DNA of 64,000 nucleotides from Candidatus Omnitrophota bacterium. GTDB taxonomy: Bacteria; Omnitrophota; Gorgyraeia; Gygaellales; Profunditerraquicolaceae. The notes below the pieces were generated by a model, which searched no databases, was not told the DNA's origin, and worked only from the letters and a program-made list of their open reading frames with translations. Of this stretch, positions 1 to 64,000 are shown one piece after another (positions within the stretch are counted from its first letter, which is position 1; the number at the start of each line of letters is the position of its first letter). The stretch lies in NCBI GenBank assembly GCA_041650835.1, contig JBAZKL010000004.1:102900-166899 (forward strand). Direction: 5' to 3'. Made by a program: the position numbers and the translations under genes.

Positions 1-1066
1 CGTAAACAGGGACAAAAGGAATTTCATCCAAGCCTAAGTACTTTGTTACATCCTTAAATGTTGTATATGTCCTTCGATTCTTACAATAAGCGGCTGTCAA
101 AACAATGTCTTTTAAGTACGCTTTCCTGGTTTCCAGAAGAGCGCCTATATTGATCAAGGTTTGCGTTATCTGCCCCTGCGCATCATGTAAATAAATTGTT
201 TTTCCTTTTTGGTTGATGCTGGCTGTTCCGGAAATATGGAGCAACGATGAATTATCCGTTCTCACTTCAACTCCGCGCGAAAAAGTCGCTCCGTACCTGC
301 TTGCCTCATTTTGACGATCGCTCCTCATAATTGAAGCGGAACCAACGCGCTTTTTTTTCGGAACAAAGGCGATCAGATCAAGAAAGATCTCTTCCTTTGG
401 CCTGCCCACCCCCTGGATCCCGGTGCTGGCGGGCAAATATGTCTTATTTCCTGATATCAATCCAAATTCCTTAAAAAATTTTGCTCTTATCTTAATAAAC
501 CTTTTATACCAGCTCAGGATCCTCGGAAGATAGATCCAAGTCCGGATAATATGTTTGGCAGTCACGCCCTGCCTGCTTAACACGTCCTGACACAGCTTAA
601 CAATATATTCGACCTGCCGCACGGCAGACTGCTTCCCGGCATTACCGTCTTTCTGTAATCCCGAAACCCCGGAAAGGTATATTCCTTTAAAATCATCCGT
701 TTCGAATACGCGGCCTATGGGTTCTTCATTGAAAAATATCGTATCTACCCTGGTTTTCTTGCCGTCTTGAATCACCCCTATGATCTGAACACCGGCGATC
801 TTACCTCCGACGCAAGGAACGCTCCCGATATATGTAAAAGGTATCTTCGTATTTTCACGCATAACAGCGATACGGCGGTTCCGTATTGCCGCGGTTTCAT
901 CTCTCAAAGAGGGAAGTCCGTATATTTTCTCTAAAAGGACCTTTGCCCTTGCGTCCTTGAGAAACTCATAAAGCTTCGAAAACAAAAAGCTGACCGTAGA
1001 AGCATTTTTGATGGGGCGCGCCGTGAGCACGGTCAGGTAAATAATCTTCAACCCCCTGTACTTCAT
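1..1066 (-). CDS. RidA/YjgF-like fold protein, two tandem RidA-like segments (possibly chorismatase-like). The ATG is at 1066 and the C-terminus runs off the window edge
   Basis: Minus-strand reading from the ATG at 1064-1066 gives MKYRGLKIIYLTVLTAR... with repeated RidA-like segments (IYLSGVSGL, LHISGTASI). The ORF track lists no ORF here, consistent with an edge-truncated frame. Translation was done by eye. Confidence 0.4.
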   Translation of the reverse strand, partial: MKYRGLKIIYLTVLTARPIKNASTVSFLFSKLYEFLKDARAKVLLEKIYGLPSLRDETAAIRNRRIAVMRENTKIPFTYIGSVPCVGGKIAGVQIIGVIQDGKKTRVDTIFFNEEPIGRVFETDDFKGIYLSGVSGLQKDGNAGKQSAVRQVEYIVKLCQDVLSRQGVTAKHIIRTWIYLPRILSWYKRFIKIRAKFFKEFGLISGNKTYLPASTGIQGVGRPKEEIFLDLIAFVPKKKRVGSASIMRSDRQNEASRYGATFSRGVEVRTDNSSLLHISGTASINQKGKTIYLHDAQGQITQTLINIGALLETRKAYLKDIVLTAAYCKNRRTYTTFKDVTKYLGLDEIPFVPVY

Positions 1067-1125
1067 TTCACTCACCCTAACAGATAATCCACGGCCCCAT
1101 TTTAGCAACACAATATTTCTCCTTC

Positions 1126-1440
1126 TCCAAAGTCCATAGTCCACAGTCCATAGTCCGTTGAATTCTGGTAGCTGTCCCCAGAATTCCGTAAAGTTATTTC
1201 CCGTCACGAGATATGTTAATTTTATCACTCTCAACTATTTGAGCAAGTAATAATTGCCGGGGTGAGGTATGAAGGTCGCACACAGGTCGCAGGTAGTCTA
1301 TGGTCCACAGTCCATAGTAAAAGTGCTTATCGTGTCATTCCGGAAAACACGGTGACTGTCACGCTCTATGTGACTGTCACCGTGTTTTCTTGAAATAGAT
1401 TGGAGATCTACTACAATTAAGTGATGTGTCACTGGAACTT
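1126..1440. repeat. Composite MITE-like repeat block: GTCCATAGTCCACAGTCCATAGT units, a copy of the 'ttatcactctcaactatttgagcaagtaataattgcc' family, and a GTGACTGTCAC-N7-GTGACTGTCAC dyad
   Basis: Segments recur at 2640-2760, 6140-6410, 9495-9760 and 31546-31575. Compared by eye. Confidence 0.7.
1390..1417 (+). promoter_or_regulatory. Sigma70-like promoter (TTGAAA-16 bp-TACAAT) carried inside the repeat, facing rightward
   Basis: ttgaaa at 1390-1395 and tacaat at 1412-1417. The same module recurs at 2719-2746. Confidence 0.3.
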
Positions 1441-1442
1441 AC

Positions 1443-2471
1443 CTATGCATCCCTACCCGATGCTTTTTTAAGTAAATCCAGGAATTGAGGTTTAATAGTA
1501 TATTCTAATTCCTCTGCCTTATGGACATCTGCCCAGGCTTTGTTGTATTCTTTTATCAAATAATAGACAACCCCGCGATTGTAATAGGCATCTGCATAGT
1601 TGGGATTTATTTCAATGGCTTTGGTAAAATCCGGGATAGCTTGCATCGAGTATCCCTGTCGGGCATTGGTAAGGCCGCGGTTATGATAGGCCTCTGCACA
1701 CTGAGAGTTTAACTCAATGGCCCTGTTATAATCAGACATGGCCTGAGCATAGTTACCTTGTTCAGTGTAAACAATCCCGCGTTCACCATAGGCGCCTGCA
1801 AAATTATGATCTATTCCTATAGCCTTGTTATAGTCAGCCATGGCTTGAGTGAAATTGTCTTGTTTAGCATAATGCAAACCGCGGTTGTAATAGGCTTCTG
1901 CATATTCAGGGTTTATCTTAATTGCTTTAGTATAGTCAGAGACAGATTGAACGAAGTCACCTTGTTTTTCATAGACATTCCCTCGCTCATTATAAGCTTC
2001 CACAAAGTTTTGATTTAATTCTATGGCTTTATTGAAATCAGCCATGGCTTGAGTGAAATTTCCTTGTTTATAGTAAATCCTGCCACGATTATAAAAGGCT
2101 TCTGCCAAGTGAGGGTTTATTTCAATAACTTTGTTGTAATCAAAGAGAGCTTTAATGAAATTCCCCTGCTCTTCATAAACATTACCACGATTAAGAAGTG
2201 CTTCTGCAAAATTATGATCTATGTCTATAGCTTTGTTATAATCAGACATAGCTTGAGTGAAATCACTTTGTTTTTTAAAGACAAGGCCGCGATTGGTGTA
2301 AGCTTCTGCAAAGTTAGGATTTAATTCTATGGCTTTATTAAAATCAGCCATGGCTTTATTGAAATTTCCTTGTATATAGTACGTCCTTCCCCGATTATAG
2401 TATACTTCTGCGGTTTCAGCATAGACAGAAGAAATGCTGCAAAATAATACTCCTATTAATATAAACACCAT
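1443..2471 (-). CDS. Secreted tetratricopeptide (TPR) repeat protein
   Basis: Signal-peptide-like N-terminus followed by ~9 tandem 34-aa units of the form AEAYYNRG..Y...G.F..A..D..KAIE..PN. Confidence 0.8.
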   Translation of the reverse strand: MVFILIGVLFCSISSVYAETAEVYYNRGRTYYIQGNFNKAMADFNKAIELNPNFAEAYTNRGLVFKKQSDFTQAMSDYNKAIDIDHNFAEALLNRGNVYEEQGNFIKALFDYNKVIEINPHLAEAFYNRGRIYYKQGNFTQAMADFNKAIELNQNFVEAYNERGNVYEKQGDFVQSVSDYTKAIKINPEYAEAYYNRGLHYAKQDNFTQAMADYNKAIGIDHNFAGAYGERGIVYTEQGNYAQAMSDYNRAIELNSQCAEAYHNRGLTNARQGYSMQAIPDFTKAIEINPNYADAYYNRGVVYYLIKEYNKAWADVHKAEELEYTIKPQFLDLLKKASGRDA

Positions 2472-2639
2472 TATTCTTGAACTTTGAAGTTTAATTTTTG
2501 CTTTCCTTCTTATTTTACTTCCCCTGATGGAGGAGTTTCGCGACTAGTGTATGACAGAGTATATCAATTCCGGGGACACATTACGCTGCCCGAGACTTCA
2601 AGTCACAAGACACAGGTCACCCCTCAACAAGCTCGGGGC

Positions 2640-2760
2640 AGGCAAGTAGTCCATGGTCCACAGTCCATAGTAAAAACACGGTGACTGTCACGTTTTTCGT
2701 GACTGTCACCGTGTTTTCTTGAAATAGCTTGGAGATCTAATACAATTAAGTTATGCGCCC
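2640..2760. repeat. Second copy of the GTCCATGGTCCACAGTCCATAGT + GTGACTGTCAC dyad + promoter-like repeat
   Basis: Near-identical to 1300-1430. The pair brackets the TPR gene. Confidence 0.7.
2719..2746 (+). promoter_or_regulatory. Sigma70-like promoter (TTGAAA-16 bp-TACAAT) inside the repeat, antisense to the downstream minus-strand gene
   Basis: ttgaaa at 2719-2724 and tacaat at 2741-2746. Confidence 0.3.
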
Positions 2761-2857
2761 CCGAAACTTAATCCAAACTTTTATGGTGACCGCTCATTTA
2801 TAGAAAATAGTGTCTGCTATTTTCCTAACAAAATCTGCCAGGGTATCAATAAGAATT

Positions 2858-5104
2858 CTAAAAACACTCATCCTTGGGAAATGTATTCAAATTGATACCT
2901 GCCACTTTATTCATTTGCGAATTGATGTCAATCGAACTCACTTCCGTGTGTGCGGGTAGAGCACTACTCTCAAATTTTCCAGCAAGTTCTATTGACCTGC
3001 TGTACCACAAGTTAACGTTGAATTGCATAGGTAGATGTGGAATAGGGGTGGGATCCCAATTTGCTCTTTCATATATAAGTTTTCCATCAATGTACCAGCG
3101 AATTGCCATTTGGCTCCATTCAATCGCATAACAATGAAAGTCTGCCGCAGCATCGAAACCTAAATTGATAATTACCGGAGTGCCCCGGTAGCCATATTCT
3201 AGTTTAGTCCCTTCAGAACCCGGATTGTAAAATACATTCACGAGAACCTTCGTTGTATCCTTACCGAGCAATTCAACATCTATCTCTTGTCGCGGAGAAT
3301 TTCGATGAAGGAAAACTCCAGTAATCAGTCCTGATACTTTTGCTGGCCTGACCACGGCCTCAAACCAACCATATTGATAAAATTGCTGGCTACAGATTGC
3401 ACCTGAAGTATACTCCCGCACCGAAGTATGCTCTTGTTGTAAGGTCAACCTCGCGATATTGTCATGAGCAATCGAGAAATTATTTGGTCTAAAGAGTGCA
3501 AGATTGCTAGGGAAGGTATCGTCTCGTACTGACCAAACCTCCCTTCTGACGTGATGAAATTGCTCGGATATTCTAACAGTTGTTTTTCTGTCCATAGAAT
3601 GATCTTTTATATGGACACCGCACCAATTTTTCTGGGGCACAATCCAAGGAGACAAATCCCTCTTCAGCTTCTTATATGGCAACCTATCCTTCGTAATTTT
3701 CGGATAACATACCGATACCAATTCCCGTTGTCCTTGATCTTCATCGTTAGGGTAGGGTGCGCTCGGATAGTCGCATCCTAAAAATTTGCATAACAACTCC
3801 CACTTATCCTCTTCCTCAACAGGTAGCACTAGTACATTTGATATACTGCGGAGCTCGGAAATCAAATCTCCGAATTCATCCGAATCATACCTCGAGTCTA
3901 TGGCAGGTTCTGTTGAAATAGACTTTTCTCGGTAATCGCAATCCGTAATGACAAAATGAGCATTTTTATACAACTTTGCCAATTCAACTAACCTTGAAGG
4001 AAAGAAAGAACCAATATTTACGTAAGCATCAAAAACTCTCCCTCTCTTTTTTCCAAACAAATTTTCAAACTCTCTTAAGGGTAGTCCCGTAAGATCACTA
4101 CAACATCGATATCCCAACATTGACAGAGCCATCGCCAGCGAACTCAGACCACTGCCAACCCTCCCTGCGGCGATAACAGGCGACGACAACACACGCTTAC
4201 GATATATCAACGGTTTCTCGCAGGTGAGCAAACCGACCTTGGAAAGAATTGGTAAAATCGAATAGGAATTAGCGGAAGGAGAATCTAGACGCTGCTCAAT
4301 AAGGGATTTGCTTGTAGCGAAGATATCTAGCTTTTGAAACTGGAGGTTCATCCACAAATCAACTGGCCCTTGAACTGGCAGCAGGCTCAGAAGTTTATCA
4401 GCTCCTTTTTTTGATAATACGTATCCAGAAAGTTGCCATAATCCACGCTTCGGGCGAAACAATTCTTTACTAACTTGACACTTATTAGCACCTCTTCGAG
4501 CTTCTTTATACGACAAATACAAAATTTCAAAATCGGTGGATGGCTCGTGAATATTCATCAACTCAGTCCACGCCCTATCAAGGTCTCGTGAGAAACACCG
4601 GCGAAAAATGACGTCATCTTCAAGCACTAATGAATAAGGATGCTCCCCTTCAGCTATGAGTCTCCAAATTCCGATATGTGATAAGGCAACCGCTGCTTCC
4701 TGAGGGGTCATTTCCACACATTGCTTTCTTAGTTCATTTTCAGGATCTGATAGTGCGGCAGGATCCACGTACAATTGATCTGCTAACGAATAGTCAGTTC
4801 TAAGTTCAGCACTATCGGGTAACCCCTTGTAGTAGCGTGCGTCGACAGCTGAAAAACGCCTTGCAATAACCGTCATACGTTTTCCGAAGATATCGTTAAC
4901 ATTCCACAATTCTCGTTTTATTCTACGCCATCTATAGTCATGTCTGTCTAGATTTATCACATATACTCTCTGGATGGCCCTAACTTGGTCGTTACTTGAG
5001 CTACAGAAAGCTTTACAACTACGATTCACTCCTATATACCTCGTAAGGAGCATAAATCGATACCACAACCAAACTATAGGTGACAAATACGTAGCTTCGT
5101 TCAT
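2858..5104 (-). CDS. Multidomain carbohydrate-active protein: N-terminal GT25-like glycosyltransferase domain, an unassigned middle region, and a C-terminal GH16 (laminarinase-type beta-glucanase) domain
   Basis: N-terminal RVYVINLDRHDYRWRR matches the GT25 (LPS glycosyltransferase) signature. C-terminal GWFEAVVRPAK...QEIDVELLG matches the GH16 ExDxE catalytic motif. 748 aa. Confidence 0.65.
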   Translation of the reverse strand: MNEATYLSPIVWLWYRFMLLTRYIGVNRSCKAFCSSSNDQVRAIQRVYVINLDRHDYRWRRIKRELWNVNDIFGKRMTVIARRFSAVDARYYKGLPDSAELRTDYSLADQLYVDPAALSDPENELRKQCVEMTPQEAAVALSHIGIWRLIAEGEHPYSLVLEDDVIFRRCFSRDLDRAWTELMNIHEPSTDFEILYLSYKEARRGANKCQVSKELFRPKRGLWQLSGYVLSKKGADKLLSLLPVQGPVDLWMNLQFQKLDIFATSKSLIEQRLDSPSANSYSILPILSKVGLLTCEKPLIYRKRVLSSPVIAAGRVGSGLSSLAMALSMLGYRCCSDLTGLPLREFENLFGKKRGRVFDAYVNIGSFFPSRLVELAKLYKNAHFVITDCDYREKSISTEPAIDSRYDSDEFGDLISELRSISNVLVLPVEEEDKWELLCKFLGCDYPSAPYPNDEDQGQRELVSVCYPKITKDRLPYKKLKRDLSPWIVPQKNWCGVHIKDHSMDRKTTVRISEQFHHVRREVWSVRDDTFPSNLALFRPNNFSIAHDNIARLTLQQEHTSVREYTSGAICSQQFYQYGWFEAVVRPAKVSGLITGVFLHRNSPRQEIDVELLGKDTTKVLVNVFYNPGSEGTKLEYGYRGTPVIINLGFDAAADFHCYAIEWSQMAIRWYIDGKLIYERANWDPTPIPHLPMQFNVNLWYSRSIELAGKFESSALPAHTEVSSIDINSQMNKVAGINLNTFPKDECF

Positions 5105-5949
5105 ATATCAATCACACCCTGGAATATCAGGGACCTCCATATTCGCCAGTTACGCTTATCGTTTCGGTAGCTTAAAGGCCATTTACTAATAGAGAAAGAA
5201 TCCCAATCATATAGAAAGTCAAAATCCTGGTTATTCCTTTCGCTTTCCAGACAATTCCAATGTCTGACTAAACTTGCAGATAAATTTCCGGGTCCCGTAG
5301 TAGACTGTATATCAACTCGTTTTTCGGGACTATTTAAAAGGATTAATGTTGCACGTTCCAAGGCCTGTTGAATAATTGGATGATCTGGCGGTGCAATAAT
5401 TGGATTGTTGTTCACGTAAAAAATCCAGTTAGGAGAGTTTGCGTTCAGATTTATATAAATGCATTCCTGAATCATTTTGCCGCTAAAATGATCGTAGCAT
5501 AAAGGTTGTACTTTGAGTCGATCATCGTTGAAAAAGGATTGAAGACCTTTACCCTGATAGACTTCGTCAGCATCTACGTAAAAACCTCCTGATTTTAAAA
5601 GGTAACAAAGACGAAAGTAGTCGCACCGCATTGCCGGGTGGGAACAAAGGTCAAAGGCTGCAACGTGTTTTATGCCAAATCGTTCGTGGATAAAATTCCT
5701 AGCCGAACAGTCATCAAAAATAACTCGCTTAAAACCTTGTTGAATAAGCGACTTCCAGCTGTCTAGACACTCCTGAACGTCGACAGGCACATCATCTAAG
5801 TCATGCCAAAACTGAATAATTACCCTCGGGATATCGATGACACTATGTCGTTTCTTGGATGAGACAGGTTTTTGAACCAGTTTTCGGATACACTCGGAAC
5901 GCAGGTTGTCATCTTCTTCAATATGTGAAATATCTTCCTTGGGCTTCAT
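5101..5949 (-). CDS. GT32-family glycosyltransferase (DXD sugar-binding region, Och1/Gb3-synthase-like)
   Basis: IPRVIIQFWHD matches the IP(K/R)IIHQ(I/F)W motif. FYVDADEV supplies the DXD. There is a 4-bp overlap with the downstream gene, suggesting an operon. Confidence 0.6.
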   Translation of the reverse strand: MKPKEDISHIEEDDNLRSECIRKLVQKPVSSKKRHSVIDIPRVIIQFWHDLDDVPVDVQECLDSWKSLIQQGFKRVIFDDCSARNFIHERFGIKHVAAFDLCSHPAMRCDYFRLCYLLKSGGFYVDADEVYQGKGLQSFFNDDRLKVQPLCYDHFSGKMIQECIYINLNANSPNWIFYVNNNPIIAPPDHPIIQQALERATLILLNSPEKRVDIQSTTGPGNLSASLVRHWNCLESERNNQDFDFLYDWDSFSISKWPLSYRNDKRNWRIWRSLIFQGVIDI

Positions 5950-6139
5950 TATTTCTCCTAAAGGGATTATATTATGCAGAATGGGAAAAAAGAAAAGATT
6001 ACGAAAGAAAACTACGGAAGAGCTTCGAGTCTAAAATCAACATAACACAGTTTCCATATAATCAGGCCATGCTTCCCTAGTGCCTTCACTCAAAATCATT
6101 TCCGGATTACCAAGCTGGATATACTTTATACATTCTGCA

Positions 6140-6410
6140 GACAATTCCAGAAACACTTAATTATCTGGATGTTTTTTAGGTCCAGACTTCCCCTTTCACA
6201 GTCCCCTCCCAGCTAACTCCTCCAATTTCCCTTTAAACTCTTTAATATAGAAGACGGTTCTCAATCCCATCATTTCCTTCAAAAAAGACGGGTTTCTACT
6301 ACCTATAATCTTATCACCCCCAACTGTTTGAGCAAGCAATAATTGCCTAGGATCAGGCGCGGGTGACCTGCACCTTTTAAAAGAAAGATAACGGCATGAC
6401 ACCGATTCCT
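6140..6410. repeat. ~250 bp repeat element, copy A (cacttaattatctgGatgttttttaggtccagacttcccctttcacagtcccctcccag...ttgagcaagcaataattgcctaggatcaggcgcgg)
   Basis: About 90% identical to 9495-9760 in the same orientation, with a partial third copy at 1190-1270. The 68-aa ORF inside it differs from its homologue at 9550-9747 mostly by non-synonymous changes, so it is probably non-coding. Confidence 0.75.
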
Positions 6411-6617
6411 AAACGTCGGTAAATTTCTCGCAAGGAATCGATGTTAAATAAAAAACCCCACCATAAAATAGCAGGGTTTTTTATTTTAACTCCTCGCGCC
6501 ACCCAAACTTTTCTATAACTATCCATGTAGGAATGAATTACAAGAAGAAGGGTAACAGCAGCACGATTATGGCTTGAGAATTAATAGCGAGCTGGCCTCT
6601 TTTATTTATAAACAAAA

Positions 6618-7292
6618 TTAAGAAATGAGTTCTATTCTGAAAAGATTATCTTTTTCGAAAACTCGAAATTCAAAATTACATGAATCGCATTTCATTTTTT
6701 CCCCAATTTTTCTCAATGGTACCTCAACATTTTTATTACATCTACCGCAATTAACGTAAATTCGATAGCAGGAAGAACATAAGCCAATCATCATAGTTCT
6801 TGGTTTTCCATCCTTTTTATCAATAAATGCTAGATGAGAATCCCAATATATTAAAGAAAGCGGACAATCAGTTCTGTTAACAGTACAATATTCACAACAT
6901 GATAGAGAAAAATATGGCATTTTTTTATAGTCACTGTTTAAATCAATAGTCTCCAATGTAATGTTGCCTTTTCTAGCCCGTTTTGAGGCAGCCTTAGAAA
7001 ACCCTTTTGTTGTTATCATTAATCCCATATCAACATTTACATCATCAAGAAATCCATAAAAAGAATCTATTCTAGGGAGAGTAATCTTTGCATTAAAACA
7101 TTTACAATCTACTACGATTACTACTTTTTTATTGTTTAATCTAGTGAAAATCAGTATATCGATTTGTCGTTTTCTATTACTGTGTCGGCCATCTAAAAAA
7201 TATTTACGAAAGATTCTGGTCTTTTCTGGGCATAATCTTCGTAAATAAGCAAATATTTGCCCCTCATAATCACGCCATTTAACCATGGCCAA
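6618..7292 (-). CDS. Mrr-like PD-(D/E)xK restriction-endonuclease-fold protein with a C-terminal Cys-rich zinc-ribbon region
   Basis: RQIDILIF...VVIVVDCKCF matches the Mrr_cat D...(D/E)xK core. The C-terminus carries CCEYC...C...CSSC...CGRC...CDSC. Separated by 4 bp from the upstream gene. Confidence 0.55.
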   Translation of the reverse strand: MAMVKWRDYEGQIFAYLRRLCPEKTRIFRKYFLDGRHSNRKRQIDILIFTRLNNKKVVIVVDCKCFNAKITLPRIDSFYGFLDDVNVDMGLMITTKGFSKAASKRARKGNITLETIDLNSDYKKMPYFSLSCCEYCTVNRTDCPLSLIYWDSHLAFIDKKDGKPRTMMIGLCSSCYRIYVNCGRCNKNVEVPLRKIGEKMKCDSCNFEFRVFEKDNLFRIELIS

Positions 7293-7296
7293 CTCC

Positions 7297-8163
7297 TCAT
7301 TGAAAAAAGTCAGGGAGGGAATCCCTCCGTGCTTGTAGCTCTTCTTTCGTAATCAATTTCATTAAATACAATAAAGAATTGCCTAAATCAGTCCACCAGT
7401 ATGAAAATTCAACAACTGTTTTTTCGCCTCCGGCGGTAGGGGCTCTAGTTGAAGCCGTATTTAAGCCAAGAATCCCGTGCGTGCATAAGTTAGCTATGGC
7501 AGGCACATGCCTTTCAAAAGCCCCCCTTAAATGATTTTCTTTTAACCGACTTATTAACTCGTCCTCATAATCCTTACGCCCTTGAGGTGAAGTATGGAAG
7601 GCGAAATTTCGCTTCCCACATTGGGTCATTATTACTTCAAACTCGTAGGGCCCTAAGAGCATTCTCGCTTGTTTAATTCGTTTTTCATTTTCAATCTCAT
7701 AGGACTTGATTGCATCAACGATTCGATTAGCCAAAGGTTCAATGCTTTTTGTAAGATCATTTTCGTACTCATAAAAGATCAAATCTTTTGTATCGAAAGT
7801 GGGGTTGTATCCCTTTTCTGCAATCAATATTTGCCTCTCTTTTGGTTGTGTGGCATGAGCAATTCCTAATTCATAAAAAACATTAGGATTGGTTTCAGTC
7901 GTTAATACACCCAATACAATCTGGGCTGTCATTAGATGATCTAAGACATTTATCCAACCTGACGTCATTCTGATATCTTCTTTTGTCCTATGTGCATAGA
8001 GAGCCCTTTTGTCTGAATAACACAAAATATCATTTGCTTTTACGATAGCAGGATTGATTAAATTTTCATAAACACCATCGTATTTAGCAGAAAACGGCAT
8101 AACGACAAAAATTTCCCGAGAATTTATTCCTTTTAGTTGTGGTTTATGGTCATACGTATACAT
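7297..8163 (-). CDS. Nucleoside 2-deoxyribosyltransferase-like (NDT/SLOG-type Rossmannoid) domain protein with an uncharacterised C-terminal half
   Basis: IFVVMPFS...YDGVYE corresponds to the AGPFF-like loop. FYELGIAHATQPKERQILIAEKG corresponds to the catalytic (E)-x-G-x-A...GKP pattern of NDT-like enzymes. Confidence 0.45.
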   Translation of the reverse strand: MYTYDHKPQLKGINSREIFVVMPFSAKYDGVYENLINPAIVKANDILCYSDKRALYAHRTKEDIRMTSGWINVLDHLMTAQIVLGVLTTETNPNVFYELGIAHATQPKERQILIAEKGYNPTFDTKDLIFYEYENDLTKSIEPLANRIVDAIKSYEIENEKRIKQARMLLGPYEFEVIMTQCGKRNFAFHTSPQGRKDYEDELISRLKENHLRGAFERHVPAIANLCTHGILGLNTASTRAPTAGGEKTVVEFSYWWTDLGNSLLYLMKLITKEELQARRDSLPDFFQ

Positions 8164-8397
8164 TATCTACCTCAATATCATTCACAATTCCGGGGACACT
8201 GGACTTGCCCTGATAAAATGGACACCTAGTTGACGTGTGCTCTTCGCTCGTATTCCACGGGGCTCACATATCCCAAGGTCGCAGAATTCCAGGGACAGCT
8301 ACCACAATTATTTACCATTACTTTTCGGCCCAGGCTTCTGCCTATGCAAAACACGTCCCGTTATCGCCTCAAGACGGTCGATAGAATTCCGGTAGGA

Positions 8398-9375
8398 CTA
8401 AAAGCATTGAACGGAGATTAACGGCCTACTGCCTTCTTGAGGCGCCCCACCATTGATATATACCTTCCATTGTATATCGTACTGGAACCTCTTATCCCAA
8501 CGATCGTGATCCATAAAGTAATGAAGCTTGGTCATTCCATCTTCACCGAAAAGCTTTAGTTTCTTCCCAGGCAATAAATCACTCGTAAATTGCTTTTTAG
8601 CGATGTCGGCTAAGCCTGAAAAAGAAAATATCAGACATAGATAGCCGGGCTTGTCGCGTGAGTCAGTCCCTCTTAAATGAGGATAATTCCACTCCGTTTT
8701 TTCAAGATAGGCTTTTGGAAAATAAAGGTCGACGTCGACATCTTCAAATTTTCTGGAACTTCTATTTTCAATTTCAAAAACAAACGAATATTTGTGCAGA
8801 TCCTGAGTCATTTCAAGTTTTTTGAAATCTGCTGTGATTTTCGTTGATGTCTCCGGCTTAGAATATTCACTCTTAAGCTTTTCGTGCGCATCCCATTCGT
8901 CCTTGGTCAAATCCCGATCAGCAATCGGAAAACCCATATCTCCACAAACCATTTTCAATGTCTCAACAAACTCTTGCCGAGAAAAATATTCCTTCCCTTG
9001 GCTCACCAATGTTAAAGGCGCGCCGAAATCACTTGCTGAAATATTCGTAAACAGCGGATAAACTTTTTTATCTTTAGCCCATACCGCAGCTGATTCCCAC
9101 CAAACCCATGATGACGTCTTTGATTTAACAGAACATATAGGAATTATCGCTTTGGCGTGTTTAAGTTTTTCTTCCATCATTATCTTTAGGGGATTTTCAC
9201 CGGGCGGGATATCTCTTTTGGCAACGAATGCTTCAATCTTTGATTCGGTTAAACGATGGATAATATCCCTAATAAAATCCGCTAACGCCAGTTCCTCACC
9301 AGTGTAACTAATGAAAACGATCGGCTTTTCAAAATCGACACGCCTTAATTCATCAATTAAATCGCCCATTGCCAT
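8398..9375 (-). CDS. TIR-domain protein (N-terminal ~150 aa TIR) with an uncharacterised ~170-aa C-terminal domain
   Basis: KPIVFISYTGEE...FIRDI...IEAFV...AKAIIPICS...SSWVWWESAAVWAKDK.VYPLF is a typical bacterial TIR pattern, including a candidate catalytic Glu. Confidence 0.65.
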   Translation of the reverse strand: MAMGDLIDELRRVDFEKPIVFISYTGEELALADFIRDIIHRLTESKIEAFVAKRDIPPGENPLKIMMEEKLKHAKAIIPICSVKSKTSSWVWWESAAVWAKDKKVYPLFTNISASDFGAPLTLVSQGKEYFSRQEFVETLKMVCGDMGFPIADRDLTKDEWDAHEKLKSEYSKPETSTKITADFKKLEMTQDLHKYSFVFEIENRSSRKFEDVDVDLYFPKAYLEKTEWNYPHLRGTDSRDKPGYLCLIFSFSGLADIAKKQFTSDLLPGKKLKLFGEDGMTKLHYFMDHDRWDKRFQYDIQWKVYINGGAPQEGSRPLISVQCF

Positions 9376-9494
9376 AAATAGCTCCTATTAGTCGCACTTA
9401 CCTTGTCTTACCGGCCATGTGCGCTTGAATTTCCGCTTCGTTTATACGCTTACGTCCGGTCAACTCGTCCGCTGTAGGCGTCCGCCCTATAGGG

Positions 9495-9760
9495 ACAATT
9501 CCGGGGACACTTAATTATCTGAATGTTTTTTAGGTCCAGACTTCCCCTTTCACAGTCCCCTCCCAGTTAATTCCTCCAGTCCCCCTATAAACTCTTTAAT
9601 ATAGAGGATGGTCATAATTCCCCACATTTCCTTCAAAAAAGACGGATTTCTACTACCTATAATCTTATCACTCTCAACTGTTTGAGCAAGTAATAATTGC
9701 CTAGGATCAGGCGCGGATGAATAGGCCCTTTTAGGAAAGAAAAACATAGAAAAAACGAGA
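9495..9760. repeat. ~250 bp repeat element, copy B, direct repeat of 6140-6410
   Basis: cacttaattatctgAatgttttttaggtccagacttcccctttcacagtcccctcccag...ttgagcaagtaataattgcctaggatcaggcgcgg. Confidence 0.75.
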
Positions 9761-9877
9761 CGGCCACTGGGGCCTTATTTTTAAACATTTTTTTGCTTGA
9801 TTTAAGGCTTATTTTAATATAAAATACTTTCTTGCAATTCTAAGAAGAGCTTTCCATAAATTATAAATATAGATCAT

Positions 9878-9950
9878 TCCCCTGTAGCTCAGTTGGTAGA
9901 GCAAGTGGCTGTTAACCACTGGGTCCGAGGTTCGAGCCCTCGCGGGGGAG
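9878..9950 (+). tRNA. tRNA-Asn (anticodon GTT)
   Basis: Cloverleaf by hand: acceptor TCCCCTG/CGGGGGA, D arm GCTC-AGTTGGTA-GAGC, anticodon arm AGTGG-CTGTTAA-CCACT, T arm CGAGG-TTCGAGC-CCTCG, 73 nt. Confidence 0.85.
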
Positions 9951-10123
9951 TAAAATTTGCCCGTGTTTTACGGACGGCAAATTTATCCCGAGCGTGCGAA
10001 GAAAATTTCGCATAATTTGCATACCGTTAAAATAATCCAGGTGGCAAATTAAAGGAATTTTCGAGCGTTTACGCGAGGGACAAATTACCCATAATATCCG
10101 AACTTTTTGGATATTGGGGACAA

Positions 10124-10160
10124 AAAAGCCCTCAATGCTGAAAAGTGTTGAGGGCTTTTT
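10124..10160 (+). terminator. Rho-independent terminator-like hairpin (agccctcaa..ttgagggct + T5) downstream of tRNA-Asn
   Basis: GC-rich inverted repeat followed by a T-run. Confidence 0.5.
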
Positions 10161-10172
10161 AATTAAATAAAT

Positions 10173-11879
10173 ATGAAATTACAATCAATACACATTAAGC
10201 GTTTTAAAAACATTGCAGATGCTTCTTTTGATGTCTCTGCAGTAAACGTGTTAATTGGCGCAAATAACTCAGGTAAAAGCACCATTCTTCAGGCACTTCA
10301 TTTTTCCATAGGACTGTTGCAGACTTTAAATCTCGAAGGCAAATTAATAGGGAAAGATTTGTCGGTGAGCTTAAGTCCGACTCAATTAATTTATAGTCCT
10401 TGCGACAATGTATATTCTTTGGGTCCTAATGGAAATTTAAAAGAACCGAAAGAAAGCGCAATTAATATTGATTTTGTTTTAGACAATGGTAAATGTCTAA
10501 AAATTAGTATAAGCAAAGGTAGGAATCGAAATATTGTTATCGGAATTAATGACGCAACAATCGCTAAGACCCTTTCAAAAATCGAAAAACCTTTTACTAT
10601 CTTTACCCCTGGATTAGCTGGAGTGGCAAAACAGGAAAACTATGTCTCTGACGGTGTCTTACTTAGAACGATTGCTCGAGGTGATGCCAATATCGTCTTA
10701 CGCAATACATTATATCGCTTATGGAAAACAAAAGATACTCATTCGGATGGCAGATGGAATGACTTTGAAAACGACCTGCATGAACTTTTTCCTAATACAG
10801 CTTTCACCGTTGATTTTAATCCTTCTGTCGATGAATTTATTCGAATTGCAATTGATTCTGGAAACGGCTTTGTTCCTCTAGAAATAGCGGGGACGGGATT
10901 GTTGCAAGCAATTCAAATTTTATCGTATATTCATTATTTTAATCCCTCTGTACTTGTTCTAGATGAGCCGGACTCCCATTTACATCCAAATAATCAACGA
11001 CTATTGTGTAAATTATTAACATTGGTTGCGCAGGATCGGCACATTCAGATATTGCTTAGTACTCACTCTAGGCATGTTGTCGATGCGTTAAAGAATTTAG
11101 CAGAGTTGTTTTGGATTAGAAAAGGGATCGTTGATAAGGCGGATGACGGTGATGATCTTCCAATTTTATTGGATATAGGCGCACTTGATGTTAAAGAACT
11201 TATTACTCAGAACAAAACTAAGTGTATTGTATTAACTGAGGATGAATTAAAGCAGAACTTGGAACTACTCCTTCAGTCGTCTGGATTTGAGATGGATAAT
11301 ACTGTTGTTTTACCCTACTACGGCTGTACCTCTCCGCACAATTTAAGAGCCCTGATGCATGTGATAAAAGGAACTAATCCAAAAGCAACGGTAATTATTC
11401 ATAGGGATCGAGATTATTTGACAGAAATTGAGCAAGCTGAATGGGCTGAAAATATTCGAGCACTTAAAGCTGAACCTTTCTTGACACCAGGCACAGATGT
11501 GGAAAGTGTCTTTTTAAATGAAGATCACCTTGCCACCTTGAATCCAAAGACAAAAAAAGAAGAATTTAAAAAACTGATAAGTAAAGCAATGAAAGAGGTC
11601 AGAGAGGAAAATATTAAGTTGTATATAAATTCGAGAATTGAAATTGCAAAAAAGACAGGCACATTTGGGAAATTAGACATTGGGGCTTTGGGCGTTGAGG
11701 CTCCGCATCTGTACCAAAAGAACCCATATGGGTTGAGGCATGGAAAAACTGTACTACGTAAATTACGAAGTATCTTCCAGGCTGAGAATAAAACAAACCT
11801 TATTATTTCTAAGGCAACGACCTTTATTAAGTTGTTTGAGTTGCAGGAGATTGCAAAAAAGATTTTTAAATTAAAATAA
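10173..11879 (+). CDS. OLD-family nuclease (N-terminal ABC/AAA-type ATPase plus C-terminal TOPRIM), standalone (class 1-like)
   Basis: Walker A GANNSGKST. Walker B/D-loop VLVLDEPDSHLHP. C-terminal TOPRIM-like IVLTEDE ... IIHRDRD. No adjacent helicase gene. Confidence 0.65.
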   Translation: MKLQSIHIKRFKNIADASFDVSAVNVLIGANNSGKSTILQALHFSIGLLQTLNLEGKLIGKDLSVSLSPTQLIYSPCDNVYSLGPNGNLKEPKESAINIDFVLDNGKCLKISISKGRNRNIVIGINDATIAKTLSKIEKPFTIFTPGLAGVAKQENYVSDGVLLRTIARGDANIVLRNTLYRLWKTKDTHSDGRWNDFENDLHELFPNTAFTVDFNPSVDEFIRIAIDSGNGFVPLEIAGTGLLQAIQILSYIHYFNPSVLVLDEPDSHLHPNNQRLLCKLLTLVAQDRHIQILLSTHSRHVVDALKNLAELFWIRKGIVDKADDGDDLPILLDIGALDVKELITQNKTKCIVLTEDELKQNLELLLQSSGFEMDNTVVLPYYGCTSPHNLRALMHVIKGTNPKATVIIHRDRDYLTEIEQAEWAENIRALKAEPFLTPGTDVESVFLNEDHLATLNPKTKKEEFKKLISKAMKEVREENIKLYINSRIEIAKKTGTFGKLDIGALGVEAPHLYQKNPYGLRHGKTVLRKLRSIFQAENKTNLIISKATTFIKLFELQEIAKKIFKLK

Positions 11880-11942
11880 TACGTCAACCTCCTTGCTTTT
11901 TACGATTAATCCCTACGTAAACTGTCACCTAAAAGTTCGGAT

Positions 11943-11980
11943 ATTGGGTGAGTTAAAATAAAAAGAACCCGCTATTTTCA
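11943..11980 (+). terminator. Rho-independent terminator (gaacccgc..gcgggttc + T5) after the OLD gene
   Basis: Inverted repeat plus T-run immediately 3' of the stop. A second hairpin lies at 12015-12055. Confidence 0.55.
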
Positions 11981-12156
11981 TGGCGGGTTCTTTTTATGAC
12001 GCAGCTCTCACTTCTTAAGCCGTTGTAAGTTAAAAACTTGCAACGGCTTTTGCTTTGGATTATAATACAACTTAAATAAACGGGCGCTGTCCCTTATTAT
12101 TCGCAAAAAGGATACCGCTCATATAAACATTCATTAACAAAACAGTTGAGCTTCAT

Positions 12157-13185
12157 ATGAATACCGCTCCATTTGAATTGGGTCCTATTCGTCCCGTGGA
12201 CGAGGCCAAAAGCCTATTGATCCGCACCACACGCGGATGTCCCTGGAATCGATGCGAATTTTGCGTCAATTACAAGGATATGAAATTTTCCATGCGCTCA
12301 CTTGAGGAGGTCAAAGGCGACATCGTCGCCGCGGCAGAGTATTACGGAAACCTGACCTTCGAAACATGCTTCCTGCAGGATGGCGACAGCTTCCTGATGA
12401 AAACCGCCGAACTCATCTCCCTTCTCACCTTCTTGAAGCAGACATTTCCCAAACTCAAACGCATCAGCAGTTACGGCCGCGCTCAAACCATGATCCGCAA
12501 ATCAGTCCAGGAAATGCGGGCCATCTGCGAAGCCGGACTGAACAAGCTTTATTGCGGCATGGAATCAGGCTCGGACAAAGTATTGAAAAAGGTAAATAAG
12601 GGCGCAACCTCCGCCGATATTTCCACATCCAGCCGCAGGGCCAAAGAGGCAGGAATGTCTATTTCAGAATTCATCATCCTCGGCCTGGGCGGACAGGAAT
12701 TGTGGGAGGAACACGCCCGTGAAACGGCCAGGGTTTTGAGTGAGATCAACCCTCACTTTATCCGGGTCCTCACTATCGGAGTCAAACCCGGCTCCGGGCT
12801 TTCCCGGCAAATGGCCGCCGGGCAATATACCCTTCAGACCGAAAAGAATATCATCGAAGAACAACGCTTGCTGATTGAGAATCTCAACGGCATTACCAGC
12901 CACTACGCCAATCATCATGACGTTGACCTTCTGATGGAAGTCGTAGGCCAGTTTCCCCAGGACAAGCCTCGTCTCTTGGCCATCATAGACCGCTATCTCT
13001 GTCTTCCGGAAGAAGACGGTATCAATTTCACCTTGGGAAAACGGCTGGGTATCTACCAGCGGCTCGACGACATGAACTCCGCTCATTTGCGCAAACAGGT
13101 AGCCGCCCAACTGCTTAAAATCCGCGACTCCTATCCCGACCAGATGGATGAAGTCTTCCACCATCTTCGCGCCCAGATCGTCTAA
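12157..13185 (+). CDS. Radical SAM domain protein with non-canonical CX4CX2C cluster spacing
   Basis: TRGCPWNRCEFCVNY, plus downstream glycine-rich SAM-binding-like segments. Confidence 0.5.
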   Translation: MNTAPFELGPIRPVDEAKSLLIRTTRGCPWNRCEFCVNYKDMKFSMRSLEEVKGDIVAAAEYYGNLTFETCFLQDGDSFLMKTAELISLLTFLKQTFPKLKRISSYGRAQTMIRKSVQEMRAICEAGLNKLYCGMESGSDKVLKKVNKGATSADISTSSRRAKEAGMSISEFIILGLGGQELWEEHARETARVLSEINPHFIRVLTIGVKPGSGLSRQMAAGQYTLQTEKNIIEEQRLLIENLNGITSHYANHHDVDLLMEVVGQFPQDKPRLLAIIDRYLCLPEEDGINFTLGKRLGIYQRLDDMNSAHLRKQVAAQLLKIRDSYPDQMDEVFHHLRAQIV

Positions 13186-13368
13186 CACTCAGCCTATTTT
13201 AGGAAACACAGTCACCGTGCTCATCGGTTTTCCCGATCCCCTAGTCTCAAATTCCCAGTTCACCGGATATCCGAATATCAAAAGATTGCTTCACCCGCCA
13301 CTAAAGCGTTGGCGGGTTCGCAATGACACGGTTATTTACACCCCGCGCTAATAGCACCCAGCCTAATC

Positions 13369-13405
13369 GGGATAAATAAAAAAGCCCGCTATTTAAACAA
13401 ATAGC
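13369..13405. terminator. Bidirectional terminator hairpin (aaaaagcccgctatttaaacaaatagcgggctttttt) between convergent genes
   Basis: Perfect inverted repeat flanked by an A-run and a T-run. Confidence 0.6.
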
Positions 13406-13428
13406 GGGCTTTTTTATTTTATACTACC

Positions 13429-15117
13429 TTACACTTTAAACTTACTCACCAAATCCCTTAGTTCCATTGCCAGGCGGGCAAGCTCCTGCGCGGAGGCGGA
13501 CAACTGCTCCATTGAAGCAGTCTGCTCTTCAGTGCTCGAAGTTATTTCTTCTACCGCGGAAGCGGATTCCTGCGCGATATTGGAAATATTATTTATATCC
13601 TTAAGCACCCGCTCTATTTCATTCACGCGCTCCTGGCCGCCGGAAGCTATATCTTTCGCCAAATCGGATGATTCCCCCGCCATTTTGTTGACTTCAACTA
13701 AAATACTGTTGATAGCGGAGATCTTCGCCTTGCCTTCTTTGACCTCATCGGAACTCTTCTGGATCGCTTTGACCGCGCTCTCGGTTTCCAGCTGGATAGC
13801 CTTGATCAACGTGCCGATCTTGCGCACTGCCTCCGCGGAACCTTCAGCGAGCTTACGCACCTCTTCAGCGACAACGGCAAAACCTCTTCCTGCCTCCCCT
13901 GCCCTGGCAGCTTCGATAGCCGCGTTTAAAGCGAGCAGGTTCGTCTGGTCGGCTATTGAAGTGATGGTCTCGGTAATCTCCCCGATCTTTTGCGAAGATG
14001 TGCCCAGCCCCTGGACGACTTTAGTGGTCTCCAGGACTGTTTCGCTTAACTGTTCGATCTTCTTCGTCGCCTCCTGGACCACTACCATCCCGTTTTCAAG
14101 GCGGGCCGAAGTATTATCAATAGTTTGATTGGCTGTTTGGGCGCTGACGACCATTTGCTTGAGGCTCACCGCTGACCGTTCCATGATCTTAGAAGTTTCT
14201 AAGACGTTGGCGGCCTGGGTAGTTACACCCTTATTCACCTGCATGATCGCGTTGGAGATCTCCTGAGAGGAAGCGTTCATCTCCTCTGAAGAAGAAGACA
14301 TCTCCTGTGAAGCAGCTGCCACTTTATCCGCGCTGGCATGTACCCTGGTAACCATCTCCGCGAGGCTGTGATTCATTACCGAAAAAGTCCCCACCAATTC
14401 CTGGATCTCATCTTTTGAAGTGACCGATATTTCTTCCTCTTTCAAGTCGCCGGAAGCCATTTTCTTTATTACGCGTTCCAGGACAGAAAGCGGATTGGTT
14501 ATCCCGCGCGCGACTAAAAAGGCTATCACGATTCCCAGGACGATCCCGATCAGCAGGATCACCACGATGGTTGTTTTTGTAGCGCCCATCTGCACAAAAA
14601 GCAGACTTTTATCGGCTCCCGCTTTATCCGAGAAAACCTTGCGCATCTGATAAAGCAAGCCCTGGACCCGGGCTACCTGCTTGGGGATCTCAGAAGCATA
14701 AACATTCTTAGCCGCCGCCTCTTCTCCCTTGGCATAGAGCTCTTTAATACGCTTGCCGGTCTCATGCAGCTTCTGATGGGGCTCTTCCAGCTCCTGATAT
14801 AACTTTTTTAATTCCGGGTCTTTGATCTTGCCGGCGTCAAAAGCATAATACCATTTGCCTAACCCGCATTTATGATAATCCAGCTCTCCGTCAAAAAGCT
14901 TACCGAGGAGGAACTGATCCGCTAAACTTGCCACCCATTTAAGGTGATCGACCTCTTTCTCGACAAAGAAGGTGTTTAATTCCGTGCTTTTTTCAACATC
15001 GCTGGTAACATTTCCCGCCTTGGCAAACATCGCGTAGGTTACCAGGCCCATAAAAAGCATCAGGCTTAAAACGACACAAAAACCTCCCACCAACTTTTTC
15101 CTGACCGTGATTTTCAT
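13429..15117 (-). CDS. Methyl-accepting chemotaxis protein
   Basis: Two TM segments plus HAMP. The conserved MCP signalling domain motif [37 protein letters not shown] is present. Confidence 0.9.
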
Positions 15118-15338
15118 TTACGATCTCCTTACCTGAACTAATAGGTTTTTAAAATGAAATCAACACTTAAATTATTATATCACAAGTTTTTAAAAAAATT
15201 CCATAAATTATTTTTACCGCAGCACCCCAGCTTAAAAGGAATACTGGGTGCGCCCTTTCTGGGCAGCAGGCGGCGTACCCAGCTACTCCAATAAGGCCGG
15301 GTGCAATCCGCGCCGGGTGTGTTCGCCGGGATCATTTA

Positions 15339-16442
15339 TTATTCCCCGCTTATGCCGGTAGAGTGACCCCGCATCAGGAAATCATAGATACTGCGCGCGG
15401 CGATCGCGTGGCCATACGCGTTGGGATGGCAATAGTCCTCCGGGTAATAAAGCCTTTTTTCGCTGCGCTGGAACTCAGGCAGCACGTCAACGACCGAAAT
15501 ATTATTTTCTTTCCCGAAAGCAAGCATCCTTCGCTGCGGATCAATAGTGAATTTAGACTTATCGATCCGGAAAAAATTGTCGCGCGGCTTATCGCTGAGC
15601 TGAAACTCGTAGGGAAATACCACTACCGTAAACCCGATATTCCTTTCCTTGAGGAAGCGGTCCATTTCTATCAAAGACGCCTCAAGCTTCTTCCACCCCT
15701 CTTCAGATGTTTTATCAATGCCGAAGCTCAACATGCACTCTTTTTCCCGATACATATCAAAAGAATATTTCTTTAACCCGGAGCGGTATAAGAGGCCGGT
15801 CAGGGTAACATCGGTAAAGCCGAAAAGATAACTTCTCCCCCGCAGGTACCAGCGAAGCTTGATGAGCGGCACCCGGATATTGGTCACGATATTCGCGGCG
15901 AACGGCTTCTTGTTGTCCCAGGAAAAAGGGTTGCTGTATGACCGGAAATCAGAAACATTCCTCCAGAAATCAGGAGCTTTGATGAGCGTTTGTTCACTGC
16001 CGCTGTACACATACGTGTTCCCTACGTCATTAAGGCACAAGCCTAAGATCACATGGTCAAGTTTAAACTCAAGGCCTTTAGCTTTAATATATTCAAATTC
16101 CAGTTGCGGATACCCTCCCAACCCCCCGGCGTTAATGACCCTGACTTGAGGCTTGCCGCCTTCATTAAGAAGTTTTTCAAGGACTTTAGGGTATATTTCT
16201 TCCAGGCGGTTCTGCGTTCCAAAGGTCACGGAATCCCCGATGCATAATATCCGGTACTCATCACCCTTCTCCATACTGAACTCGTAATCCCGCAGCCCGT
16301 AAGAGTTCAAGGTGAAGGGGACCCCTCCGGTAATACCCACGCGGTGATCAAGGCCCCTGTATTCCGGGGCGAAGATACGCACCGCGATCTCAGCTAAAAG
16401 CAATATCACGACGTATATAAGAACGACCTTCAACACTTTCAT
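15339..16442 (-). CDS. Membrane-anchored SGNH/GDSL-family hydrolase
   Basis: N-terminal TM helix. The CIGDSVTFG block I (GDS) motif is present. Confidence 0.55.
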   Translation of the reverse strand: MKVLKVVLIYVVILLLAEIAVRIFAPEYRGLDHRVGITGGVPFTLNSYGLRDYEFSMEKGDEYRILCIGDSVTFGTQNRLEEIYPKVLEKLLNEGGKPQVRVINAGGLGGYPQLEFEYIKAKGLEFKLDHVILGLCLNDVGNTYVYSGSEQTLIKAPDFWRNVSDFRSYSNPFSWDNKKPFAANIVTNIRVPLIKLRWYLRGRSYLFGFTDVTLTGLLYRSGLKKYSFDMYREKECMLSFGIDKTSEEGWKKLEASLIEMDRFLKERNIGFTVVVFPYEFQLSDKPRDNFFRIDKSKFTIDPQRRMLAFGKENNISVVDVLPEFQRSEKRLYYPEDYCHPNAYGHAIAARSIYDFLMRGHSTGISGE

Positions 16443-16470
16443 CCTAAAAACCCTTTCTGTTATACTCGCG

Positions 16471-16629
16471 CTAAAATAACGTATAAATAAATGGCGCGAC
16501 CGTGCTGCTCTGCGTGAAGAAGATAAGCGAACCCAGCAGCAAAAGCATGATGATTATGGGCGCCAGCCACCATTTCTTTCTTACCTTTAAAAAATCCCAG
16601 AATTCCTTTAATAAGCTTAGTTTACCCAT
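16471..16629 (-). CDS. Small membrane protein (DUF5989/SxtK-like, 52 aa) typical of carbamoyltransferase modules
   Basis: Not in the ORF track because it is under 60 aa. Hand translation gives MGKLSLLKEFWDFLKVRKKWWLAPIIIMLLLLGSLIFFTQSSTVAPFIYTLF. It sits between the SGNH hydrolase and the SxtJ-like gene. Confidence 0.5.
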   Translation of the reverse strand: MGKLSLLKEFWDFLKVRKKWWLAPIIIMLLLLGSLIFFTQSSTVAPFIYTLF

Positions 16630-16633
16630 TGGC

Positions 16634-17029
16634 TTAAAATCTCCTCTCATAATCTAAAGGATTGAAAACGAGCGTTTCCTTCTGCTTCCAGTAAGACCCC
16701 TTACTTTTACTTCTCTCCAACAAATCGATCCTCAATAACCTCATCACTAAACCTATCGGCGTAAAGATCAAATAAAACAGGACGATCAGGATAATTCTTG
16801 TGTTAACCCACCCTAAAGCGAACGCCAGGCGCATCCATCCTATATATACCGGCTTGAGCAAATGAGGCAAAAACATACCCCCGGTTAAAAACATAAACGA
16901 AATTACCAATAAAGGTAACGCGCCGCTTTTATGCCGGAAGAATAATACCCCCGAGATAACTAAAAATGCCGCAAACATAGTCATCCCGAATTTTTTTAAT
17001 GTCTTTTCGTCTAATTTAAGTTTTCCCAT
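16634..17029 (-). CDS. SxtJ-like small integral membrane protein
   Basis: Three predicted TM helices. Start chosen at MGKLKLDEK (17029), 2 bp after the upstream stop. The longer ORF-track start at 17074 would overlap by 44 bp. Confidence 0.5.
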   Translation of the reverse strand: MGKLKLDEKTLKKFGMTMFAAFLVISGVLFFRHKSGALPLLVISFMFLTGGMFLPHLLKPVYIGWMRLAFALGWVNTRIILIVLFYLIFTPIGLVMRLLRIDLLERSKSKGSYWKQKETLVFNPLDYERRF

Positions 17030-17030
17030 T

Positions 17031-18839
17031 TTAGTCCAACGCGAATTCTTTCTGCCATGAGTTATTCTTTTCAAGCTTCGTTTGAACGCTTTTTTCCAGG
17101 AGGAAGCTCCCCAGCATCAAATAATCCATTTCCGTGCGCATAAAACACGTGAAGGCGTCCTCGGGAGTCAGGACAAGCGGCTCCCCCCTCACATTAAATG
17201 AAGTATTAATGATCACCGGACAACCTGTTTTTTGATAGAACGCCTGGATCATATCATAGTATAACGGGTTATCCTCCCTTTTTACCGTCTGGACCCGCGC
17301 GGAATAATCAACATGGGTGACCGCGGGGATCCTTGAACGCGCTACTTTCAGCTTATCGAAGCCGCTCAGGTCAGCGGTGATCAACGAGCGCTTATCATTT
17401 CTTATCGCCGCGACAAGAAGCATATACGGGCTCTCATGCTCCAATTCAAACCATTCAGAAGCCTTTTCCTTCAAGACTGACGGAGCGAACGGACGGAACG
17501 ATTCCCGGTATTTGATCTTAAGGTTCATCTTAGACTGCATTTGCGCGTTACGCGCGTCGCCGATAATACTCCTTGCCCCTAAAGCGCGCGGCCCGAACTC
17601 TATCCTGCCCTGGAACCATCCGATGACCTTACCGTCGATGATCAAGTCTGAAACTTCTTTTACGATCTCATTATAGCTTAACCTCTTGTAAGGGATATTT
17701 TGCCCTTTGAGGAATTTCTCTATCTGATCATCTTTATACGCAGGGCCTAATAATGAGGCTTTCTGCGTATTGTTCACTCCGGAAACATTTCGCTTATTCC
17801 CCGCGTATCTATGCCAAACGCACAGAGCCGCCCCTAACGCCCCGCCGGCGTCCCCGCTTGCCGGTTGTATCCAAATATCTTTAAACGGGCCTTTACGTAA
17901 GACCTGGCCGTTGCCCACGCAATTCAAGGCGACTCCTCCCGCGAGGCAAAGTTTATCCTGTCCGGTAACCTTATGGACATGCGCGGCCATTTTAAGCATG
18001 ACCTCTTCCGTCACATTTTGTATAGAAGCGGCAATGTCCATATACATTTGATTTATTTTTGTTTCGGGCTTACGCGGGGGAGCATCAAAAAGGCGGTTAA
18101 ACGCCCGGTTTGTCATACGCAAGCTGTTACAATAACCGAAATATTTCATATTGATCTTAAAAGAACCGTCGTCTTTCAGGTCGATCAATTCCTTAAGGAT
18201 CAAATCCCGGTATAAAGGCCTGCCGTAAGGAGCCAGGCCCATAAGCTTATACTCGCCGGAATTAACCCTGAAACCGCAGTAATAGGTAAATGCCGAATAC
18301 AACAAGCCTAAGGAATGAGGGAACCTGAGATACTGCCGGATATCCAGATCATTATCCCTGCCGACGCCAAAGCTCGCCGTCTCCCACTCGCCCACCCCAT
18401 CCAGCGTCAAGAACGCGGCTTCTTTAAAAGGAGAAGGGTAAAACGCGCTGGCGGCATGCGACTCATGATGCCCGGTAAATAAGACCTTGCCGTTAAAATT
18501 TAATTCTTTTTTTATGATCTCGCTGACCCAAAGTTTTTGTTTAAGCAAGGCGGGAACCGCGGCAATGAACTGGGTTATTCCGCGGGGCGCGTAACTAAGC
18601 GCGGTCTCTAAGATACGCTCGAACTTAATAAAAGGCTTCTCGTAAAATACGACAAAGTCTATTCCTTCAATCGTGGTCCCGGCCTGTTCCAGGCAGTAAT
18701 GAATAGCATTGAGGGGAAAGCCGGCATCGTGCTTTTTGCGGGTAAAACGCTCCTCCTGCGCGGCGGCAATAACTTCGCCGTCCCGCACTAAACACGCCGC
18801 GCTATCATGATAGAAAGCCGAGATCCCTAATATATTCAT
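17031..18839 (-). CDS. NodU/CmcH/TobZ-family carbamoyltransferase
   Basis: 602 aa. N-terminal Kae1/ASKHA-like region MNILGISAFYHDSAACLV...HHESHAASAF and a C-terminal YrdC-like carbamoyltransferase domain. Confidence 0.8.
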   Translation of the reverse strand: MNILGISAFYHDSAACLVRDGEVIAAAQEERFTRKKHDAGFPLNAIHYCLEQAGTTIEGIDFVVFYEKPFIKFERILETALSYAPRGITQFIAAVPALLKQKLWVSEIIKKELNFNGKVLFTGHHESHAASAFYPSPFKEAAFLTLDGVGEWETASFGVGRDNDLDIRQYLRFPHSLGLLYSAFTYYCGFRVNSGEYKLMGLAPYGRPLYRDLILKELIDLKDDGSFKINMKYFGYCNSLRMTNRAFNRLFDAPPRKPETKINQMYMDIAASIQNVTEEVMLKMAAHVHKVTGQDKLCLAGGVALNCVGNGQVLRKGPFKDIWIQPASGDAGGALGAALCVWHRYAGNKRNVSGVNNTQKASLLGPAYKDDQIEKFLKGQNIPYKRLSYNEIVKEVSDLIIDGKVIGWFQGRIEFGPRALGARSIIGDARNAQMQSKMNLKIKYRESFRPFAPSVLKEKASEWFELEHESPYMLLVAAIRNDKRSLITADLSGFDKLKVARSRIPAVTHVDYSARVQTVKREDNPLYYDMIQAFYQKTGCPVIINTSFNVRGEPLVLTPEDAFTCFMRTEMDYLMLGSFLLEKSVQTKLEKNNSWQKEFALD

Positions 18840-19079
18840 GATTTCCCTGTCCCTTTACGCTTAAATAATGAATTTCATTATACTACGCCCCTTTAAAAAT
18901 TGTAAATAATTTTGTGGCTCTCCTATCCGGTTATCCACCCCCAGAGGGAAGGCTTACGGGGTACCCGCGGGTGCGGATAACTGATTTTATTTTATAAAGA
19001 TTCTCTCAAAAAAGACGATAAGTATAGTATGGCGCCGATATTGATATTTTAAAAAAGGCTACACTTAAAAGGAGACCGC

Positions 19080-19796
19080 ATGCTGGATAAAACACTCGAT
19101 CTTTCTTTGGATAATTTCAAGCAAGAAGGCCTTTACCTTATATTCCCCGATTCAACGCGCGTTGAATTAACCGGAAGCAATATTCAATCGATAACAAAGC
19201 AATATTGGGACAACCCGCAAGCAATACCTGAACGCACCAAGGAAGCTATTGATTTCCAAAGATGTTCATTCTGCCCGCTTAAGAACCAGTTCGACCTATG
19301 CGATGCCCTGCGCCCCGTATTACCGCTGTTAAACGAGGTAGACAAATACGCTTCATTTGAAAAAGTTACCGCGGTTTATAGAGGAACGGATGTGAGCCTG
19401 TACCATATCGCCGACACCCCGATCCAGGAGGCCTTAAGATTTATTTCGATCTTAAGCCTGATGCAGTACTGCCAGATCGGGAGAAAATTCTGGCAATTTT
19501 ATTTCGACATCATCCCCCTGATGAGCGGTGAAGAAATAGCCAGAAGGATGTATTTAAACATTTACTGGCTGTGTAAAGGCGACCAGCAGGAAGTCGACAA
19601 AACGATCGCCTCATTTGAAGGGCGCATCAGGATAACGAGCACGAACCAGGTCAAAAGAATGAACTTGATTTGTAAAAAAGACGCCTTTATGAACGCCTTT
19701 GCCAACAGCCAGGCGATCATAATGCTTTTATCCATGTGCACCGACAAATCGCTTAATGAAGCATTTGAAGGATTTAAAACAAAAACACCCGTTTAA
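19080..19796 (+). CDS. Hypothetical protein
   Basis: 238-aa ORF with coding-like composition. No recognisable motifs. Confidence 0.4.
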   Translation: MLDKTLDLSLDNFKQEGLYLIFPDSTRVELTGSNIQSITKQYWDNPQAIPERTKEAIDFQRCSFCPLKNQFDLCDALRPVLPLLNEVDKYASFEKVTAVYRGTDVSLYHIADTPIQEALRFISILSLMQYCQIGRKFWQFYFDIIPLMSGEEIARRMYLNIYWLCKGDQQEVDKTIASFEGRIRITSTNQVKRMNLICKKDAFMNAFANSQAIIMLLSMCTDKSLNEAFEGFKTKTPV

Positions 19797-20031
19797 CCTT
19801 AACCTTCTTATAAATCACCGAACGCCGGTAACACCCGGCATACCTATAAGCTGGAGTGCTGCCGCAGCACCCCGCGCTAATAGGAAGTTGCGCGGGTACG
19901 CGGCTTTCTGCCCAGAAAGGGCGCACCCAGCATACCTATAAGCTGGAGTGCTGCCGCGGCCGATTAATTCTTGCATCCCTCTTGCCTGATGATACAATAA
20001 AAGAAAACGCGTATTTCTATGAGGTTTTTGA

Positions 20032-20268
20032 ATGGATACTGATATCAAAAGAGACCATGGAGAACAGCCGCTGGGTGAGATCATGGCTGAGTATAAACTT
20101 AAGCCGCATGACCTGGTGAGCAGCTCAACAGAACAGCTCTCGCATAAAATGATCGCGCGCGCCGCTAAAGGCAGGAGGCTTACCCCTCACATGCAATACA
20201 AAATCCTTCACGCGCTCAACAAAGCCACAAAAAAGAACTACTCACTCAGCGACCTTTTCAATTATTGA
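20032..20268 (+). CDS. Hypothetical small protein
   Basis: 78-aa ORF preceded by a purine-rich stretch. No recognised motif. Confidence 0.3.
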   Translation: MDTDIKRDHGEQPLGEIMAEYKLKPHDLVSSSTEQLSHKMIARAAKGRRLTPHMQYKILHALNKATKKNYSLSDLFNY

Positions 20269-20317
20269 GATAAAATAATTTCTAAAAAACGGCTGTTCAT
20301 GCAGCCGCTCTCTTCTT

Positions 20318-21067
20318 ATGGGCTTTCTTGTCGGGATCTTAGCGTTTTTGAGCGAATACCTCGATTCGGCTTTAGGGATGGGCTACGGCACGGCACTCGC
20401 CCCCCTACTCCTGCTCATCGGCCATGACCCGCTCGCGGTCATACCCGCTATTTTAATTTCCCAGCTGGCCACTGATATCGCCGCGTGCATTTTCCATCAT
20501 AACCTGCGTAATGTCGACTTACGCTTAGGCTCTGCCGACTTCAAAGTAGCGCTTCCCCTTGCCCTCTGCAGTTGTGTAGGAGTGGTCATCGCGGCTTTAG
20601 TCGCCTTGCGCATCCCGAGATGGTTCTTAACGCTCTATATCGGTATTTTAATAATAAGCATGGGTATCCTTATCCTCTTCACGGCAAACAAAACCATCCG
20701 TTTTTCCCGGTTTAAAATACTCGGCATCAGCCTTCTTGCCTCTTTCAACAAAGGGGTATCCGGCGGCGGATACGGGCCGCTCTTAATGGGCGGACAGGTC
20801 CTTTCCGGAGTAAGCGCGAAGAACGCTGTCGGGATAACCGCGTTTGCCGAAGCGCTTACCTGCCTCGCGGGGTTCCTTGTTTATCTCATTATGGGAAAAA
20901 CGGTCGATTGGAGATTGACCGGGCTCTTAACGATCAGCGCGAGCTTCGCGGTCCCGGTCGCCGCCCTGACCGTCAAGGCCCTTTCGATCGAGCGCTTGCG
21001 TAAGTATATCGGCATACTTATAACGATACTCGGAGCTTTAACGCTCCTCAAAATTACCTCAAAATGA
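20318..21067 (+). CDS. TauE/SafE-family sulfite/anion exporter membrane protein
   Basis: About 8 TM helices. Gly-rich VSGGGYGPLLMGG signature. 249 aa. Confidence 0.6.
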   Translation: MGFLVGILAFLSEYLDSALGMGYGTALAPLLLLIGHDPLAVIPAILISQLATDIAACIFHHNLRNVDLRLGSADFKVALPLALCSCVGVVIAALVALRIPRWFLTLYIGILIISMGILILFTANKTIRFSRFKILGISLLASFNKGVSGGGYGPLLMGGQVLSGVSAKNAVGITAFAEALTCLAGFLVYLIMGKTVDWRLTGLLTISASFAVPVAALTVKALSIERLRKYIGILITILGALTLLKITSK

Positions 21068-21765
21068 TAAAACAAATACAGTCTCAACTAAGAAAAGCAA
21101 GCAGCAGGGAAACAAAGGAGGTATTACAGCGTTTCTTTAAGACGGGAAAAGGCGAATACGGCGAAGGGGATATTTTTATCGGGGTAAAGGTTCCCCGGAT
21201 AAGAAAAGTTGCCCGTCAATTCCGGTCTGCCGTTTTTGATGATACCACCCGGTTATTACGGTCTCCCATCCACGAAGAACGCTTAACCGCCCTGTTTATC
21301 CTGATAGATCAATTCTCAAATGCCAAGCCTGACGGGAAGAAAAAGATCTATGGGCTCTATTTGGAACATACTTCTTTTATCAACAACTGGGACCTGGTGG
21401 ACCTCTCCGCGCACCATATCGTCGGAGCTTTCTTAGACGGTAAGGATAAAAGTATCCTGCGGAAGCTGGCAGTGTCAAAGCTGCTCTGGGACAGGCGCAT
21501 CGCGATATTAGCTACTTTTTATTTCATCAAACATAACCAATTCCGGGACGCTCTCTACCTTGCGAAAACTCTGCTTACGGACAAAGAAGATCTGATACAT
21601 AAAGCCGTCGGATGGATGCTGCGGGAAGTAGGGAAACGCGACCTCGCTGCGGAAGAAAGCTTCTTAAAGAAGCATTACCGGAAAATGCCCCGCACCATGC
21701 TGCGTTACGCTATCGAACGCTTTCCGGAGAAAAAACGGCAGGCGTATTTGAAAGGAACTGTTTAA
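21064..21765 (+). CDS. DNA alkylation repair enzyme (AlkD/AlkC-like HEAT-repeat glycosylase family)
   Basis: 233 aa with helical-repeat architecture and WDLVDLSAHHIVG and GWMLREVGKRD segments typical of the family. Shares a 4-bp start/stop overlap with the upstream gene. Confidence 0.5.
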   Translation: MIKQIQSQLRKASSRETKEVLQRFFKTGKGEYGEGDIFIGVKVPRIRKVARQFRSAVFDDTTRLLRSPIHEERLTALFILIDQFSNAKPDGKKKIYGLYLEHTSFINNWDLVDLSAHHIVGAFLDGKDKSILRKLAVSKLLWDRRIAILATFYFIKHNQFRDALYLAKTLLTDKEDLIHKAVGWMLREVGKRDLAAEESFLKKHYRKMPRTMLRYAIERFPEKKRQAYLKGTV

Positions 21766-22058
21766 ATACCCTCAATGATAAAGTTTAAAGACTAAATATC
21801 AAAGAAAAATTAAAGGTTAAAGAATAAATCTTTAAATTACACCTTAAATCTTTGAACTTCCTTTACTATTTAGCCTTTATCCTTTAAACTTAACTTATCC
21901 TATCTTTTAACCCAACGACTTCACCCAACTACTAAACTTACTGCCTAACCCTTACCTTAACCTATTTGCTATTTATCCGAACAGAGAACATTAGCTCTTG
22001 CATCGATCCCCGATTTAGAATACAATATTTTAATTAAAGCAGCGGGAAGGAAAAAGGA

Positions 22059-22472
22059 ATGAAGAGTATCCTCAAATTAATTATCGCGCTTATCGCGCTC
22101 ATTACCGCCGGATGCGTCTCTGGAAATTTCAATTTCTCGGGGATGCTGAACTTAAAAAGGCTGAGTGCCGAACAAAAACAGACAAAGCTTTACGTGAAGA
22201 ACCAGGAAAAGTTATTTAGCCGTTTATGGAATGACATTGAAAAGGGTAAGCTTCAGGTAGGCAGCTCCCGGGAAGAAATAACCGCTCACTACGGCACCCC
22301 CAGCGCTATCACGCAAGAAAGCGATCACGAAGATTCAAAGACGATACTCTATTACCGTTGCCCGACACAGCTCATTCCCGCCCAGGAAGTCCGCCTTTAT
22401 TTCAACCAAGAACAACGATTGTCCGACTGGCACGATAACCGTAAGGATATCGCGCAAATGCTTTTGTATTAA
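22059..22472 (+). CDS. Lipoprotein, function unknown
   Basis: Signal peptide with lipobox LITAGC. Confidence 0.45.
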   Translation: MKSILKLIIALIALITAGCVSGNFNFSGMLNLKRLSAEQKQTKLYVKNQEKLFSRLWNDIEKGKLQVGSSREEITAHYGTPSAITQESDHEDSKTILYYRCPTQLIPAQEVRLYFNQEQRLSDWHDNRKDIAQMLLY

Positions 22473-22477
22473 AAAGC

Positions 22478-24403
22478 TTACATCAACTTTTCTTTCAAAG
22501 CCTTGATCTGGCTATCTATCTCCACGACCCTTTTCTCTATTTCTTTTAAGCGCCGGCCGTATTCTTTGACCGTGAATTCATCCCTGAATATTTTGGTATC
22601 GGACATTGCCCGCACCTTGGCGTAACTTTCGGTCTGCAGCGACTCTTTTTCCTGGTTCAATTTATTGACCTGGTTATGGATGCTGAAATTGTGGTTCTTC
22701 TGCTTTTTTTCTTCATCGCGGTGGCGTTTTTCTTCAAGCTTGCGTTTTTCCTTCTCGTCGTCAAGCTTTGACTGGCGGGAGTCGGTAAACTGCCGCGACT
22801 GCGACTTCTCTAACCGCGCCCCTTCCGAGCGCTTTTCCAAATAATAATCGAAATTACCCGCGAATTTCCTGATCGTTGCGTCTTTGACCTCAAAGACCTT
22901 GTTAGCGACCGAACGCACAAAATAAATATCGTGGCTGATGAATACCAGCGTCCCCTGGTAATCCCGTAACGCCCGCACGAGCGCCTCCACCGCGTCCACA
23001 TCTAAATGCGTAGTCGGTTCGTCAAGCAGGAGGAAATTCGGCGGATTGATCAGGAGCTTCGCCAGGATAAGGCGGCTCTTCTCACCGCCCGAAAGCACCT
23101 TCACCTTCTTGTCGGAATCATCTCCCGTGAACAAAAACGCGCCCAAAATGGTCCTCACGGTCGTCTCAGGCATAAAACCGGGGGCCGCGGAATACGCTTC
23201 CTGCAAAACCGTATTTTCCGGATGCAGGACATCCATACGCGTCTGGGAAAAATAGCCGATATCGACATGATGGCCAACGATCCGGTTGCCGCTGTCGATC
23301 GGGACAACGCCGGCCAGTATTTTCAATAAGGTGGATTTCCCCGCGCCGTTCTCTCCCGCTAAAACCGCTTTCTCATTCTGGATGATCTCGAAATCAAGGC
23401 CTTTATATACCCCGATCTCCCCGTATGACTTATCTATTTTCTCAAGCGCTATCACGCGGTAACCGCTGCGTTTGGTTTCAGGGAAATGAAAATCGCCGAT
23501 ACTTTCCCGCGGGTCGGGCGGAACGACGATATCATCCATCTTTTCCAACTGCGTGCGTTTGGCGCGCACTGAAGCGGCTTTATTGGGTTGGGCGTGAAAG
23601 CGGGCGACAAAATCCTCTAACTGCTCGCGCTTCTTTTCCTGCTCTTTGAACTGTTTAAGCAGGAACTTGCGCTTTTCATCCTTGATCTGTTCATAATGTT
23701 CATAGTTCCCCTGCACCTTAAAGATCGCTCCGTGCTCCAGGATCAGCGTGTAATTGGTAACATCGTTCAAGAAAGCCTTATCGTGGGAGATCATGATAAA
23801 CGTCCCGTCGAAAGAAGACAGGTAATCCTTAAGCCACAATGCGGCGTTTAAATCCAGATAATTGGTAGGCTCATCCAGCAGCAAAAGGTCATACTGGCAG
23901 GTCAAGAGCTTTGCCAATAAGGTGCGCATCTGCCATCCGCCGCTCATCTGAGTTATCGGGCGGTTGAAATCCCGTTCTTTAAAACCCAACCCCATCAGGA
24001 TCTTTTCAGCCTTATGTTCTACTTCGAAATACTCGAGCACTTCCAGGTTATGGAGGACTTCCCCGTAACGCTGAGAGCCTGCCTCATTCTTTTCTTCAAG
24101 CTCCTCTTTTTCTTTTTTAAAACGCATGATCCGTTCATCGCCTTCCACTAATTCCGTCAGCACCGTCCGCTGCGATTCAAAATGCGCCTCCTGAGGAAGG
24201 TAACCGATATGGATATTCTTTAAGACCTTGACTTCCCCGGAAGACGGCTCTCCCTCGCCCCGGATCAAAGAAAACAACGTGCTCTTACCGGTCCCGTTAG
24301 GGCCGATCAAGCCGATCTTTTCATTGCGGTTGATACTTAAAGAGATGCCCTCAAAAAGTACTTTTTTCCCGTAATTCTTTGAAAGATTAGTTATCGATAT
24401 CAT
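22478..24403 (-). CDS. ABC-F family ATPase (Uup/YheS/EttA-like, two ABC domains, no TMD)
   Basis: Two Walker A motifs (GPNGTGKST, GENGAGKST), two LSGG signatures, and a charged coiled-coil C-terminal extension. Confidence 0.85.
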   Translation of the reverse strand: MISITNLSKNYGKKVLFEGISLSINRNEKIGLIGPNGTGKSTLFSLIRGEGEPSSGEVKVLKNIHIGYLPQEAHFESQRTVLTELVEGDERIMRFKKEKEELEEKNEAGSQRYGEVLHNLEVLEYFEVEHKAEKILMGLGFKERDFNRPITQMSGGWQMRTLLAKLLTCQYDLLLLDEPTNYLDLNAALWLKDYLSSFDGTFIMISHDKAFLNDVTNYTLILEHGAIFKVQGNYEHYEQIKDEKRKFLLKQFKEQEKKREQLEDFVARFHAQPNKAASVRAKRTQLEKMDDIVVPPDPRESIGDFHFPETKRSGYRVIALEKIDKSYGEIGVYKGLDFEIIQNEKAVLAGENGAGKSTLLKILAGVVPIDSGNRIVGHHVDIGYFSQTRMDVLHPENTVLQEAYSAAPGFMPETTVRTILGAFLFTGDDSDKKVKVLSGGEKSRLILAKLLINPPNFLLLDEPTTHLDVDAVEALVRALRDYQGTLVFISHDIYFVRSVANKVFEVKDATIRKFAGNFDYYLEKRSEGARLEKSQSRQFTDSRQSKLDDEKEKRKLEEKRHRDEEKKQKNHNFSIHNQVNKLNQEKESLQTESYAKVRAMSDTKIFRDEFTVKEYGRRLKEIEKRVVEIDSQIKALKEKLM

Positions 24404-24407
24404 TGGT

Positions 24408-25010
24408 TTATGAGATTTCTCGGCGGGCTTCTAAAGCCATGGACAACGTAGCGGCATCCGCGAATTCCAGGTTTGAGCCGACCGGAAGGCCCAGCCCGAT
24501 GCGGCTAAGCCGCACCCCAAGCGGTTTGATCAACTTCGACAGATACATGGCAGTTGCTTCGCCGTCAGTATCTGAATCCGTGGCAAGTATAACTTCCTGT
24601 ATATGCTCCTGTTTTATCCGTTCCAGCAGGCTATCGATCTTGAGGTCGGTCGGGCCCTTGCCTTCCAGAGGCGCAATCGCTCCCAGGAGCACATGATAAA
24701 CACCGTGGAAGCTCCCCGTCTTCTCAATGACCGTTACATCATTGGGTTTCTCGACCACGCACAAAATCCCTTTATTTCTGTTAGGGTTACGGCAGACCGA
24801 ACACTCATCCTGTTCGCTTAAATTATGGCAGATACGGCAGAACCTGACATTTTCTTTAACCTTAACCATCGCCTCAGCCAGGCCCTTGATCTCATCGGGA
24901 GTAACATTGAGGATATAGGTGACAATACGCTCCGCGCTTCTCCTGCCCAAACCGGGCAATTTGATCAAACGATCAATAAGTTTCTCTATCGATTCCGTAT
25001 AATTTGCCAT
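24408..25010 (-). CDS. recR: Recombination protein RecR
   Basis: HhH segment LIKLPGLGRRSAERI, C4 zinc finger CRICHNLSEQDECSVC and a Toprim-like domain. 200 aa. Confidence 0.9.
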   Translation of the reverse strand: MANYTESIEKLIDRLIKLPGLGRRSAERIVTYILNVTPDEIKGLAEAMVKVKENVRFCRICHNLSEQDECSVCRNPNRNKGILCVVEKPNDVTVIEKTGSFHGVYHVLLGAIAPLEGKGPTDLKIDSLLERIKQEHIQEVILATDSDTDGEATAMYLSKLIKPLGVRLSRIGLGLPVGSNLEFADAATLSMALEARREIS

Positions 25011-26672
25011 TTAAAAGTTCTCTTTCACGATCCTGCCCTGGAACATATCTATCGCTGAACGGACAATAGGGTTCTCCATGCTATTATGCTCCTGCTTCTG
25101 CTCATCAGAGAGGACAAAATAAACCTTTAAAGCGGTATTAAATACTTGAGAAAAATTCTTCTCGATAAGCATCTTGTTTTCTTTCTTTTCCAAAACTTCC
25201 TTATTCAGCGAACAATTCTTAGGCAGGCTTATGGTTAAAAGGTTTTGCTGCATCTTGACCGCGGCACCTTCATTTAAATACGTCGCTACCGACATCTTAG
25301 TTTCGCCTAAACCGCTGATGATACGCTGCCACCCCTCTTTTATATGCTCCAGGGAAACAGCCGCTACTGCCGATGCTTGAGGCGGCTCTGGTTTAGGCTC
25401 TTCCACCCGCTTTAATTCTTCCGCTGGTTTTGCTTCTTCGGCGGGTTTTATTTCCCGGGCCGGGACAACTTTCTGCCGGGGCACAGGCGCCTGCTTTTGC
25501 TCGGGAGTTTTTGCCGATACAGGCGGATTATACGGCCGGGGCTCACTTCGCGCTTCCGGCGCGGGAGCCGTCTCGACGGAAGAGACCGGCTTATTCGCCA
25601 GCCTCACTAAACTTACCTCAAGCGGGATACGCATTGAATCAAGCCGTTTAGCCATTTCCTGAGTATTCACCAGTATCGTAAAAGCGTTAAATATTTCTTC
25701 AAGCCGTAAAGACCGGGATTGCTGCAATAACCGCTGACAGAGTTCCTCCGGAAGGTCAATAAGTTCAGCGTCAGCCTGGGCGACTTTAGCCACCATAAGG
25801 TTACGGAAATGCTCGATAAAATTAGTCAGGAAGATACCGGTATCTTTCCCCTCATCGATGATCTCGTTTAATAAGCGCAACGCGGCTTGAGCGTCCTTCT
25901 TGATAATATGCTCCGTCATGGCAAAGAAAATATCCTGCTCCACCAGCCCCAGCATCGAAGTAACATCATCCAGGGAAACTTTATCCTTGGCGAATGATAT
26001 TAACTGGTCAAGGATCGATTCAGCGTCGCGCAAAGAGCCGTCGCTGCTTTTAGCGATGGCGAATAATACATTCTTGTCGACACTCACCCCTTCTGCCGCG
26101 ACGATCTTCTCAAGCTGCGCGATGACCTCTATCACCGATACCCTGCGGAAATCAAGGCGCTGGCAGCGGGAAAGGATGGTCGGCATGACCTTATGCGGAT
26201 GGGTCGTGGCGAAAATAAATTTAACGAACGGCGGAGGCTCTTCCAGGGTCTTTAGTAACGCGTTAAAGCCCTCAGCGGTGATCTGGTGGACCTCGTCAAT
26301 TATATAGACCTTGAATTTACCCTGGGTAGGAGAAAACTTTATATTTTCCCGAAGCGCGCGTATCTCATCGATCCCGCGGTTGGAAGCGCCGTCGATCTCC
26401 ATGACATCAAGGCTTTGGCCCCGGGCGATCTCAAGGCAAGATGAGCATTTCCCGCACGGGCTATCCGTCGGGCCTTCTTTACAATTGAGCGCCTTTGCCA
26501 GGATCCGTGCGGTCGATGTTTTACCGACACCTCGCGGGCCGGCAAAAAGGTAAGCGTGGGCAAGCCTCTTCTTCTGGATCGCGTTCTTTAAAGTCGTGAC
26601 GACATGATTCTGGCCGATGATCTCATCAAAACCTTGCGGCCGCCATTTTAACGCAAATACGACATAAGCCAT
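25011..26672 (-). CDS. dnaX: DNA polymerase III subunit gamma/tau
   Basis: AAA+ Walker A GPRGVGKTS, zinc module CGKCSSC, SRC motif and a Pro/Lys-rich linker. Confidence 0.9.
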   Translation of the reverse strand: MAYVVFALKWRPQGFDEIIGQNHVVTTLKNAIQKKRLAHAYLFAGPRGVGKTSTARILAKALNCKEGPTDSPCGKCSSCLEIARGQSLDVMEIDGASNRGIDEIRALRENIKFSPTQGKFKVYIIDEVHQITAEGFNALLKTLEEPPPFVKFIFATTHPHKVMPTILSRCQRLDFRRVSVIEVIAQLEKIVAAEGVSVDKNVLFAIAKSSDGSLRDAESILDQLISFAKDKVSLDDVTSMLGLVEQDIFFAMTEHIIKKDAQAALRLLNEIIDEGKDTGIFLTNFIEHFRNLMVAKVAQADAELIDLPEELCQRLLQQSRSLRLEEIFNAFTILVNTQEMAKRLDSMRIPLEVSLVRLANKPVSSVETAPAPEARSEPRPYNPPVSAKTPEQKQAPVPRQKVVPAREIKPAEEAKPAEELKRVEEPKPEPPQASAVAAVSLEHIKEGWQRIISGLGETKMSVATYLNEGAAVKMQQNLLTISLPKNCSLNKEVLEKKENKMLIEKNFSQVFNTALKVYFVLSDEQKQEHNSMENPIVRSAIDMFQGRIVKENF

Positions 26673-26859
26673 TTTCTAGATAAGTGTTTGAAGAACGTTC
26701 AAGGATTCAGGAAAGGTGAAAACAATTACTCCCCGACGCATATTGCCGGACAATATAAGGAATTTAAAGCTCTCCTACCCCCCCGTTATAACGGTTTTAT
26801 TATAGCAGAAATTTTGAAAAAATACAGCAGAATTGCGAAGCAGGCTTTTTAGATGCTCG

Positions 26860-27060
26860 CCCCGTTAGAAACGCTGTTTCTAACGGGGCAGGCGGGCATG
26901 ACAAGAAGAGCGTCATTCCCGGTCTCTTAGATAGCTATAAGCGGGAATCTATGCTTTTAGATGCCCGCTTAGAGCCGAGTGAACATGCGGGCATGACACG
27001 TGAAGCACTACCCGTTTAGAGCCATGTAAGCTATACCCAATACGTCATCCCCGCATGCTT
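26860..27060. repeat. REP-like intergenic hairpin repeat cluster (gcccgc-ttagagccgagt-N-gcgggcatgaca units)
   Basis: Related copies at 31262-31400 and 32690-32730. Multiple inverted repeats. Confidence 0.6.
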
Positions 27061-27113
27061 TAAGCGGGGATCTAAACATCTAACTCTCCAATTGGCCTTG
27101 TCCCTTGGCCCCC

Positions 27114-27524
27114 TTATTCCGTCCCAAACCATTCTGAACTCAACTTATTCTCTTTTAAGAATTGAAAAAGCGCGTCAATTTTCGGCGGTTTCGTCAAATA
27201 ATGAACGCTGTTGATAGTATAGATCGTCACCCAGCCGGTATGATACTGTTTCCCGCCCATGATCCGCTTCTCTTTTAATATTGTTTTAGCCTCTGCCCAA
27301 TCAATTATTGAAAGGTTTTTCATGATAAAGAAGGCTTTTTGAGTGCCCCAGGAATCAGTCATCGCGCGGTCTAAATTATTACTTTGAGTAGTCAAAGGGA
27401 GCGAGGGTTTCGATTGCTCAGCTTCAGGCGCCTGTTTATCTGAGTCCTCAACAAGCTCGGCAGCCAAAGCAGGCATGCTCAGCATGAAAAAAACAACTAC
27501 CGCTGCTAACAATATCTTTTTCAT
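27114..27524 (-). CDS. Secreted hypothetical protein
   Basis: Start chosen at MKKILLAAVVVFF (AGGAGA 6 nt upstream) rather than the ORF-track start at 27569. Signal peptide present. Confidence 0.45.
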   Translation of the reverse strand: MKKILLAAVVVFFMLSMPALAAELVEDSDKQAPEAEQSKPSLPLTTQSNNLDRAMTDSWGTQKAFFIMKNLSIIDWAEAKTILKEKRIMGGKQYHTGWVTIYTINSVHYLTKPPKIDALFQFLKENKLSSEWFGTE

Positions 27525-27560
27525 ATTTTCTCCTCTTAAAGACGGCTCTTGAAATAAAAC

Positions 27561-27593
27561 CATCCACAACCGTAGCCCGTGCTTAAACCCGGG
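27561..27593. repeat. 35-bp conserved intergenic element, copy 1 (catccacaaccgtagcccgtgcttaaacccggg)
   Basis: Near-identical copies at 31225-31258 and 57383-57416. Each lies just 5' of a minus-strand gene. Confidence 0.6.
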
Positions 27594-27631
27594 CCCTCAC
27601 TCCCGAAACCGGTAACACATTACATTCCCCG

Positions 27632-30319
27632 TTATTTACGCGCGAGCGATTTCCAGGTTTCCATCGCCCACAGGGGGAATGATGAAATAACAAGCGCGAT
27701 CATCCAGTCCAATAATCCGAGCGGTTCGGTCTTAAAGATCACCTGCAGGAAGGGCACATACACCACAGCCATCTGCAATACAAACGAAACCAGGACCGCC
27801 AGGATAAGCAATTTATTTGTCCCGATGCCTATCTTAAATATCGATTTCTCCATATTACGGCAGTTAAAGGCATGGAAGAGCTGCGAACAGGCAAGCACGA
27901 TAAACGCCGCTGTCCGCGCCCTGCCGATCCCTTCTTTTTCCACGAATAGGACAATAACAAAAGCGAGCAAACTGCAGAAGGCGATAGCCGCCCCTTGAGC
28001 AAGCAGCAGGAATATATTCTTTTTTGTAATTACAGCTTCACCCGATCTGCGCGGGGGAAGGCTCATGATATTAGGGTCAATAGGCTCAACGCCTAAAGCA
28101 AGCGCGGGCATCCCGTCAGTGATAAGGTTTACCCACAAGATATGTATCGGCAAGAGTGGTGCGGGCAACCCCGCGAGCGAAGAAACGAACATCACCAATA
28201 TCTCACCGACGTTGCACGAAAGCAGGTAATGGATAAACTTTTTTATATTATCGTAAATCCCTCTGCCTTCCTCAACCGCGGAAACAATCGAAGCGAAATT
28301 ATCATCGGTGACAACCATATCGGATACTTCTTTGGTAACATCGGTCCCGGTGATCCCCATAGCAACACCGATATCGGCTTCCTTGACCGCGGGGGCGTCA
28401 TTAACGCCGTCACCGGTCATCGCGACAACCTCGCCGTGCCTGCGCCAGGCGCGCACAACCCTCAATTTATGTTCCGGGGAAACACGGGCATATACTGAGA
28501 TGTTTTTCACCTGTTTAAACAGCTCATCATCGCTTAAACTATCCAGCTCTTCCCCGCTTAAGGCTATAGAATCATTGGTGAAAAACCCCAGCGCCCGCGC
28601 GATGGCTACCGCGGTAAACTTATGGTCTCCGGTTATCATGACCGTTTTTATACCCGCGGACATACATTCCTGTATCGCCTTTTTAACCTCCTGGCGAGGC
28701 GGGTCGATCATCGCGACAAGCCCGGCAAATATCAGGTTTGTTTCAACTGCCGCCGCGTCATATTTCTTTTCGCTTTTATCCAGTTCCTTATAAGCAACCG
28801 CCAAAACGCGCATTGCCGCTTCAGAAAGTTCATTATTGACCCGGCGGATATTTTCCTTATCCTGTTCGGTTAAATTCCTCACCACCCCTTTTTCAATAAT
28901 AGAGCCGCAATCATTTAACAGCATATCCGGGGCACCTTTGACATACGCCAGGATTTCTCCTTTATGTTCGCGGATAAGCGTCATTTTTTTTCGTTCTGAA
29001 TCAAAGGGTATCTCATCGATAAAAACAAACTCTTCTTCTAACTTTTCTTTTGTAAAGCCTGCCTTACCGGCAGCGGTCAGAAGCGCGCCTTCGGTCGGAT
29101 CCCCCACGATCTTATAAGCTCCCTCACTGGCGATCAGCTGCGCGCCGTTACAGAGGACCGCGCAACGCAGCAAATTCTTCAGGTCAGGAAAATCGGCAAG
29201 GGTGATCTGCCTGTTACCAAACATAAAATCCCCTTTCGGCTCGTACCCGATACCGCTTACCGCGAAGATGCTTCCTCCCGTAAATATCTTCTGCACGGTC
29301 ATTTCATTCTTAGTCAACGTCCCTGTTTTGTCTGAGCAAATAACCGTAGCGCACCCCAAGGTCTCAACAGACGGCAGTTTCCGGATAAGCGCGTGGCGTT
29401 TTACCATACGGTGCACACCTAACGCTAAGGCGATCGTGACTACCGCGGGAAGTCCTTCCGGGATAGCCGCGACCGCCAGACTGACTGACGTTAGGAAAAC
29501 ATCAACAAGTTTACCCCCATGCAGCCAACCGAGCAGAAAAACCATCGCCACAAGAACAAAACATATATATACGATCCATTTCCCGAATTCTTCCAGCTTT
29601 TTTTGTAAGGGAGTCGTTTCATGGCCGGCTGTCTGCACCATCCCTGCTATTTTACCAAGCTCTGTCTGCATGCCGGTATAGGCGATCAAAGCCCGCGCCT
29701 TCCCCGTAGCTACAGAAGTCCCCATATAAACCATATTAAAGCGTTCAGCAAGCGGGATATTCTTTTCTTGCAAAGCAGTTATATTTTTAACCACCGGGCT
29801 TGACTCTCCGGTAAGGCTGGCTTCCTGAGCCCTCAAATTCGAGCTTCCCCAGACAATACGGCTGTCCGCGGGGATACTGTCACCGGCTTCAAGCTCGATG
29901 AGGTCCCCGGGGACTAATTCCGGCGACGGAATAAGATGATGCTGGCCGTCACGAATGACCTTTGAAACGGGATTCGATAATTTTTTTAACGCGGCGAGGG
30001 ACTTTTCAGCCCGGTATTCCTGTATGAAGCCAAGGAACGCGTTGATGATCACGATCCCGATAATAGCAAACGCGTCAACCCATTCCCGGAGGAACCCCGA
30101 CACAGCAGCCGCCCCGACCAAAACCCAGACGATAAAATCCTTGAACTGCTCAAGAAAAATATGCAGCGGACTAACACCTTTTTTCTCTTGAAGCTGATTA
30201 GCTCCATACTCTAAAAGGCGTTTTTTAACGGTTTCTTCGCTCAAGCCGGCTTTACTATGGCTGCCAAGCGCCAAAACCGTCTCTTCCACGGTAAGATTAA
30301 AAAAACTTTTCCCCTGCAT
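27632..30319 (-). CDS. P-type ATPase, P2A (SERCA-like) Ca2+-transporting
   Basis: DKTGTLT phosphorylation site, [12 protein letters not shown] hinge, TGES. 895 aa with about 10 TM helices. Confidence 0.85.
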   Translation of the reverse strand: MQGKSFFNLTVEETVLALGSHSKAGLSEETVKKRLLEYGANQLQEKKGVSPLHIFLEQFKDFIVWVLVGAAAVSGFLREWVDAFAIIGIVIINAFLGFIQEYRAEKSLAALKKLSNPVSKVIRDGQHHLIPSPELVPGDLIELEAGDSIPADSRIVWGSSNLRAQEASLTGESSPVVKNITALQEKNIPLAERFNMVYMGTSVATGKARALIAYTGMQTELGKIAGMVQTAGHETTPLQKKLEEFGKWIVYICFVLVAMVFLLGWLHGGKLVDVFLTSVSLAVAAIPEGLPAVVTIALALGVHRMVKRHALIRKLPSVETLGCATVICSDKTGTLTKNEMTVQKIFTGGSIFAVSGIGYEPKGDFMFGNRQITLADFPDLKNLLRCAVLCNGAQLIASEGAYKIVGDPTEGALLTAAGKAGFTKEKLEEEFVFIDEIPFDSERKKMTLIREHKGEILAYVKGAPDMLLNDCGSIIEKGVVRNLTEQDKENIRRVNNELSEAAMRVLAVAYKELDKSEKKYDAAAVETNLIFAGLVAMIDPPRQEVKKAIQECMSAGIKTVMITGDHKFTAVAIARALGFFTNDSIALSGEELDSLSDDELFKQVKNISVYARVSPEHKLRVVRAWRRHGEVVAMTGDGVNDAPAVKEADIGVAMGITGTDVTKEVSDMVVTDDNFASIVSAVEEGRGIYDNIKKFIHYLLSCNVGEILVMFVSSLAGLPAPLLPIHILWVNLITDGMPALALGVEPIDPNIMSLPPRRSGEAVITKKNIFLLLAQGAAIAFCSLLAFVIVLFVEKEGIGRARTAAFIVLACSQLFHAFNCRNMEKSIFKIGIGTNKLLILAVLVSFVLQMAVVYVPFLQVIFKTEPLGLLDWMIALVISSFPLWAMETWKSLARK

Positions 30320-30412
30320 TATTTCCCTGTCTCCTTCTTTATATTTAAAGGGGAACGTTTCTATACATATATCAGAAACGTCCCCCCTTTTTGCTTTTTT
30401 TATTATTGCTGC

Positions 30413-31075
30413 CTATCTTCTTTTCCCTCGAGGGCCGGTTGCCCTATCGCGAACGTCTTCTTTTTTGTCTCTACGGTCCTCTTTTCGGTCACGAACATCT
30501 TCTTTCTTGTCTAACCTATCTTCCCGTCGGTCGCGGATATCTTCGAGTTTATCGGCCCTGCCTCCGTCATATTGGGCATCCCGGATATCTTCCCGCTTAT
30601 CCCTGATATCTTCAAGCCTGTCTTTTCTGTCTTCTATACGGTCACGGACATTTTCCCGGCGGTCCAGGACATCTTCGGCCTTATCTCCCAACCGCGCTTT
30701 GCGCTTTTCCATGATCTCCTGATATTTCTCAGGATTCTTCTCTTTCAAATTATGCATCTGCATTTGCTTACGCTCGCGCATCTGCTCCATGATATGTTGA
30801 TATTTTTCAGGGTTACTTTGCTTCAAATCTTTTAAATGGTCCCTTCTTTGATCCATTATTTGATTGAATTTCTCAGGATCGGTTTCTTTGAGTTTTAAAA
30901 GGTCTTCTTTCTTCTGTATCCCCTGCCCCTGCAGTTCTGTTTCTTCCATTATATCATCCACGGAAACCTCATCATCAGAATTGGAACCGGATTGTTCCGC
31001 AAAAACAGGCATAGACCATGCGCATACAAAAACAAAGCTGACCGCCACCAATATTCCAAACGCTTTCCTGCTCAT
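30413..31075 (-). CDS. Secreted highly charged low-complexity repeat protein (NPEKYQxIMEx and EDxRDRxED repeats)
   Basis: Signal peptide followed by a K/E/D/R-rich repetitive sequence. Confidence 0.5.
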   Translation of the reverse strand: MSRKAFGILVAVSFVFVCAWSMPVFAEQSGSNSDDEVSVDDIMEETELQGQGIQKKEDLLKLKETDPEKFNQIMDQRRDHLKDLKQSNPEKYQHIMEQMRERKQMQMHNLKEKNPEKYQEIMEKRKARLGDKAEDVLDRRENVRDRIEDRKDRLEDIRDKREDIRDAQYDGGRADKLEDIRDRREDRLDKKEDVRDRKEDRRDKKEDVRDRATGPRGKRR

Positions 31076-31425
31076 TCTTCCCCTCCTTTTGTCTTACGCG
31101 TTTTACTAACACCTGACCATACGCAACGCATAAGAAATACAGTTGAAAAATATAATTCCACCGCATCAACAAAGCTTATTATAACAAAAACTGGTGAAAA
31201 AGGTATAAGAATCGATTTTCTAAGTTATCCACAACCGTAGCGCGTGCTTAAACCCGGGATGCTCGTAGATGCCCGCCCCGTTAGAAACACAGTTTCTAAC
31301 GGGGCCCGCTTAGAGCCGAGTAAACTCGCGGGCATGACATGTAGAGCGTCTTTTTAGATGCCCGATTAGAGCCGAGTAAGAGACCGGGCATGACAAGAGG
31401 TCCGGGCTACTTAACAAAAAGGGGG

Positions 31426-31460
31426 CTTTCTCTTTAAGAAAGCCCCCTTATAATATTGCA
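31426..31460 (-). terminator. Rho-independent terminator-like hairpin (gggggctttc..gaaagccccc) with the T-run on the minus strand
   Basis: GC stem followed by a T-run when read on the minus strand, downstream of tRNA-Ser. Confidence 0.45.
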
Positions 31461-31576
31461 AACCTTATTATTGTGTCGGCGCCGCACTCGCTGCCCAGAA
31501 AGGGCGAACCCAGCACTCCTATTAAACTGGAGAAAAGTGACTGTCACGCTTTTTGTGACTGTCACTTTTCTCGTCA

Positions 31577-31823
31577 GATGTCTCGCAGGAATCCGTTTTT
31601 CTTCTTCTGAATGTTGCGCCAAATCAGCTAACAAGATTCCTGCTCGCCGGATGTCTCGCAGGAATCCGTTTTTCTTCTTCTGAATGTTGCGAAAAACCAG
31701 TTCGTTGATACTACGGAAACTTTGCCCGCTGTGCTCAACTAGACTCTGAATTATCAGAGCAACGTAGATTCCTGCTCGCCGGATGTCTCGCAGGAATCCG
31801 TTTTTCTTTTTCTAGATGTTGCG
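31577..31823 (+). repeat. Three tandem ~57-bp repeats, each a 9-bp-stem hairpin (gattcctgc/gcaggaatc) plus T5
   Basis: Copies at 31577-31618 (partial), 31635-31691 and 31767-31823. Spacing is irregular. Confidence 0.7.
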
Positions 31824-31871
31824 CAAAACCATCTCCTTACGGTTAATGGTTTTGCGCTAGAGGAAGAAAAA

Positions 31872-31960
31872 CGGAGAGGCTGGGATTTGAACCCAGGGTC
31901 CCAGTTTCCCAGGACAACTCATTAGCAGTGAGTTGCTTTCGACCGCTCAGCCACCTCTCC
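31872..31960 (-). tRNA. tRNA-Ser (anticodon GCT), type II with a long variable arm
   Basis: Reverse complement folds by hand: acceptor GGAGAGG/CCTCTCC, anticodon arm ACTCA-CTGCTAA-TGAGT, T arm CTGGG-TTCAAAT-CCCAG, 89 nt. Confidence 0.85.
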
Positions 31961-31991
31961 AAATTTCTCTAATTTTACTGTCGGAAATTTG

Positions 31992-32033
31992 GATCTCGAG
32001 TCCGCCATTGCTTCTTTGGCGGACGAGAGATCT
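31992..32033. repeat. 42-bp hairpin, identical direct-repeat copy 1 (gatctcgagtccgccattgcttctttggcggacgagagatct)
   Basis: Identical copy at 32362-32403. The two bracket the GIY-YIG ORF. Confidence 0.8.
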
Positions 32034-32040
32034 TCGTCCA

Positions 32041-32337
32041 CTACTCTTCAATCCGACAAGAACTTATCAATGCTAACTTCTTCTTCCTGCTAAACTTCTT
32101 AATCTCTAATTCCCGTTGCCGCGCCTCACTATAATTACTGCACAATTCCTTATATATTAATCTTAGAGGCTTACGATATCGTGTATATCTGCACTTATCT
32201 GTATTATTATGCTCCTCTATCCTCTTAAGAACATCAATTGCTATGCCTACATATAGCGTCTTATCAAAACATTCCGCTATATACACATACCACGAATTAT
32301 TATAAATACCCTTGTCCATCGTCTCAGATCTCTCCAA
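32041..32337 (-). CDS. GIY-YIG nuclease superfamily protein (YhbQ/UPF0213-like)
   Basis: GIYNNSWYVYIAE...LYVGIA...R..EH matches the GIY...YVG motif set. 98 aa. Confidence 0.65.
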   Translation of the reverse strand: MERSETMDKGIYNNSWYVYIAECFDKTLYVGIAIDVLKRIEEHNNTDKCRYTRYRKPLRLIYKELCSNYSEARQRELEIKKFSRKKKLALISSCRIEE

Positions 32338-32361
32338 AAGATTTATGCAATAAATTTTTTT

Positions 32362-32403
32362 GATCTCGAGTCCGCCATTGCTTCTTTGGCGGACGAGAGA
32401 TCT
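32362..32403. repeat. 42-bp hairpin, direct-repeat copy 2
   Basis: Identical to 31992-32033. Confidence 0.8.
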
Positions 32404-32767
32404 TTCCTCTATAAAAATTAATTCAAAAACTAATCTATCTTAAAAGATTGCTTCGTCGCCCGCCACCAAAACTTTGGCGGGCTTCTCGCAATGACACGAA
32501 AAAACCTACCCTCAATAATACAATTATTTACACCCCGCGCTTAATAGGTATTGCGCGGGTGCGCCGCTTACTGCGGCGGATTCCCGCTTTCGCGGGAATG
32601 ACTTTAGTTTTCAAAGATTGCTTCCTGCCTACCGGCAGACAGGCGTCGCGCTCCTCGCAATGACACGAAAAAAATTACCTTCAATAACACAATTTTGGAT
32701 GCCCGCTTAAAACTTGCGGGCATGACAGATAAAGAAACGTCCGCAACAACACTAAGAATACCCCTGA

Positions 32768-33235
32768 CTAATTCCTCTCGGCTCTCTTTTTCTTAAAAAA
32801 CTCCGTCAGTAAGGCGCCGCACTCATCTTTCAAGACACCTTTCTTAACCAGTAACCGATGATTCAATTTTTTATTATTAACGATATTGGTAACAGACCCG
32901 CAGGCCCCTGTTTTAGGGTCAGCGGCGCCGAATATAACAGATTTCACCCGCGCCAGGACCAGCGCCCCCGCGCACATACTACAGGGCTCAATTGTAACAT
33001 ACAAGGAAGCGCCGTTCAACCACTTTGTGGCAAGCGCGTTCGTCGCGGAAGTCAATGCAAGCATCTCCGCGTGAGCTGTCGGGTCTTTCAACCGCTCGAC
33101 CTGGTTATACCCCCGGGCAATGACCCTTCCCTCATGCACGATCACCGCCCCTACCGGCACTTCGTCTTCATCAAAAGCGCGCCGGGCCTCTTTCAAGGCT
33201 TCCCGCATAAATTCTATATGATGATCTTTTGCCAT
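32768..33235 (-). CDS. tadA: tRNA-specific adenosine deaminase
   Basis: CDA-fold zinc motifs HAEMLAL and PCSMCAGAL. 155 aa. Confidence 0.85.
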   Translation of the reverse strand: MAKDHHIEFMREALKEARRAFDEDEVPVGAVIVHEGRVIARGYNQVERLKDPTAHAEMLALTSATNALATKWLNGASLYVTIEPCSMCAGALVLARVKSVIFGAADPKTGACGSVTNIVNNKKLNHRLLVKKGVLKDECGALLTEFFKKKRAERN

Positions 33236-33314
33236 AATTAACTGTTAATAGGAAATTTACGTTACAGGGGAATTATTATACGCACGTTTGTATTTTATTA
33301 CAAGAATTTTGTGC

Positions 33315-33815
33315 TTAGAGCGCCTCAAACGACTCGCGCATGGCGCTCACCAGCGAATTAACGGACCGGCTGACTTCTTTGGAAAGCTCCTCGCCAAATT
33401 GAAGGGTCTTAGGCTGGATACCGACAATAAGGCAATCGCATTTGACCGACTGTATCAGGTAATCAGCCATAATATTGGCAGGCAGGCGATGCGTGCTGAA
33501 AGTTATACCGCCGATCTCCTCTATCCCGAACATCGAAACTTCACCCGGCGACTTGCCGAAATCAGCGCAATCGATGATGATCAAATGTGACGGCTTGAAC
33601 TTCTTGATCTCTCCCGTAAAATTCTCGGGAGCTGTTCCGCCGGCAAAGAATTTAAATTTAACTCGACCGCGGCATGCTTTAAGCCCTGTCTTTAAATACT
33701 CAGCCACACGCATACCCGCCACATCATCGCTGCAGATATCGGAACCTACCCCCAAAACAGCGATACGCCGGGCGCCGGAAAGTTTATTTTTGAGTTTTTT
33801 CTTGAGGAGCCGCAT
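33315..33815 (-). CDS. hycI: [NiFe] hydrogenase maturation endopeptidase (HycI/HyaD family)
   Basis: GVGSDICSDD, DCAD and STH motifs. Last gene of the hydrogenase operon. Confidence 0.7.
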   Translation of the reverse strand: MRLLKKKLKNKLSGARRIAVLGVGSDICSDDVAGMRVAEYLKTGLKACRGRVKFKFFAGGTAPENFTGEIKKFKPSHLIIIDCADFGKSPGEVSMFGIEEIGGITFSTHRLPANIMADYLIQSVKCDCLIVGIQPKTLQFGEELSKEVSRSVNSLVSAMRESFEAL

Positions 33816-34161
33816 GAAAGGTGACCTTTAACTTATCGCGCTTTAACTGGGCCAGCTCGAAATGCCCCGTGTATTCCAGGGCTTTTTTAGGGCAGGAATC
33901 AACGCATTGCGCGCAGTAAATACATTTTCCCATATCGATCCGGGCTTCAAACTTCTTATCCTCTATCTTATTGATGACGATGGCCCCCGACGGACAGTCG
34001 CGCATGCACATCTTACAGCCGATACAAAGCTCCGCGGTAAAATGCAGCCGCCCCCGGAACCCCTCGGCCATTTCATGCTTTTGATGGGGATAATTAATGG
34101 TAACCGGCTTTCTCACCAGGTACCGCAACGCTTCTCTAAGGATCTTTCCCGGCTTTTTCAT
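33784..34161 (-). CDS. NuoI-like 2x[4Fe-4S] ferredoxin subunit of the membrane-bound hydrogenase
   Basis: CIGCKMCMRDCP and CIYCAQCVDSCP. Confidence 0.8.
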   Translation of the reverse strand: MKKPGKILREALRYLVRKPVTINYPHQKHEMAEGFRGRLHFTAELCIGCKMCMRDCPSGAIVINKIEDKKFEARIDMGKCIYCAQCVDSCPKKALEYTGHFELAQLKRDKLKVTFHAAPQEKTQK

Positions 34162-35099
34162 TTTACAAAAAACTCTTTGACAGCAAGGTTAAATAAAACC
34201 TGCAGGAACGCAACAGGCGCGAAATACTTCCAGCATAAATTGATCATTTGGTCGAGCCGTAAACGCGCGAGGATCGAACGTAAAACAGCCAGTATGCTTA
34301 CTATGAAAAACACTTTAGCGACATACACTATAAAATTTATTCCCGCGGGCAGGTTCAACCCGAACGGCAGGAAGACCGCCGCTAAAAGAGACGCCCCCAC
34401 CACCATTTCCACGCTGATCGCCAGCCTGAACGTCGCCAAAAGGCGCCCGCCGTATTCCGTAAAACATCCCGCCACCACTTCAGTTTCCGCTTCCGGGATA
34501 TCAAAGGGCGTTTTCTCAAGTTTCCCCAGTAACGCGATCAAGGAAATAGCGAATCCCGTCAGGTTACACATCCAATACCAGGGATGCCTGCTGTAAAAAG
34601 AGGCCATCTCACTGAGCGACCAGGTATTTGCCAGGAGCGCGGACGCCAGTATCGCCATAAAAAGCGGGACCTCATAAGCAAAAAGCTGTGTCAGGGAACG
34701 CACCGCCCCGATCATCGCGTAAACCGAGCGCGAATACCAACCGCCGAGGAAATAAGTCAGCGTCGGAATAGTTAAAAGGTATAAAACAACGACCACATCG
34801 CCGTTAAAAGAAAAAAGGGCCTGCGTGTTCCAGAGAGCGATATAAAAGAACGCGGTTATCGACGTTGTCAGCGCGATTATCGGCATCCCCTTAAAAACAG
34901 TCATATCGGCAGCTTCCGGCACAACCTCTTCCTTGCCCAGCAACTTAATGAAATCCGCGACCGGCTGGAACCAGGGCGGGCCCATCCTGTTCTGGATGCG
35001 CGCGTAGATCCTGCGGTCAACAAATTCAACCGCAAAGGCAAAAGCAAACAAAAACAATATACCGGGAAAAACTAAAATTTGAAAAAGTGTTTTTAACAT
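34158..35099 (-). CDS. NuoH/HycD-like integral membrane subunit
   Basis: 313 aa, about 8 TM helices, NuoH-family conserved region ...RIQNRMGPPW... Confidence 0.75.
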   Translation of the reverse strand: MLKTLFQILVFPGILFLFAFAFAVEFVDRRIYARIQNRMGPPWFQPVADFIKLLGKEEVVPEAADMTVFKGMPIIALTTSITAFFYIALWNTQALFSFNGDVVVVLYLLTIPTLTYFLGGWYSRSVYAMIGAVRSLTQLFAYEVPLFMAILASALLANTWSLSEMASFYSRHPWYWMCNLTGFAISLIALLGKLEKTPFDIPEAETEVVAGCFTEYGGRLLATFRLAISVEMVVGASLLAAVFLPFGLNLPAGINFIVYVAKVFFIVSILAVLRSILARLRLDQMINLCWKYFAPVAFLQVLFNLAVKEFFVK

Positions 35100-35100
35100 T

Positions 35101-36336
35101 TTATCTGTTCTTGAGTTTCCGCAACTTCCTGTTTAACCCTGAAAAATCGATCCCCCGCTGTTTATGCCATTCAATACTCTGCACATGCAGCTCTTCCCAA
35201 GGAAGAACCGTTGTCTTGCGGTTGTCCAGATCATGTATCGAGATCATCCGGTCGGTGCAGGAAAAACACGGGTCGATCGCCGCGACCACGATCGGCATAT
35301 CCGCCAGGTAGCGGTCCTCAAGCATGTGGGAGACTGCCTGAATATTGGCTAATGTCGGGGGCCTGACCTTGACGCGGTCGGGCTTATCCGTGCCATTGGC
35401 TTTCACATAATGCACATCTTCCCCGCGCGGGGCTTCATAACGGCTCACTGCTTCTCCCGCGGGGATCTTCCGCGGGGCCTTGACCGTTACCGGCCCGCAA
35501 GGGAGGTTCGCGATTATCTGACGGATGATCTTATAGGACTCCATCAATTCCAAAAGGCGCACGACTGTCCTGCCATAAACATCACAACGGGTATCGGTGA
35601 TGACCTTAAAATCAAGTTCTCCATACGCCGCGTACGGGTCGTCATGCCGGACATCCCGCTTTACGCCTGAGGCGCGCGCCGTCGGTCCGACCGCGGCTAA
35701 TTTTATCGCGTCATCATATTTCAACATACCGACCCCCGACAAACGCTTGATGATCGTGACCTCTTCCTGGGCGACACCGACGTAATATTTAGTCCGTTCC
35801 TCCAAAGTATCCATCGCTTTGAGGATATCTTTTTTCTGCTCCTCTGAAACATCGCGGCGCACGCCGCCTATCGTATTGATCCCGTAATTGACCCTGTTAC
35901 CGGTCAATTCCGCTAAAATATCCATAACGATCTCGCGGTCGCGCCAGGTATACATCAACAACGTATCAAAACCGATCTCATGCCCCGCCACGCCTAACCA
36001 CAATAAATGGCTGTGCACCCGCTCTAATTCAGCGACGAGCGTGCGGATATACAAAGCGCGCTTAGGCACGTCAAGCCCCGCGATCTCTTCGACCGCCTGG
36101 ACAAAACACGTTGAATGCGAATGAGAACAAATACCGCATATTCGCTCGATAAGATACAAGTCCTGGATATAGGTGCGTTCTTCGCAGGCTTTTTCAATGC
36201 CGCGATGATTATATCCTATCTTTATATTGATCGAGGTTATCTTTTCACCCCGCAGGGTGATCATAAAGCTTTCGGGTTCTTTCAATGCCGGATGCTGCGG
36301 CCCCAGCGGTATACGGACATCTCCGGGTTTATACAT
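35101..36336 (-). CDS. Group 4 [NiFe] hydrogenase large subunit (NuoD homologue with intact Ni-Fe ligands)
   Basis: N-terminal RICGICSHSH (RxCGxCxxxH) and C-terminal DPCFSCTDR (DPCxxCxxR), followed by a ~45-aa extension for HycI processing. Start set at MYKPG (36336, AAGGAGA 7 nt upstream). The ORF track extends to 36399. Confidence 0.85.
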   Translation of the reverse strand: MYKPGDVRIPLGPQHPALKEPESFMITLRGEKITSINIKIGYNHRGIEKACEERTYIQDLYLIERICGICSHSHSTCFVQAVEEIAGLDVPKRALYIRTLVAELERVHSHLLWLGVAGHEIGFDTLLMYTWRDREIVMDILAELTGNRVNYGINTIGGVRRDVSEEQKKDILKAMDTLEERTKYYVGVAQEEVTIIKRLSGVGMLKYDDAIKLAAVGPTARASGVKRDVRHDDPYAAYGELDFKVITDTRCDVYGRTVVRLLELMESYKIIRQIIANLPCGPVTVKAPRKIPAGEAVSRYEAPRGEDVHYVKANGTDKPDRVKVRPPTLANIQAVSHMLEDRYLADMPIVVAAIDPCFSCTDRMISIHDLDNRKTTVLPWEELHVQSIEWHKQRGIDFSGLNRKLRKLKNR

Positions 36337-36811
36337 GTGGATTCTCCTTATTTTCCTGAGGCTCCTGCGAATGCCATTCCTTACGCAGCGGGAACTCACC
36401 CTTCGGCCAATTGTCCGGCAGCGGGTAGCGATGGCCCGCAGGCAATCCTTCTACCTGTATCCCTAACAAGTCAACCAGCTCGCGTTCATACGCTTCAGCG
36501 CTGGGAAAACAACTTGTTACCGTTGTGATCAGGGGATCTTCACGGGGGACACGCACGCGCAGCAGGCACATCTGCCCTGTTTCCCTGCAAAGATTGTATA
36601 TCACGCCGAACATGTTATTGCCCTCATCCATACCCGTGATAGCGGAAAGGATGGAAAATTGGCATTTCGTGATCAGATACCGGAAAACTTCAAGGAATTT
36701 ATCCCGGGGAACATCGACAAAGATCCTGCGCTGCCGCTTTACCGTTATGGCAGACGCTAAATACGGGAACTTTTCCCCGAGCTCATTTTTAATACTCTCT
36801 TCTAAAGACAT
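36329..36811 (-). CDS. NuoC-like (30 kDa) subunit
   Basis: 160 aa with conserved ...AEAYERELVDLLGIQ... segment. Confidence 0.7.
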   Translation of the reverse strand: MSLEESIKNELGEKFPYLASAITVKRQRRIFVDVPRDKFLEVFRYLITKCQFSILSAITGMDEGNNMFGVIYNLCRETGQMCLLRVRVPREDPLITTVTSCFPSAEAYERELVDLLGIQVEGLPAGHRYPLPDNWPKGEFPLRKEWHSQEPQENKENPHV

Positions 36812-36828
36812 TTCCTTACCCTTTCGGC

Positions 36829-37305
36829 TTATTTAAGTTCCGGCAGAGCTGTTTTTTTCTTCGGCTCTTCCTTAAGGCTCCCCAGTAATTTTACCACGCC
36901 GTCAATGATCGCTTTGGGGCTTGCCGGGCATCCCGGGATATACGCCGATACCGGTAGAACTGTATCAATTCCGCCCAATACGTTGTAACAGCCGTTAAAC
37001 ACTCCGCCGCTGCAGGCGCAGGTGCCGACCGCGACCACAAATTTAGGTTCCGCCATCTGTTCATAGATCATTACCAGCCGCTCTTCGATCTGCTTGGTGA
37101 CCGGCCCGGAACAGATCAAGACATCGGCATGGCGCGGGGTCCCTTTTAAAACCACACCGAAGCGTTCCAGGTCATAATGAGGCGTCAAAGACGCGATGAT
37201 CTCTATATCGCAGGCGTTGCAAGCCCCGGTATTAAAGTGCAGTATCCAGGGAGATTTAATGCGCGCCCAATTAACGATCCTACTCAACGTTCCCATGCTA
37301 ATCAT
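36829..37305 (-). CDS. [NiFe] hydrogenase small subunit (NuoB homologue)
   Basis: GACNACDIE (hydrogenase-type CxxC rather than the CC of NuoB), GTCACSGG and GCPASP cluster-binding motifs. Confidence 0.8.
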   Translation of the reverse strand: MISMGTLSRIVNWARIKSPWILHFNTGACNACDIEIIASLTPHYDLERFGVVLKGTPRHADVLICSGPVTKQIEERLVMIYEQMAEPKFVVAVGTCACSGGVFNGCYNVLGGIDTVLPVSAYIPGCPASPKAIIDGVVKLLGSLKEEPKKKTALPELK

Positions 37306-37639
37306 CCTTCCTTAAAAGAATAAACAAACCGATGACCGCGCCCAGGATGTAAACGACAGCGATGGCAAAAGTCTCGAGCGTCTCCGTCGGGACCGTCGCG
37401 ATCATCAAAGCGACAACGTGCAGCAGGGTAAAGAAAAAAGCAAACGGGAAAAACTGCGTGTAATCCGGCTGTATCAGGTGACCGGAGAAATCCTCACCGC
37501 AGGAATACGCTTTCTTTGAATCACTACTCCTTTTATCTTTACGGAATGCTACTTTAGAGAACAAAAACGATAAAAACAATATCGCAGAAAAAACGATCAA
37601 AAAAGCTACCGGGGGAGTAAGTAATAAATTCTGGGGCAT
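37298..37639 (-). CDS. NuoA-like small membrane subunit
   Basis: 113 aa, 3 TM. YSCGEDFSG...FFPFAFFFTLLHVVA resembles NuoA's YE(S/C)G...FDVE pattern. Confidence 0.5.
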   Translation of the reverse strand: MPQNLLLTPPVAFLIVFSAILFLSFLFSKVAFRKDKRSSDSKKAYSCGEDFSGHLIQPDYTQFFPFAFFFTLLHVVALMIATVPTETLETFAIAVVYILGAVIGLFILLRKDD

Positions 37640-37644
37640 CGCGG

Positions 37645-37965
37645 CTATCCTTTTAAATTATTTAATTTACGCGTATCGATTGTTTGATTATGCTTAAAAA
37701 TACATAAGATCACGCCACCCGCGACGACCATGATCACGACTTCAACAACGATCAAAGTAATGACCAGCGCCTGCGCTAACGCCATATTGCCGGTTATATA
37801 GCCGACAAGGATGATAAGCAGCGTCACCCCTTTGATCATGATCTCTACCCCGATGATCGCCCTGAGCAGGTTAAACGTTGCCAGGATGCAATATAAACCG
37901 GTAATAAATAAAAGACAGATAAAAATACTGAACGGCCAGAATAACTGGTTGAACATCGGGTTCAT
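37645..37965 (-). CDS. NuoK/MrpC-like membrane subunit
   Basis: 106 aa, 3 TM, with a conserved mid-membrane Glu (GVEIMIKG). Confidence 0.65.
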   Translation of the reverse strand: MNPMFNQLFWPFSIFICLLFITGLYCILATFNLLRAIIGVEIMIKGVTLLIILVGYITGNMALAQALVITLIVVEVVIMVVAGGVILCIFKHNQTIDTRKLNNLKG

Positions 37966-38447
37966 CGGTTCTTCTCCTTAAAAAGGACGACTACGCCAAA
38001 CGCCCCTGCCAGGAGCAGGACGACCTGCCCTAAAAGGTCGAGGTGGCGTAAATTCCATAAAACATTCCTGACATCCTGTTCATAGGCGGCAGGAGATGAC
38101 GTAAGGGAAAGCGACATTTTGACCATACTTAATAAAATACCCGCCAGAATGATTATAAAGGGCAGATACCAGAATTTCCCTAAACGTTCTTTCTGCCGGT
38201 TGAGCAATTGGTCCTGGGTCAGGCGCTGGGTAAAACTAATGGTCGTGACAAAAATAACCGATATCAAACCGGAACAAACCGAGAGCTCGAAAACAGCGGC
38301 TAACGGAGAATTCAGGCGGAACATGATTATGGAAAGGAGCGCGCTCGTCATAGCCAACCCGATGACCGACCTGACCAACCGGGTAGTCATGACCGTCCAT
38401 ACCGCTAAAATAATAAGTATGATAAGTAAACTTAAGTTCAGTGCCAT
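37962..38447 (-). CDS. NuoJ-like (possibly MnhB-type) membrane subunit
   Basis: 161 aa, about 5 TM. AAVFELSVCSGLISVIFV and a C-terminal LLAGAFGVVVLF helix are reminiscent of NuoJ. Confidence 0.45.
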   Translation of the reverse strand: MALNLSLLIILIILAVWTVMTTRLVRSVIGLAMTSALLSIIMFRLNSPLAAVFELSVCSGLISVIFVTTISFTQRLTQDQLLNRQKERLGKFWYLPFIIILAGILLSMVKMSLSLTSSPAAYEQDVRNVLWNLRHLDLLGQVVLLLAGAFGVVVLFKEKNR

Positions 38448-38448
38448 A

Positions 38449-39879
38449 TTATCGTAATAAATCCCCTATAGGTAAAATAAACGAATTTAATATTACCGGG
38501 AACAATAAACCGACCCCGATGATTATCGCCGCCAGCAGCACCTGAGGAACGATCAAGCCCGCGGATACTTCTTTTACCTGTTCTAAACCTTCACGCAGGA
38601 CCCCAAAGAAAACCCTGCGCTGCATGGAAAGGAAATACGCCAGGGTAATAACGCTGGCTAAAAGGGCTCCTGCCGCGTAATAATAATGGCCGGCATTGCA
38701 CAGCGCTATAAAAATGATCAGCTTGCTCCAAAAACCGGACAAAGGCGGGACGCCTGCCGTAGAGAGAAGCGCTATAACCGACGTCGCCCCGGTTACCGGC
38801 ATACGCGCCGACAATCCGCCCATTTTATCCATATCGCTCGTACCCAGTTTTTCCTCAAGGCTTGCGGCATTGATGAACAAAAGAGACTTAAAGATCGCGT
38901 GGTTAAAAAGATGAAAAACCGCGCCCGCCAGGGCAAGCGGGCTGGCTACGCCCAAAGCCAATATAATATAACCGACCTGGCTGATACTTGAATACGCCAG
39001 CATCCGCTTTATATCATTTTGTCCCAGCGCGGCAACCGCGCCGATGATGATAGAGGCGAGCCCCGAAACCATCAATATATTCTGTACCGGCGCGGTCACT
39101 TCGAACACGGAAATAACTAAGCGTATCAAAACATAAACTCCGGATACTTTCGTGACAATGCCGGCCAAAAGCGTAGAGACCGCCGCGGGAGCCGCTGAAT
39201 AGGCGTCCGGCAGCCATCCATGGAACGGCACGAGCCCGGATTTGATAAATAAGCCGCATAAAAACAATCCTACGCCAAGTTTCAACAAAAAGCCGTTCGC
39301 CGGATCGCTAAAGGAGCCGTATATGGCTGAAAATGTCGTCCCGCCGGACACCAAAATAAAAAGAGCGACCGCGGTAAGCATTAAAACGGTCGCTATCGAT
39401 GAAAGAATAATGTATTTAAACGCCCCCTCCAGAGCCAGGAGGTCCTTTCTCTTGGCGATAAGCGTAAAAGACGCGACCGCCGTCACCTCCATAAATACAT
39501 AGAGAGAGAATATATCGGTGGTCATTACCGTGGCGTTCATGCCGATAAGCAGGATCAATACCAGGTTAATGAAATTAAACCTGCTGTTTTCTTCAATGAT
39601 CGTGTATCTGCCGACGATAAGCGCGACAAAACAGACGATGGCGATGGAAAAAAGCATGACAAGCGTTATAGGGTCTAACGCCAGCTTAAAAGCGAAGAAC
39701 GGCCCCAGGGGATCAGGTGTCACGCTCCAGAAAACCAGAGGATGCAGGACAACCAGGATCATTTGATAGAAACACAATATTGCCGCCAGCCAGAATGCCA
39801 GCCGCTTCATAATGGCCCTTAACGGCAGGTTCAATAACGAAACAATGAATAGCGGCAGCAGGATCAGTAATGATAACAC
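38449..39879 (-). CDS. NuoM/MrpD-like antiporter-type subunit
   Basis: 476 aa, about 14 TM, conserved antiporter-module Lys/Glu pattern. Confidence 0.75.
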   Translation of the reverse strand: MLSLLILLPLFIVSLLNLPLRAIMKRLAFWLAAILCFYQMILVVLHPLVFWSVTPDPLGPFFAFKLALDPITLVMLFSIAIVCFVALIVGRYTIIEENSRFNFINLVLILLIGMNATVMTTDIFSLYVFMEVTAVASFTLIAKRKDLLALEGAFKYIILSSIATVLMLTAVALFILVSGGTTFSAIYGSFSDPANGFLLKLGVGLFLCGLFIKSGLVPFHGWLPDAYSAAPAAVSTLLAGIVTKVSGVYVLIRLVISVFEVTAPVQNILMVSGLASIIIGAVAALGQNDIKRMLAYSSISQVGYIILALGVASPLALAGAVFHLFNHAIFKSLLFINAASLEEKLGTSDMDKMGGLSARMPVTGATSVIALLSTAGVPPLSGFWSKLIIFIALCNAGHYYYAAGALLASVITLAYFLSMQRRVFFGVLREGLEQVKEVSAGLIVPQVLLAAIIIGVGLLFPVILNSFILPIGDLLR

Positions 39880-39937
39880 CTTTTAAAACCTCCTCATGAA
39901 CGAAAGAATTCCGGGGAACCCATCATCCCTCCCCGTG

Positions 39938-41767
39938 CTATTTTAATACATAGTATACGACAAGGGCGGAGCCGGCGAGCGCCCAAACAATGTAAAGCGC
40001 GTAATTACCGTTATGCAGGCCGCGTAAAACGCCTGAAGATCCCTGGGTGAGCCAAACGCAGAACCGGTCATAAAAGCTATCGATCATACGGTCGAGCCAC
40101 CACCCGGCCCGGGAGATAACCTGGGCCGCTTTTAATCCGATATCATACGGGTCGAACGCGCGCGCCTCGGCGCGGTCATAAATACCCGATAACACCGGGG
40201 CATGGCGTATATGCTCCGAGGCCTTATGGCCTCCCCCCATTATTTTAGCGCTGGTAACATGATGAAACAAAGCGCCCAACAATACCAGTATAGAAACCAA
40301 AACGATCATTCCATTGCCGGGGAAGCCTGAAAAATCATGGCCTTCAAGCGCGGCGGCACTCAAAACAGGCTGAATAAAATGATGAAGCGGTAACGTATTA
40401 TAAACACCGAAAAGTATACAGCAGCCGGCAATGACTATCATCGGGAACAACATCGCGATACTTGATTCTTTGACATTTTTGTGCTCTTCTTTAAGCTGTC
40501 CCAGGAACGCGGCATGCCCCAATTTCAAGAAAGAAGCCGCGGTAAAAAACGCGCCTAAGATAGCGGCGAGGTAAAACAAGGAGCCACGCTCTATTGCCGC
40601 GTCGAAAACCATTTCTTTTGAAAAGAAACCGTTAAAGGGCGGCACGCCTGAGATCGAGGCGGCAGCCACAAGAAAACAAATAAAGGTAACCGGCATCTTC
40701 CTTCCTAAACCGCCCAATTTTTCCAGGTCGGTCGTCCCAACAGCTTTTTCCACTGAGCCGGCGGTAAGGAATAAACAGCTTTTATACATCGCGTGATTGA
40801 CCATATGGAACAGGCCGCCGACAATCCCGATCGGCAGGCACGTCCCGATCCCGAGTACCATATAACCGACCTGGCTTATCGCGTGATAAGAAAGTAATTT
40901 CTTATAATCTTTCTGCACCAAAGCCATCATGACCGCTAAGATCACGGTAATTGAACCGATACACATCAAAAGCGTACTCAACCATGAATGGGCGCTCAGT
41001 TTAAACATATCCAATGAGATCCGCGCGAGAAAATAAATACCCAGCAATTTCTCAAGAGACGCAGGTAATATCGCCATGAACGGCAAAGGCGCGTCAGCCG
41101 CTGAATCAGGTATCCAGCTGTGGAACGGCATACTCCCTGCTTTGGCAATAGCCCCGACCATCAGCAATACGAACGCGAGGCTTCCTATCGCGCTTGAAGG
41201 GATTAATATATCAGAGATCTTTAATGTCCCGGCGAGATGCCCTGTCAAACCGATACCTGCCATCATGCAAAGGTCTGATATGCCGACAATGATCAATGCT
41301 TTTACCGCGGTTTTATAAGCGCCTTTATTTCCGATCGCGATCATGCCGAAGAGCGTCAAAAGCAACCCTTCCCAGAAAAACAATAAGAGAATAAGGTTAT
41401 CTGCCAACACCGCGCCATTAACAAAAGCAAGAGAAAGCAACAGGTACGCGTAAAACTGGTTCAACTTTTCCTTATTACGCATAAAACTCATTGAATATAA
41501 AGAGATTAAGAAGCCAAAGAACGCGGCAGCCAGCAGGATAAATCCGCTAAAATGATACAATCTCAGAGAAAACTCCATGCCAAAGCCTGCCCAGGGCAAA
41601 GAAACAACAATATCCTGTTTAAACAATAAAACAGCTAACAAAAAGTTAAAAGCGGTCGCGGCAAAAGTAATAAGCTCCTTGACTCCCGGTGCTCTCCTCA
41701 AGGCAAGTACGAGTAAACCGCAAAATAAAGGTATATATATAGGTAAGAATATCATATTATCGGTCAT
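39938..41767 (-). CDS. NuoL/MrpA-like antiporter-type subunit
   Basis: 609 aa with a C-terminal extension, as in NuoL. Confidence 0.75.
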   Translation of the reverse strand: MTDNMIFLPIYIPLFCGLLVLALRRAPGVKELITFAATAFNFLLAVLLFKQDIVVSLPWAGFGMEFSLRLYHFSGFILLAAAFFGFLISLYSMSFMRNKEKLNQFYAYLLLSLAFVNGAVLADNLILLLFFWEGLLLTLFGMIAIGNKGAYKTAVKALIIVGISDLCMMAGIGLTGHLAGTLKISDILIPSSAIGSLAFVLLMVGAIAKAGSMPFHSWIPDSAADAPLPFMAILPASLEKLLGIYFLARISLDMFKLSAHSWLSTLLMCIGSITVILAVMMALVQKDYKKLLSYHAISQVGYMVLGIGTCLPIGIVGGLFHMVNHAMYKSCLFLTAGSVEKAVGTTDLEKLGGLGRKMPVTFICFLVAAASISGVPPFNGFFSKEMVFDAAIERGSLFYLAAILGAFFTAASFLKLGHAAFLGQLKEEHKNVKESSIAMLFPMIVIAGCCILFGVYNTLPLHHFIQPVLSAAALEGHDFSGFPGNGMIVLVSILVLLGALFHHVTSAKIMGGGHKASEHIRHAPVLSGIYDRAEARAFDPYDIGLKAAQVISRAGWWLDRMIDSFYDRFCVWLTQGSSGVLRGLHNGNYALYIVWALAGSALVVYYVLK

Positions 41768-43254
41768 TTCTGCATCACCAGCATCTGTTGGACAACATTT
41801 GCTACAACCTGATTAGGATAATAAATAAAGATCCCGCCGGCTAAAGACAGGGCCGCGAGCAAGCCGACACAAAAAACCATCAGCGGATCCCCTTCTTTTA
41901 CCTCTTTGGACTTAGCTTCTCCTAAGAAAACCAGAGTAAATACTCTCAAAAGATAAAGTATCGTCAAGATGGCTCCGATCAAAAATATGCCCGCGAGAAA
42001 AAGATGCCCGCCTTGTAAAGCTCCCGCCATAACCATATATTTACTAAAAAAACCTCCAAAAGGAGGAATACCCATGACTGAGAACGCGCAAAATAAAAAT
42101 GATGCCGCGGTTACCGGCATCGTTTTTGCCAAGCCGCCCAATTTAGTAATGTCTTTGATCTTTGTATTTTGCTCTACTATCCCCGCGCATAAGAACAACC
42201 CCGCTTTGGCAAGGCCGTGCATCAAAATATATAACAAACCTCCGGCAATACCTACTTCATTGCCGATCGCCAGCCCCAGGAAGATAAAAGCAATCTGGCT
42301 GATCGTCGAATACGCGATGATCCTCTTAAGATCAGTGTCAACTAACGCCGCGGCCGCGGAAACAAGAGCGCTGATCCCCGCGATAAAAGGGACCACGCTG
42401 TGCCAATAATCAAGCAGCGGGATAGTTACCACAAACAAACGGGCAAAGGCGTAAACGCCGATCTTAACCAGTACTGCCGCGTGCAGCAGCGCGGTCACCG
42501 TTGATGGAGCGACACCGGCGTCAGGAAGCCAGGTATGAAAGGGTAACGTCGCTGACTTGGAGAATATCCCTGCCAGGATCAATCCAACGGCAAGCACAGA
42601 AACAGGTTCGGCCTTAAAACGTTCATGGATCACCGCGAGATCGAACGACCCTGCCTGTTGATAGATCAAGACAAAACCTATCAACATCATTAAAGCGCCG
42701 AATACCGTAATTAAAAACGATTTATTCGCCCGGATGACATCGGTTTTCGCCCTGAAGAACCCTATGAGCCGCCAACTCGCCAGAGCGGTCATTTCCCAGA
42801 AAACATAAAGGAAGATCAAATTACCCGCGTATATCAGCCCCATCATCGAGCCAAGGAACAAAACTACCATCATATAATACTCATTTTGGTTCTCGTAATG
42901 GCTGATATACCCGAATGAATACATGACAATGATAGCGCTGATCAAGGAAGATACGACCGCCATAAAAACAGCCAGCGCGTCGGCGCAAAAAACAAAGTTA
43001 AAGCCTAAAGGAAGGATACGGGTAGAGATAAGGGTTTTCCCGCTTAAGACAAAAGGAGACAGGGAAAGAGAAATAGCCAGAGGAAAGAGGACAAGCAACA
43101 ACGCCAGTATATTTCTCACCGGTTTAGAGAACTTCCCGGCCAACGGTAATATAAAAGCCCCTATTAAAGGGGCTAGAACTGCTGATAGTATCATGATATT
43201 AATACGCCGCTTAAAAAGCCGCTTAAAATAAAAAAGTCTTCTAGCATATTCCAC
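41764..43254 (-). CDS. NuoN/MrpD-like antiporter-type subunit (first gene of the operon)
   Basis: 496 aa. The real start may be the internal MILSAVLAPL at 43194. There is a 4-bp overlap with the next gene. Confidence 0.75.
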   Translation of the reverse strand: MEYARRLFYFKRLFKRRINIMILSAVLAPLIGAFILPLAGKFSKPVRNILALLLVLFPLAISLSLSPFVLSGKTLISTRILPLGFNFVFCADALAVFMAVVSSLISAIIVMYSFGYISHYENQNEYYMMVVLFLGSMMGLIYAGNLIFLYVFWEMTALASWRLIGFFRAKTDVIRANKSFLITVFGALMMLIGFVLIYQQAGSFDLAVIHERFKAEPVSVLAVGLILAGIFSKSATLPFHTWLPDAGVAPSTVTALLHAAVLVKIGVYAFARLFVVTIPLLDYWHSVVPFIAGISALVSAAAALVDTDLKRIIAYSTISQIAFIFLGLAIGNEVGIAGGLLYILMHGLAKAGLFLCAGIVEQNTKIKDITKLGGLAKTMPVTAASFLFCAFSVMGIPPFGGFFSKYMVMAGALQGGHLFLAGIFLIGAILTILYLLRVFTLVFLGEAKSKEVKEGDPLMVFCVGLLAALSLAGGIFIYYPNQVVANVVQQMLVMQK

Positions 43255-43403
43255 CAGAAGACACCCTTGTCTATAGCTTAGTTCTATGTTAGTTAAACTT
43301 GTTTACCATGGAATCTATCCAATAAATGTAACATACACTCATGGATTTGTCAAATAAATTTAAGGTGAGCGGGCTAACTCCAACTTACTTATAAATAAAA
43401 TAC

Positions 43404-43476
43404 GCGCCCAACAGGAATCGAACCTGTAACAACCAGTTCCGTAGACTGGTGCTCTATCCAATTGAGCTATGGGCGC
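43404..43476 (-). tRNA. tRNA-Arg (anticodon ACG)
   Basis: Reverse complement is GCGCCCATAGCTCAATTGGATAGAGCACCAGTCTACGGAACTGG..GTTCGATTCCTGTTGGGCGC. Cloverleaf checked by hand. 73 nt. Confidence 0.85.
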
Positions 43477-43798
43477 ATCTAATTACTTACATCCGCTCAT
43501 GGTGAGCCTTTCGACGCACTTCGTTTGCTCAGGGTGCTGAGCCTGTCGAAGCACATGGTCGAACCATGGGCGCATGAATTTCCCCGGGTTCTAAACATAA
43601 GAAACCCGAGGTAAGGATCCTTTAGAGAAACTTAATTATACCTACTTTTCACTAAGCTGTAAAGCAGGATTTTCTCAAATGTGCGGGCAATATTAAAATG
43701 TCCTATTTTCCGGTTTTAAAGAGCATTTGCAAAAACTTCTTCCCTTATCTGTCTTATGCGACAGATGCATGGATGGAATAAATCAGGATAGCTTAACG

Positions 43799-44395
43799 TT
43801 ATTTGGGATCATTAAACTTGAACGTCTTAACCATATGATCAAATGCCTTACTGAACCTGTCAAATCCCTGCTCCGTGTTTTCATACCTTAAAGAATATGC
43901 CTTACCCGGTTTCATAAAAATAATTATTTTCTCTTTAACCGGTATCAGTTTTGCATCCACGCTATAAATCTTATCCATCGCCTTATACGACAAGAGGATT
44001 TCCCGGGCATCAAGGCCCATAACATCAGCTTTAGACCTTGACAACAATTTTGCATCTTTAAATTTCAGTCTTTTCTTCACCAGATCATCTGTAAGCGCCT
44101 CAAGAGTTTCTAATACATCTATCTTAGAGAGGTCTTGCGCGGTTATGGCTATTTTAGGCTTATAGTTTTCACCCTTACTATCTTCAAAGAAAACTACACT
44201 CGCGTATCCTTTTTGAAGATCCTTGTTTTCGCGGTAAAGCCATTGAGAAATATAATCTATACCAATGTTTAATTCCTGATTTTTACCGATATATTGCTCG
44301 TAGCGCAGACTCCCGCCGGTACAGCCATAATTATTCACCATGCACATCACCCCTATCAGCAGAAATAAATAAACATTGTTTATCGTAGGTTTCAT
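43799..44395 (-). CDS. Lipoprotein, function unknown
   Basis: Signal peptide plus lipobox (..NNYGC). Confidence 0.45.
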   Translation of the reverse strand: MKPTINNVYLFLLIGVMCMVNNYGCTGGSLRYEQYIGKNQELNIGIDYISQWLYRENKDLQKGYASVVFFEDSKGENYKPKIAITAQDLSKIDVLETLEALTDDLVKKRLKFKDAKLLSRSKADVMGLDAREILLSYKAMDKIYSVDAKLIPVKEKIIIFMKPGKAYSLRYENTEQGFDRFSKAFDHMVKTFKFNDPK

Positions 44396-44404
44396 TTTCG
44401 CTCC

Positions 44405-45601
44405 TTAATAAGACGGATAACCGGCATACATCACGGCCACAACGTCATGTAAAGAAGAGCCTCCCTGCTCATAAAGGCTCAATACATAATCAAGTTCGTC
44501 ATTGGTCTGGGTGCCTTTTTTTTCTTGCCAAAATTGAGCCTCCCGGGTAAAAGCATTGTTTTCCTGATCAATGCTGTCACCGAGCACCTGCTCACCCGTA
44601 ACGGGATCTGTGTACCAGCTTAAATCCGATTCAGCAACTCCTAAACGCGCTGTAGTATCAGCGACCCACGCTGCCGTATTATGAGAATAATCCGCATGTA
44701 AAGCTTCGTGAACGACAACTGACGCGATTGCTTCTGCCGACCAGGTACTACCTATAGAAGAATCAATAAATATAGCATTATTTTCGTGTGGATCATCAGG
44801 ATAAAAATCAGACCACCAAGATGGAAACCATTGACCTAAAGCTCCGCTGCTTAAATCCCCGTAATAAACATGAATGTCTTCAGCTTGTATCAAAGCATAC
44901 AACTCGCCTGCAATAGCAGAATCGCTCATACAAGCAAGAACATCGCTTAAGTCAATCAACTCTGCCGCACTACCTCCGCCGTCACCGCCCCCGCCGCCGC
45001 CATCATCACCGGCACCACCGCCGCCGCCACCTCCGCCACCGCCACCGCCTCCGCCGGAACCACCTCCCCCGCCGGAACTCTCGCCGCTGGAAGCGCTCCC
45101 CCCTCCACTGACACCACCGCCGCCGCCAGTGATAGTTGTACCGCCCTCATCTTGCCCGCTGCTGCCGCCTCCACCGCCGCCGCTACCTCCGATGTACGGC
45201 CCCGCGGGCAACACTGAACCCCCGCCATCCATCACAATAACGGTTGAGTCGGTATTAACGCTCTCTGAATCGATATCACGGCCGATACGCTTGGCTATTA
45301 CGACGAAATCATCATCGGTAACATTGACGACCCGGTACTCATAATATTTAGGGCGGATATTTAATTCCAACAGCTTATTGATCTCTTCGGTATTATCAGC
45401 CGCGACAAAAGAACCAGACTCGATTTTATGAGCCTTCTCCGCGTCGCGGATCGCCTTAATGCTCACGATCGCATCGGTTTTAATGGATTTGTTAATAACA
45501 TGCAGATAGGAGAAAAATCCTCCGGCAGCTAAAACCGCAATGATAACAACCGCAATTGACAACTCGATAAGATTAAAACCTTTTTTATTATGCACCGTCA
45601 C
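44405..45601 (-). CDS. Prepilin-type N-terminal protein with an ~80-residue poly-Gly linker and a C-terminal HExxH (zincin-like) domain
   Basis: KKGFNLIELSIAVVIIAVLAA is a class III signal with G|F and Glu+5. A long GGS/GGG tract follows. VVVHEALHADYSH is present. Confidence 0.6.
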   Translation of the reverse strand: MTVHNKKGFNLIELSIAVVIIAVLAAGGFFSYLHVINKSIKTDAIVSIKAIRDAEKAHKIESGSFVAADNTEEINKLLELNIRPKYYEYRVVNVTDDDFVVIAKRIGRDIDSESVNTDSTVIVMDGGGSVLPAGPYIGGSGGGGGGSSGQDEGGTTITGGGGGVSGGGSASSGESSGGGGGSGGGGGGGGGGGGGGAGDDGGGGGGDGGGSAAELIDLSDVLACMSDSAIAGELYALIQAEDIHVYYGDLSSGALGQWFPSWWSDFYPDDPHENNAIFIDSSIGSTWSAEAIASVVVHEALHADYSHNTAAWVADTTARLGVAESDLSWYTDPVTGEQVLGDSIDQENNAFTREAQFWQEKKGTQTNDELDYVLSLYEQGGSSLHDVVAVMYAGYPSY

Positions 45602-46424
45602 CCTCTTTTTGTTTAGGCTTTAACAGCTTCTCTAAATTCTCAAGCGCTCCCCTTGCGTCCGCGTCGGCGGGATCAAGCAACAAGACTTTTTTCCATTGCT
45701 CCTGCGCCTGCGCGAGGTCTCCTTTTTTCATATATACGACTCCTAAATTATAAAACGCCCGGGCATTCTTCGGCTCAAAAGCAATCACTTTTTCATATTC
45801 AGCCATTGCCTGATCATAAGCATTCTCCCTTAAATACAGATCTGCCAGGTTATTATGAGCTTCGGCCATACTATAATTCTCTTTTATCGCCTGGTTATAT
45901 AAATCCTTTGCTTTGGTAAAATCCTCTTTTTGAGCGTATATACTGGCTAAATTATTATAAACTTTAGCATCAGCCAATTTATGCTCGATAAGGAATTGAT
46001 AATCATCGATCGCTTTCTCCAATTCCCCTGTTCGTTGGTTTAAAAGCGCGCGTAAATAATGGGCCTGCCGGTTGCCGCTGTAATTCCGCAGCAACAAATC
46101 ACACAATTCCCCGGCTTTACGGTAATCTTTCTGTTTTACCTGCTTCTCAATATCCTGTAAGGCCGTTTTATAATCGAAGGACGCTTCAGGACTGTCATTA
46201 CTGAAGAGGCGGCCCTTCTTTATTGAGGCGCCCCCTTTCTTATCAACTATCTGCTTGATCTCCAGGAACTCCCGGCTGATCGAACTTATTTCTCCTTCAA
46301 GAGCCAATTCAGCTTTCGCGGTGAGCCTTTCCGCCTGAGCGATGAAAGGATACCCCCCCACCGCCAGCAACAACAATACACTGATATTGAACCTGCAAAA
46401 ATTCATTTTCATATTTACACGCAA
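45588..46424 (-). CDS. Secreted TPR-repeat protein
   Basis: Signal peptide plus about 5 TPR units (..AHNNLADLYL.., ..AFYNLGVVYM..). Confidence 0.7.
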   Translation of the reverse strand: MRVNMKMNFCRFNISVLLLLAVGGYPFIAQAERLTAKAELALEGEISSISREFLEIKQIVDKKGGASIKKGRLFSNDSPEASFDYKTALQDIEKQVKQKDYRKAGELCDLLLRNYSGNRQAHYLRALLNQRTGELEKAIDDYQFLIEHKLADAKVYNNLASIYAQKEDFTKAKDLYNQAIKENYSMAEAHNNLADLYLRENAYDQAMAEYEKVIAFEPKNARAFYNLGVVYMKKGDLAQAQEQWKKVLLLDPADADARGALENLEKLLKPKQKEGDGA

Positions 46425-46528
46425 ATCCTTACCTGTATCAAAGGGTCCTCACGGCAAACTCTTTCTCTCTTAAATATATCAAAGATTACACCGAAAAGCA
46501 AACAAATACTCCTTCTCCCTAAAAAACA

Positions 46529-47020
46529 TCATTTACCCTCAAAATTCACCTTAACCTGCCCCCAGAAGCTCTTCACCTGGCTCAATAAATTACTCTTTTT
46601 TGCTTCCGGGCCCCTCTTACGCGTATATTCTTTAAACTGCTTGGCAATAATTTCTTCAGGGATACCATCAATGATCCGGCAGGCCTCTTTCTTATCCCAC
46701 CTGCCTAATTTCTTAATGACATCACGCCGCTTCATATTTTCATTGATCCCGTATTTTACTTTTAGCGCCTGCGGGAATTCCTTGATAACGGACAGCTTTC
46801 CGGAATAACGGGCATTAAAGCGCGCGTCATCCATCCCTTTTAAGCGCTCGATAGTATCTTTCTTTAAACGATTAAAATCAGATACCGTAATATACGCTTT
46901 AGCCAGATTTTTAAAAATGACACCGATAACCTGGTCTTCAACGCTGGAAGTATCCTGCGTAAATCCGTAACTCACCACCGACAGGCTGATGAACAGAAGT
47001 AAAAATACATTTATTCTCAC
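46529..47020 (-). CDS. Secreted hypothetical protein
   Basis: Signal peptide. No known motif. Confidence 0.4.
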   Translation of the reverse strand: MRINVFLLLFISLSVVSYGFTQDTSSVEDQVIGVIFKNLAKAYITVSDFNRLKKDTIERLKGMDDARFNARYSGKLSVIKEFPQALKVKYGINENMKRRDVIKKLGRWDKKEACRIIDGIPEEIIAKQFKEYTRKRGPEAKKSNLLSQVKSFWGQVKVNFEGK

Positions 47021-47164
47021 GGCGCTACCCTTCGAAACTTTCCATAGATGATCCCCGAAGCGGCCTTTCTTACGGTAAATAACCAGGCAAGCGGCCTATA
47101 TTTTGATTTATTGTACCACCAGAATAGAAAATCTTCTATTAAAAAGGAGGGAGAAAAGAAAGGA

Positions 47165-50100
47165 TCACACTAACCGGTTGCTCCAGGCAACAAGCGTATC
47201 TTTAAGCTGGTTTATATTGATCGGCTTGGTAATAAAATCATTCATTCCGGCCTGAAGCGCTTTATCTTTATCTTCTTTCATCGCCGCGGCGGTCAACGCG
47301 ATGATCGGGATATTTTTATTGATCTGCTTACGGATAATTTCCGTCGCCTCTATCCCTCCCATAACCGGCATCTGGATATCCATGAGCACCATATCAAATG
47401 TTTCCCGCGTAAGCTTTTCAATCACCTCTTTACCGTGATTAGAAACTCCCACGCGGCAGCCGAATTTCTCAAGTATGGTCGTAATGAGCTTTAAATTTAC
47501 TATATTGTCCTCGGCTACCAGCACGCGCAGGTCTTTTAAGGTCAATTCTTCCGCGTCGTGGCGCGTAATGATCTCCCTGACTTTACGTTTATCGCCGAAA
47601 ATAGCCTGAATGATGCGCACGAAATCCCTTTTGATTATCGGCTTAATAGCGTAAGCGTCAAAACCGCATTCTTGAGATAACCGCGAAGTGCCCGGGATGA
47701 CCTCGCTTGTCGCCGCGATCAACTTGATAGGGTCAAAACGGGCGTTCTTGCGGATTTCTTTCGCGAAGGTATAACCATCCATGACCGGCATCCGTATATC
47801 GGAAATAATAACATCGGGCAACGCTTCCTCCTGCCGCCCCAACCAATCCAATGCCTCAGGAGCACCTGATGCGCGAAAAACCACCTGCATCAATTGCTCC
47901 TGGCAAAAAGACGCGATAATATAACGCGAATGCTCATTATCATCGACAATCGCCACTTTCTTACCCCGCAATGTTTCAAGAGGCACCAGCGCGATCTCTT
48001 TCCTATTAATATCGGGAGCGATCCGTAACGATAAGGTAAAGATAAACTCGCTTCCCTTTCCCGGCTCAGATTCCACCCAGACCTTGCCTCCCATCAATCC
48101 CACAAGATTCCTGCATATATACAACCCAAGGCCGGTCCCCCCGTATTTACGCGTCGTCGAACTGTCTGCTTGAGTAAAGGCGTCAAAGATATCCGCCTGT
48201 TTTTCTTTTGGTATGCCGATACCGGTATCTTTCACCGAGACCCTTATCGAAAAGAAATCAGGGTTTCTCCCCGCAAAGGAATCATCCGGCTTTACGTAAA
48301 CAGTTATCTCTCCGGTCTCGGTAAATTTTATAGAATTACCCAAAAGATTAAGGATGATCTGCCGGATACGGGTCGGATCGCCTTTAAATCCTACCGGGAC
48401 ACGCTCATCAAAATTATAAAACAGCTCAAGCTCTTTGCCCTTCAATTTCGAACTTACGATGCGGATGACATTTTCTACCAGGTTCATCAAGTTGAACTCA
48501 ACTGATTCCAGCTTAACCTCACCTGCCTCGATCTTAGAGATATCCAGGATATCGTTAATAAGCGTCAAGAGCACTGAACCGCTTTCATGGATAGTCGTCA
48601 AATAATCCAACTGCATATCATCTAATATCGTACCCTTTAACAATTCAGAGAACCCGATGACGGCGTTCAAAGGAGTGCGGATCTCATGGGACATATTGGC
48701 TAAGAATTCGCTTTTTGCTTTAGAAAAACTCTCCGCCATGACCTTAAGGGCGAGCGCTTTCTCACGCTGTTCGGTAATATCATCCATGATATTCATAAGA
48801 GCCCGCTTGGAATTTTCCAGCTCTTTTTTCTGAACGCGTAATTCTTCCGTCTGTCTCAAAAGCTCTAATTCCGCTTTTTTACGCTCGGAGGCTTCCAAGG
48901 TGAGAGCGATCGTATCGACTACCGAAGCCGCGAAGTTCTGCTCTTCCAACGACCAGGCTTTCAAGGTATCCGCTTGTTCGATGGACAAAACGCCTTTGAG
49001 TATGCCGCGCAGGCGTATCGGGACATCAAGCAGCGAAACGATACGGCAGGGCAATAAACATTTTACGACCAACTCCGCCGTACGATGGTCATTACTGACA
49101 TCATTCACGGCAATGATACGGTTTACTTTGAGGGATTCAAAATACGACGGATAATCTTTAACAGGGCGCTCATCTTTTTTCTCATGCGCCTGGCGAGGGC
49201 GCGAATAAAAATCCACGCAGGCAAGCGACGTTTGATCCTGGTCGAACAGCCAGATACCCGCCCCCGAAACTTCTAAAGTATCTGCGACAGCCGCGGTTAT
49301 CTGCACGAGAGCATTCGTCTGGTCATTAAACTCGCTTCGCGCTAATTGCAGCAAAACTGACTGAAAGCCGATAACCCGCTCAATGCGGTGGCGTTCAGCC
49401 TGCTCGAGCGATTTACGTTCAGCGACTTCCTTATCGAGATTACGGATAGGGGTCAATGTCTTGCTCAAAGACAGCGCCATTTTATTGACATAATCCGCGA
49501 GCAGCTCAATTTCATCTCCCGACTTTATTTCGATCTGGTGGTCAAAGTTGCCGTCTGAAATATGCTGGACCGCGTCATAAAATTTTTTTATCGGCCGGAC
49601 AATACTCTCCGCGAAAATAAAACTGACCGGTATGGATACGATCATTAAAAGCAGCGCGATAAAAACCATCTGCAAGATCAATTTCCGCAAGACCTGAAAT
49701 TCCTGGCGGGCGTCTTCCTTGATCACTACCCCCCAGAACTGGCCGTTTGCCAGAAGATAAAGGTTATCGATCTCCGCGTACGCCAGGTACGTCTTACTAC
49801 TCGCTTTTGTGCGCTCCAGGATAATGCATTTCTTTCTGGCGTTAACCAGGCGTTTGAAATCAGCGGTATCGGCGATCATTTTACGATTGAGCTCGGCGTT
49901 ATGGCTGAAGATAACTTCACCGCTGCGGTCCACCAGTGAGGAGTACCTGACCTGGCTTATATTCACATTGCTTATAGAAGTCAGTAATTCACTCGCGCTG
50001 ATCTCCGCCTTGCCGATACCGATCACTTTGTTTGACTCATCAACGATCGGGATAGCGAAAGATATTATCCATTCAAGAGAGAATTGATCGAATTTGATCT

Positions 50101-50707
50101 GGCTGATAAAAACCCTGCCGGCGCCATTGTTATATGCTTTCTGCCACCATTCCTTATTTCCCTGGTAATAATCTATCGACGACCGCGAAGAAAGGATCAA
50201 TCCGCCGAACTGATCGGTTATCGATATCCTTTTCACATCGGCTACCGGCTGGATCAAATTATTCGAACGAGCGCGCCCTTCAATTTCCTCGTATCGCTTG
50301 ACCATAGGGTCATAGCCTTGCAATGTTACCCACGTCCTATTAAGCTCCGCGAAAAGCCTTTCCCGGTCAACGGCGTCCAATGACCCTTCCAGGCGGTTAT
50401 ATTCTTTAATTTCATCCGTCCAAACTCTTGATTGAAAATATATTTTTAAAGCGTTTATACGATTATCGAGGGCATGGGTCACCGACTCAGAAAGTAAATT
50501 CGCCATTTTCGCCCGGTCATCCTGTATCGTATTCTGCAGGAAAAGAAAGCCCCAGAAATAACAGACCAAGAGCGCCAGGACCATCACGACCAGTATTACG
50601 GCAGTCATCAGGAAAGTGACCTTGAACCGTATTCCTCTTTTATATTGCTTTTTCTGCATCATGCGCCTCTTTTGGCCCGCACGTGTAAACGCCTTTTTCC
50701 GCTTCAA
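47165..50707 (-). CDS. Hybrid sensor histidine kinase (periplasmic sensor, HAMP, GAF, HisKA, HATPase_c, two receiver domains)
   Basis: H-box MSHEIRTPLNAVIGF, G-box GTGLGLYICRNLV, two REC domains with DD...D...K patterns. 1180 aa. The start may be the internal MTAVILV at 50608. Confidence 0.85.
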   Translation of the reverse strand: MKRKKAFTRAGQKRRMMQKKQYKRGIRFKVTFLMTAVILVVMVLALLVCYFWGFLFLQNTIQDDRAKMANLLSESVTHALDNRINALKIYFQSRVWTDEIKEYNRLEGSLDAVDRERLFAELNRTWVTLQGYDPMVKRYEEIEGRARSNNLIQPVADVKRISITDQFGGLILSSRSSIDYYQGNKEWWQKAYNNGAGRVFISQIKFDQFSLEWIISFAIPIVDESNKVIGIGKAEISASELLTSISNVNISQVRYSSLVDRSGEVIFSHNAELNRKMIADTADFKRLVNARKKCIILERTKASSKTYLAYAEIDNLYLLANGQFWGVVIKEDARQEFQVLRKLILQMVFIALLLMIVSIPVSFIFAESIVRPIKKFYDAVQHISDGNFDHQIEIKSGDEIELLADYVNKMALSLSKTLTPIRNLDKEVAERKSLEQAERHRIERVIGFQSVLLQLARSEFNDQTNALVQITAAVADTLEVSGAGIWLFDQDQTSLACVDFYSRPRQAHEKKDERPVKDYPSYFESLKVNRIIAVNDVSNDHRTAELVVKCLLPCRIVSLLDVPIRLRGILKGVLSIEQADTLKAWSLEEQNFAASVVDTIALTLEASERKKAELELLRQTEELRVQKKELENSKRALMNIMDDITEQREKALALKVMAESFSKAKSEFLANMSHEIRTPLNAVIGFSELLKGTILDDMQLDYLTTIHESGSVLLTLINDILDISKIEAGEVKLESVEFNLMNLVENVIRIVSSKLKGKELELFYNFDERVPVGFKGDPTRIRQIILNLLGNSIKFTETGEITVYVKPDDSFAGRNPDFFSIRVSVKDTGIGIPKEKQADIFDAFTQADSSTTRKYGGTGLGLYICRNLVGLMGGKVWVESEPGKGSEFIFTLSLRIAPDINRKEIALVPLETLRGKKVAIVDDNEHSRYIIASFCQEQLMQVVFRASGAPEALDWLGRQEEALPDVIISDIRMPVMDGYTFAKEIRKNARFDPIKLIAATSEVIPGTSRLSQECGFDAYAIKPIIKRDFVRIIQAIFGDKRKVREIITRHDAEELTLKDLRVLVAEDNIVNLKLITTILEKFGCRVGVSNHGKEVIEKLTRETFDMVLMDIQMPVMGGIEATEIIRKQINKNIPIIALTAAAMKEDKDKALQAGMNDFITKPININQLKDTLVAWSNRLV

Positions 50708-52289
50708 GGCTTTTTATCTTCGATTTCAATTCGATCATTCTTAATTCCCGGTCAATCGCGAATTTATTGAATTTTTCCAGGTCGATCATTTTTTCTTTGA
50801 GTTCTTCTTCCATCCGTTTTTGCTCGGTAATATCTTCCCCTGAACTTATCGAGGCGATAATATCGCCATCATCATTGCGCAGTTCATTGCTATACCATGA
50901 GATGGTCCGCGTTACGCCCGTTTTAGTCATGACCTTATTCTTAAAACTACCGGAGTTTGTTGTTTCTCCCGACATGATCCTGAAAAAAACACCCTTGACT
51001 TCCTCCCGGGAATCATCGGGAATGAACGTCTCAAACCAGTTTTTCCCAATGATCTCTTTCTGAGAAAAACCAAGGACTTCGCACCCTTTTTTGTTGATCA
51101 AGTTTACCGTTTGATCGCGGTTTATGATAATAATTATGGTCGCGGCGATATCGAGATAGTTCTGGGCCTTATCGCGTTCCCTCAACAGCGCGACCTGTTC
51201 ATTTTTCAATATATACTGGGATTCATTTAATTTTCTATTCAAGCCCGCCATATGGGTAATAACAGAGCTCATGACTGCCAGGAGCATGAATACCATCACT
51301 ATCCAGAGCCAGTACGTTTTTAACACATCCCGTAAAGCGACCTTCCCGATATCTTTATACAAACCGACTCTTAATTCCTTCATGCATTCATGGACAGGCT
51401 GGTAATTCGAAGGGACGGTCCAGCCCACGTATTTTCCTGTTACAGCCGCGATATCATCCGGTTTTATGGAAAGCAGCGTCCGGGAGACATACTCGGCTAC
51501 CTCGGCGGGGGCGTGCTTTAACTTCGCGAAAGGCCATTCAGGGTACAAAACGGCGCTGTGGAAGAACGGCACATCCTCGCGATCAGCGTTCATTCCCTTT
51601 TTTCCTAAGATCCGGACTTTCTTGATATCGATCTTTCCTTCGGCTGCCATACGCTCGAGTATCGTTGTATTGACGCTTCCGGCGTCGGCTCTGCCGTTTA
51701 ACACGGCATATACAACTTCGTCATCCGTCCCTCCAAAACTCAGCGATTTAAAATCAGAAAAGGGATTGATCTTATGGGCTTTAAGTTCACGCCACGCGGC
51801 AAGCCAGCCGCCCAGAGAATCCTCATGTACCGCCATGAACCTCTTATGCTTAAGGTCGCTGATATTTCGAATGCTTTTCTTTCCCGCGCCGGTAAAGATC
51901 ACGCTGCTTAACACCGAATACCCTTTATGCAAATACCGGTTTTTCAGTGTCGCGATGCGCTGAGCGCCGTAAAAACCTTCAAGCTCTACGTACACGGCGG
52001 GGTCAGTGATAATAAAATCGATCTGGCGCTGAAGCACCGCCACGACTATTTGACTAAGATCAAGCGGCACAATAATAAAAGAGCTGCCGCTTCCTCTATC
52101 AGTCAGGTCTTGCGCGGTGTTCTGCCATTGCTTAAAACAAGCGTCTTTGCCGCGTGTCGCTAAAACGCCGATCTTATATTGGGCGCCGTTCTTTCTGCCG
52201 TCAACCTGCGAGAAAACCTGCGGTATGAGCAGGCACATGCAGATACTCAATACCAGGCCGGTTATCACCATTTGTTTTCGACTCTTCAT
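50640..52289 (-). CDS. Membrane-tethered sensor with a PhnD/SsuA-like periplasmic binding domain, a TM helix and a cytoplasmic PAS domain, with no output domain
   Basis: N-terminal signal plus a PBP-like domain (YKIGVLATRG...DFIITDP...), one TM near residue 330, then PAS (..NKKGCEVLGFSQKEIIGKNWFETFIPDD..) and a coiled coil. Confidence 0.6.
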   Translation of the reverse strand: MKSRKQMVITGLVLSICMCLLIPQVFSQVDGRKNGAQYKIGVLATRGKDACFKQWQNTAQDLTDRGSGSSFIIVPLDLSQIVVAVLQRQIDFIITDPAVYVELEGFYGAQRIATLKNRYLHKGYSVLSSVIFTGAGKKSIRNISDLKHKRFMAVHEDSLGGWLAAWRELKAHKINPFSDFKSLSFGGTDDEVVYAVLNGRADAGSVNTTILERMAAEGKIDIKKVRILGKKGMNADREDVPFFHSAVLYPEWPFAKLKHAPAEVAEYVSRTLLSIKPDDIAAVTGKYVGWTVPSNYQPVHECMKELRVGLYKDIGKVALRDVLKTYWLWIVMVFMLLAVMSSVITHMAGLNRKLNESQYILKNEQVALLRERDKAQNYLDIAATIIIIINRDQTVNLINKKGCEVLGFSQKEIIGKNWFETFIPDDSREEVKGVFFRIMSGETTNSGSFKNKVMTKTGVTRTISWYSNELRNDDGDIIASISSGEDITEQKRMEEELKEKMIDLEKFNKFAIDRELRMIELKSKIKSLEAEKGVYTCGPKEAHDAEKAI

Positions 52290-52582
52290 AACGTATCCTT
52301 ATGTTTAAAGCATTACCCGGAACATTTCCTCCAGATAATTATTTTATCGGCATTTCCGACGATTTCTTTAAAAGAAAAACCATGATTAATTTCAACAAAC
52401 CTATAAAAAATACTTTTTAGATATTTCAGGCAATATCCCTGAGAAAACAAAAAACCGTCTTTTAAAATAAGACGGTTTTAATAGGCACATTCCCCGGAGG
52501 GATATCTTTCTTCCACATCTAAAAGTTGCTGTGAACAAAAGGCTTACATCCCTGCTATTTTAGATCACACAGCAAGCGCCCC

Positions 52583-55150
52583 TTATGAATTCATCAATTC
52601 AATCTTATGTTTGCATGAAATAAATTTAACCAGCTCAAACCACATGACGCTCAATATACCCGCGGTGAGCGCGATAAAGATGTCATTAACATGCAATATT
52701 TCAAAATGAAACGATTTTCTAAAAAAAGGGACATAGACAACTAACCACAAAAATAGCGCCGCGCCCGAGCTGACCCAAAGTAACGCTTTGTTTTTAACCA
52801 TTAAAGAAGCAATAATGCTTCTTGACCATGAGCGATTCGTAAGAATAAGGCAAAGATTCGAAACGATCAAAGTGACAAACGCCAGGGTACGCGCCGCGCC
52901 GGCCGTTTCTCCAAGCCACAGGCTCACTTGGAATACCAGGGCCACAACAACCAGGGAAAAAAGCCCCTGCAAGAAACTTAAGGTAAACAGCCTTTTACTG
53001 AATAATGAACTTGCTTTTTTGCGCGGAAGCCTGCGCATAATATCTTTTTCTTCTTCTTCCGATTCGAAAACAACAGAACACGCGGGGTCAATAATAAGCT
53101 CAAGGAAGACAATGTGGACAGGATAAAGAATAAGCGGCCAGCCGGCAAGCACCGGGATCAGGGAGATCCCGGCTATAGGGACATGGACACTGATAATATA
53201 CGCCATGGCTTTTTTTAAATTATCGAAAATGCGCCTGCCCAGGCGCACCGCCTCAACAATAGAGGAAAAATCATCTTTCAAAAGGACCAGGTCGGAAGAC
53301 TCGCGGGCGACATCCGTCCCCCGCTCCCCCATTGCCACGCCGATATGCGCCGATTTCAATGCAGGCGCGTCATTAACGCCGTCTCCCGTCATGGCGACCA
53401 CCTCATTATTTTCTTTAAGCGCCTCAATGATCAATAATTTCTGTTCCGGGATAACGCGCGAGAAAATATTGACCAGAGAGATGCGCTTTTTAAGTTCTTC
53501 GCGGCTCAAAAGCGCCAGGTCCTCGCCCGTGATCACGGAATCATAATTTTTAAGGCCGATCTGCTTGGCGATATTCTGCGCGGTCGCAGGATAATCTCCC
53601 GTGATCATGACCACCCGTATTCCTGCCCGATAACATTCCTGTATTGCCAAAGGCACCGCCGGGCGGATAGGATCGGCTAAACCGATGAGGCCGAGGAAAG
53701 TGAAATTAAAATCATGCTGTGAAACGGGAAGCTTTCCCTTATCGACGAAAGCCTTGGCAACGCCTAAAACGCGCAGGCCTTCACGAGCCATTTCCTGGAC
53801 CTTGTCGAAAAGCGACTGCCGCTGATTTTCACTCAAATGGCATAGATCAGCGATCGCCTCCGGCGCTCCTTTTGCGGAAACCACAAACCCGCTGCCATCG
53901 AGCGTTTTCCAGACGTGAGACAATGCCATGATCTTCTGAGAAAGCGGGTATTCTTCGATCAACGGCCAGTTCTCATGTATATGTTCGGTATTATATAACG
54001 TCTGGTAACCCAGGTCTTTCAATGCTTTATCCATAGGGTCAAAAGGGTCTTTCTTACTGGCAAGGATACCATATTCCATTACCTCATGGAAATCATCGGC
54101 AAGGCAGGAATCCACTCCCGAAGCTACATCGCAAAACCGCTTGCCGTTAAACAACTTTTTTACCGACATCTTATTTTGCGTCAGGGTCCCTGTTTTATCG
54201 ACGCACAAAACAGTCGCTGAACCAAGCGTTTCAACCGCTGAAACTTTACGCGTTAAAACATCTTTCTTGGAGATCCGCCAGGCGCCTAACGCCAGAAAGA
54301 TCGTAAGCACCACGGGAAATTCTTCAGGAAGCATAGCCATTGCCAGCGTGATCCCGGACAAGACCCCGTTAAGCCACTGCCCCTTGCTGAAACCATATAC
54401 CAGGACGACCATGCAGCAAAGAATGACCGCGATGAAAAAGATTATTTTGACCAATTTCCCGGTTTCTTTCTGCAACTGCGTCGATTCATTCCCGATCGAA
54501 TTAAGGACCCGGCCGATCTTGCCCATCTCGGTATTATTGCCTATCGCGATGACCCGCGCAATACCCTGGCCATGGACGACGAGGCTTCCCGAATAAAGAC
54601 ACGGCAGATCGTCCCCACCCGGACGATGACGAATTGGATCCGTTACCTGAGCCGGCAATTTCCGCACCGGCACCGATTCTCCTGTCAACAAAGATTCATC
54701 AACTGACAAATTGATCCCCCATAACAATACGGCATCGGCCGGTACCCTGTCCCCCTCTTGCACGACGAGGATATCATCGTTCACCACTTCCTTCCCGGGG
54801 ATCCTTTTATGCGTCCCGTCGCGGATGACCAACGCGCGAGGGCTGGAGAGATCACGCAGCGCTTCTATCGCTTTTTCAGTTTTTCCTTCCTGGTAAATAG
54901 TAATACCCATAATGACAAAAACAAAACCCAAAAGCAAAGACGCCTCTCCCCTATCCCCTAACACCAGGTAAATCGCCCCGCAGGCGACTAAAAGAAGGAA
55001 CATCGGCTCTTTCAAGACTTCAATAACGATCTTTAAAACACACCGCCGTTTAGCTAAAAGCAGTTCATTATACCCATCGCGCTTAAGCCGCGCGCAGGCT
55101 TCAAACGCGGAAAGGCCTTTTAAATTACGTAAATCAGCATCTGAAAGCAT
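52583..55150 (-). CDS. P-type ATPase, P2-type cation (Ca2+/Mg2+-like) transporter
   Basis: [23 protein letters not shown]. 855 aa. Confidence 0.85.
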
Positions 55151-55541
55151 TTGGACATTCTCCTTAAGCAGAAACTCACCCGTAAGAGCTACGCAGGCCC
55201 CGGCTTGTTTAAAAAGATCCTGAACATAGTCCCGCTTTTCCTGTTCACTTCAGATTCCCCCAACTCACCGCGCGAGTGTGGCGACTAAGCCGTAAAAAAG
55301 GTAAATATGATCCAACGGGGTGATAAAAAGATCCTTCATAAATTTGAATTTTCTGTTGATATAGGAAAAAACGCAATCAACGCTGGAAGATGAGATCGCG
55401 TTCAGGCAAGGGTATTAAGGTTTCGTATAATGTTCAGGGCAAATCTTACAAGGCTTTGCCCGGGAACAGCTTACTCTCGTTATTATACCAAGACAGGTTA
55501 AAATTAAAAGGTTTATTTAAGGATAAAGAACGGCTGGCCCC

Positions 55542-56888
55542 CTAAAAATCGATCTGGCCGCGCAGGCCGCCGACGATCAATGTGTCATCTCCTCTTGAGG
55601 CGTCCTTTCCAAATGGCTGCCATATGACCTGGACATCAGGGCTCAAGCTTAAATGGTCATTGACCTTAAGATTATAGTAACATTCCAGGTGGCTTTCTGC
55701 CCGCGCCAAAACACTATTGGATCTTTTGTACTGCTTTGACGGTATAACCTGGCCAAAACCTATGCCAAGGACATCTGCGGCCCTTCCCCATAAAACACCC
55801 TTAAGCTGCGGGCCGATACTCCAGGACTGAGAAAGCGAGAAGCTATCGCCGTTCAAATATACCTTCGGGTCCTGCCAACCGTAACGGGCAAACAGCCCGA
55901 GATTATCGGTTAATTCCTGGTCCATGCTTGAGCCGAAGCCAAAGCTGTTTTCTTTATCTTTTGCCGCATCGGACCATTTTGTGTGATTTGCGCCGTTATT
56001 CCAGGCATACAGGCGGTAATTGCCTTCCCTGTTCAACAGCTTCGGCTTAATATTGACCTGCCCGGAAATAAACAAAGAATCGAAAGTATCCTCCCAGTCG
56101 CCATCGGCGTCAAGGGCTACAAGATTTATATCGAACAGGTCTATCGGAGACATCCCGAAATGTATCCCGGCAGCGTTGGAAGGGAATTCAATGACCGGAG
56201 AATTACCGAACATTCTTCCTATAAATTGCGTAGTTTCACTGTTGGCATAATTATTCATGTCAATATACCTGGTAGCATCGATCTTGCCGAATCCCAAAGC
56301 TCCGGAGAAAGGTTTAAAATAATGCTCATACCAGGCTTCAGCTAAACGCACATTCTGGTCATTATCAACGTCATAATTAACGTTGCTGAAAACTTTCAGC
56401 TCATCCTCGATACCGGCTCCCTGCCCGGCAGTAATATACACATAGGCTTCGCCGTAATCTTCGAATTTCTTGTTTAACGCTATATCAACCGATATGGTTG
56501 AATCAGTTACGCTTTCTTTTTCAGAAAGCTGATCATCGCCGTTGGCGTGATCGACGCCCTGGGTGATGGTCGTGGCGCCGACGCTCAAAGACAAGCCGTC
56601 CATCAGACGGTAAGCCGGAGCAGTAACTGAAAGCCTCTCATCAATACGCCTGTCGATCTCGGATACCGGGACAGCCTCTCTCGGAAAAACAGGAGCAGCA
56701 TTTACCTTTTTCTCGAGCTGCTCGATCCTCACCTGTTGCTGCCGGACGATATTCTTTAATTCCTGTATCTGCTTAAGCATTTCTTCATCGCTCTGCGCGC
56801 CTTCCGCAAAAGAGCTCACCCAGGATAATAAAAGAATCCCGGATACGATACCTATCCGCCCCCGGCACCATTTTATCCAGATCTTCAC
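55542..56888 (-). CDS. Outer-membrane beta-barrel porin (OprB/carbohydrate-selective-like) with an N-terminal coiled-coil
   Basis: Signal peptide, coiled-coil LKQIQELKNIVRQQQVRIEQLEKK, alternating beta-strand pattern, C-terminal ...GQIDF aromatic terminus. Confidence 0.45.
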   Translation of the reverse strand: MKIWIKWCRGRIGIVSGILLLSWVSSFAEGAQSDEEMLKQIQELKNIVRQQQVRIEQLEKKVNAAPVFPREAVPVSEIDRRIDERLSVTAPAYRLMDGLSLSVGATTITQGVDHANGDDQLSEKESVTDSTISVDIALNKKFEDYGEAYVYITAGQGAGIEDELKVFSNVNYDVDNDQNVRLAEAWYEHYFKPFSGALGFGKIDATRYIDMNNYANSETTQFIGRMFGNSPVIEFPSNAAGIHFGMSPIDLFDINLVALDADGDWEDTFDSLFISGQVNIKPKLLNREGNYRLYAWNNGANHTKWSDAAKDKENSFGFGSSMDQELTDNLGLFARYGWQDPKVYLNGDSFSLSQSWSIGPQLKGVLWGRAADVLGIGFGQVIPSKQYKRSNSVLARAESHLECYYNLKVNDHLSLSPDVQVIWQPFGKDASRGDDTLIVGGLRGQIDF

Positions 56889-56967
56889 TTAATCCTCCTT
56901 TGAATAATAACCTGCTTCTCACTTTATCGGCAAACAGGGGTATTCTTAAACAATATTTATCCTTTGG

Positions 56968-57348
56968 TTACGGTGACATCCTTTTCTTCCGGCTCTTCTT
57001 TACTTCGGGCTTAAGATCGATGGATTCCACAAAGAATTCCTTATCCATAGCGATAGTAACATCCGCGCTGCCGCAAGACGGGCAACCAAAGGTTTTTCTT
57101 ACGATCATTGCCTTACGATCACAGCTATTACATACGAGAGGGAGCTTTAACGCCAGGACATTAAGCGATGCCCCTTTAAACTTTGTCCCAATAGATAATT
57201 CTTTAAAAGCCGCTTTCAAGTTCCCCGCGGAAACATGGCTCAATGGGCTTAACCGGACATTGACCGTAACCTGGGCCAAAGGCGCTTTCTTGTTCGACGC
57301 TTCTTCCAGCGCCGTGAATATTTGCTGAATGAACCTTGTTTCGTGCAT
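56968..57348 (-). CDS. hypA: Hydrogenase nickel-insertion protein HypA (full length, with zinc site)
   Basis: MHE N-terminus and CNSC...CPSC zinc ribbon. 126 aa. Confidence 0.8.
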   Translation of the reverse strand: MHETRFIQQIFTALEEASNKKAPLAQVTVNVRLSPLSHVSAGNLKAAFKELSIGTKFKGASLNVLALKLPLVCNSCDRKAMIVRKTFGCPSCGSADVTIAMDKEFFVESIDLKPEVKKSRKKRMSP

Positions 57349-57382
57349 AAGAGCCTCTCGTTAATTTAACTGAAATTTATAG

Positions 57383-57416
57383 TTATCCACAACCGTAGCC
57401 CGTAGTTTATACCCGG
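57383..57416. repeat. 35-bp conserved intergenic element, copy 3 (ttatccacaaccgtagcccgtagtttatacccgg)
   Basis: Contains the exact sequence TTATCCACA. Lies 35 bp upstream of the hypA start. Confidence 0.6.
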
Positions 57417-57417
57417 C

Positions 57418-58386
57418 TTATTCCCTCGCGTGCCTTGCGAAAAAATCCCAGATCACCTCATTGGCGTCAATATCCCTGCTGGTTTTCCCGACGAGCCTTT
57501 CGCCGAGATATTGATGGCCATTCGGCCAGGTATGCCCGCCTCCTTCAACAGCATAAAGGATCACTTCTGCCGAATCCTTACCGTTGCCATATGCTTCTTT
57601 TCTTATCCGCGTGCCGTCATACGGGTCACGGTCAGGCGCCTCTGTGATAACCGCCGTCGGGGAACACTTATTATGCTCTACCCAAAACCTGATAGTCTCG
57701 GCTGTCGGCAGTACTTTTCCCAACTTCTTCATCCCGAAAGGGCCGGTAATATCCTCACCCGCCCAGGGCATCAAAGGATCATTGACGTTATTGATAGCTA
57801 ATACCGAGACCGGCATTGACGGCAAACAGGCGGGGCATAAATTTTGAGGGATATTGCCGGTAACAGGAGCGATCGCGGTTATCTTTTCAGATAACTGGCA
57901 AGCAAGGCGGTAAGACATCATTGCCCCGTTTGACATTCCCGTGGCATAAACCCGTTTTGGGTCGGCATTAAATTCTTCAATTAACCGGCCGATCAATGCC
58001 GCGATGAACCCGACATCGTCTATATCCTCCCGATGCGCCCGGTATCCTGTTTCCCGGGGGCGCCTGCCGTCATTCCAATTCTTTTCTATCCCGTCGGGAT
58101 AGGCGACGATAAAGCCGAATTTATCCGCCAGCGCGTTAAACCCGCCGCGGGTAAGTTTGATCATATGCCTGCCGCTGCCCCCACCTCCGTGTAACGCGAT
58201 CACAAGCGGCATTGATTTAGTTTTATCATAGGAAGGCGGGATATAAATAAGATAGGTGCGTTTAAGCCCCGCGAAAATTATTGCTCCGGGAAACGTCTTA
58301 GCAGAAGCACTCACGGCAAAAGCGCTCACAAAAAAACAGGTTAAAACGCATAAAACAAGGGCCGCTCTTTTTTTGGCCTTCCCCAT
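57418..58386 (-). CDS. Secreted alpha/beta-hydrolase esterase (PHB-depolymerase/LpqC-like family)
   Basis: Signal peptide, LHGGGGSG oxyanion region, GMSNGA nucleophile elbow. Confidence 0.55.
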   Translation of the reverse strand: MGKAKKRAALVLCVLTCFFVSAFAVSASAKTFPGAIIFAGLKRTYLIYIPPSYDKTKSMPLVIALHGGGGSGRHMIKLTRGGFNALADKFGFIVAYPDGIEKNWNDGRRPRETGYRAHREDIDDVGFIAALIGRLIEEFNADPKRVYATGMSNGAMMSYRLACQLSEKITAIAPVTGNIPQNLCPACLPSMPVSVLAINNVNDPLMPWAGEDITGPFGMKKLGKVLPTAETIRFWVEHNKCSPTAVITEAPDRDPYDGTRIRKEAYGNGKDSAEVILYAVEGGGHTWPNGHQYLGERLVGKTSRDIDANEVIWDFFARHARE

Positions 58387-58432
58387 TGATCATCTCCGCA
58401 GTTTAGGTGGCACGCAAAAAACAACCTTCAGA

Positions 58433-59089
58433 TTATCTTTTTTTTGACCGCCCCAGGCGATACGCGGCGTAAACCGCGCACACGCTTATGAGCATAATAA
58501 ATCCCCAGGCATAGGTTAGCGGGAATCGAGCGGCAACGGCCCCGTATATACCGTTGAGCCCGAATAATATAAAAATAACCGCTGATATCCATTTTATTGT
58601 CTTCTCAGGAATATGCTTTCTCATCACAATACCGGCCACGACCCCGAAAGCATCCGCTATCACCATGCCCAGGGTAGTCCCCATCAGCACATAAAGCATA
58701 TTCTGATATTTAACCGCGAGGCTGATTGTAGCGAGCTGCGTCTTATCCCCCATTTCAGCCAGGAAGAACGCGATACCGACGGTTACCACAGGGCCAAAGC
58801 GGCTTTCCTTTTTATCTTCTCCTTCAAGATTGTCCCCGCGGATAGTCCATAAACCAAAAATAACAAATGAAAAAGCCGCAATAAATGAAATAATATCTAA
58901 AGGTATAACAACTGTTAAGAAATGGCCTACGGCTACCGCAAGAGAGTGATTGAGAAGCGTGGCAAGAAAAACCGCGAGAAGAACTTTTCCGGGGTTGTAT
59001 CGGGCAGCAAAAGCCATTGCCAGAAGTTGGGTCTTATCTCCCATTTCCGCTAATACGACAAAGATCAATGATGCCCAAAACGCCGCCAT
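58433..59089 (-). CDS. GDT1/TMEM165 (UPF0016) family cation (Ca2+/Mn2+):H+ transporter
   Basis: Two E-x-G-D-K-T motifs (AEMGDKTQL twice), 6 TM. 218 aa. Confidence 0.75.
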   Translation of the reverse strand: MAAFWASLIFVVLAEMGDKTQLLAMAFAARYNPGKVLLAVFLATLLNHSLAVAVGHFLTVVIPLDIISFIAAFSFVIFGLWTIRGDNLEGEDKKESRFGPVVTVGIAFFLAEMGDKTQLATISLAVKYQNMLYVLMGTTLGMVIADAFGVVAGIVMRKHIPEKTIKWISAVIFILFGLNGIYGAVAARFPLTYAWGFIMLISVCAVYAAYRLGRSKKR

Positions 59090-59214
59090 ACTTTATCACC
59101 TTGCTTCATTACTTAACCACTCAACCGTATTTACTCTAACCACGCCCCTAAAACTAATGATAATAACACATTAAGGCATAAAAGAATGCCGCTACAAGCG
59201 CTTCCCCGATGAGA

Positions 59215-59484
59215 TCAACTCTTGCCGGCTTGCGCGCTATATTTAATGAACATAGCGAAAGCCACCACAAGGATCAAAAACGTTACGCCATTAGCCAGAA
59301 TTATCACAAAGTTTTTCAGATGGATGCCGTATACCAACCAAAGAAAAACCCCCACCATAAACTGAAGAATAGCAAGCAAACTAAGGTCTTTGACGGACTT
59401 AGTGCGGTAGATCTTAATTACCTGCGGCAGGAAGCCGAACATCGTCAAGAATGCCGCTGAAAAACCAACAATTTCCCAAGCCAT
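59215..59484 (-). CDS. SemiSWEET (PQ-loop) sugar transporter
   Basis: 89 aa with 3 TM and the PQ motif FLPQVIKIYRTKS. Start set at MAWEIV (GAGAGGAAA RBS upstream). The ORF-track start is at 59538. Confidence 0.6.
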   Translation of the reverse strand: MAWEIVGFSAAFLTMFGFLPQVIKIYRTKSVKDLSLLAILQFMVGVFLWLVYGIHLKNFVIILANGVTFLILVVAFAMFIKYSAQAGKS

Positions 59485-59784
59485 GGATTTCCTCTCAATA
59501 GTTCGTATACCCGGGATCATTCTTTTATTCAAACCCAAGCAACGCGCCCTTATAGATACTATTGCTATTCGTTATTAAGCGATCGTGTTCCTTCTTTTAA
59601 ACACTTCAGCCTATTTTACCCGCAGAACCTGTCAAACGCAATATAATCTTCTCATAAAAAAAGGCGGCTATCACGCGATATGTGACGCCGCCTTCTTCCT
59701 TATTTCTACCTTTTGACTTTCTTTGATATTTACCTGCCGGCAGGGCCTTTAAACTTTAAGCTTCAATTTCTCTGCCTGCCTTAA

Positions 59785-60036
59785 TTACGCGACCTCGAGC
59801 TTGTCTAAATAAATCCCGTCATCATCGATAGAGTCTGACTGATGAACGGTTATTTTTGCCCCGGACAAAAGGGGAGATCTTGCCATCGCCTCGAAACAGA
59901 ACTCCAAATGCTCCTTGATATGATGATTGAACTTCCCGCACATGATCTCGACGCTGAGCACTTTTTTAAAATCGTGTTTTTGTTTTTGCAGCTCTATCGC
60001 TTGGAATATCCCCTCGACCAACGACAATTCATGCAT
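59785..60036 (-). CDS. HypA-like N-terminal domain protein lacking the C-terminal zinc ribbon
   Basis: MHELSLVEGIF... Ni-binding N-terminus. 83 aa with no Cys pairs. Last gene of the hypFCDE operon. Confidence 0.5.
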   Translation of the reverse strand: MHELSLVEGIFQAIELQKQKHDFKKVLSVEIMCGKFNHHIKEHLEFCFEAMARSPLLSGAKITVHQSDSIDDDGIYLDKLEVA

Positions 60037-60064
60037 AACAGCCTCCTTTTGGATACGGTTGTTT

Positions 60065-61087
60065 TCAACAAATACGCGGCAGCGGGTCTCCTTCGATCAT
60101 CGGCACGAACCGCTTTGTCCCGATAGCATTTTCCAGGAAGACCGGCGGCACTTCCGGGGAATACTCTGACCCATCCACCTCCGCGATCAACTGCGCGTCT
60201 TGCCCTATTGGCATCTGCCGCAGCATGCGCAGCATCGGGCCCGCGACGCTTCTATCGGCGATAATAACGGCTTTGCCTTCGTTAGCCAGGTAAAGCGGGT
60301 CAAGCCCCAGCAGGTCGCAGCAGGAAAGCACCTGCTCTTTAACCGGAAGCAACGCCTCATATATCTTTATGTTCACCCGCGAAGCCCTGGCTATTTCATT
60401 TAACACGCTGGCCAAGCCTCCCCGCGTCGGGTCTCGCATGGCATGGATATGAGCGCCGAAGACGGATATCTTTTCCACTATTTTCCACACGCAGGCCACG
60501 TCGCTTTCTATCTCAGGAGTAAACCCCAGCTTTTCCCTCGCGTTCATGACCGCTATCCCATGATCGGCAAGAGTGCCGGAAATGATCACGCTATCCCCCA
60601 CTTGCGCGCGCGCGCAGGAAATATCCAGCCCCGCGCAGACAACGCCGATCCCCGAAGTATTGATATATATCCCGTCGGCTTCCCCCCTGCCGACCACCTT
60701 GGTATCGCCTGTCACGATCGATACTCCTGCCCCGGCGGCAGCCTCCCGCATGGAAAAAACTATCTGCTTTAAACTCTTTACAGGAAACCCTTCTTCAATA
60801 ATAAAACCGGCTGAGAGCGCCAGGGGCTTGGCGCCTTTTACCGCCAGGTCGTTCAAAGTCCCGCATACCGCAAGCTTGCCGATATCGCCTCCGGGAAAGA
60901 AGAGCGGCTTAACGGTAAAGGAATCCGTGGTAAAAGCAAGCCGGGTATCGCCCACATTCAGCTCAGCTGCGTCATCCATCCGCCTTAAGGTTTCATTGCC
61001 GTATCCCGGCAAGAACACATCCTCCATTAACTCCTGGGAAAGTAATCCTCCCGCGCCCATCGGTAATAATATCTTATCGTGTCTCAT
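60065..61087 (-). CDS. hypE: Hydrogenase maturation carbamoyl dehydratase HypE
   Basis: PurM-like fold. C-terminal PRIC motif. 340 aa. Confidence 0.85.
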   Translation of the reverse strand: MRHDKILLPMGAGGLLSQELMEDVFLPGYGNETLRRMDDAAELNVGDTRLAFTTDSFTVKPLFFPGGDIGKLAVCGTLNDLAVKGAKPLALSAGFIIEEGFPVKSLKQIVFSMREAAAGAGVSIVTGDTKVVGRGEADGIYINTSGIGVVCAGLDISCARAQVGDSVIISGTLADHGIAVMNAREKLGFTPEIESDVACVWKIVEKISVFGAHIHAMRDPTRGGLASVLNEIARASRVNIKIYEALLPVKEQVLSCCDLLGLDPLYLANEGKAVIIADRSVAGPMLRMLRQMPIGQDAQLIAEVDGSEYSPEVPPVFLENAIGTKRFVPMIEGDPLPRIC

Positions 61088-62211
61088 AGTTTTTTACCTC
61101 CGTATTTATAATACGCAGCGCAGGTCCCTTCGCTTGAGACCATGCACGGCCCTACCGGATCAGACGGCGTGCACACTCGCCTGAAAAGCGGGCATTGCGT
61201 CGGTTGAGCCTTGCCCTTGATCACCTCCGGGCACTTACAGCCCCTGGGTTCTTCAACATGAGGGACCGGGAAATCGACGAACTTTTCCGCGTCGAAAGCG
61301 CTGAATGCCCGGTTCAGCTTTAATCCGCTGCCGGGTATTTCCCCTAACCCCCTCCATCGCGCGTCACATTCGGTAAACACCGACGCTATCGCTTCTTTCG
61401 CTTTGAGGTTGCCCTCCCGCGTGACAATCCGGCTATACTCATTGACGATACGCGCTTGTTTATTCCCGATCATCCGCGTAAGCATCAAAATACCTTCCAG
61501 CATATCTACCGGCTCAAAGCCGGCGATCACTCCCGGAACATGGTATTCATCAGCCATGAACCGGTAAGCCTCCGCCCCCAGGATAGCGCTCACATGCCCG
61601 GGAAGAAGTAAACCGTCGACTTTCACATCAGCCGATGAAAGCAGCGCCCGTAACGCAGGCGGCACCAGTTTAAAAGCGCAGAGCAGATGCAAATTCTTCA
61701 CCCCGTCATTTTTTGCCCTGATGAGCGTCGAAGCAAAAAGCCCGACGGTAGTCTCAAAACCCACGCCGAACAGGACTATGTCTTTTAAAGGGTTATTTTT
61801 CGCGTATTCCAGCGCTTCAAGCGGGCTGTACATGATCTTGACGTTGGCGTCCCTTTCAGCCTTGACCGAATCAAGGCTTACCCTCGCCCCCGGCACCTTG
61901 ACCATGTCCCCGAAGCAGAACAAAACGGTATTTTTCCTGCATGCCAGGCCTATCGCTTTTTCTACCGCGTCCGCGCCGGTCACGCACACCGGGCATCCCG
62001 GGCCCGAAACAAGATTTATGCGCGCGTTAAGGCCGTCGCGGATCCCTGATTTGAAAAGCGCGACAGTATGCGTACCGCAGACCTCCATAATAGAGGCGCT
62101 GCCGGTATAAGAATTTATTTTATCCAAAAGCTGCCGGGCTAAGCCCGGGTTTTTATAATCTGCAACCGGTCTATATGAACTGTTCAAATTCTTTAAGTGC
62201 GTCACAGGCAT
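61084..62211 (-). CDS. hypD: Hydrogenase maturation protein HypD
   Basis: CGTHT, GPGCPVC and C-terminal CxxC...C motifs. 375 aa. Confidence 0.9.
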   Translation of the reverse strand: MPVTHLKNLNSSYRPVADYKNPGLARQLLDKINSYTGSASIMEVCGTHTVALFKSGIRDGLNARINLVSGPGCPVCVTGADAVEKAIGLACRKNTVLFCFGDMVKVPGARVSLDSVKAERDANVKIMYSPLEALEYAKNNPLKDIVLFGVGFETTVGLFASTLIRAKNDGVKNLHLLCAFKLVPPALRALLSSADVKVDGLLLPGHVSAILGAEAYRFMADEYHVPGVIAGFEPVDMLEGILMLTRMIGNKQARIVNEYSRIVTREGNLKAKEAIASVFTECDARWRGLGEIPGSGLKLNRAFSAFDAEKFVDFPVPHVEEPRGCKCPEVIKGKAQPTQCPLFRRVCTPSDPVGPCMVSSEGTCAAYYKYGGKKL

Positions 62212-62383
62212 CTTCCTCGTTTAATTTATTGATGGCAAACCCCGCGTGCACGATAACGTATTGCCCGGGGAGCACATCTTCCAACAGGTCTATAGCTACC
62301 TCTTTATCAACGCCCATAAAACTGACCCTGGCTACGTTGCCCGTCAGCACCTCTTTTACCAACCCCGGGACAGCAAGACACAT
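62171..62383 (-). CDS. hypC: Hydrogenase maturation chaperone HypC
   Basis: MCLAVPG N-terminus. 70 aa. Confidence 0.85.
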   Translation of the reverse strand: MCLAVPGLVKEVLTGNVARVSFMGVDKEVAIDLLEDVLPGQYVIVHAGFAINKLNEEDACDALKEFEQFI

Positions 62384-62402
62384 ATTTTGACTCCTTTTTC
62401 TG

Positions 62403-63566
62403 TTATTCTTTCACGGCTCCGGCTCCGCGCAGTGCCGCGTATGTCTGGCCCACGCATATCCCCAGGTCGTTTATCGGCACGGTATCATCTTCTAAGATCC
62501 GGAACCCCGCGTCCCGCAGCTGCCGCAGGGTGAGAGAGCGAAGTATTTTATTCTGGAACACTCCCCCGCTTAAGGCGACCGTAGCGATACCGCTTTCCTG
62601 CCGAAGCCGCCCGCACATTTCAACGATCAACACGGCAATTGAATTATGGAACCGCCGCGCCAGGCGTTCAACGGCAACGCCTCCTGCCGCCTCCGCTAAC
62701 AACGCTTCAATAAAATGACGGTATCCGACGATATATACCCCTTTCTCCCGCGTAATATCAAAGGTATAAAAGGCATCATCTTCCACGAGAGCGGCTTTTT
62801 TTTCCAAATTGACCGCCGCTTCCGCCTCGAAGCTCACCTCATGGGTGATCCCTAACAGGGAAGAAACCGCGTCAAATAACCTGCCGCAGCTTGAAGTAAG
62901 CGGAAAGTTGAAATTATTCTCCAGCGCCCGGAAAAGAGAATAGTATTCGTCTTTTGTCCTGAGCTTCAATAAGCCAAGCTTTTTATCGAACAGCTTATTG
63001 CCTAAAGAGCCGTATAACAAGCCAAACGCCATTCTCCAGGGCTGCTTGACCGCTTTTTCCGCTCCGGGCATTTTCATATATTGCAAATGGCCGCTCCTTT
63101 TATATTCATGAGCGCTCACCGTAAAGAATTCCCCGCCCCAGAGGTTACCGTCGGAGCCGAAGCCGGTGCCGTCAAAGCTGACCCCTATAATATCCACCCG
63201 CGCTTCTGATTGCGCTAAAACCGAAGCGATATGCGCCTGATGGTGCTGGACCTCCAGGCGCTTTGCGCCTTCAAAAAGGCCTATCGCCTTCGAAGAGAAA
63301 TAATACGGATGAGGGTCATACGCCACCACATCAGGAGAGATCGCCAGGTGCTCCCGCATTTCACGTACCGCCTCAAGATAAGCGGAGAAATTCTCTACGC
63401 GGGAAAGGTCCCCGAAATCCGCGGAAAAGTATATTTCCCCGTCCTTAAAATAAGAAAATCTGTTTTTCATATCAGCGCCGCAGGCAAATACTTCCCCCCG
63501 CAGGCGGCAAAGCCCTTTCAGAGAAACAGGGTCCGCAAGGCTGAGTGCGCATTCATTTATCGACAT
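62403..63566 (-). CDS. hypF: HypF-like carbamoyltransferase, Kae1-like C-terminal domain only (no acylphosphatase, Zn-finger or YrdC domains)
   Basis: YDPHPYYFSSK and VQHHQAHIASVLAQ match the HypF Kae1-domain metal-binding motifs. 387 aa. Confidence 0.65.
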   Translation of the reverse strand: MSINECALSLADPVSLKGLCRLRGEVFACGADMKNRFSYFKDGEIYFSADFGDLSRVENFSAYLEAVREMREHLAISPDVVAYDPHPYYFSSKAIGLFEGAKRLEVQHHQAHIASVLAQSEARVDIIGVSFDGTGFGSDGNLWGGEFFTVSAHEYKRSGHLQYMKMPGAEKAVKQPWRMAFGLLYGSLGNKLFDKKLGLLKLRTKDEYYSLFRALENNFNFPLTSSCGRLFDAVSSLLGITHEVSFEAEAAVNLEKKAALVEDDAFYTFDITREKGVYIVGYRHFIEALLAEAAGGVAVERLARRFHNSIAVLIVEMCGRLRQESGIATVALSGGVFQNKILRSLTLRQLRDAGFRILEDDTVPINDLGICVGQTYAALRGAGAVKE

Positions 63567-63601
63567 AGAATAGTTTTCTCCTTTTTACATCATTACCGCG
63601 G

Positions 63602-64000
63602 TCAAGGCAGCGTGACTCCCTGCTTGAGCAGGCCCTCCCGCGGCTTTATCAAGGCGGACTTCGAAAGAATAACTCCCACCTCATATAGTATCAGGAGCGG
63701 GACCGCCATGGACAGCTGGCTGAATATATCCGGCCCGGGAGTCAAAACCCCTGCCGCGATAAAAATACATACCATCGCGTACTTGCGTTTAGCGGACAGG
63801 AATTCCGGAGTCACCACGCCGAGTTTAGTAAGAAAATGCATGACCAGCGGCAATTGGAAGACCAGGCCGAACGCCACGATCATCGCCCCCAGGAATGAAA
63901 TATACCGGCTTATCGTGATCATCGGGGCCATGAAATTACTGCCGAAAGAAAGCAGGAACTTCATCCCAAAGCTGATGATCACAAAGAAGCCGAATGACGC
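63602..64000 (-). CDS. tatC: Twin-arginine translocase subunit TatC (C-terminal part; the gene extends beyond the window end)
   Basis: ...IAAGVLTPGPDIFSQLSMAVPLLILYEVGVILSK matches the TatC C-terminal region. Confidence 0.7.
   Translation of the reverse strand, partial: ASFGFFVIISFGMKFLLSFGSNFMAPMITISRYISFLGAMIVAFGLVFQLPLVMHFLTKLGVVTPEFLSAKRKYAMVCIFIAAGVLTPGPDIFSQLSMAVPLLILYEVGVILSKSALIKPREGLLKQGVTLP

Follow-up and report, generated by a model that had tools for sequence, protein, structure and literature searches.

Minigluzincins (selecase MJ1213, projannalysin, proabylysin) are minimal soluble scaffolds of the catalytic domains of M48 and M56 peptidases, and the known examples are free-standing archaeal proteins. 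Polymorphic toxin cassettes place the same C-terminal enzyme on interchangeable N-termini, next to a cognate gene whose product works in the same compartment. Modular pilins with effector modules are also established, with 264 architectures in the InterPro survey of Raynaud et al. 2021 (PMC8179133), where predicted S74 and M26 peptidase modules already appear, and with Streptococcus sanguinis PilB (vWA module) and PilC (lectin module) as examples.

The gene described here lies in a 64-kb window (the whole stretch of DNA that was analyzed) from a Candidatus Omnitrophota bacterium, and its product has the makeup of a modular pilin: a class III signal and a pilin module, then an additional C-terminal module, not specific to pili, which in modular pilins is there to be presented by a type IV filament (PMC8179133). 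It differs from the published modular pilins in that its module belongs to an unannotated zincin family, invisible to an InterPro-based survey, in that the gene is an orphan that lies outside a pilus operon and has an obligate downstream partner, and in that a sister subfamily has a Flp/TadE-like N-terminus. Published modular pilins also have short linkers, whereas those found here comprise about 50–120 Gly/Ser residues, which counts against the reading that we prefer (PMC8179133). The preliminary description of this DNA had called such fusions poorly described, which calls for qualification, as modular pilins with predicted peptidases were surveyed in 2021 (PMC8179133). Taking these comparisons together with the evidence below, we hypothesize, with moderate confidence, that this is a modular type IVa pilin-like protein presenting a leashed gluzincin-type metallopeptidase, and that the partner acts on this peptidase, either holding it in check or assisting it. 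The features of the locus are as follows (residues in the 398-aa numbering, with the basis of each assignment in brackets):

44405–45601, minus strand: gene for the pilin / Gly-Ser linker / zincin protein (open reading frame list and sequence)
45578–45595, minus strand: class III (prepilin) leader MHNKKG, predicted to be cut after the Gly, with Phe at +1 (TIGR02532, N_methyl)
45230–45577, minus strand: type IVa pilin-like module, mature F1 to about D116 (family profile A7 against the PDB)
44969–45229, minus strand: Gly/Ser-rich flexible linker, 87 residues (125–211) (composition, repeat, GC, family)
44408–44968, minus strand: minigluzincin-like HExxH domain, 187 aa (residues 212–398) (AlphaFold, Foldseek, profile)
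44696–44710, minus strand: HEALH, with His298, Glu299 and His302 (invariant in 64/64; codons verified)
44561–44563, minus strand: Glu347, candidate third zinc ligand, in the motif (S/T)xDQE(Y/F)xxF (invariant in 64/64)
43799–44395, minus strand: partner, a 198-aa exported protein or lipoprotein, PsbP/DcrB/LpqN-like (synteny, sub-threshold Pfam matches)
45588–46424, minus strand: upstream gene for a periplasmic TPR protein (TPR Pfam matches; its stop overlaps the pilin gene start)
44874–45344, plus strand: poly-Pro antisense open reading frame, an artefact and not a gene (nested in the minus-strand gene)

Gene layout and the prepilin-type N-terminus

The 398-aa open reading frame is present exactly as it had been given in the preliminary description, reading from a GTG at 45601 to a stop codon at 44405–44407. 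The GTG at 45595 is probably the true start, which gives a product of 396 aa with a leader of six residues, MHNKKG; an AGAGGG Shine-Dalgarno sequence lies 5 nt ahead of this codon, and the gene is annotated as 396 aa in two further assemblies with identical DNA. Exact look-ups of the 398-aa reading frame and of HypD returned no match; that of the partner did. The plus-strand poly-Pro frame, which had been put down to an antisense reading of the Gly-rich run, is indeed the antisense of the GGN tract and lies wholly within the pilin-zincin gene. To either side of this tract, homologues back the minus-strand frame, and the nested antisense frame was rejected as a gene. The TPR gene is probably co-transcribed with the pilin-zincin gene in this genome, but was not accepted as belonging to the module, since the genes found upstream are different ones in the related loci L002, L004 and L013. 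A promoter and terminator scan performed at chance level (3 terminator-like sites against 3.5 expected), and gave no clear terminator between the zincin gene and the partner gene.

The N-terminus scores 28.4–31.8 bits against TIGR02532, the prepilin-type cleavage/methylation domain (curated cutoff 16.3), and, with a 70-residue N-terminal fragment as the query, 24.5 bits against Pfam N_methyl (cutoff 21.2). It has the short basic leader ending in Gly and the hydrophobic +1 residue of a class III signal (MHNKKG↓FNLIE). Prepilin peptidases cut after the Gly, and the predicted site is thus KKG↓FNLIE and not KKGF↓NLIE, such that the type IV signal originally proposed is genuine but its cleavage site had been placed one residue too far downstream. 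The pilin module (residues 9–124) consists of a hydrophobic alpha-1N segment with Glu at mature position 5, FNLIELSIAVVIIAVLAAGGFF, the alpha-1 helix in full, and a small head rich in strands ( YYEYRVVNV, DFVVIAKRI and TVIVMD). When profile A7 was searched against PDB sequences, the matches included Myxococcus PilA (E = 1.1e-9), P. aeruginosa PilA (1.4e-8), Neisseria PilE (1.7e-8) and GspG (3.5e-5), with the PilA, PilE and GspG alignments spanning profile positions 1–58, that is, a helix of the ~50 residues expected of alpha-1. The sole PDB match to reach beyond alpha-1 is Thermus PilA (profile positions 1–98), and the head region matches Pfam Pilin_GH only at E = 0.2, which counts against our preferred reading. 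Of the small pilin-like domain that had been described after the signal, the alpha-1 part is therefore borne out, with type IVa pilins matched at E = 1e-9, while the homology of the head is weak.

In the whole window, we found no pilus, T2SS, Tad, prepilin peptidase or other pilin genes, and none of these filament genes lies within 10 kb of any of the related loci (found with a 6-sequence alignment) either. The gene is an orphan pilin-like gene, and this too counts against a filament subunit. It is what one would expect if the protease stays in the inner membrane and never enters a filament, with the class III signal and alpha-1N serving only as an anchor and export signal, the leash spanning the periplasm, and the PsbP-like lipoprotein acting as an adaptor or regulator, in a role in envelope quality control or signaling like that of M48/M56 peptidases. 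The many orphan prepilin-type proteins of PVC-group bacteria would be parallels to such an anchor. In this genome, translational coupling to a periplasmic TPR gene upstream would also fit such a protease, but this neighbor is not conserved. We nevertheless consider a purely membrane-anchored protease rather unlikely, as both Glu5 (conserved at ≥90 % among 60 family N-termini) and a complete type IVa alpha-1 helix are kept across the family, although a protein that is only anchored would require neither; in type IV pili, Glu5 is required for filament assembly and dispensable for cleavage. Furthermore, a second class of N-termini (about 17 of the 60, the window protein not among them) has the different filament-type pattern G↓xxxxE[YF] of Flp/TadE-like proteins, which suggests selection for recognition by a filament system and not for just any transmembrane helix. 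We note that when these second-class N-termini were compared with the available models, just two matched Flp_Fap and one TadF, all weakly.

The Gly/Ser linker and the C-terminal HExxH domain

The run of about 80 Gly/Ser residues that had drawn attention to this protein comprises 87 residues (53 Gly, 12 Ser), which corresponds to a contour length of roughly 30 nm. Assemblers tend to mishandle tracts of this type, low in complexity and rich in GC (0.67–0.73, the window as a whole having 0.46), and the closest homologue, L001, has a contig break exactly within its own Gly-rich stretch. Both observations would fit an assembly artefact, in which a collapsed or chimeric repeat has fused two unrelated genes. 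We regard this as extremely improbable. The pilin-zincin gene is identical across three assemblies made with at least two assemblers: an ENA MEGAHIT contig and a Logan contig both match it at 100 % identity over its 1191 nt and over 10.6 kb and 5.9 kb of flanking sequence. The repeat is imperfect (70–89 % matches in Tandem Repeats Finder), with all four Gly codons in use. The linker is, moreover, a family feature, kept in 60 of 62 multi-domain relatives (median 76 aa, range 48–123) that come from independent metagenomes, and the in-frame pilin-linker-zincin layout recurs in about 60 independent representatives, including a closed genome, the Velamenicoccus chromosome. With three identical assemblies and linkers in nearly all relatives, the assembly collapse raised as a concern in the preliminary description is not what we observe.

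The C-terminal domain, first described as an HExxH domain of ~190 aa, spans 187 aa and carries VVVHEALHADYSH, with HEALH as the motif. Single-sequence searches with this domain returned nothing in Pfam or NCBIfam (E ≤ 1) or among PDB sequences, and it does not pass the curated cutoff of any peptidase family model, which counts against a peptidase and thus against our preferred reading. Its AlphaFold model has a pLDDT of 97.5 and a pTM of 0.93 (an earlier model from a 2-sequence alignment, with a pLDDT of 71, was mediocre and was set aside). The top Foldseek matches of this model are selecase (probability 0.99, TM 0.52–0.55 over the target, rmsd 3.3–3.5 Å, about 90 columns), projannalysin, M48-like proteins, SPRTN, M3, ZMPSTE24 and BlaR1; every credible match is a zincin of the gluzincin type, yet none has an E-value below 0.05, and the likeness of the modeled structure to known zincins is distant. 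With the family profile, selecase is the sole significant match in the PDB (E = 3.2e-4), and the sub-threshold Pfam matches of 39 members all fall on zincin families, namely SprT-like (16/39) and M48 (12/39), as well as DUF6782, M35, M91 and M56. Taken together, the AlphaFold model and the family profile point to a zincin fold of the minigluzincin type (M48/M56/SprT-like), and with the best structural and profile matches all being zincins, the fold on which the original suggestion depended is the one predicted.

The minigluzincins are the best structural matches of all (Foldseek probability 0.90–0.99, TM 0.46–0.55 over targets of ~105–112 residues), and they share with the modeled domain a core made up of a beta-strand, a 'tIyIn' edge strand, the HExxH helix and then a helix with a conserved Glu. 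Sequence identity is, however, only about 20 % over about 90 residues, and the domain described here, at about 187 aa, has two extra N-terminal and three extra C-terminal helices. The protein is, in addition, bacterial, exported, pilin-tethered and paired with a partner, where the minigluzincins stand alone. We note that the nearest fold relatives also include envelope proteases of the M48/M56 type (BepA-like proteins, ZMPSTE24, BlaR1; bioRxiv 10.1101/2020.07.07.192476), which would again be compatible with a protease that stays in the inner membrane.

HEALH sits inside model helix 78–96 of the domain, and Glu347 (Glu136 of the domain) at the start of model helix 133–150. All 64 superfamily sequences have the two His and the Glu of HExxH, a second Glu 44 residues further on and one Trp, an invariant pattern that we read as a gluzincin signature. 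There is also a conserved C-terminal ...YPSY/LPEY. On this basis, His298, His302 and Glu347 are the predicted zinc ligands, the last of these on a 'glutamate helix', and Glu299 is the predicted catalytic base. Glu347 is thereby our candidate for the third zinc ligand that the preliminary description had proposed to look for; Asp304 (HExxHxD) was rejected for this role, as the position is W, Q or K in 13 of the 64 sequences.

The domain could, in principle, be no peptidase at all, but a metal enzyme of another kind, such as a hydroxylase of the alpha-ketoglutarate/HExxH type, or a module that binds without catalysis. Beyond the fact that the window sequence passes no curated peptidase model, there is a weak match to TIGR04267 (mod_HExxH; E = 0.038–0.12) over 28 residues around the motif, which at 12–14 bits is nevertheless far from the cutoff of 40. 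Fold and profile searches yield zincin peptidases only, the invariance of the catalytic Glu and of the downstream Glu argues against a decayed, non-catalytic site, and an Fe/alpha-ketoglutarate enzyme outside the cytoplasm would be implausible. We therefore consider a non-peptidase very unlikely, and the zincin-like model, the selecase profile match and the invariant HExxH...E together favor an HExxH enzyme of the zinc-metallopeptidase kind, as originally suggested.

The family and its obligate gene pair

Exhaustive HMMER searches with the C-terminal domain gave about 106 cluster representatives, mostly from Candidatus Omnitrophota. A word-indexed search of 5.8 billion proteins gave one match by sequence and four by profile; it is solely through the exhaustive search that the family came to light. 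The pilin-linker-zincin proteins form a previously undescribed family, found mainly in ultra-small, possibly predatory Omnitrophota; papers on Omnitrophota and on Velamenicoccus do not mention it. The preliminary description covered neither the family nor the partner gene.

The domain occurs on three unrelated N-terminal modules: the type IVa pilin, the Flp/TadE-like N-terminus and, in Chloroflexota, a helical N-terminus. The Chloroflexota members match the family profile at E around 1e-22 (hmmsearch) and have the helical N-terminus in place of the pilin, with the partner present. A zincin and partner that go together without a pilin imply that the core function needs no filament, which counts against our preferred reading and would suit a protease confined to the envelope. 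The Chloroflexota members also link the superfamily to Pfam DUF6782 ('putative metallopeptidase'), scoring 29.7 and 21.7 bits against a gathering threshold of 27, such that one passes and the other approaches it, over model positions 22–102 of 241 only. Three of 39 Omnitrophota-type domains match DUF6782 weakly, while the window domain gives no match even at E ≤ 1. Judged from these profile scores, the C-terminal domain is a distant relative of DUF6782, for which a literature search found no paper that mentions it.

The partner gene begins 9 nt past the zincin stop codon and is preceded by a separate ribosome-binding site, GGAG; its product has a signal peptide (...NNYGC↓TGG). A gene of the same family (~195 aa) lies directly 3′ of every HExxH gene for which there is downstream DNA, the exception being that in L012, which ends at the contig end. 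The window partner scores 22.2 bits against Pfam PsbP, just under the threshold of 23.5, other members match PsbP_2, DcrB and LpqN below threshold, and the partner profile has no match in the PDB; these scores suggest a resemblance to the PsbP/DcrB/LpqN fold class. The localization signal of the partner tracks that of the zincin, with export in Omnitrophota and a cytoplasmic location in Chloroflexota, and zincin and partner distances are correlated (Mantel r = 0.63, with 0 of 2000 permutations as high). Zincin and partner are an obligate gene pair. Tandem duplicated pairs are present in L009, L013 and L021, an extra partner copy in L001, and two pairs in Velamenicoccus, whose two LiM paralogues lie at roughly 1.631–1.634 Mb of CP019384 and for which a predatory lifestyle has been reported.

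This layout resembles that of a polymorphic toxin cassette, and the tandem pairs are a further likeness. The zincin could accordingly be a toxin carried on interchangeable delivery modules, with the helical N-terminus of Chloroflexota as a secretion-type domain, and brought to competitor or prey cells by a filament or secretion system, with the PsbP-like partner as its immunity protein. One C-terminal domain on three unrelated N-terminal modules, an invariant gene directly downstream whose product shares the zincin's compartment, the duplicated pairs and extra partner, the co-inheritance of the pairs, and the reported predation by a carrier of two pairs would all be expected of such a cassette. 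However, the divergence of zincin and partner is moderate and similar in rate, without the hypervariability typical of toxin and immunity tips; neither matches a recognized toxin or immunity family in Pfam; the Chloroflexota N-termini gave no match to a known trafficking domain of polymorphic toxins; and no orphan immunity arrays were seen. Adjacency and co-inheritance are, in addition, equally expected of an enzyme with its chaperone or regulator. We thus regard an effector-immunity cassette as a serious but improbable alternative.

A more specific form of this alternative, which we consider doubtful, is that the type IV and Tad filaments of Omnitrophota deliver a tethered zincin toxin, as an unrecognized effector-immunity system with the partner. 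Speculatively, the pilin would then replace the usual T5/T6/T7SS trafficking domain, with the exported partner protecting the envelope of the producer. An equally tentative extension is that the protease, thanks to its ~80-residue leash, would sweep over the cell surface of an attached prey or host. To our knowledge, a pilin serving as the trafficking module is not among the recognized polymorphic-toxin routes.

Proposed function and its meaning for Omnitrophota

Returning to the preferred reading of a filament-displayed peptidase, the protein would be inserted by way of Sec/SRP, after which a prepilin peptidase, whose gene would lie at another place in the genome, would cut the leader (MHNKKG↓F), leaving the alpha-1N helix to anchor the protein in the inner membrane. 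Thanks to the pilin module and its Glu5, a type IV filament machine, be it a T4aP or a T2SS-like pseudopilus, may then take up the protein, which would most likely serve as a tip subunit or as a subunit of low abundance. The ~87-residue linker would act as a flexible leash of up to about 30 nm when fully extended, bearing a compact gluzincin peptidase with zinc presumably held by His298, His302 and Glu347 and with Glu299 as the putative general base. Sharing a compartment with the peptidase, the co-transcribed, exported partner would act on it, most likely as a cognate inhibitor or immunity protein or as a chaperone, and could keep the peptidase harmless in the producer periplasm until it is presented outside. 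Since a pilus-dependent, host-attached lifestyle has been reported for Omnitrophota, the likely job would be contact-range proteolysis, either of the surface of another cell or of extracellular protein. Nearly all Omnitrophota genomes encode T4aP, and Tad systems are frequent among them (PMC10066038).

Omnitrophota are abundant, uncultured and ultra-small, and a predatory or parasitic lifestyle is suspected, largely from their pilus genes and giant proteins, while concrete effector candidates are scarce. The locus described here provides a conserved, compact and experimentally tractable two-gene module that physically joins a putative filament subunit to a probable protease. It also gives a first context, in terms of predicted fold, invariant residues and obligate partner, for an uncharacterized zincin superfamily that touches Pfam DUF6782, and shows that modular-pilin surveys resting on annotated domains miss families of this kind. 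If display on a filament is true, this would be a clear case from nature in which a very long, designed-looking Gly/Ser linker leashes an enzyme to a type IV filament, and it would offer a candidate mechanism by which contact-range attack or remodeling of surfaces could proceed.

The pilin module and its genomic setting

The focal gene is found exactly where the preliminary description placed it, as a minus-strand ORF of 398 aa in both the ORF list and the sequence, with the following layout:

Layout of the focal protein (398-aa numbering; domain residue + 211 = ORF residue)
N-terminus: leader ending KKG, then FNLIELSIAVVIIAVLAAGGFF
About 115 residues after the leader: pilin-like sequence
Residues 125-211 (87 aa): Gly-rich linker, 53 Gly and 12 Ser
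C-terminal 187 residues: domain containing VVVHEALHADYSH

The second GTG, at 45595, is most likely the start, as AGAGGG lies 5 nt upstream and a 396-aa gene is called in two other assemblies; the resulting six-residue leader, MHNKKG, is T4a-like. As prepilin peptidases cut after Gly, the predicted cleavage site is G/F, and the F/N site proposed earlier was misplaced. The prepilin signal itself is borne out, with the TIGR02532 cutoff (16.3 bits) exceeded by the full-length protein (28.4) and by its 70-residue N-terminal fragment (31.8); the corresponding Pfam N_methyl scores are 21.0 and 24.5 (cutoff 21.2).

A profile of 25 family N-terminal modules, searched against PDB sequences, matches solved T4a major pilins along the full alpha-1 helix, with E-values of 1.1e-9 for Myxococcus PilA, 1.7e-8 for Neisseria PilE, 1.4e-8 for P. 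aeruginosa PilA and 3.5e-5 for GspG; one match, Thermus PilA, spans profile positions 1-98. Homology of the focal protein to a pilin head domain is weakly suggested. Glu5, which in pilins functions in polymerisation and not in cleavage, is conserved in at least 90% of 60 family N-termini; this speaks for a helix that does more than hold the protein in the membrane. About 40-42 of these 60 match pilin or pseudopilin models, and the rest have a Flp/TadE-like G-xxxx-E[YF] motif, although just 2-3 of them reach Flp/TadE-type models, and weakly.

Features of the window
2858-5104 (-): 748-aa protein, glycosyltransferase family 25 (N-terminal) and glycoside hydrolase family 16 (C-terminal)
8398-9375 (-): TIR_2-domain protein
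10173-11879 (+): AAA_15/AAA_21 (OLD/AbiEii-like) ATPase
33315-43254 and 56968-63982 (-): group-4-type membrane-bound [NiFe] hydrogenase/Mrp-antiporter-like cluster
43403-43476 (-): tRNA gene, directly downstream of the two-gene module
43799-44395 (-): partner gene
44405-45601 (-): focal gene
45588-46424 (-): periplasmic TPR protein with signal peptide and four or more TPR units, overlapping the focal-gene start

The 64-kb window contains no gene for T4P, T2SS or Tad, no prepilin peptidase and no further pilin, nor is there another pilin-like gene within 10 kb in the related loci. T4aP genes are reported from almost every Omnitrophota genome and Tad genes from many, and V. archaeovorus expresses both systems (PMC10066038); the Omnitrophota literature examined makes no mention of the pilin-linker-zincin family. 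This orphan context, like the pilin-free zincin-partner pairs of Chloroflexota, leaves room for a periplasmic protease that is anchored in the inner membrane and never built into a filament; the complete alpha-1 helix with its conserved Glu5 and the occurrence of two kinds of filament-type N-terminus speak against this reading, which we consider rather unlikely.

Around the focal gene lie the hydrogenase/Mrp cluster, hyp genes, a gene for a hybrid histidine kinase and a tRNA gene. The cluster comprises a NuoH-like protein, large and small subunits, a 4Fe-4S protein, three Proton_antipo_M subunits and a HycI protease, alongside the maturation genes hypA, hypD, hypE and hypF. Because genes upstream of the zincin gene are not conserved across related loci, where the TPR gene is absent, the latter is local context only; linking it to the TPR and M48 peptidase domain pair of BepA (bioRxiv 10.1101/2020.07.07.192476) would be speculative. 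Elsewhere in the window, the TIR_2 protein and the AAA_15/AAA_21 ATPase flank a tRNA gene (9878-9950) and could form an anti-phage defence islet, and the family 25/family 16 fusion is unusual.

The C-terminal HExxH domain

Alone, the C-terminal domain has no Pfam, NCBIfam or PDB sequence match, its sole near-match being TIGR04267 (12-14 bits vs a cutoff of 40), and a word-indexed protein search returned one homologue, 48% identical. Exhaustive HMMER searching with a two-sequence profile gave 106 cluster representatives (E < 1e-10 for 64); in most cases the protein is 360-450 aa long and ends with the zincin domain. An AlphaFold model from a 39-sequence alignment (pLDDT 97.5, pTM 0.93) contains two helices, a three-to-four-stranded sheet, the long HExxH helix (78-96), a beta-hairpin and helices 133-150, 157-168 and 172-180. 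Foldseek against the PDB found distant matches only (best E = 0.05), every credible one a gluzincin-type zincin: selecase (probability 0.99; TM 0.52-0.55, normalised to the ~108-residue target), projannalysin, an M48-like peptidase (3c37), SPRTN, Pz-peptidase (M3), ZMPSTE24 and BlaR1. The family HMM, a sequence comparison independent of Foldseek, matches selecase (E = 3.2e-4) and projannalysin (0.19) over the beta-strand, the 'tIyIn' strand and the HExxH helix. Sub-threshold Pfam matches of members are likewise to zincin families only: SprT-like (16/39), M48 (12/39), DUF6782, M35, M91, eCIS core, YgjP-like and M56. The zinc metallopeptidase suggested earlier from the motif is supported at the level of a zincin-like fold. 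In fold, the domain comes closest to the minigluzincins, whose scaffold is described as a minimal version of the M48/M56 catalytic domains and as similar to WLM/SprT (sources including bioRxiv 10.1101/2020.07.07.192476).

Only His87, Glu88, His91, Glu136 and Trp147 (domain numbering) are invariant across 64 superfamily sequences. The earlier call for a third zinc ligand leads to Glu136 as the predicted candidate (64/64); it starts the next long helix, and the resulting HExxH-x44-E spacing is, as read from sequence, the gluzincin arrangement. Asp93 was rejected as a ligand, being W, Q or K in 13 of the 64. With these residues the domain would bind zinc and cleave proteins, and a non-proteolytic enzyme seems improbable.

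The focal protein ends ...YPSY (44408-44419). Among 99 family representatives, the last residue is aromatic in 64, and 47 finish with [LYI]P.[YF]-COOH, mostly LPEY. A free C-terminus conserved in this way points to a role, for example as an autoinhibitory tail occupying the active-site cleft or as a docking site for the partner; autoinhibition by a C-terminal tail occurs in minigluzincin zymogens.

The Gly/Ser linker

The tract mixes all four Gly codons (GGC 23, GGT 16, GGG 7, GGA 7), is an imperfect repeat only (70-89% matches, Tandem Repeats Finder) and has a local GC of 0.67-0.73 vs 0.46 window-wide. The plus-strand poly-Pro ORF at 44874-45344 is, as previously described, its antisense, nested within the focal gene. 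Searching with the exact partner sequence located two further assemblies, ENA ERZ27247363 k141_1862102 (184 kb) and Logan SRR8542065_170248, and neither differs from the window at any position of the 1191-nt gene or of 10.6 kb and 5.9 kb of surrounding sequence (100% identity); as they may share reads with the window, this excludes an assembler-specific collapse and not every artefact. The stronger argument is comparative: a Gly/Ser-rich linker directly precedes the zincin domain in 60 of 62 multi-domain relatives (median 76 aa, range 48-123), among them a pair of paralogues from Candidatus Velamenicoccus archaeovorus LiM, whose chromosome is closed. The collapse raised in the preliminary description is therefore not what we find, and an assembly artefact appears very improbable. 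For the nearest homologue (L001), the contig ends within the Gly-rich stretch of that gene, the frame there reading GGGSGGTEDDGG; the break indicates that assembly of tracts of this kind is difficult, and also that the homologue carries such a tract.

The partner gene, family distribution and proposed presentation

The partner, absent from the preliminary description, is a 198-aa ORF starting nine nucleotides after the focal stop codon, with GGAG ahead, a signal peptide and a lipobox-like ...NNYGC/TGG. A scan for promoters and terminators found no convincing terminator after it; a strong sigma-70-like promoter match (11/12) lies at 43663-43635, between the module and the downstream tRNA gene. 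Its matches to PsbP, PsbP_2, DcrB and LpqN are all sub-threshold, and its profile has no PDB match. When partner and zincin-domain HMMs were run over all stop-to-stop ORFs of the window and 21 related loci, a partner-family gene lay directly 3' of every zincin gene having downstream DNA, and the one zincin gene without a partner match, in L012, is cut off by the end of its contig. The pair is duplicated in tandem in L009, L013 (Velamenicoccus) and L021, and L001 carries a second partner. Zincin and partner pairwise identities correlate (Mantel r = 0.63, reached by 0 of 2000 permutations), which at this level shows cassette co-inheritance and not necessarily physical interaction.

In the genome scan, the pilin-linked form occurs in Candidatus Omnitrophota MAGs, including some labelled Planctomycetes, and in V. 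archaeovorus. For the window itself, the closest relatives of the zincin and partner genes make Omnitrophota the probable source. Chloroflexota/Anaerolineae have the same zincin core (HEGTHVQW...DSIDQEYHAF), nearly alone or behind a ~170-residue helical region, with no signal peptide, pilin or poly-Gly; one such protein exceeds the cutoff of Pfam DUF6782, 'putative metallopeptidase' (29.7 vs 27 bits), the closest named sequence family, which the window protein itself does not match.

Relatives with distinctive regions (locus:coordinates)
Conserved helical N-terminal region, Chloroflexota: L016:9359-10342, L017:1840-2883, L018:705-1706, L019:9167-10168, L021:6335-7411
Extra insert, Velamenicoccus-type paralogues: L013:8846-10276, L013:10875-12098, L009:8936-10396, L011:163-1392, L015:8549-10240

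The helical region (…AIHALDxLKGALxRFxGEA…WLxERxxHWxxEVRRRQEEV…C…C…) has no Pfam match and might be a secretion or trafficking domain; partners of these zincins have acidic C-terminal tails. The Velamenicoccus-type insert, ~100 residues between linker and zincin (...NDGFxSLxW...YxIYR...YYYRIDAVY...), looks FN3/Ig-like by eye and has no Pfam assignment; these paralogues show the variant motif HEGTHAWW. In V. archaeovorus LiM (NZ_CP019384; L013:8846-12840) there is a tandem of two pilin-linker-zincin genes whose N-termini are of the GFTLLE and the G-QGVLEF type; each gene has its own partner, and the 89% identity between the partners suggests that they were duplicated recently or have undergone gene conversion. 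At L015:8549-8950, in frame and upstream of the pilin signal, a ~19-residue unit (PAPKHRAGRIPPLDKRGFT) is repeated in tandem about five times; this repeated leader-like segment, ending RGFT, may be real or an assembly artefact.

Signal peptides are present in Omnitrophota partners and absent from those of Chloroflexota, and thus track zincin export, so that a partner is always where the zincin first appears. We lean, with moderate confidence, towards a modular type IVa pilin that would present a gluzincin-like metallopeptidase on a long flexible leash, while the exported cognate partner would, in the periplasm of the producing cell, inhibit the enzyme, protect against it or chaperone it. Of this picture, the domain layout, its conservation across the family, the zincin-like fold, the invariant catalytic residues and the obligate pairing are observed, whereas removal of the leader, entry into a filament, zinc binding, proteolysis and what the partner does are inferred. 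An effector-immunity cassette with interchangeable delivery modules overlaps with pilin presentation and is, in our judgement, a minority possibility.

Conceptually, the nearest counterpart is the 'modular pilin' of Raynaud et al. 2021 (PMC8179133), where predicted S74 and M26 peptidase modules are already listed; those pilins have short linkers, in contrast to the conserved 50-120-residue Gly/Ser leash here. The leash is new, as are a zincin family as pilin cargo, the obligate PsbP-like partner and the swapping of N-terminal modules. A pilin-linker-zincin protein would surprise a pilus specialist and is directly testable, yet it is assembled from recognisable parts.
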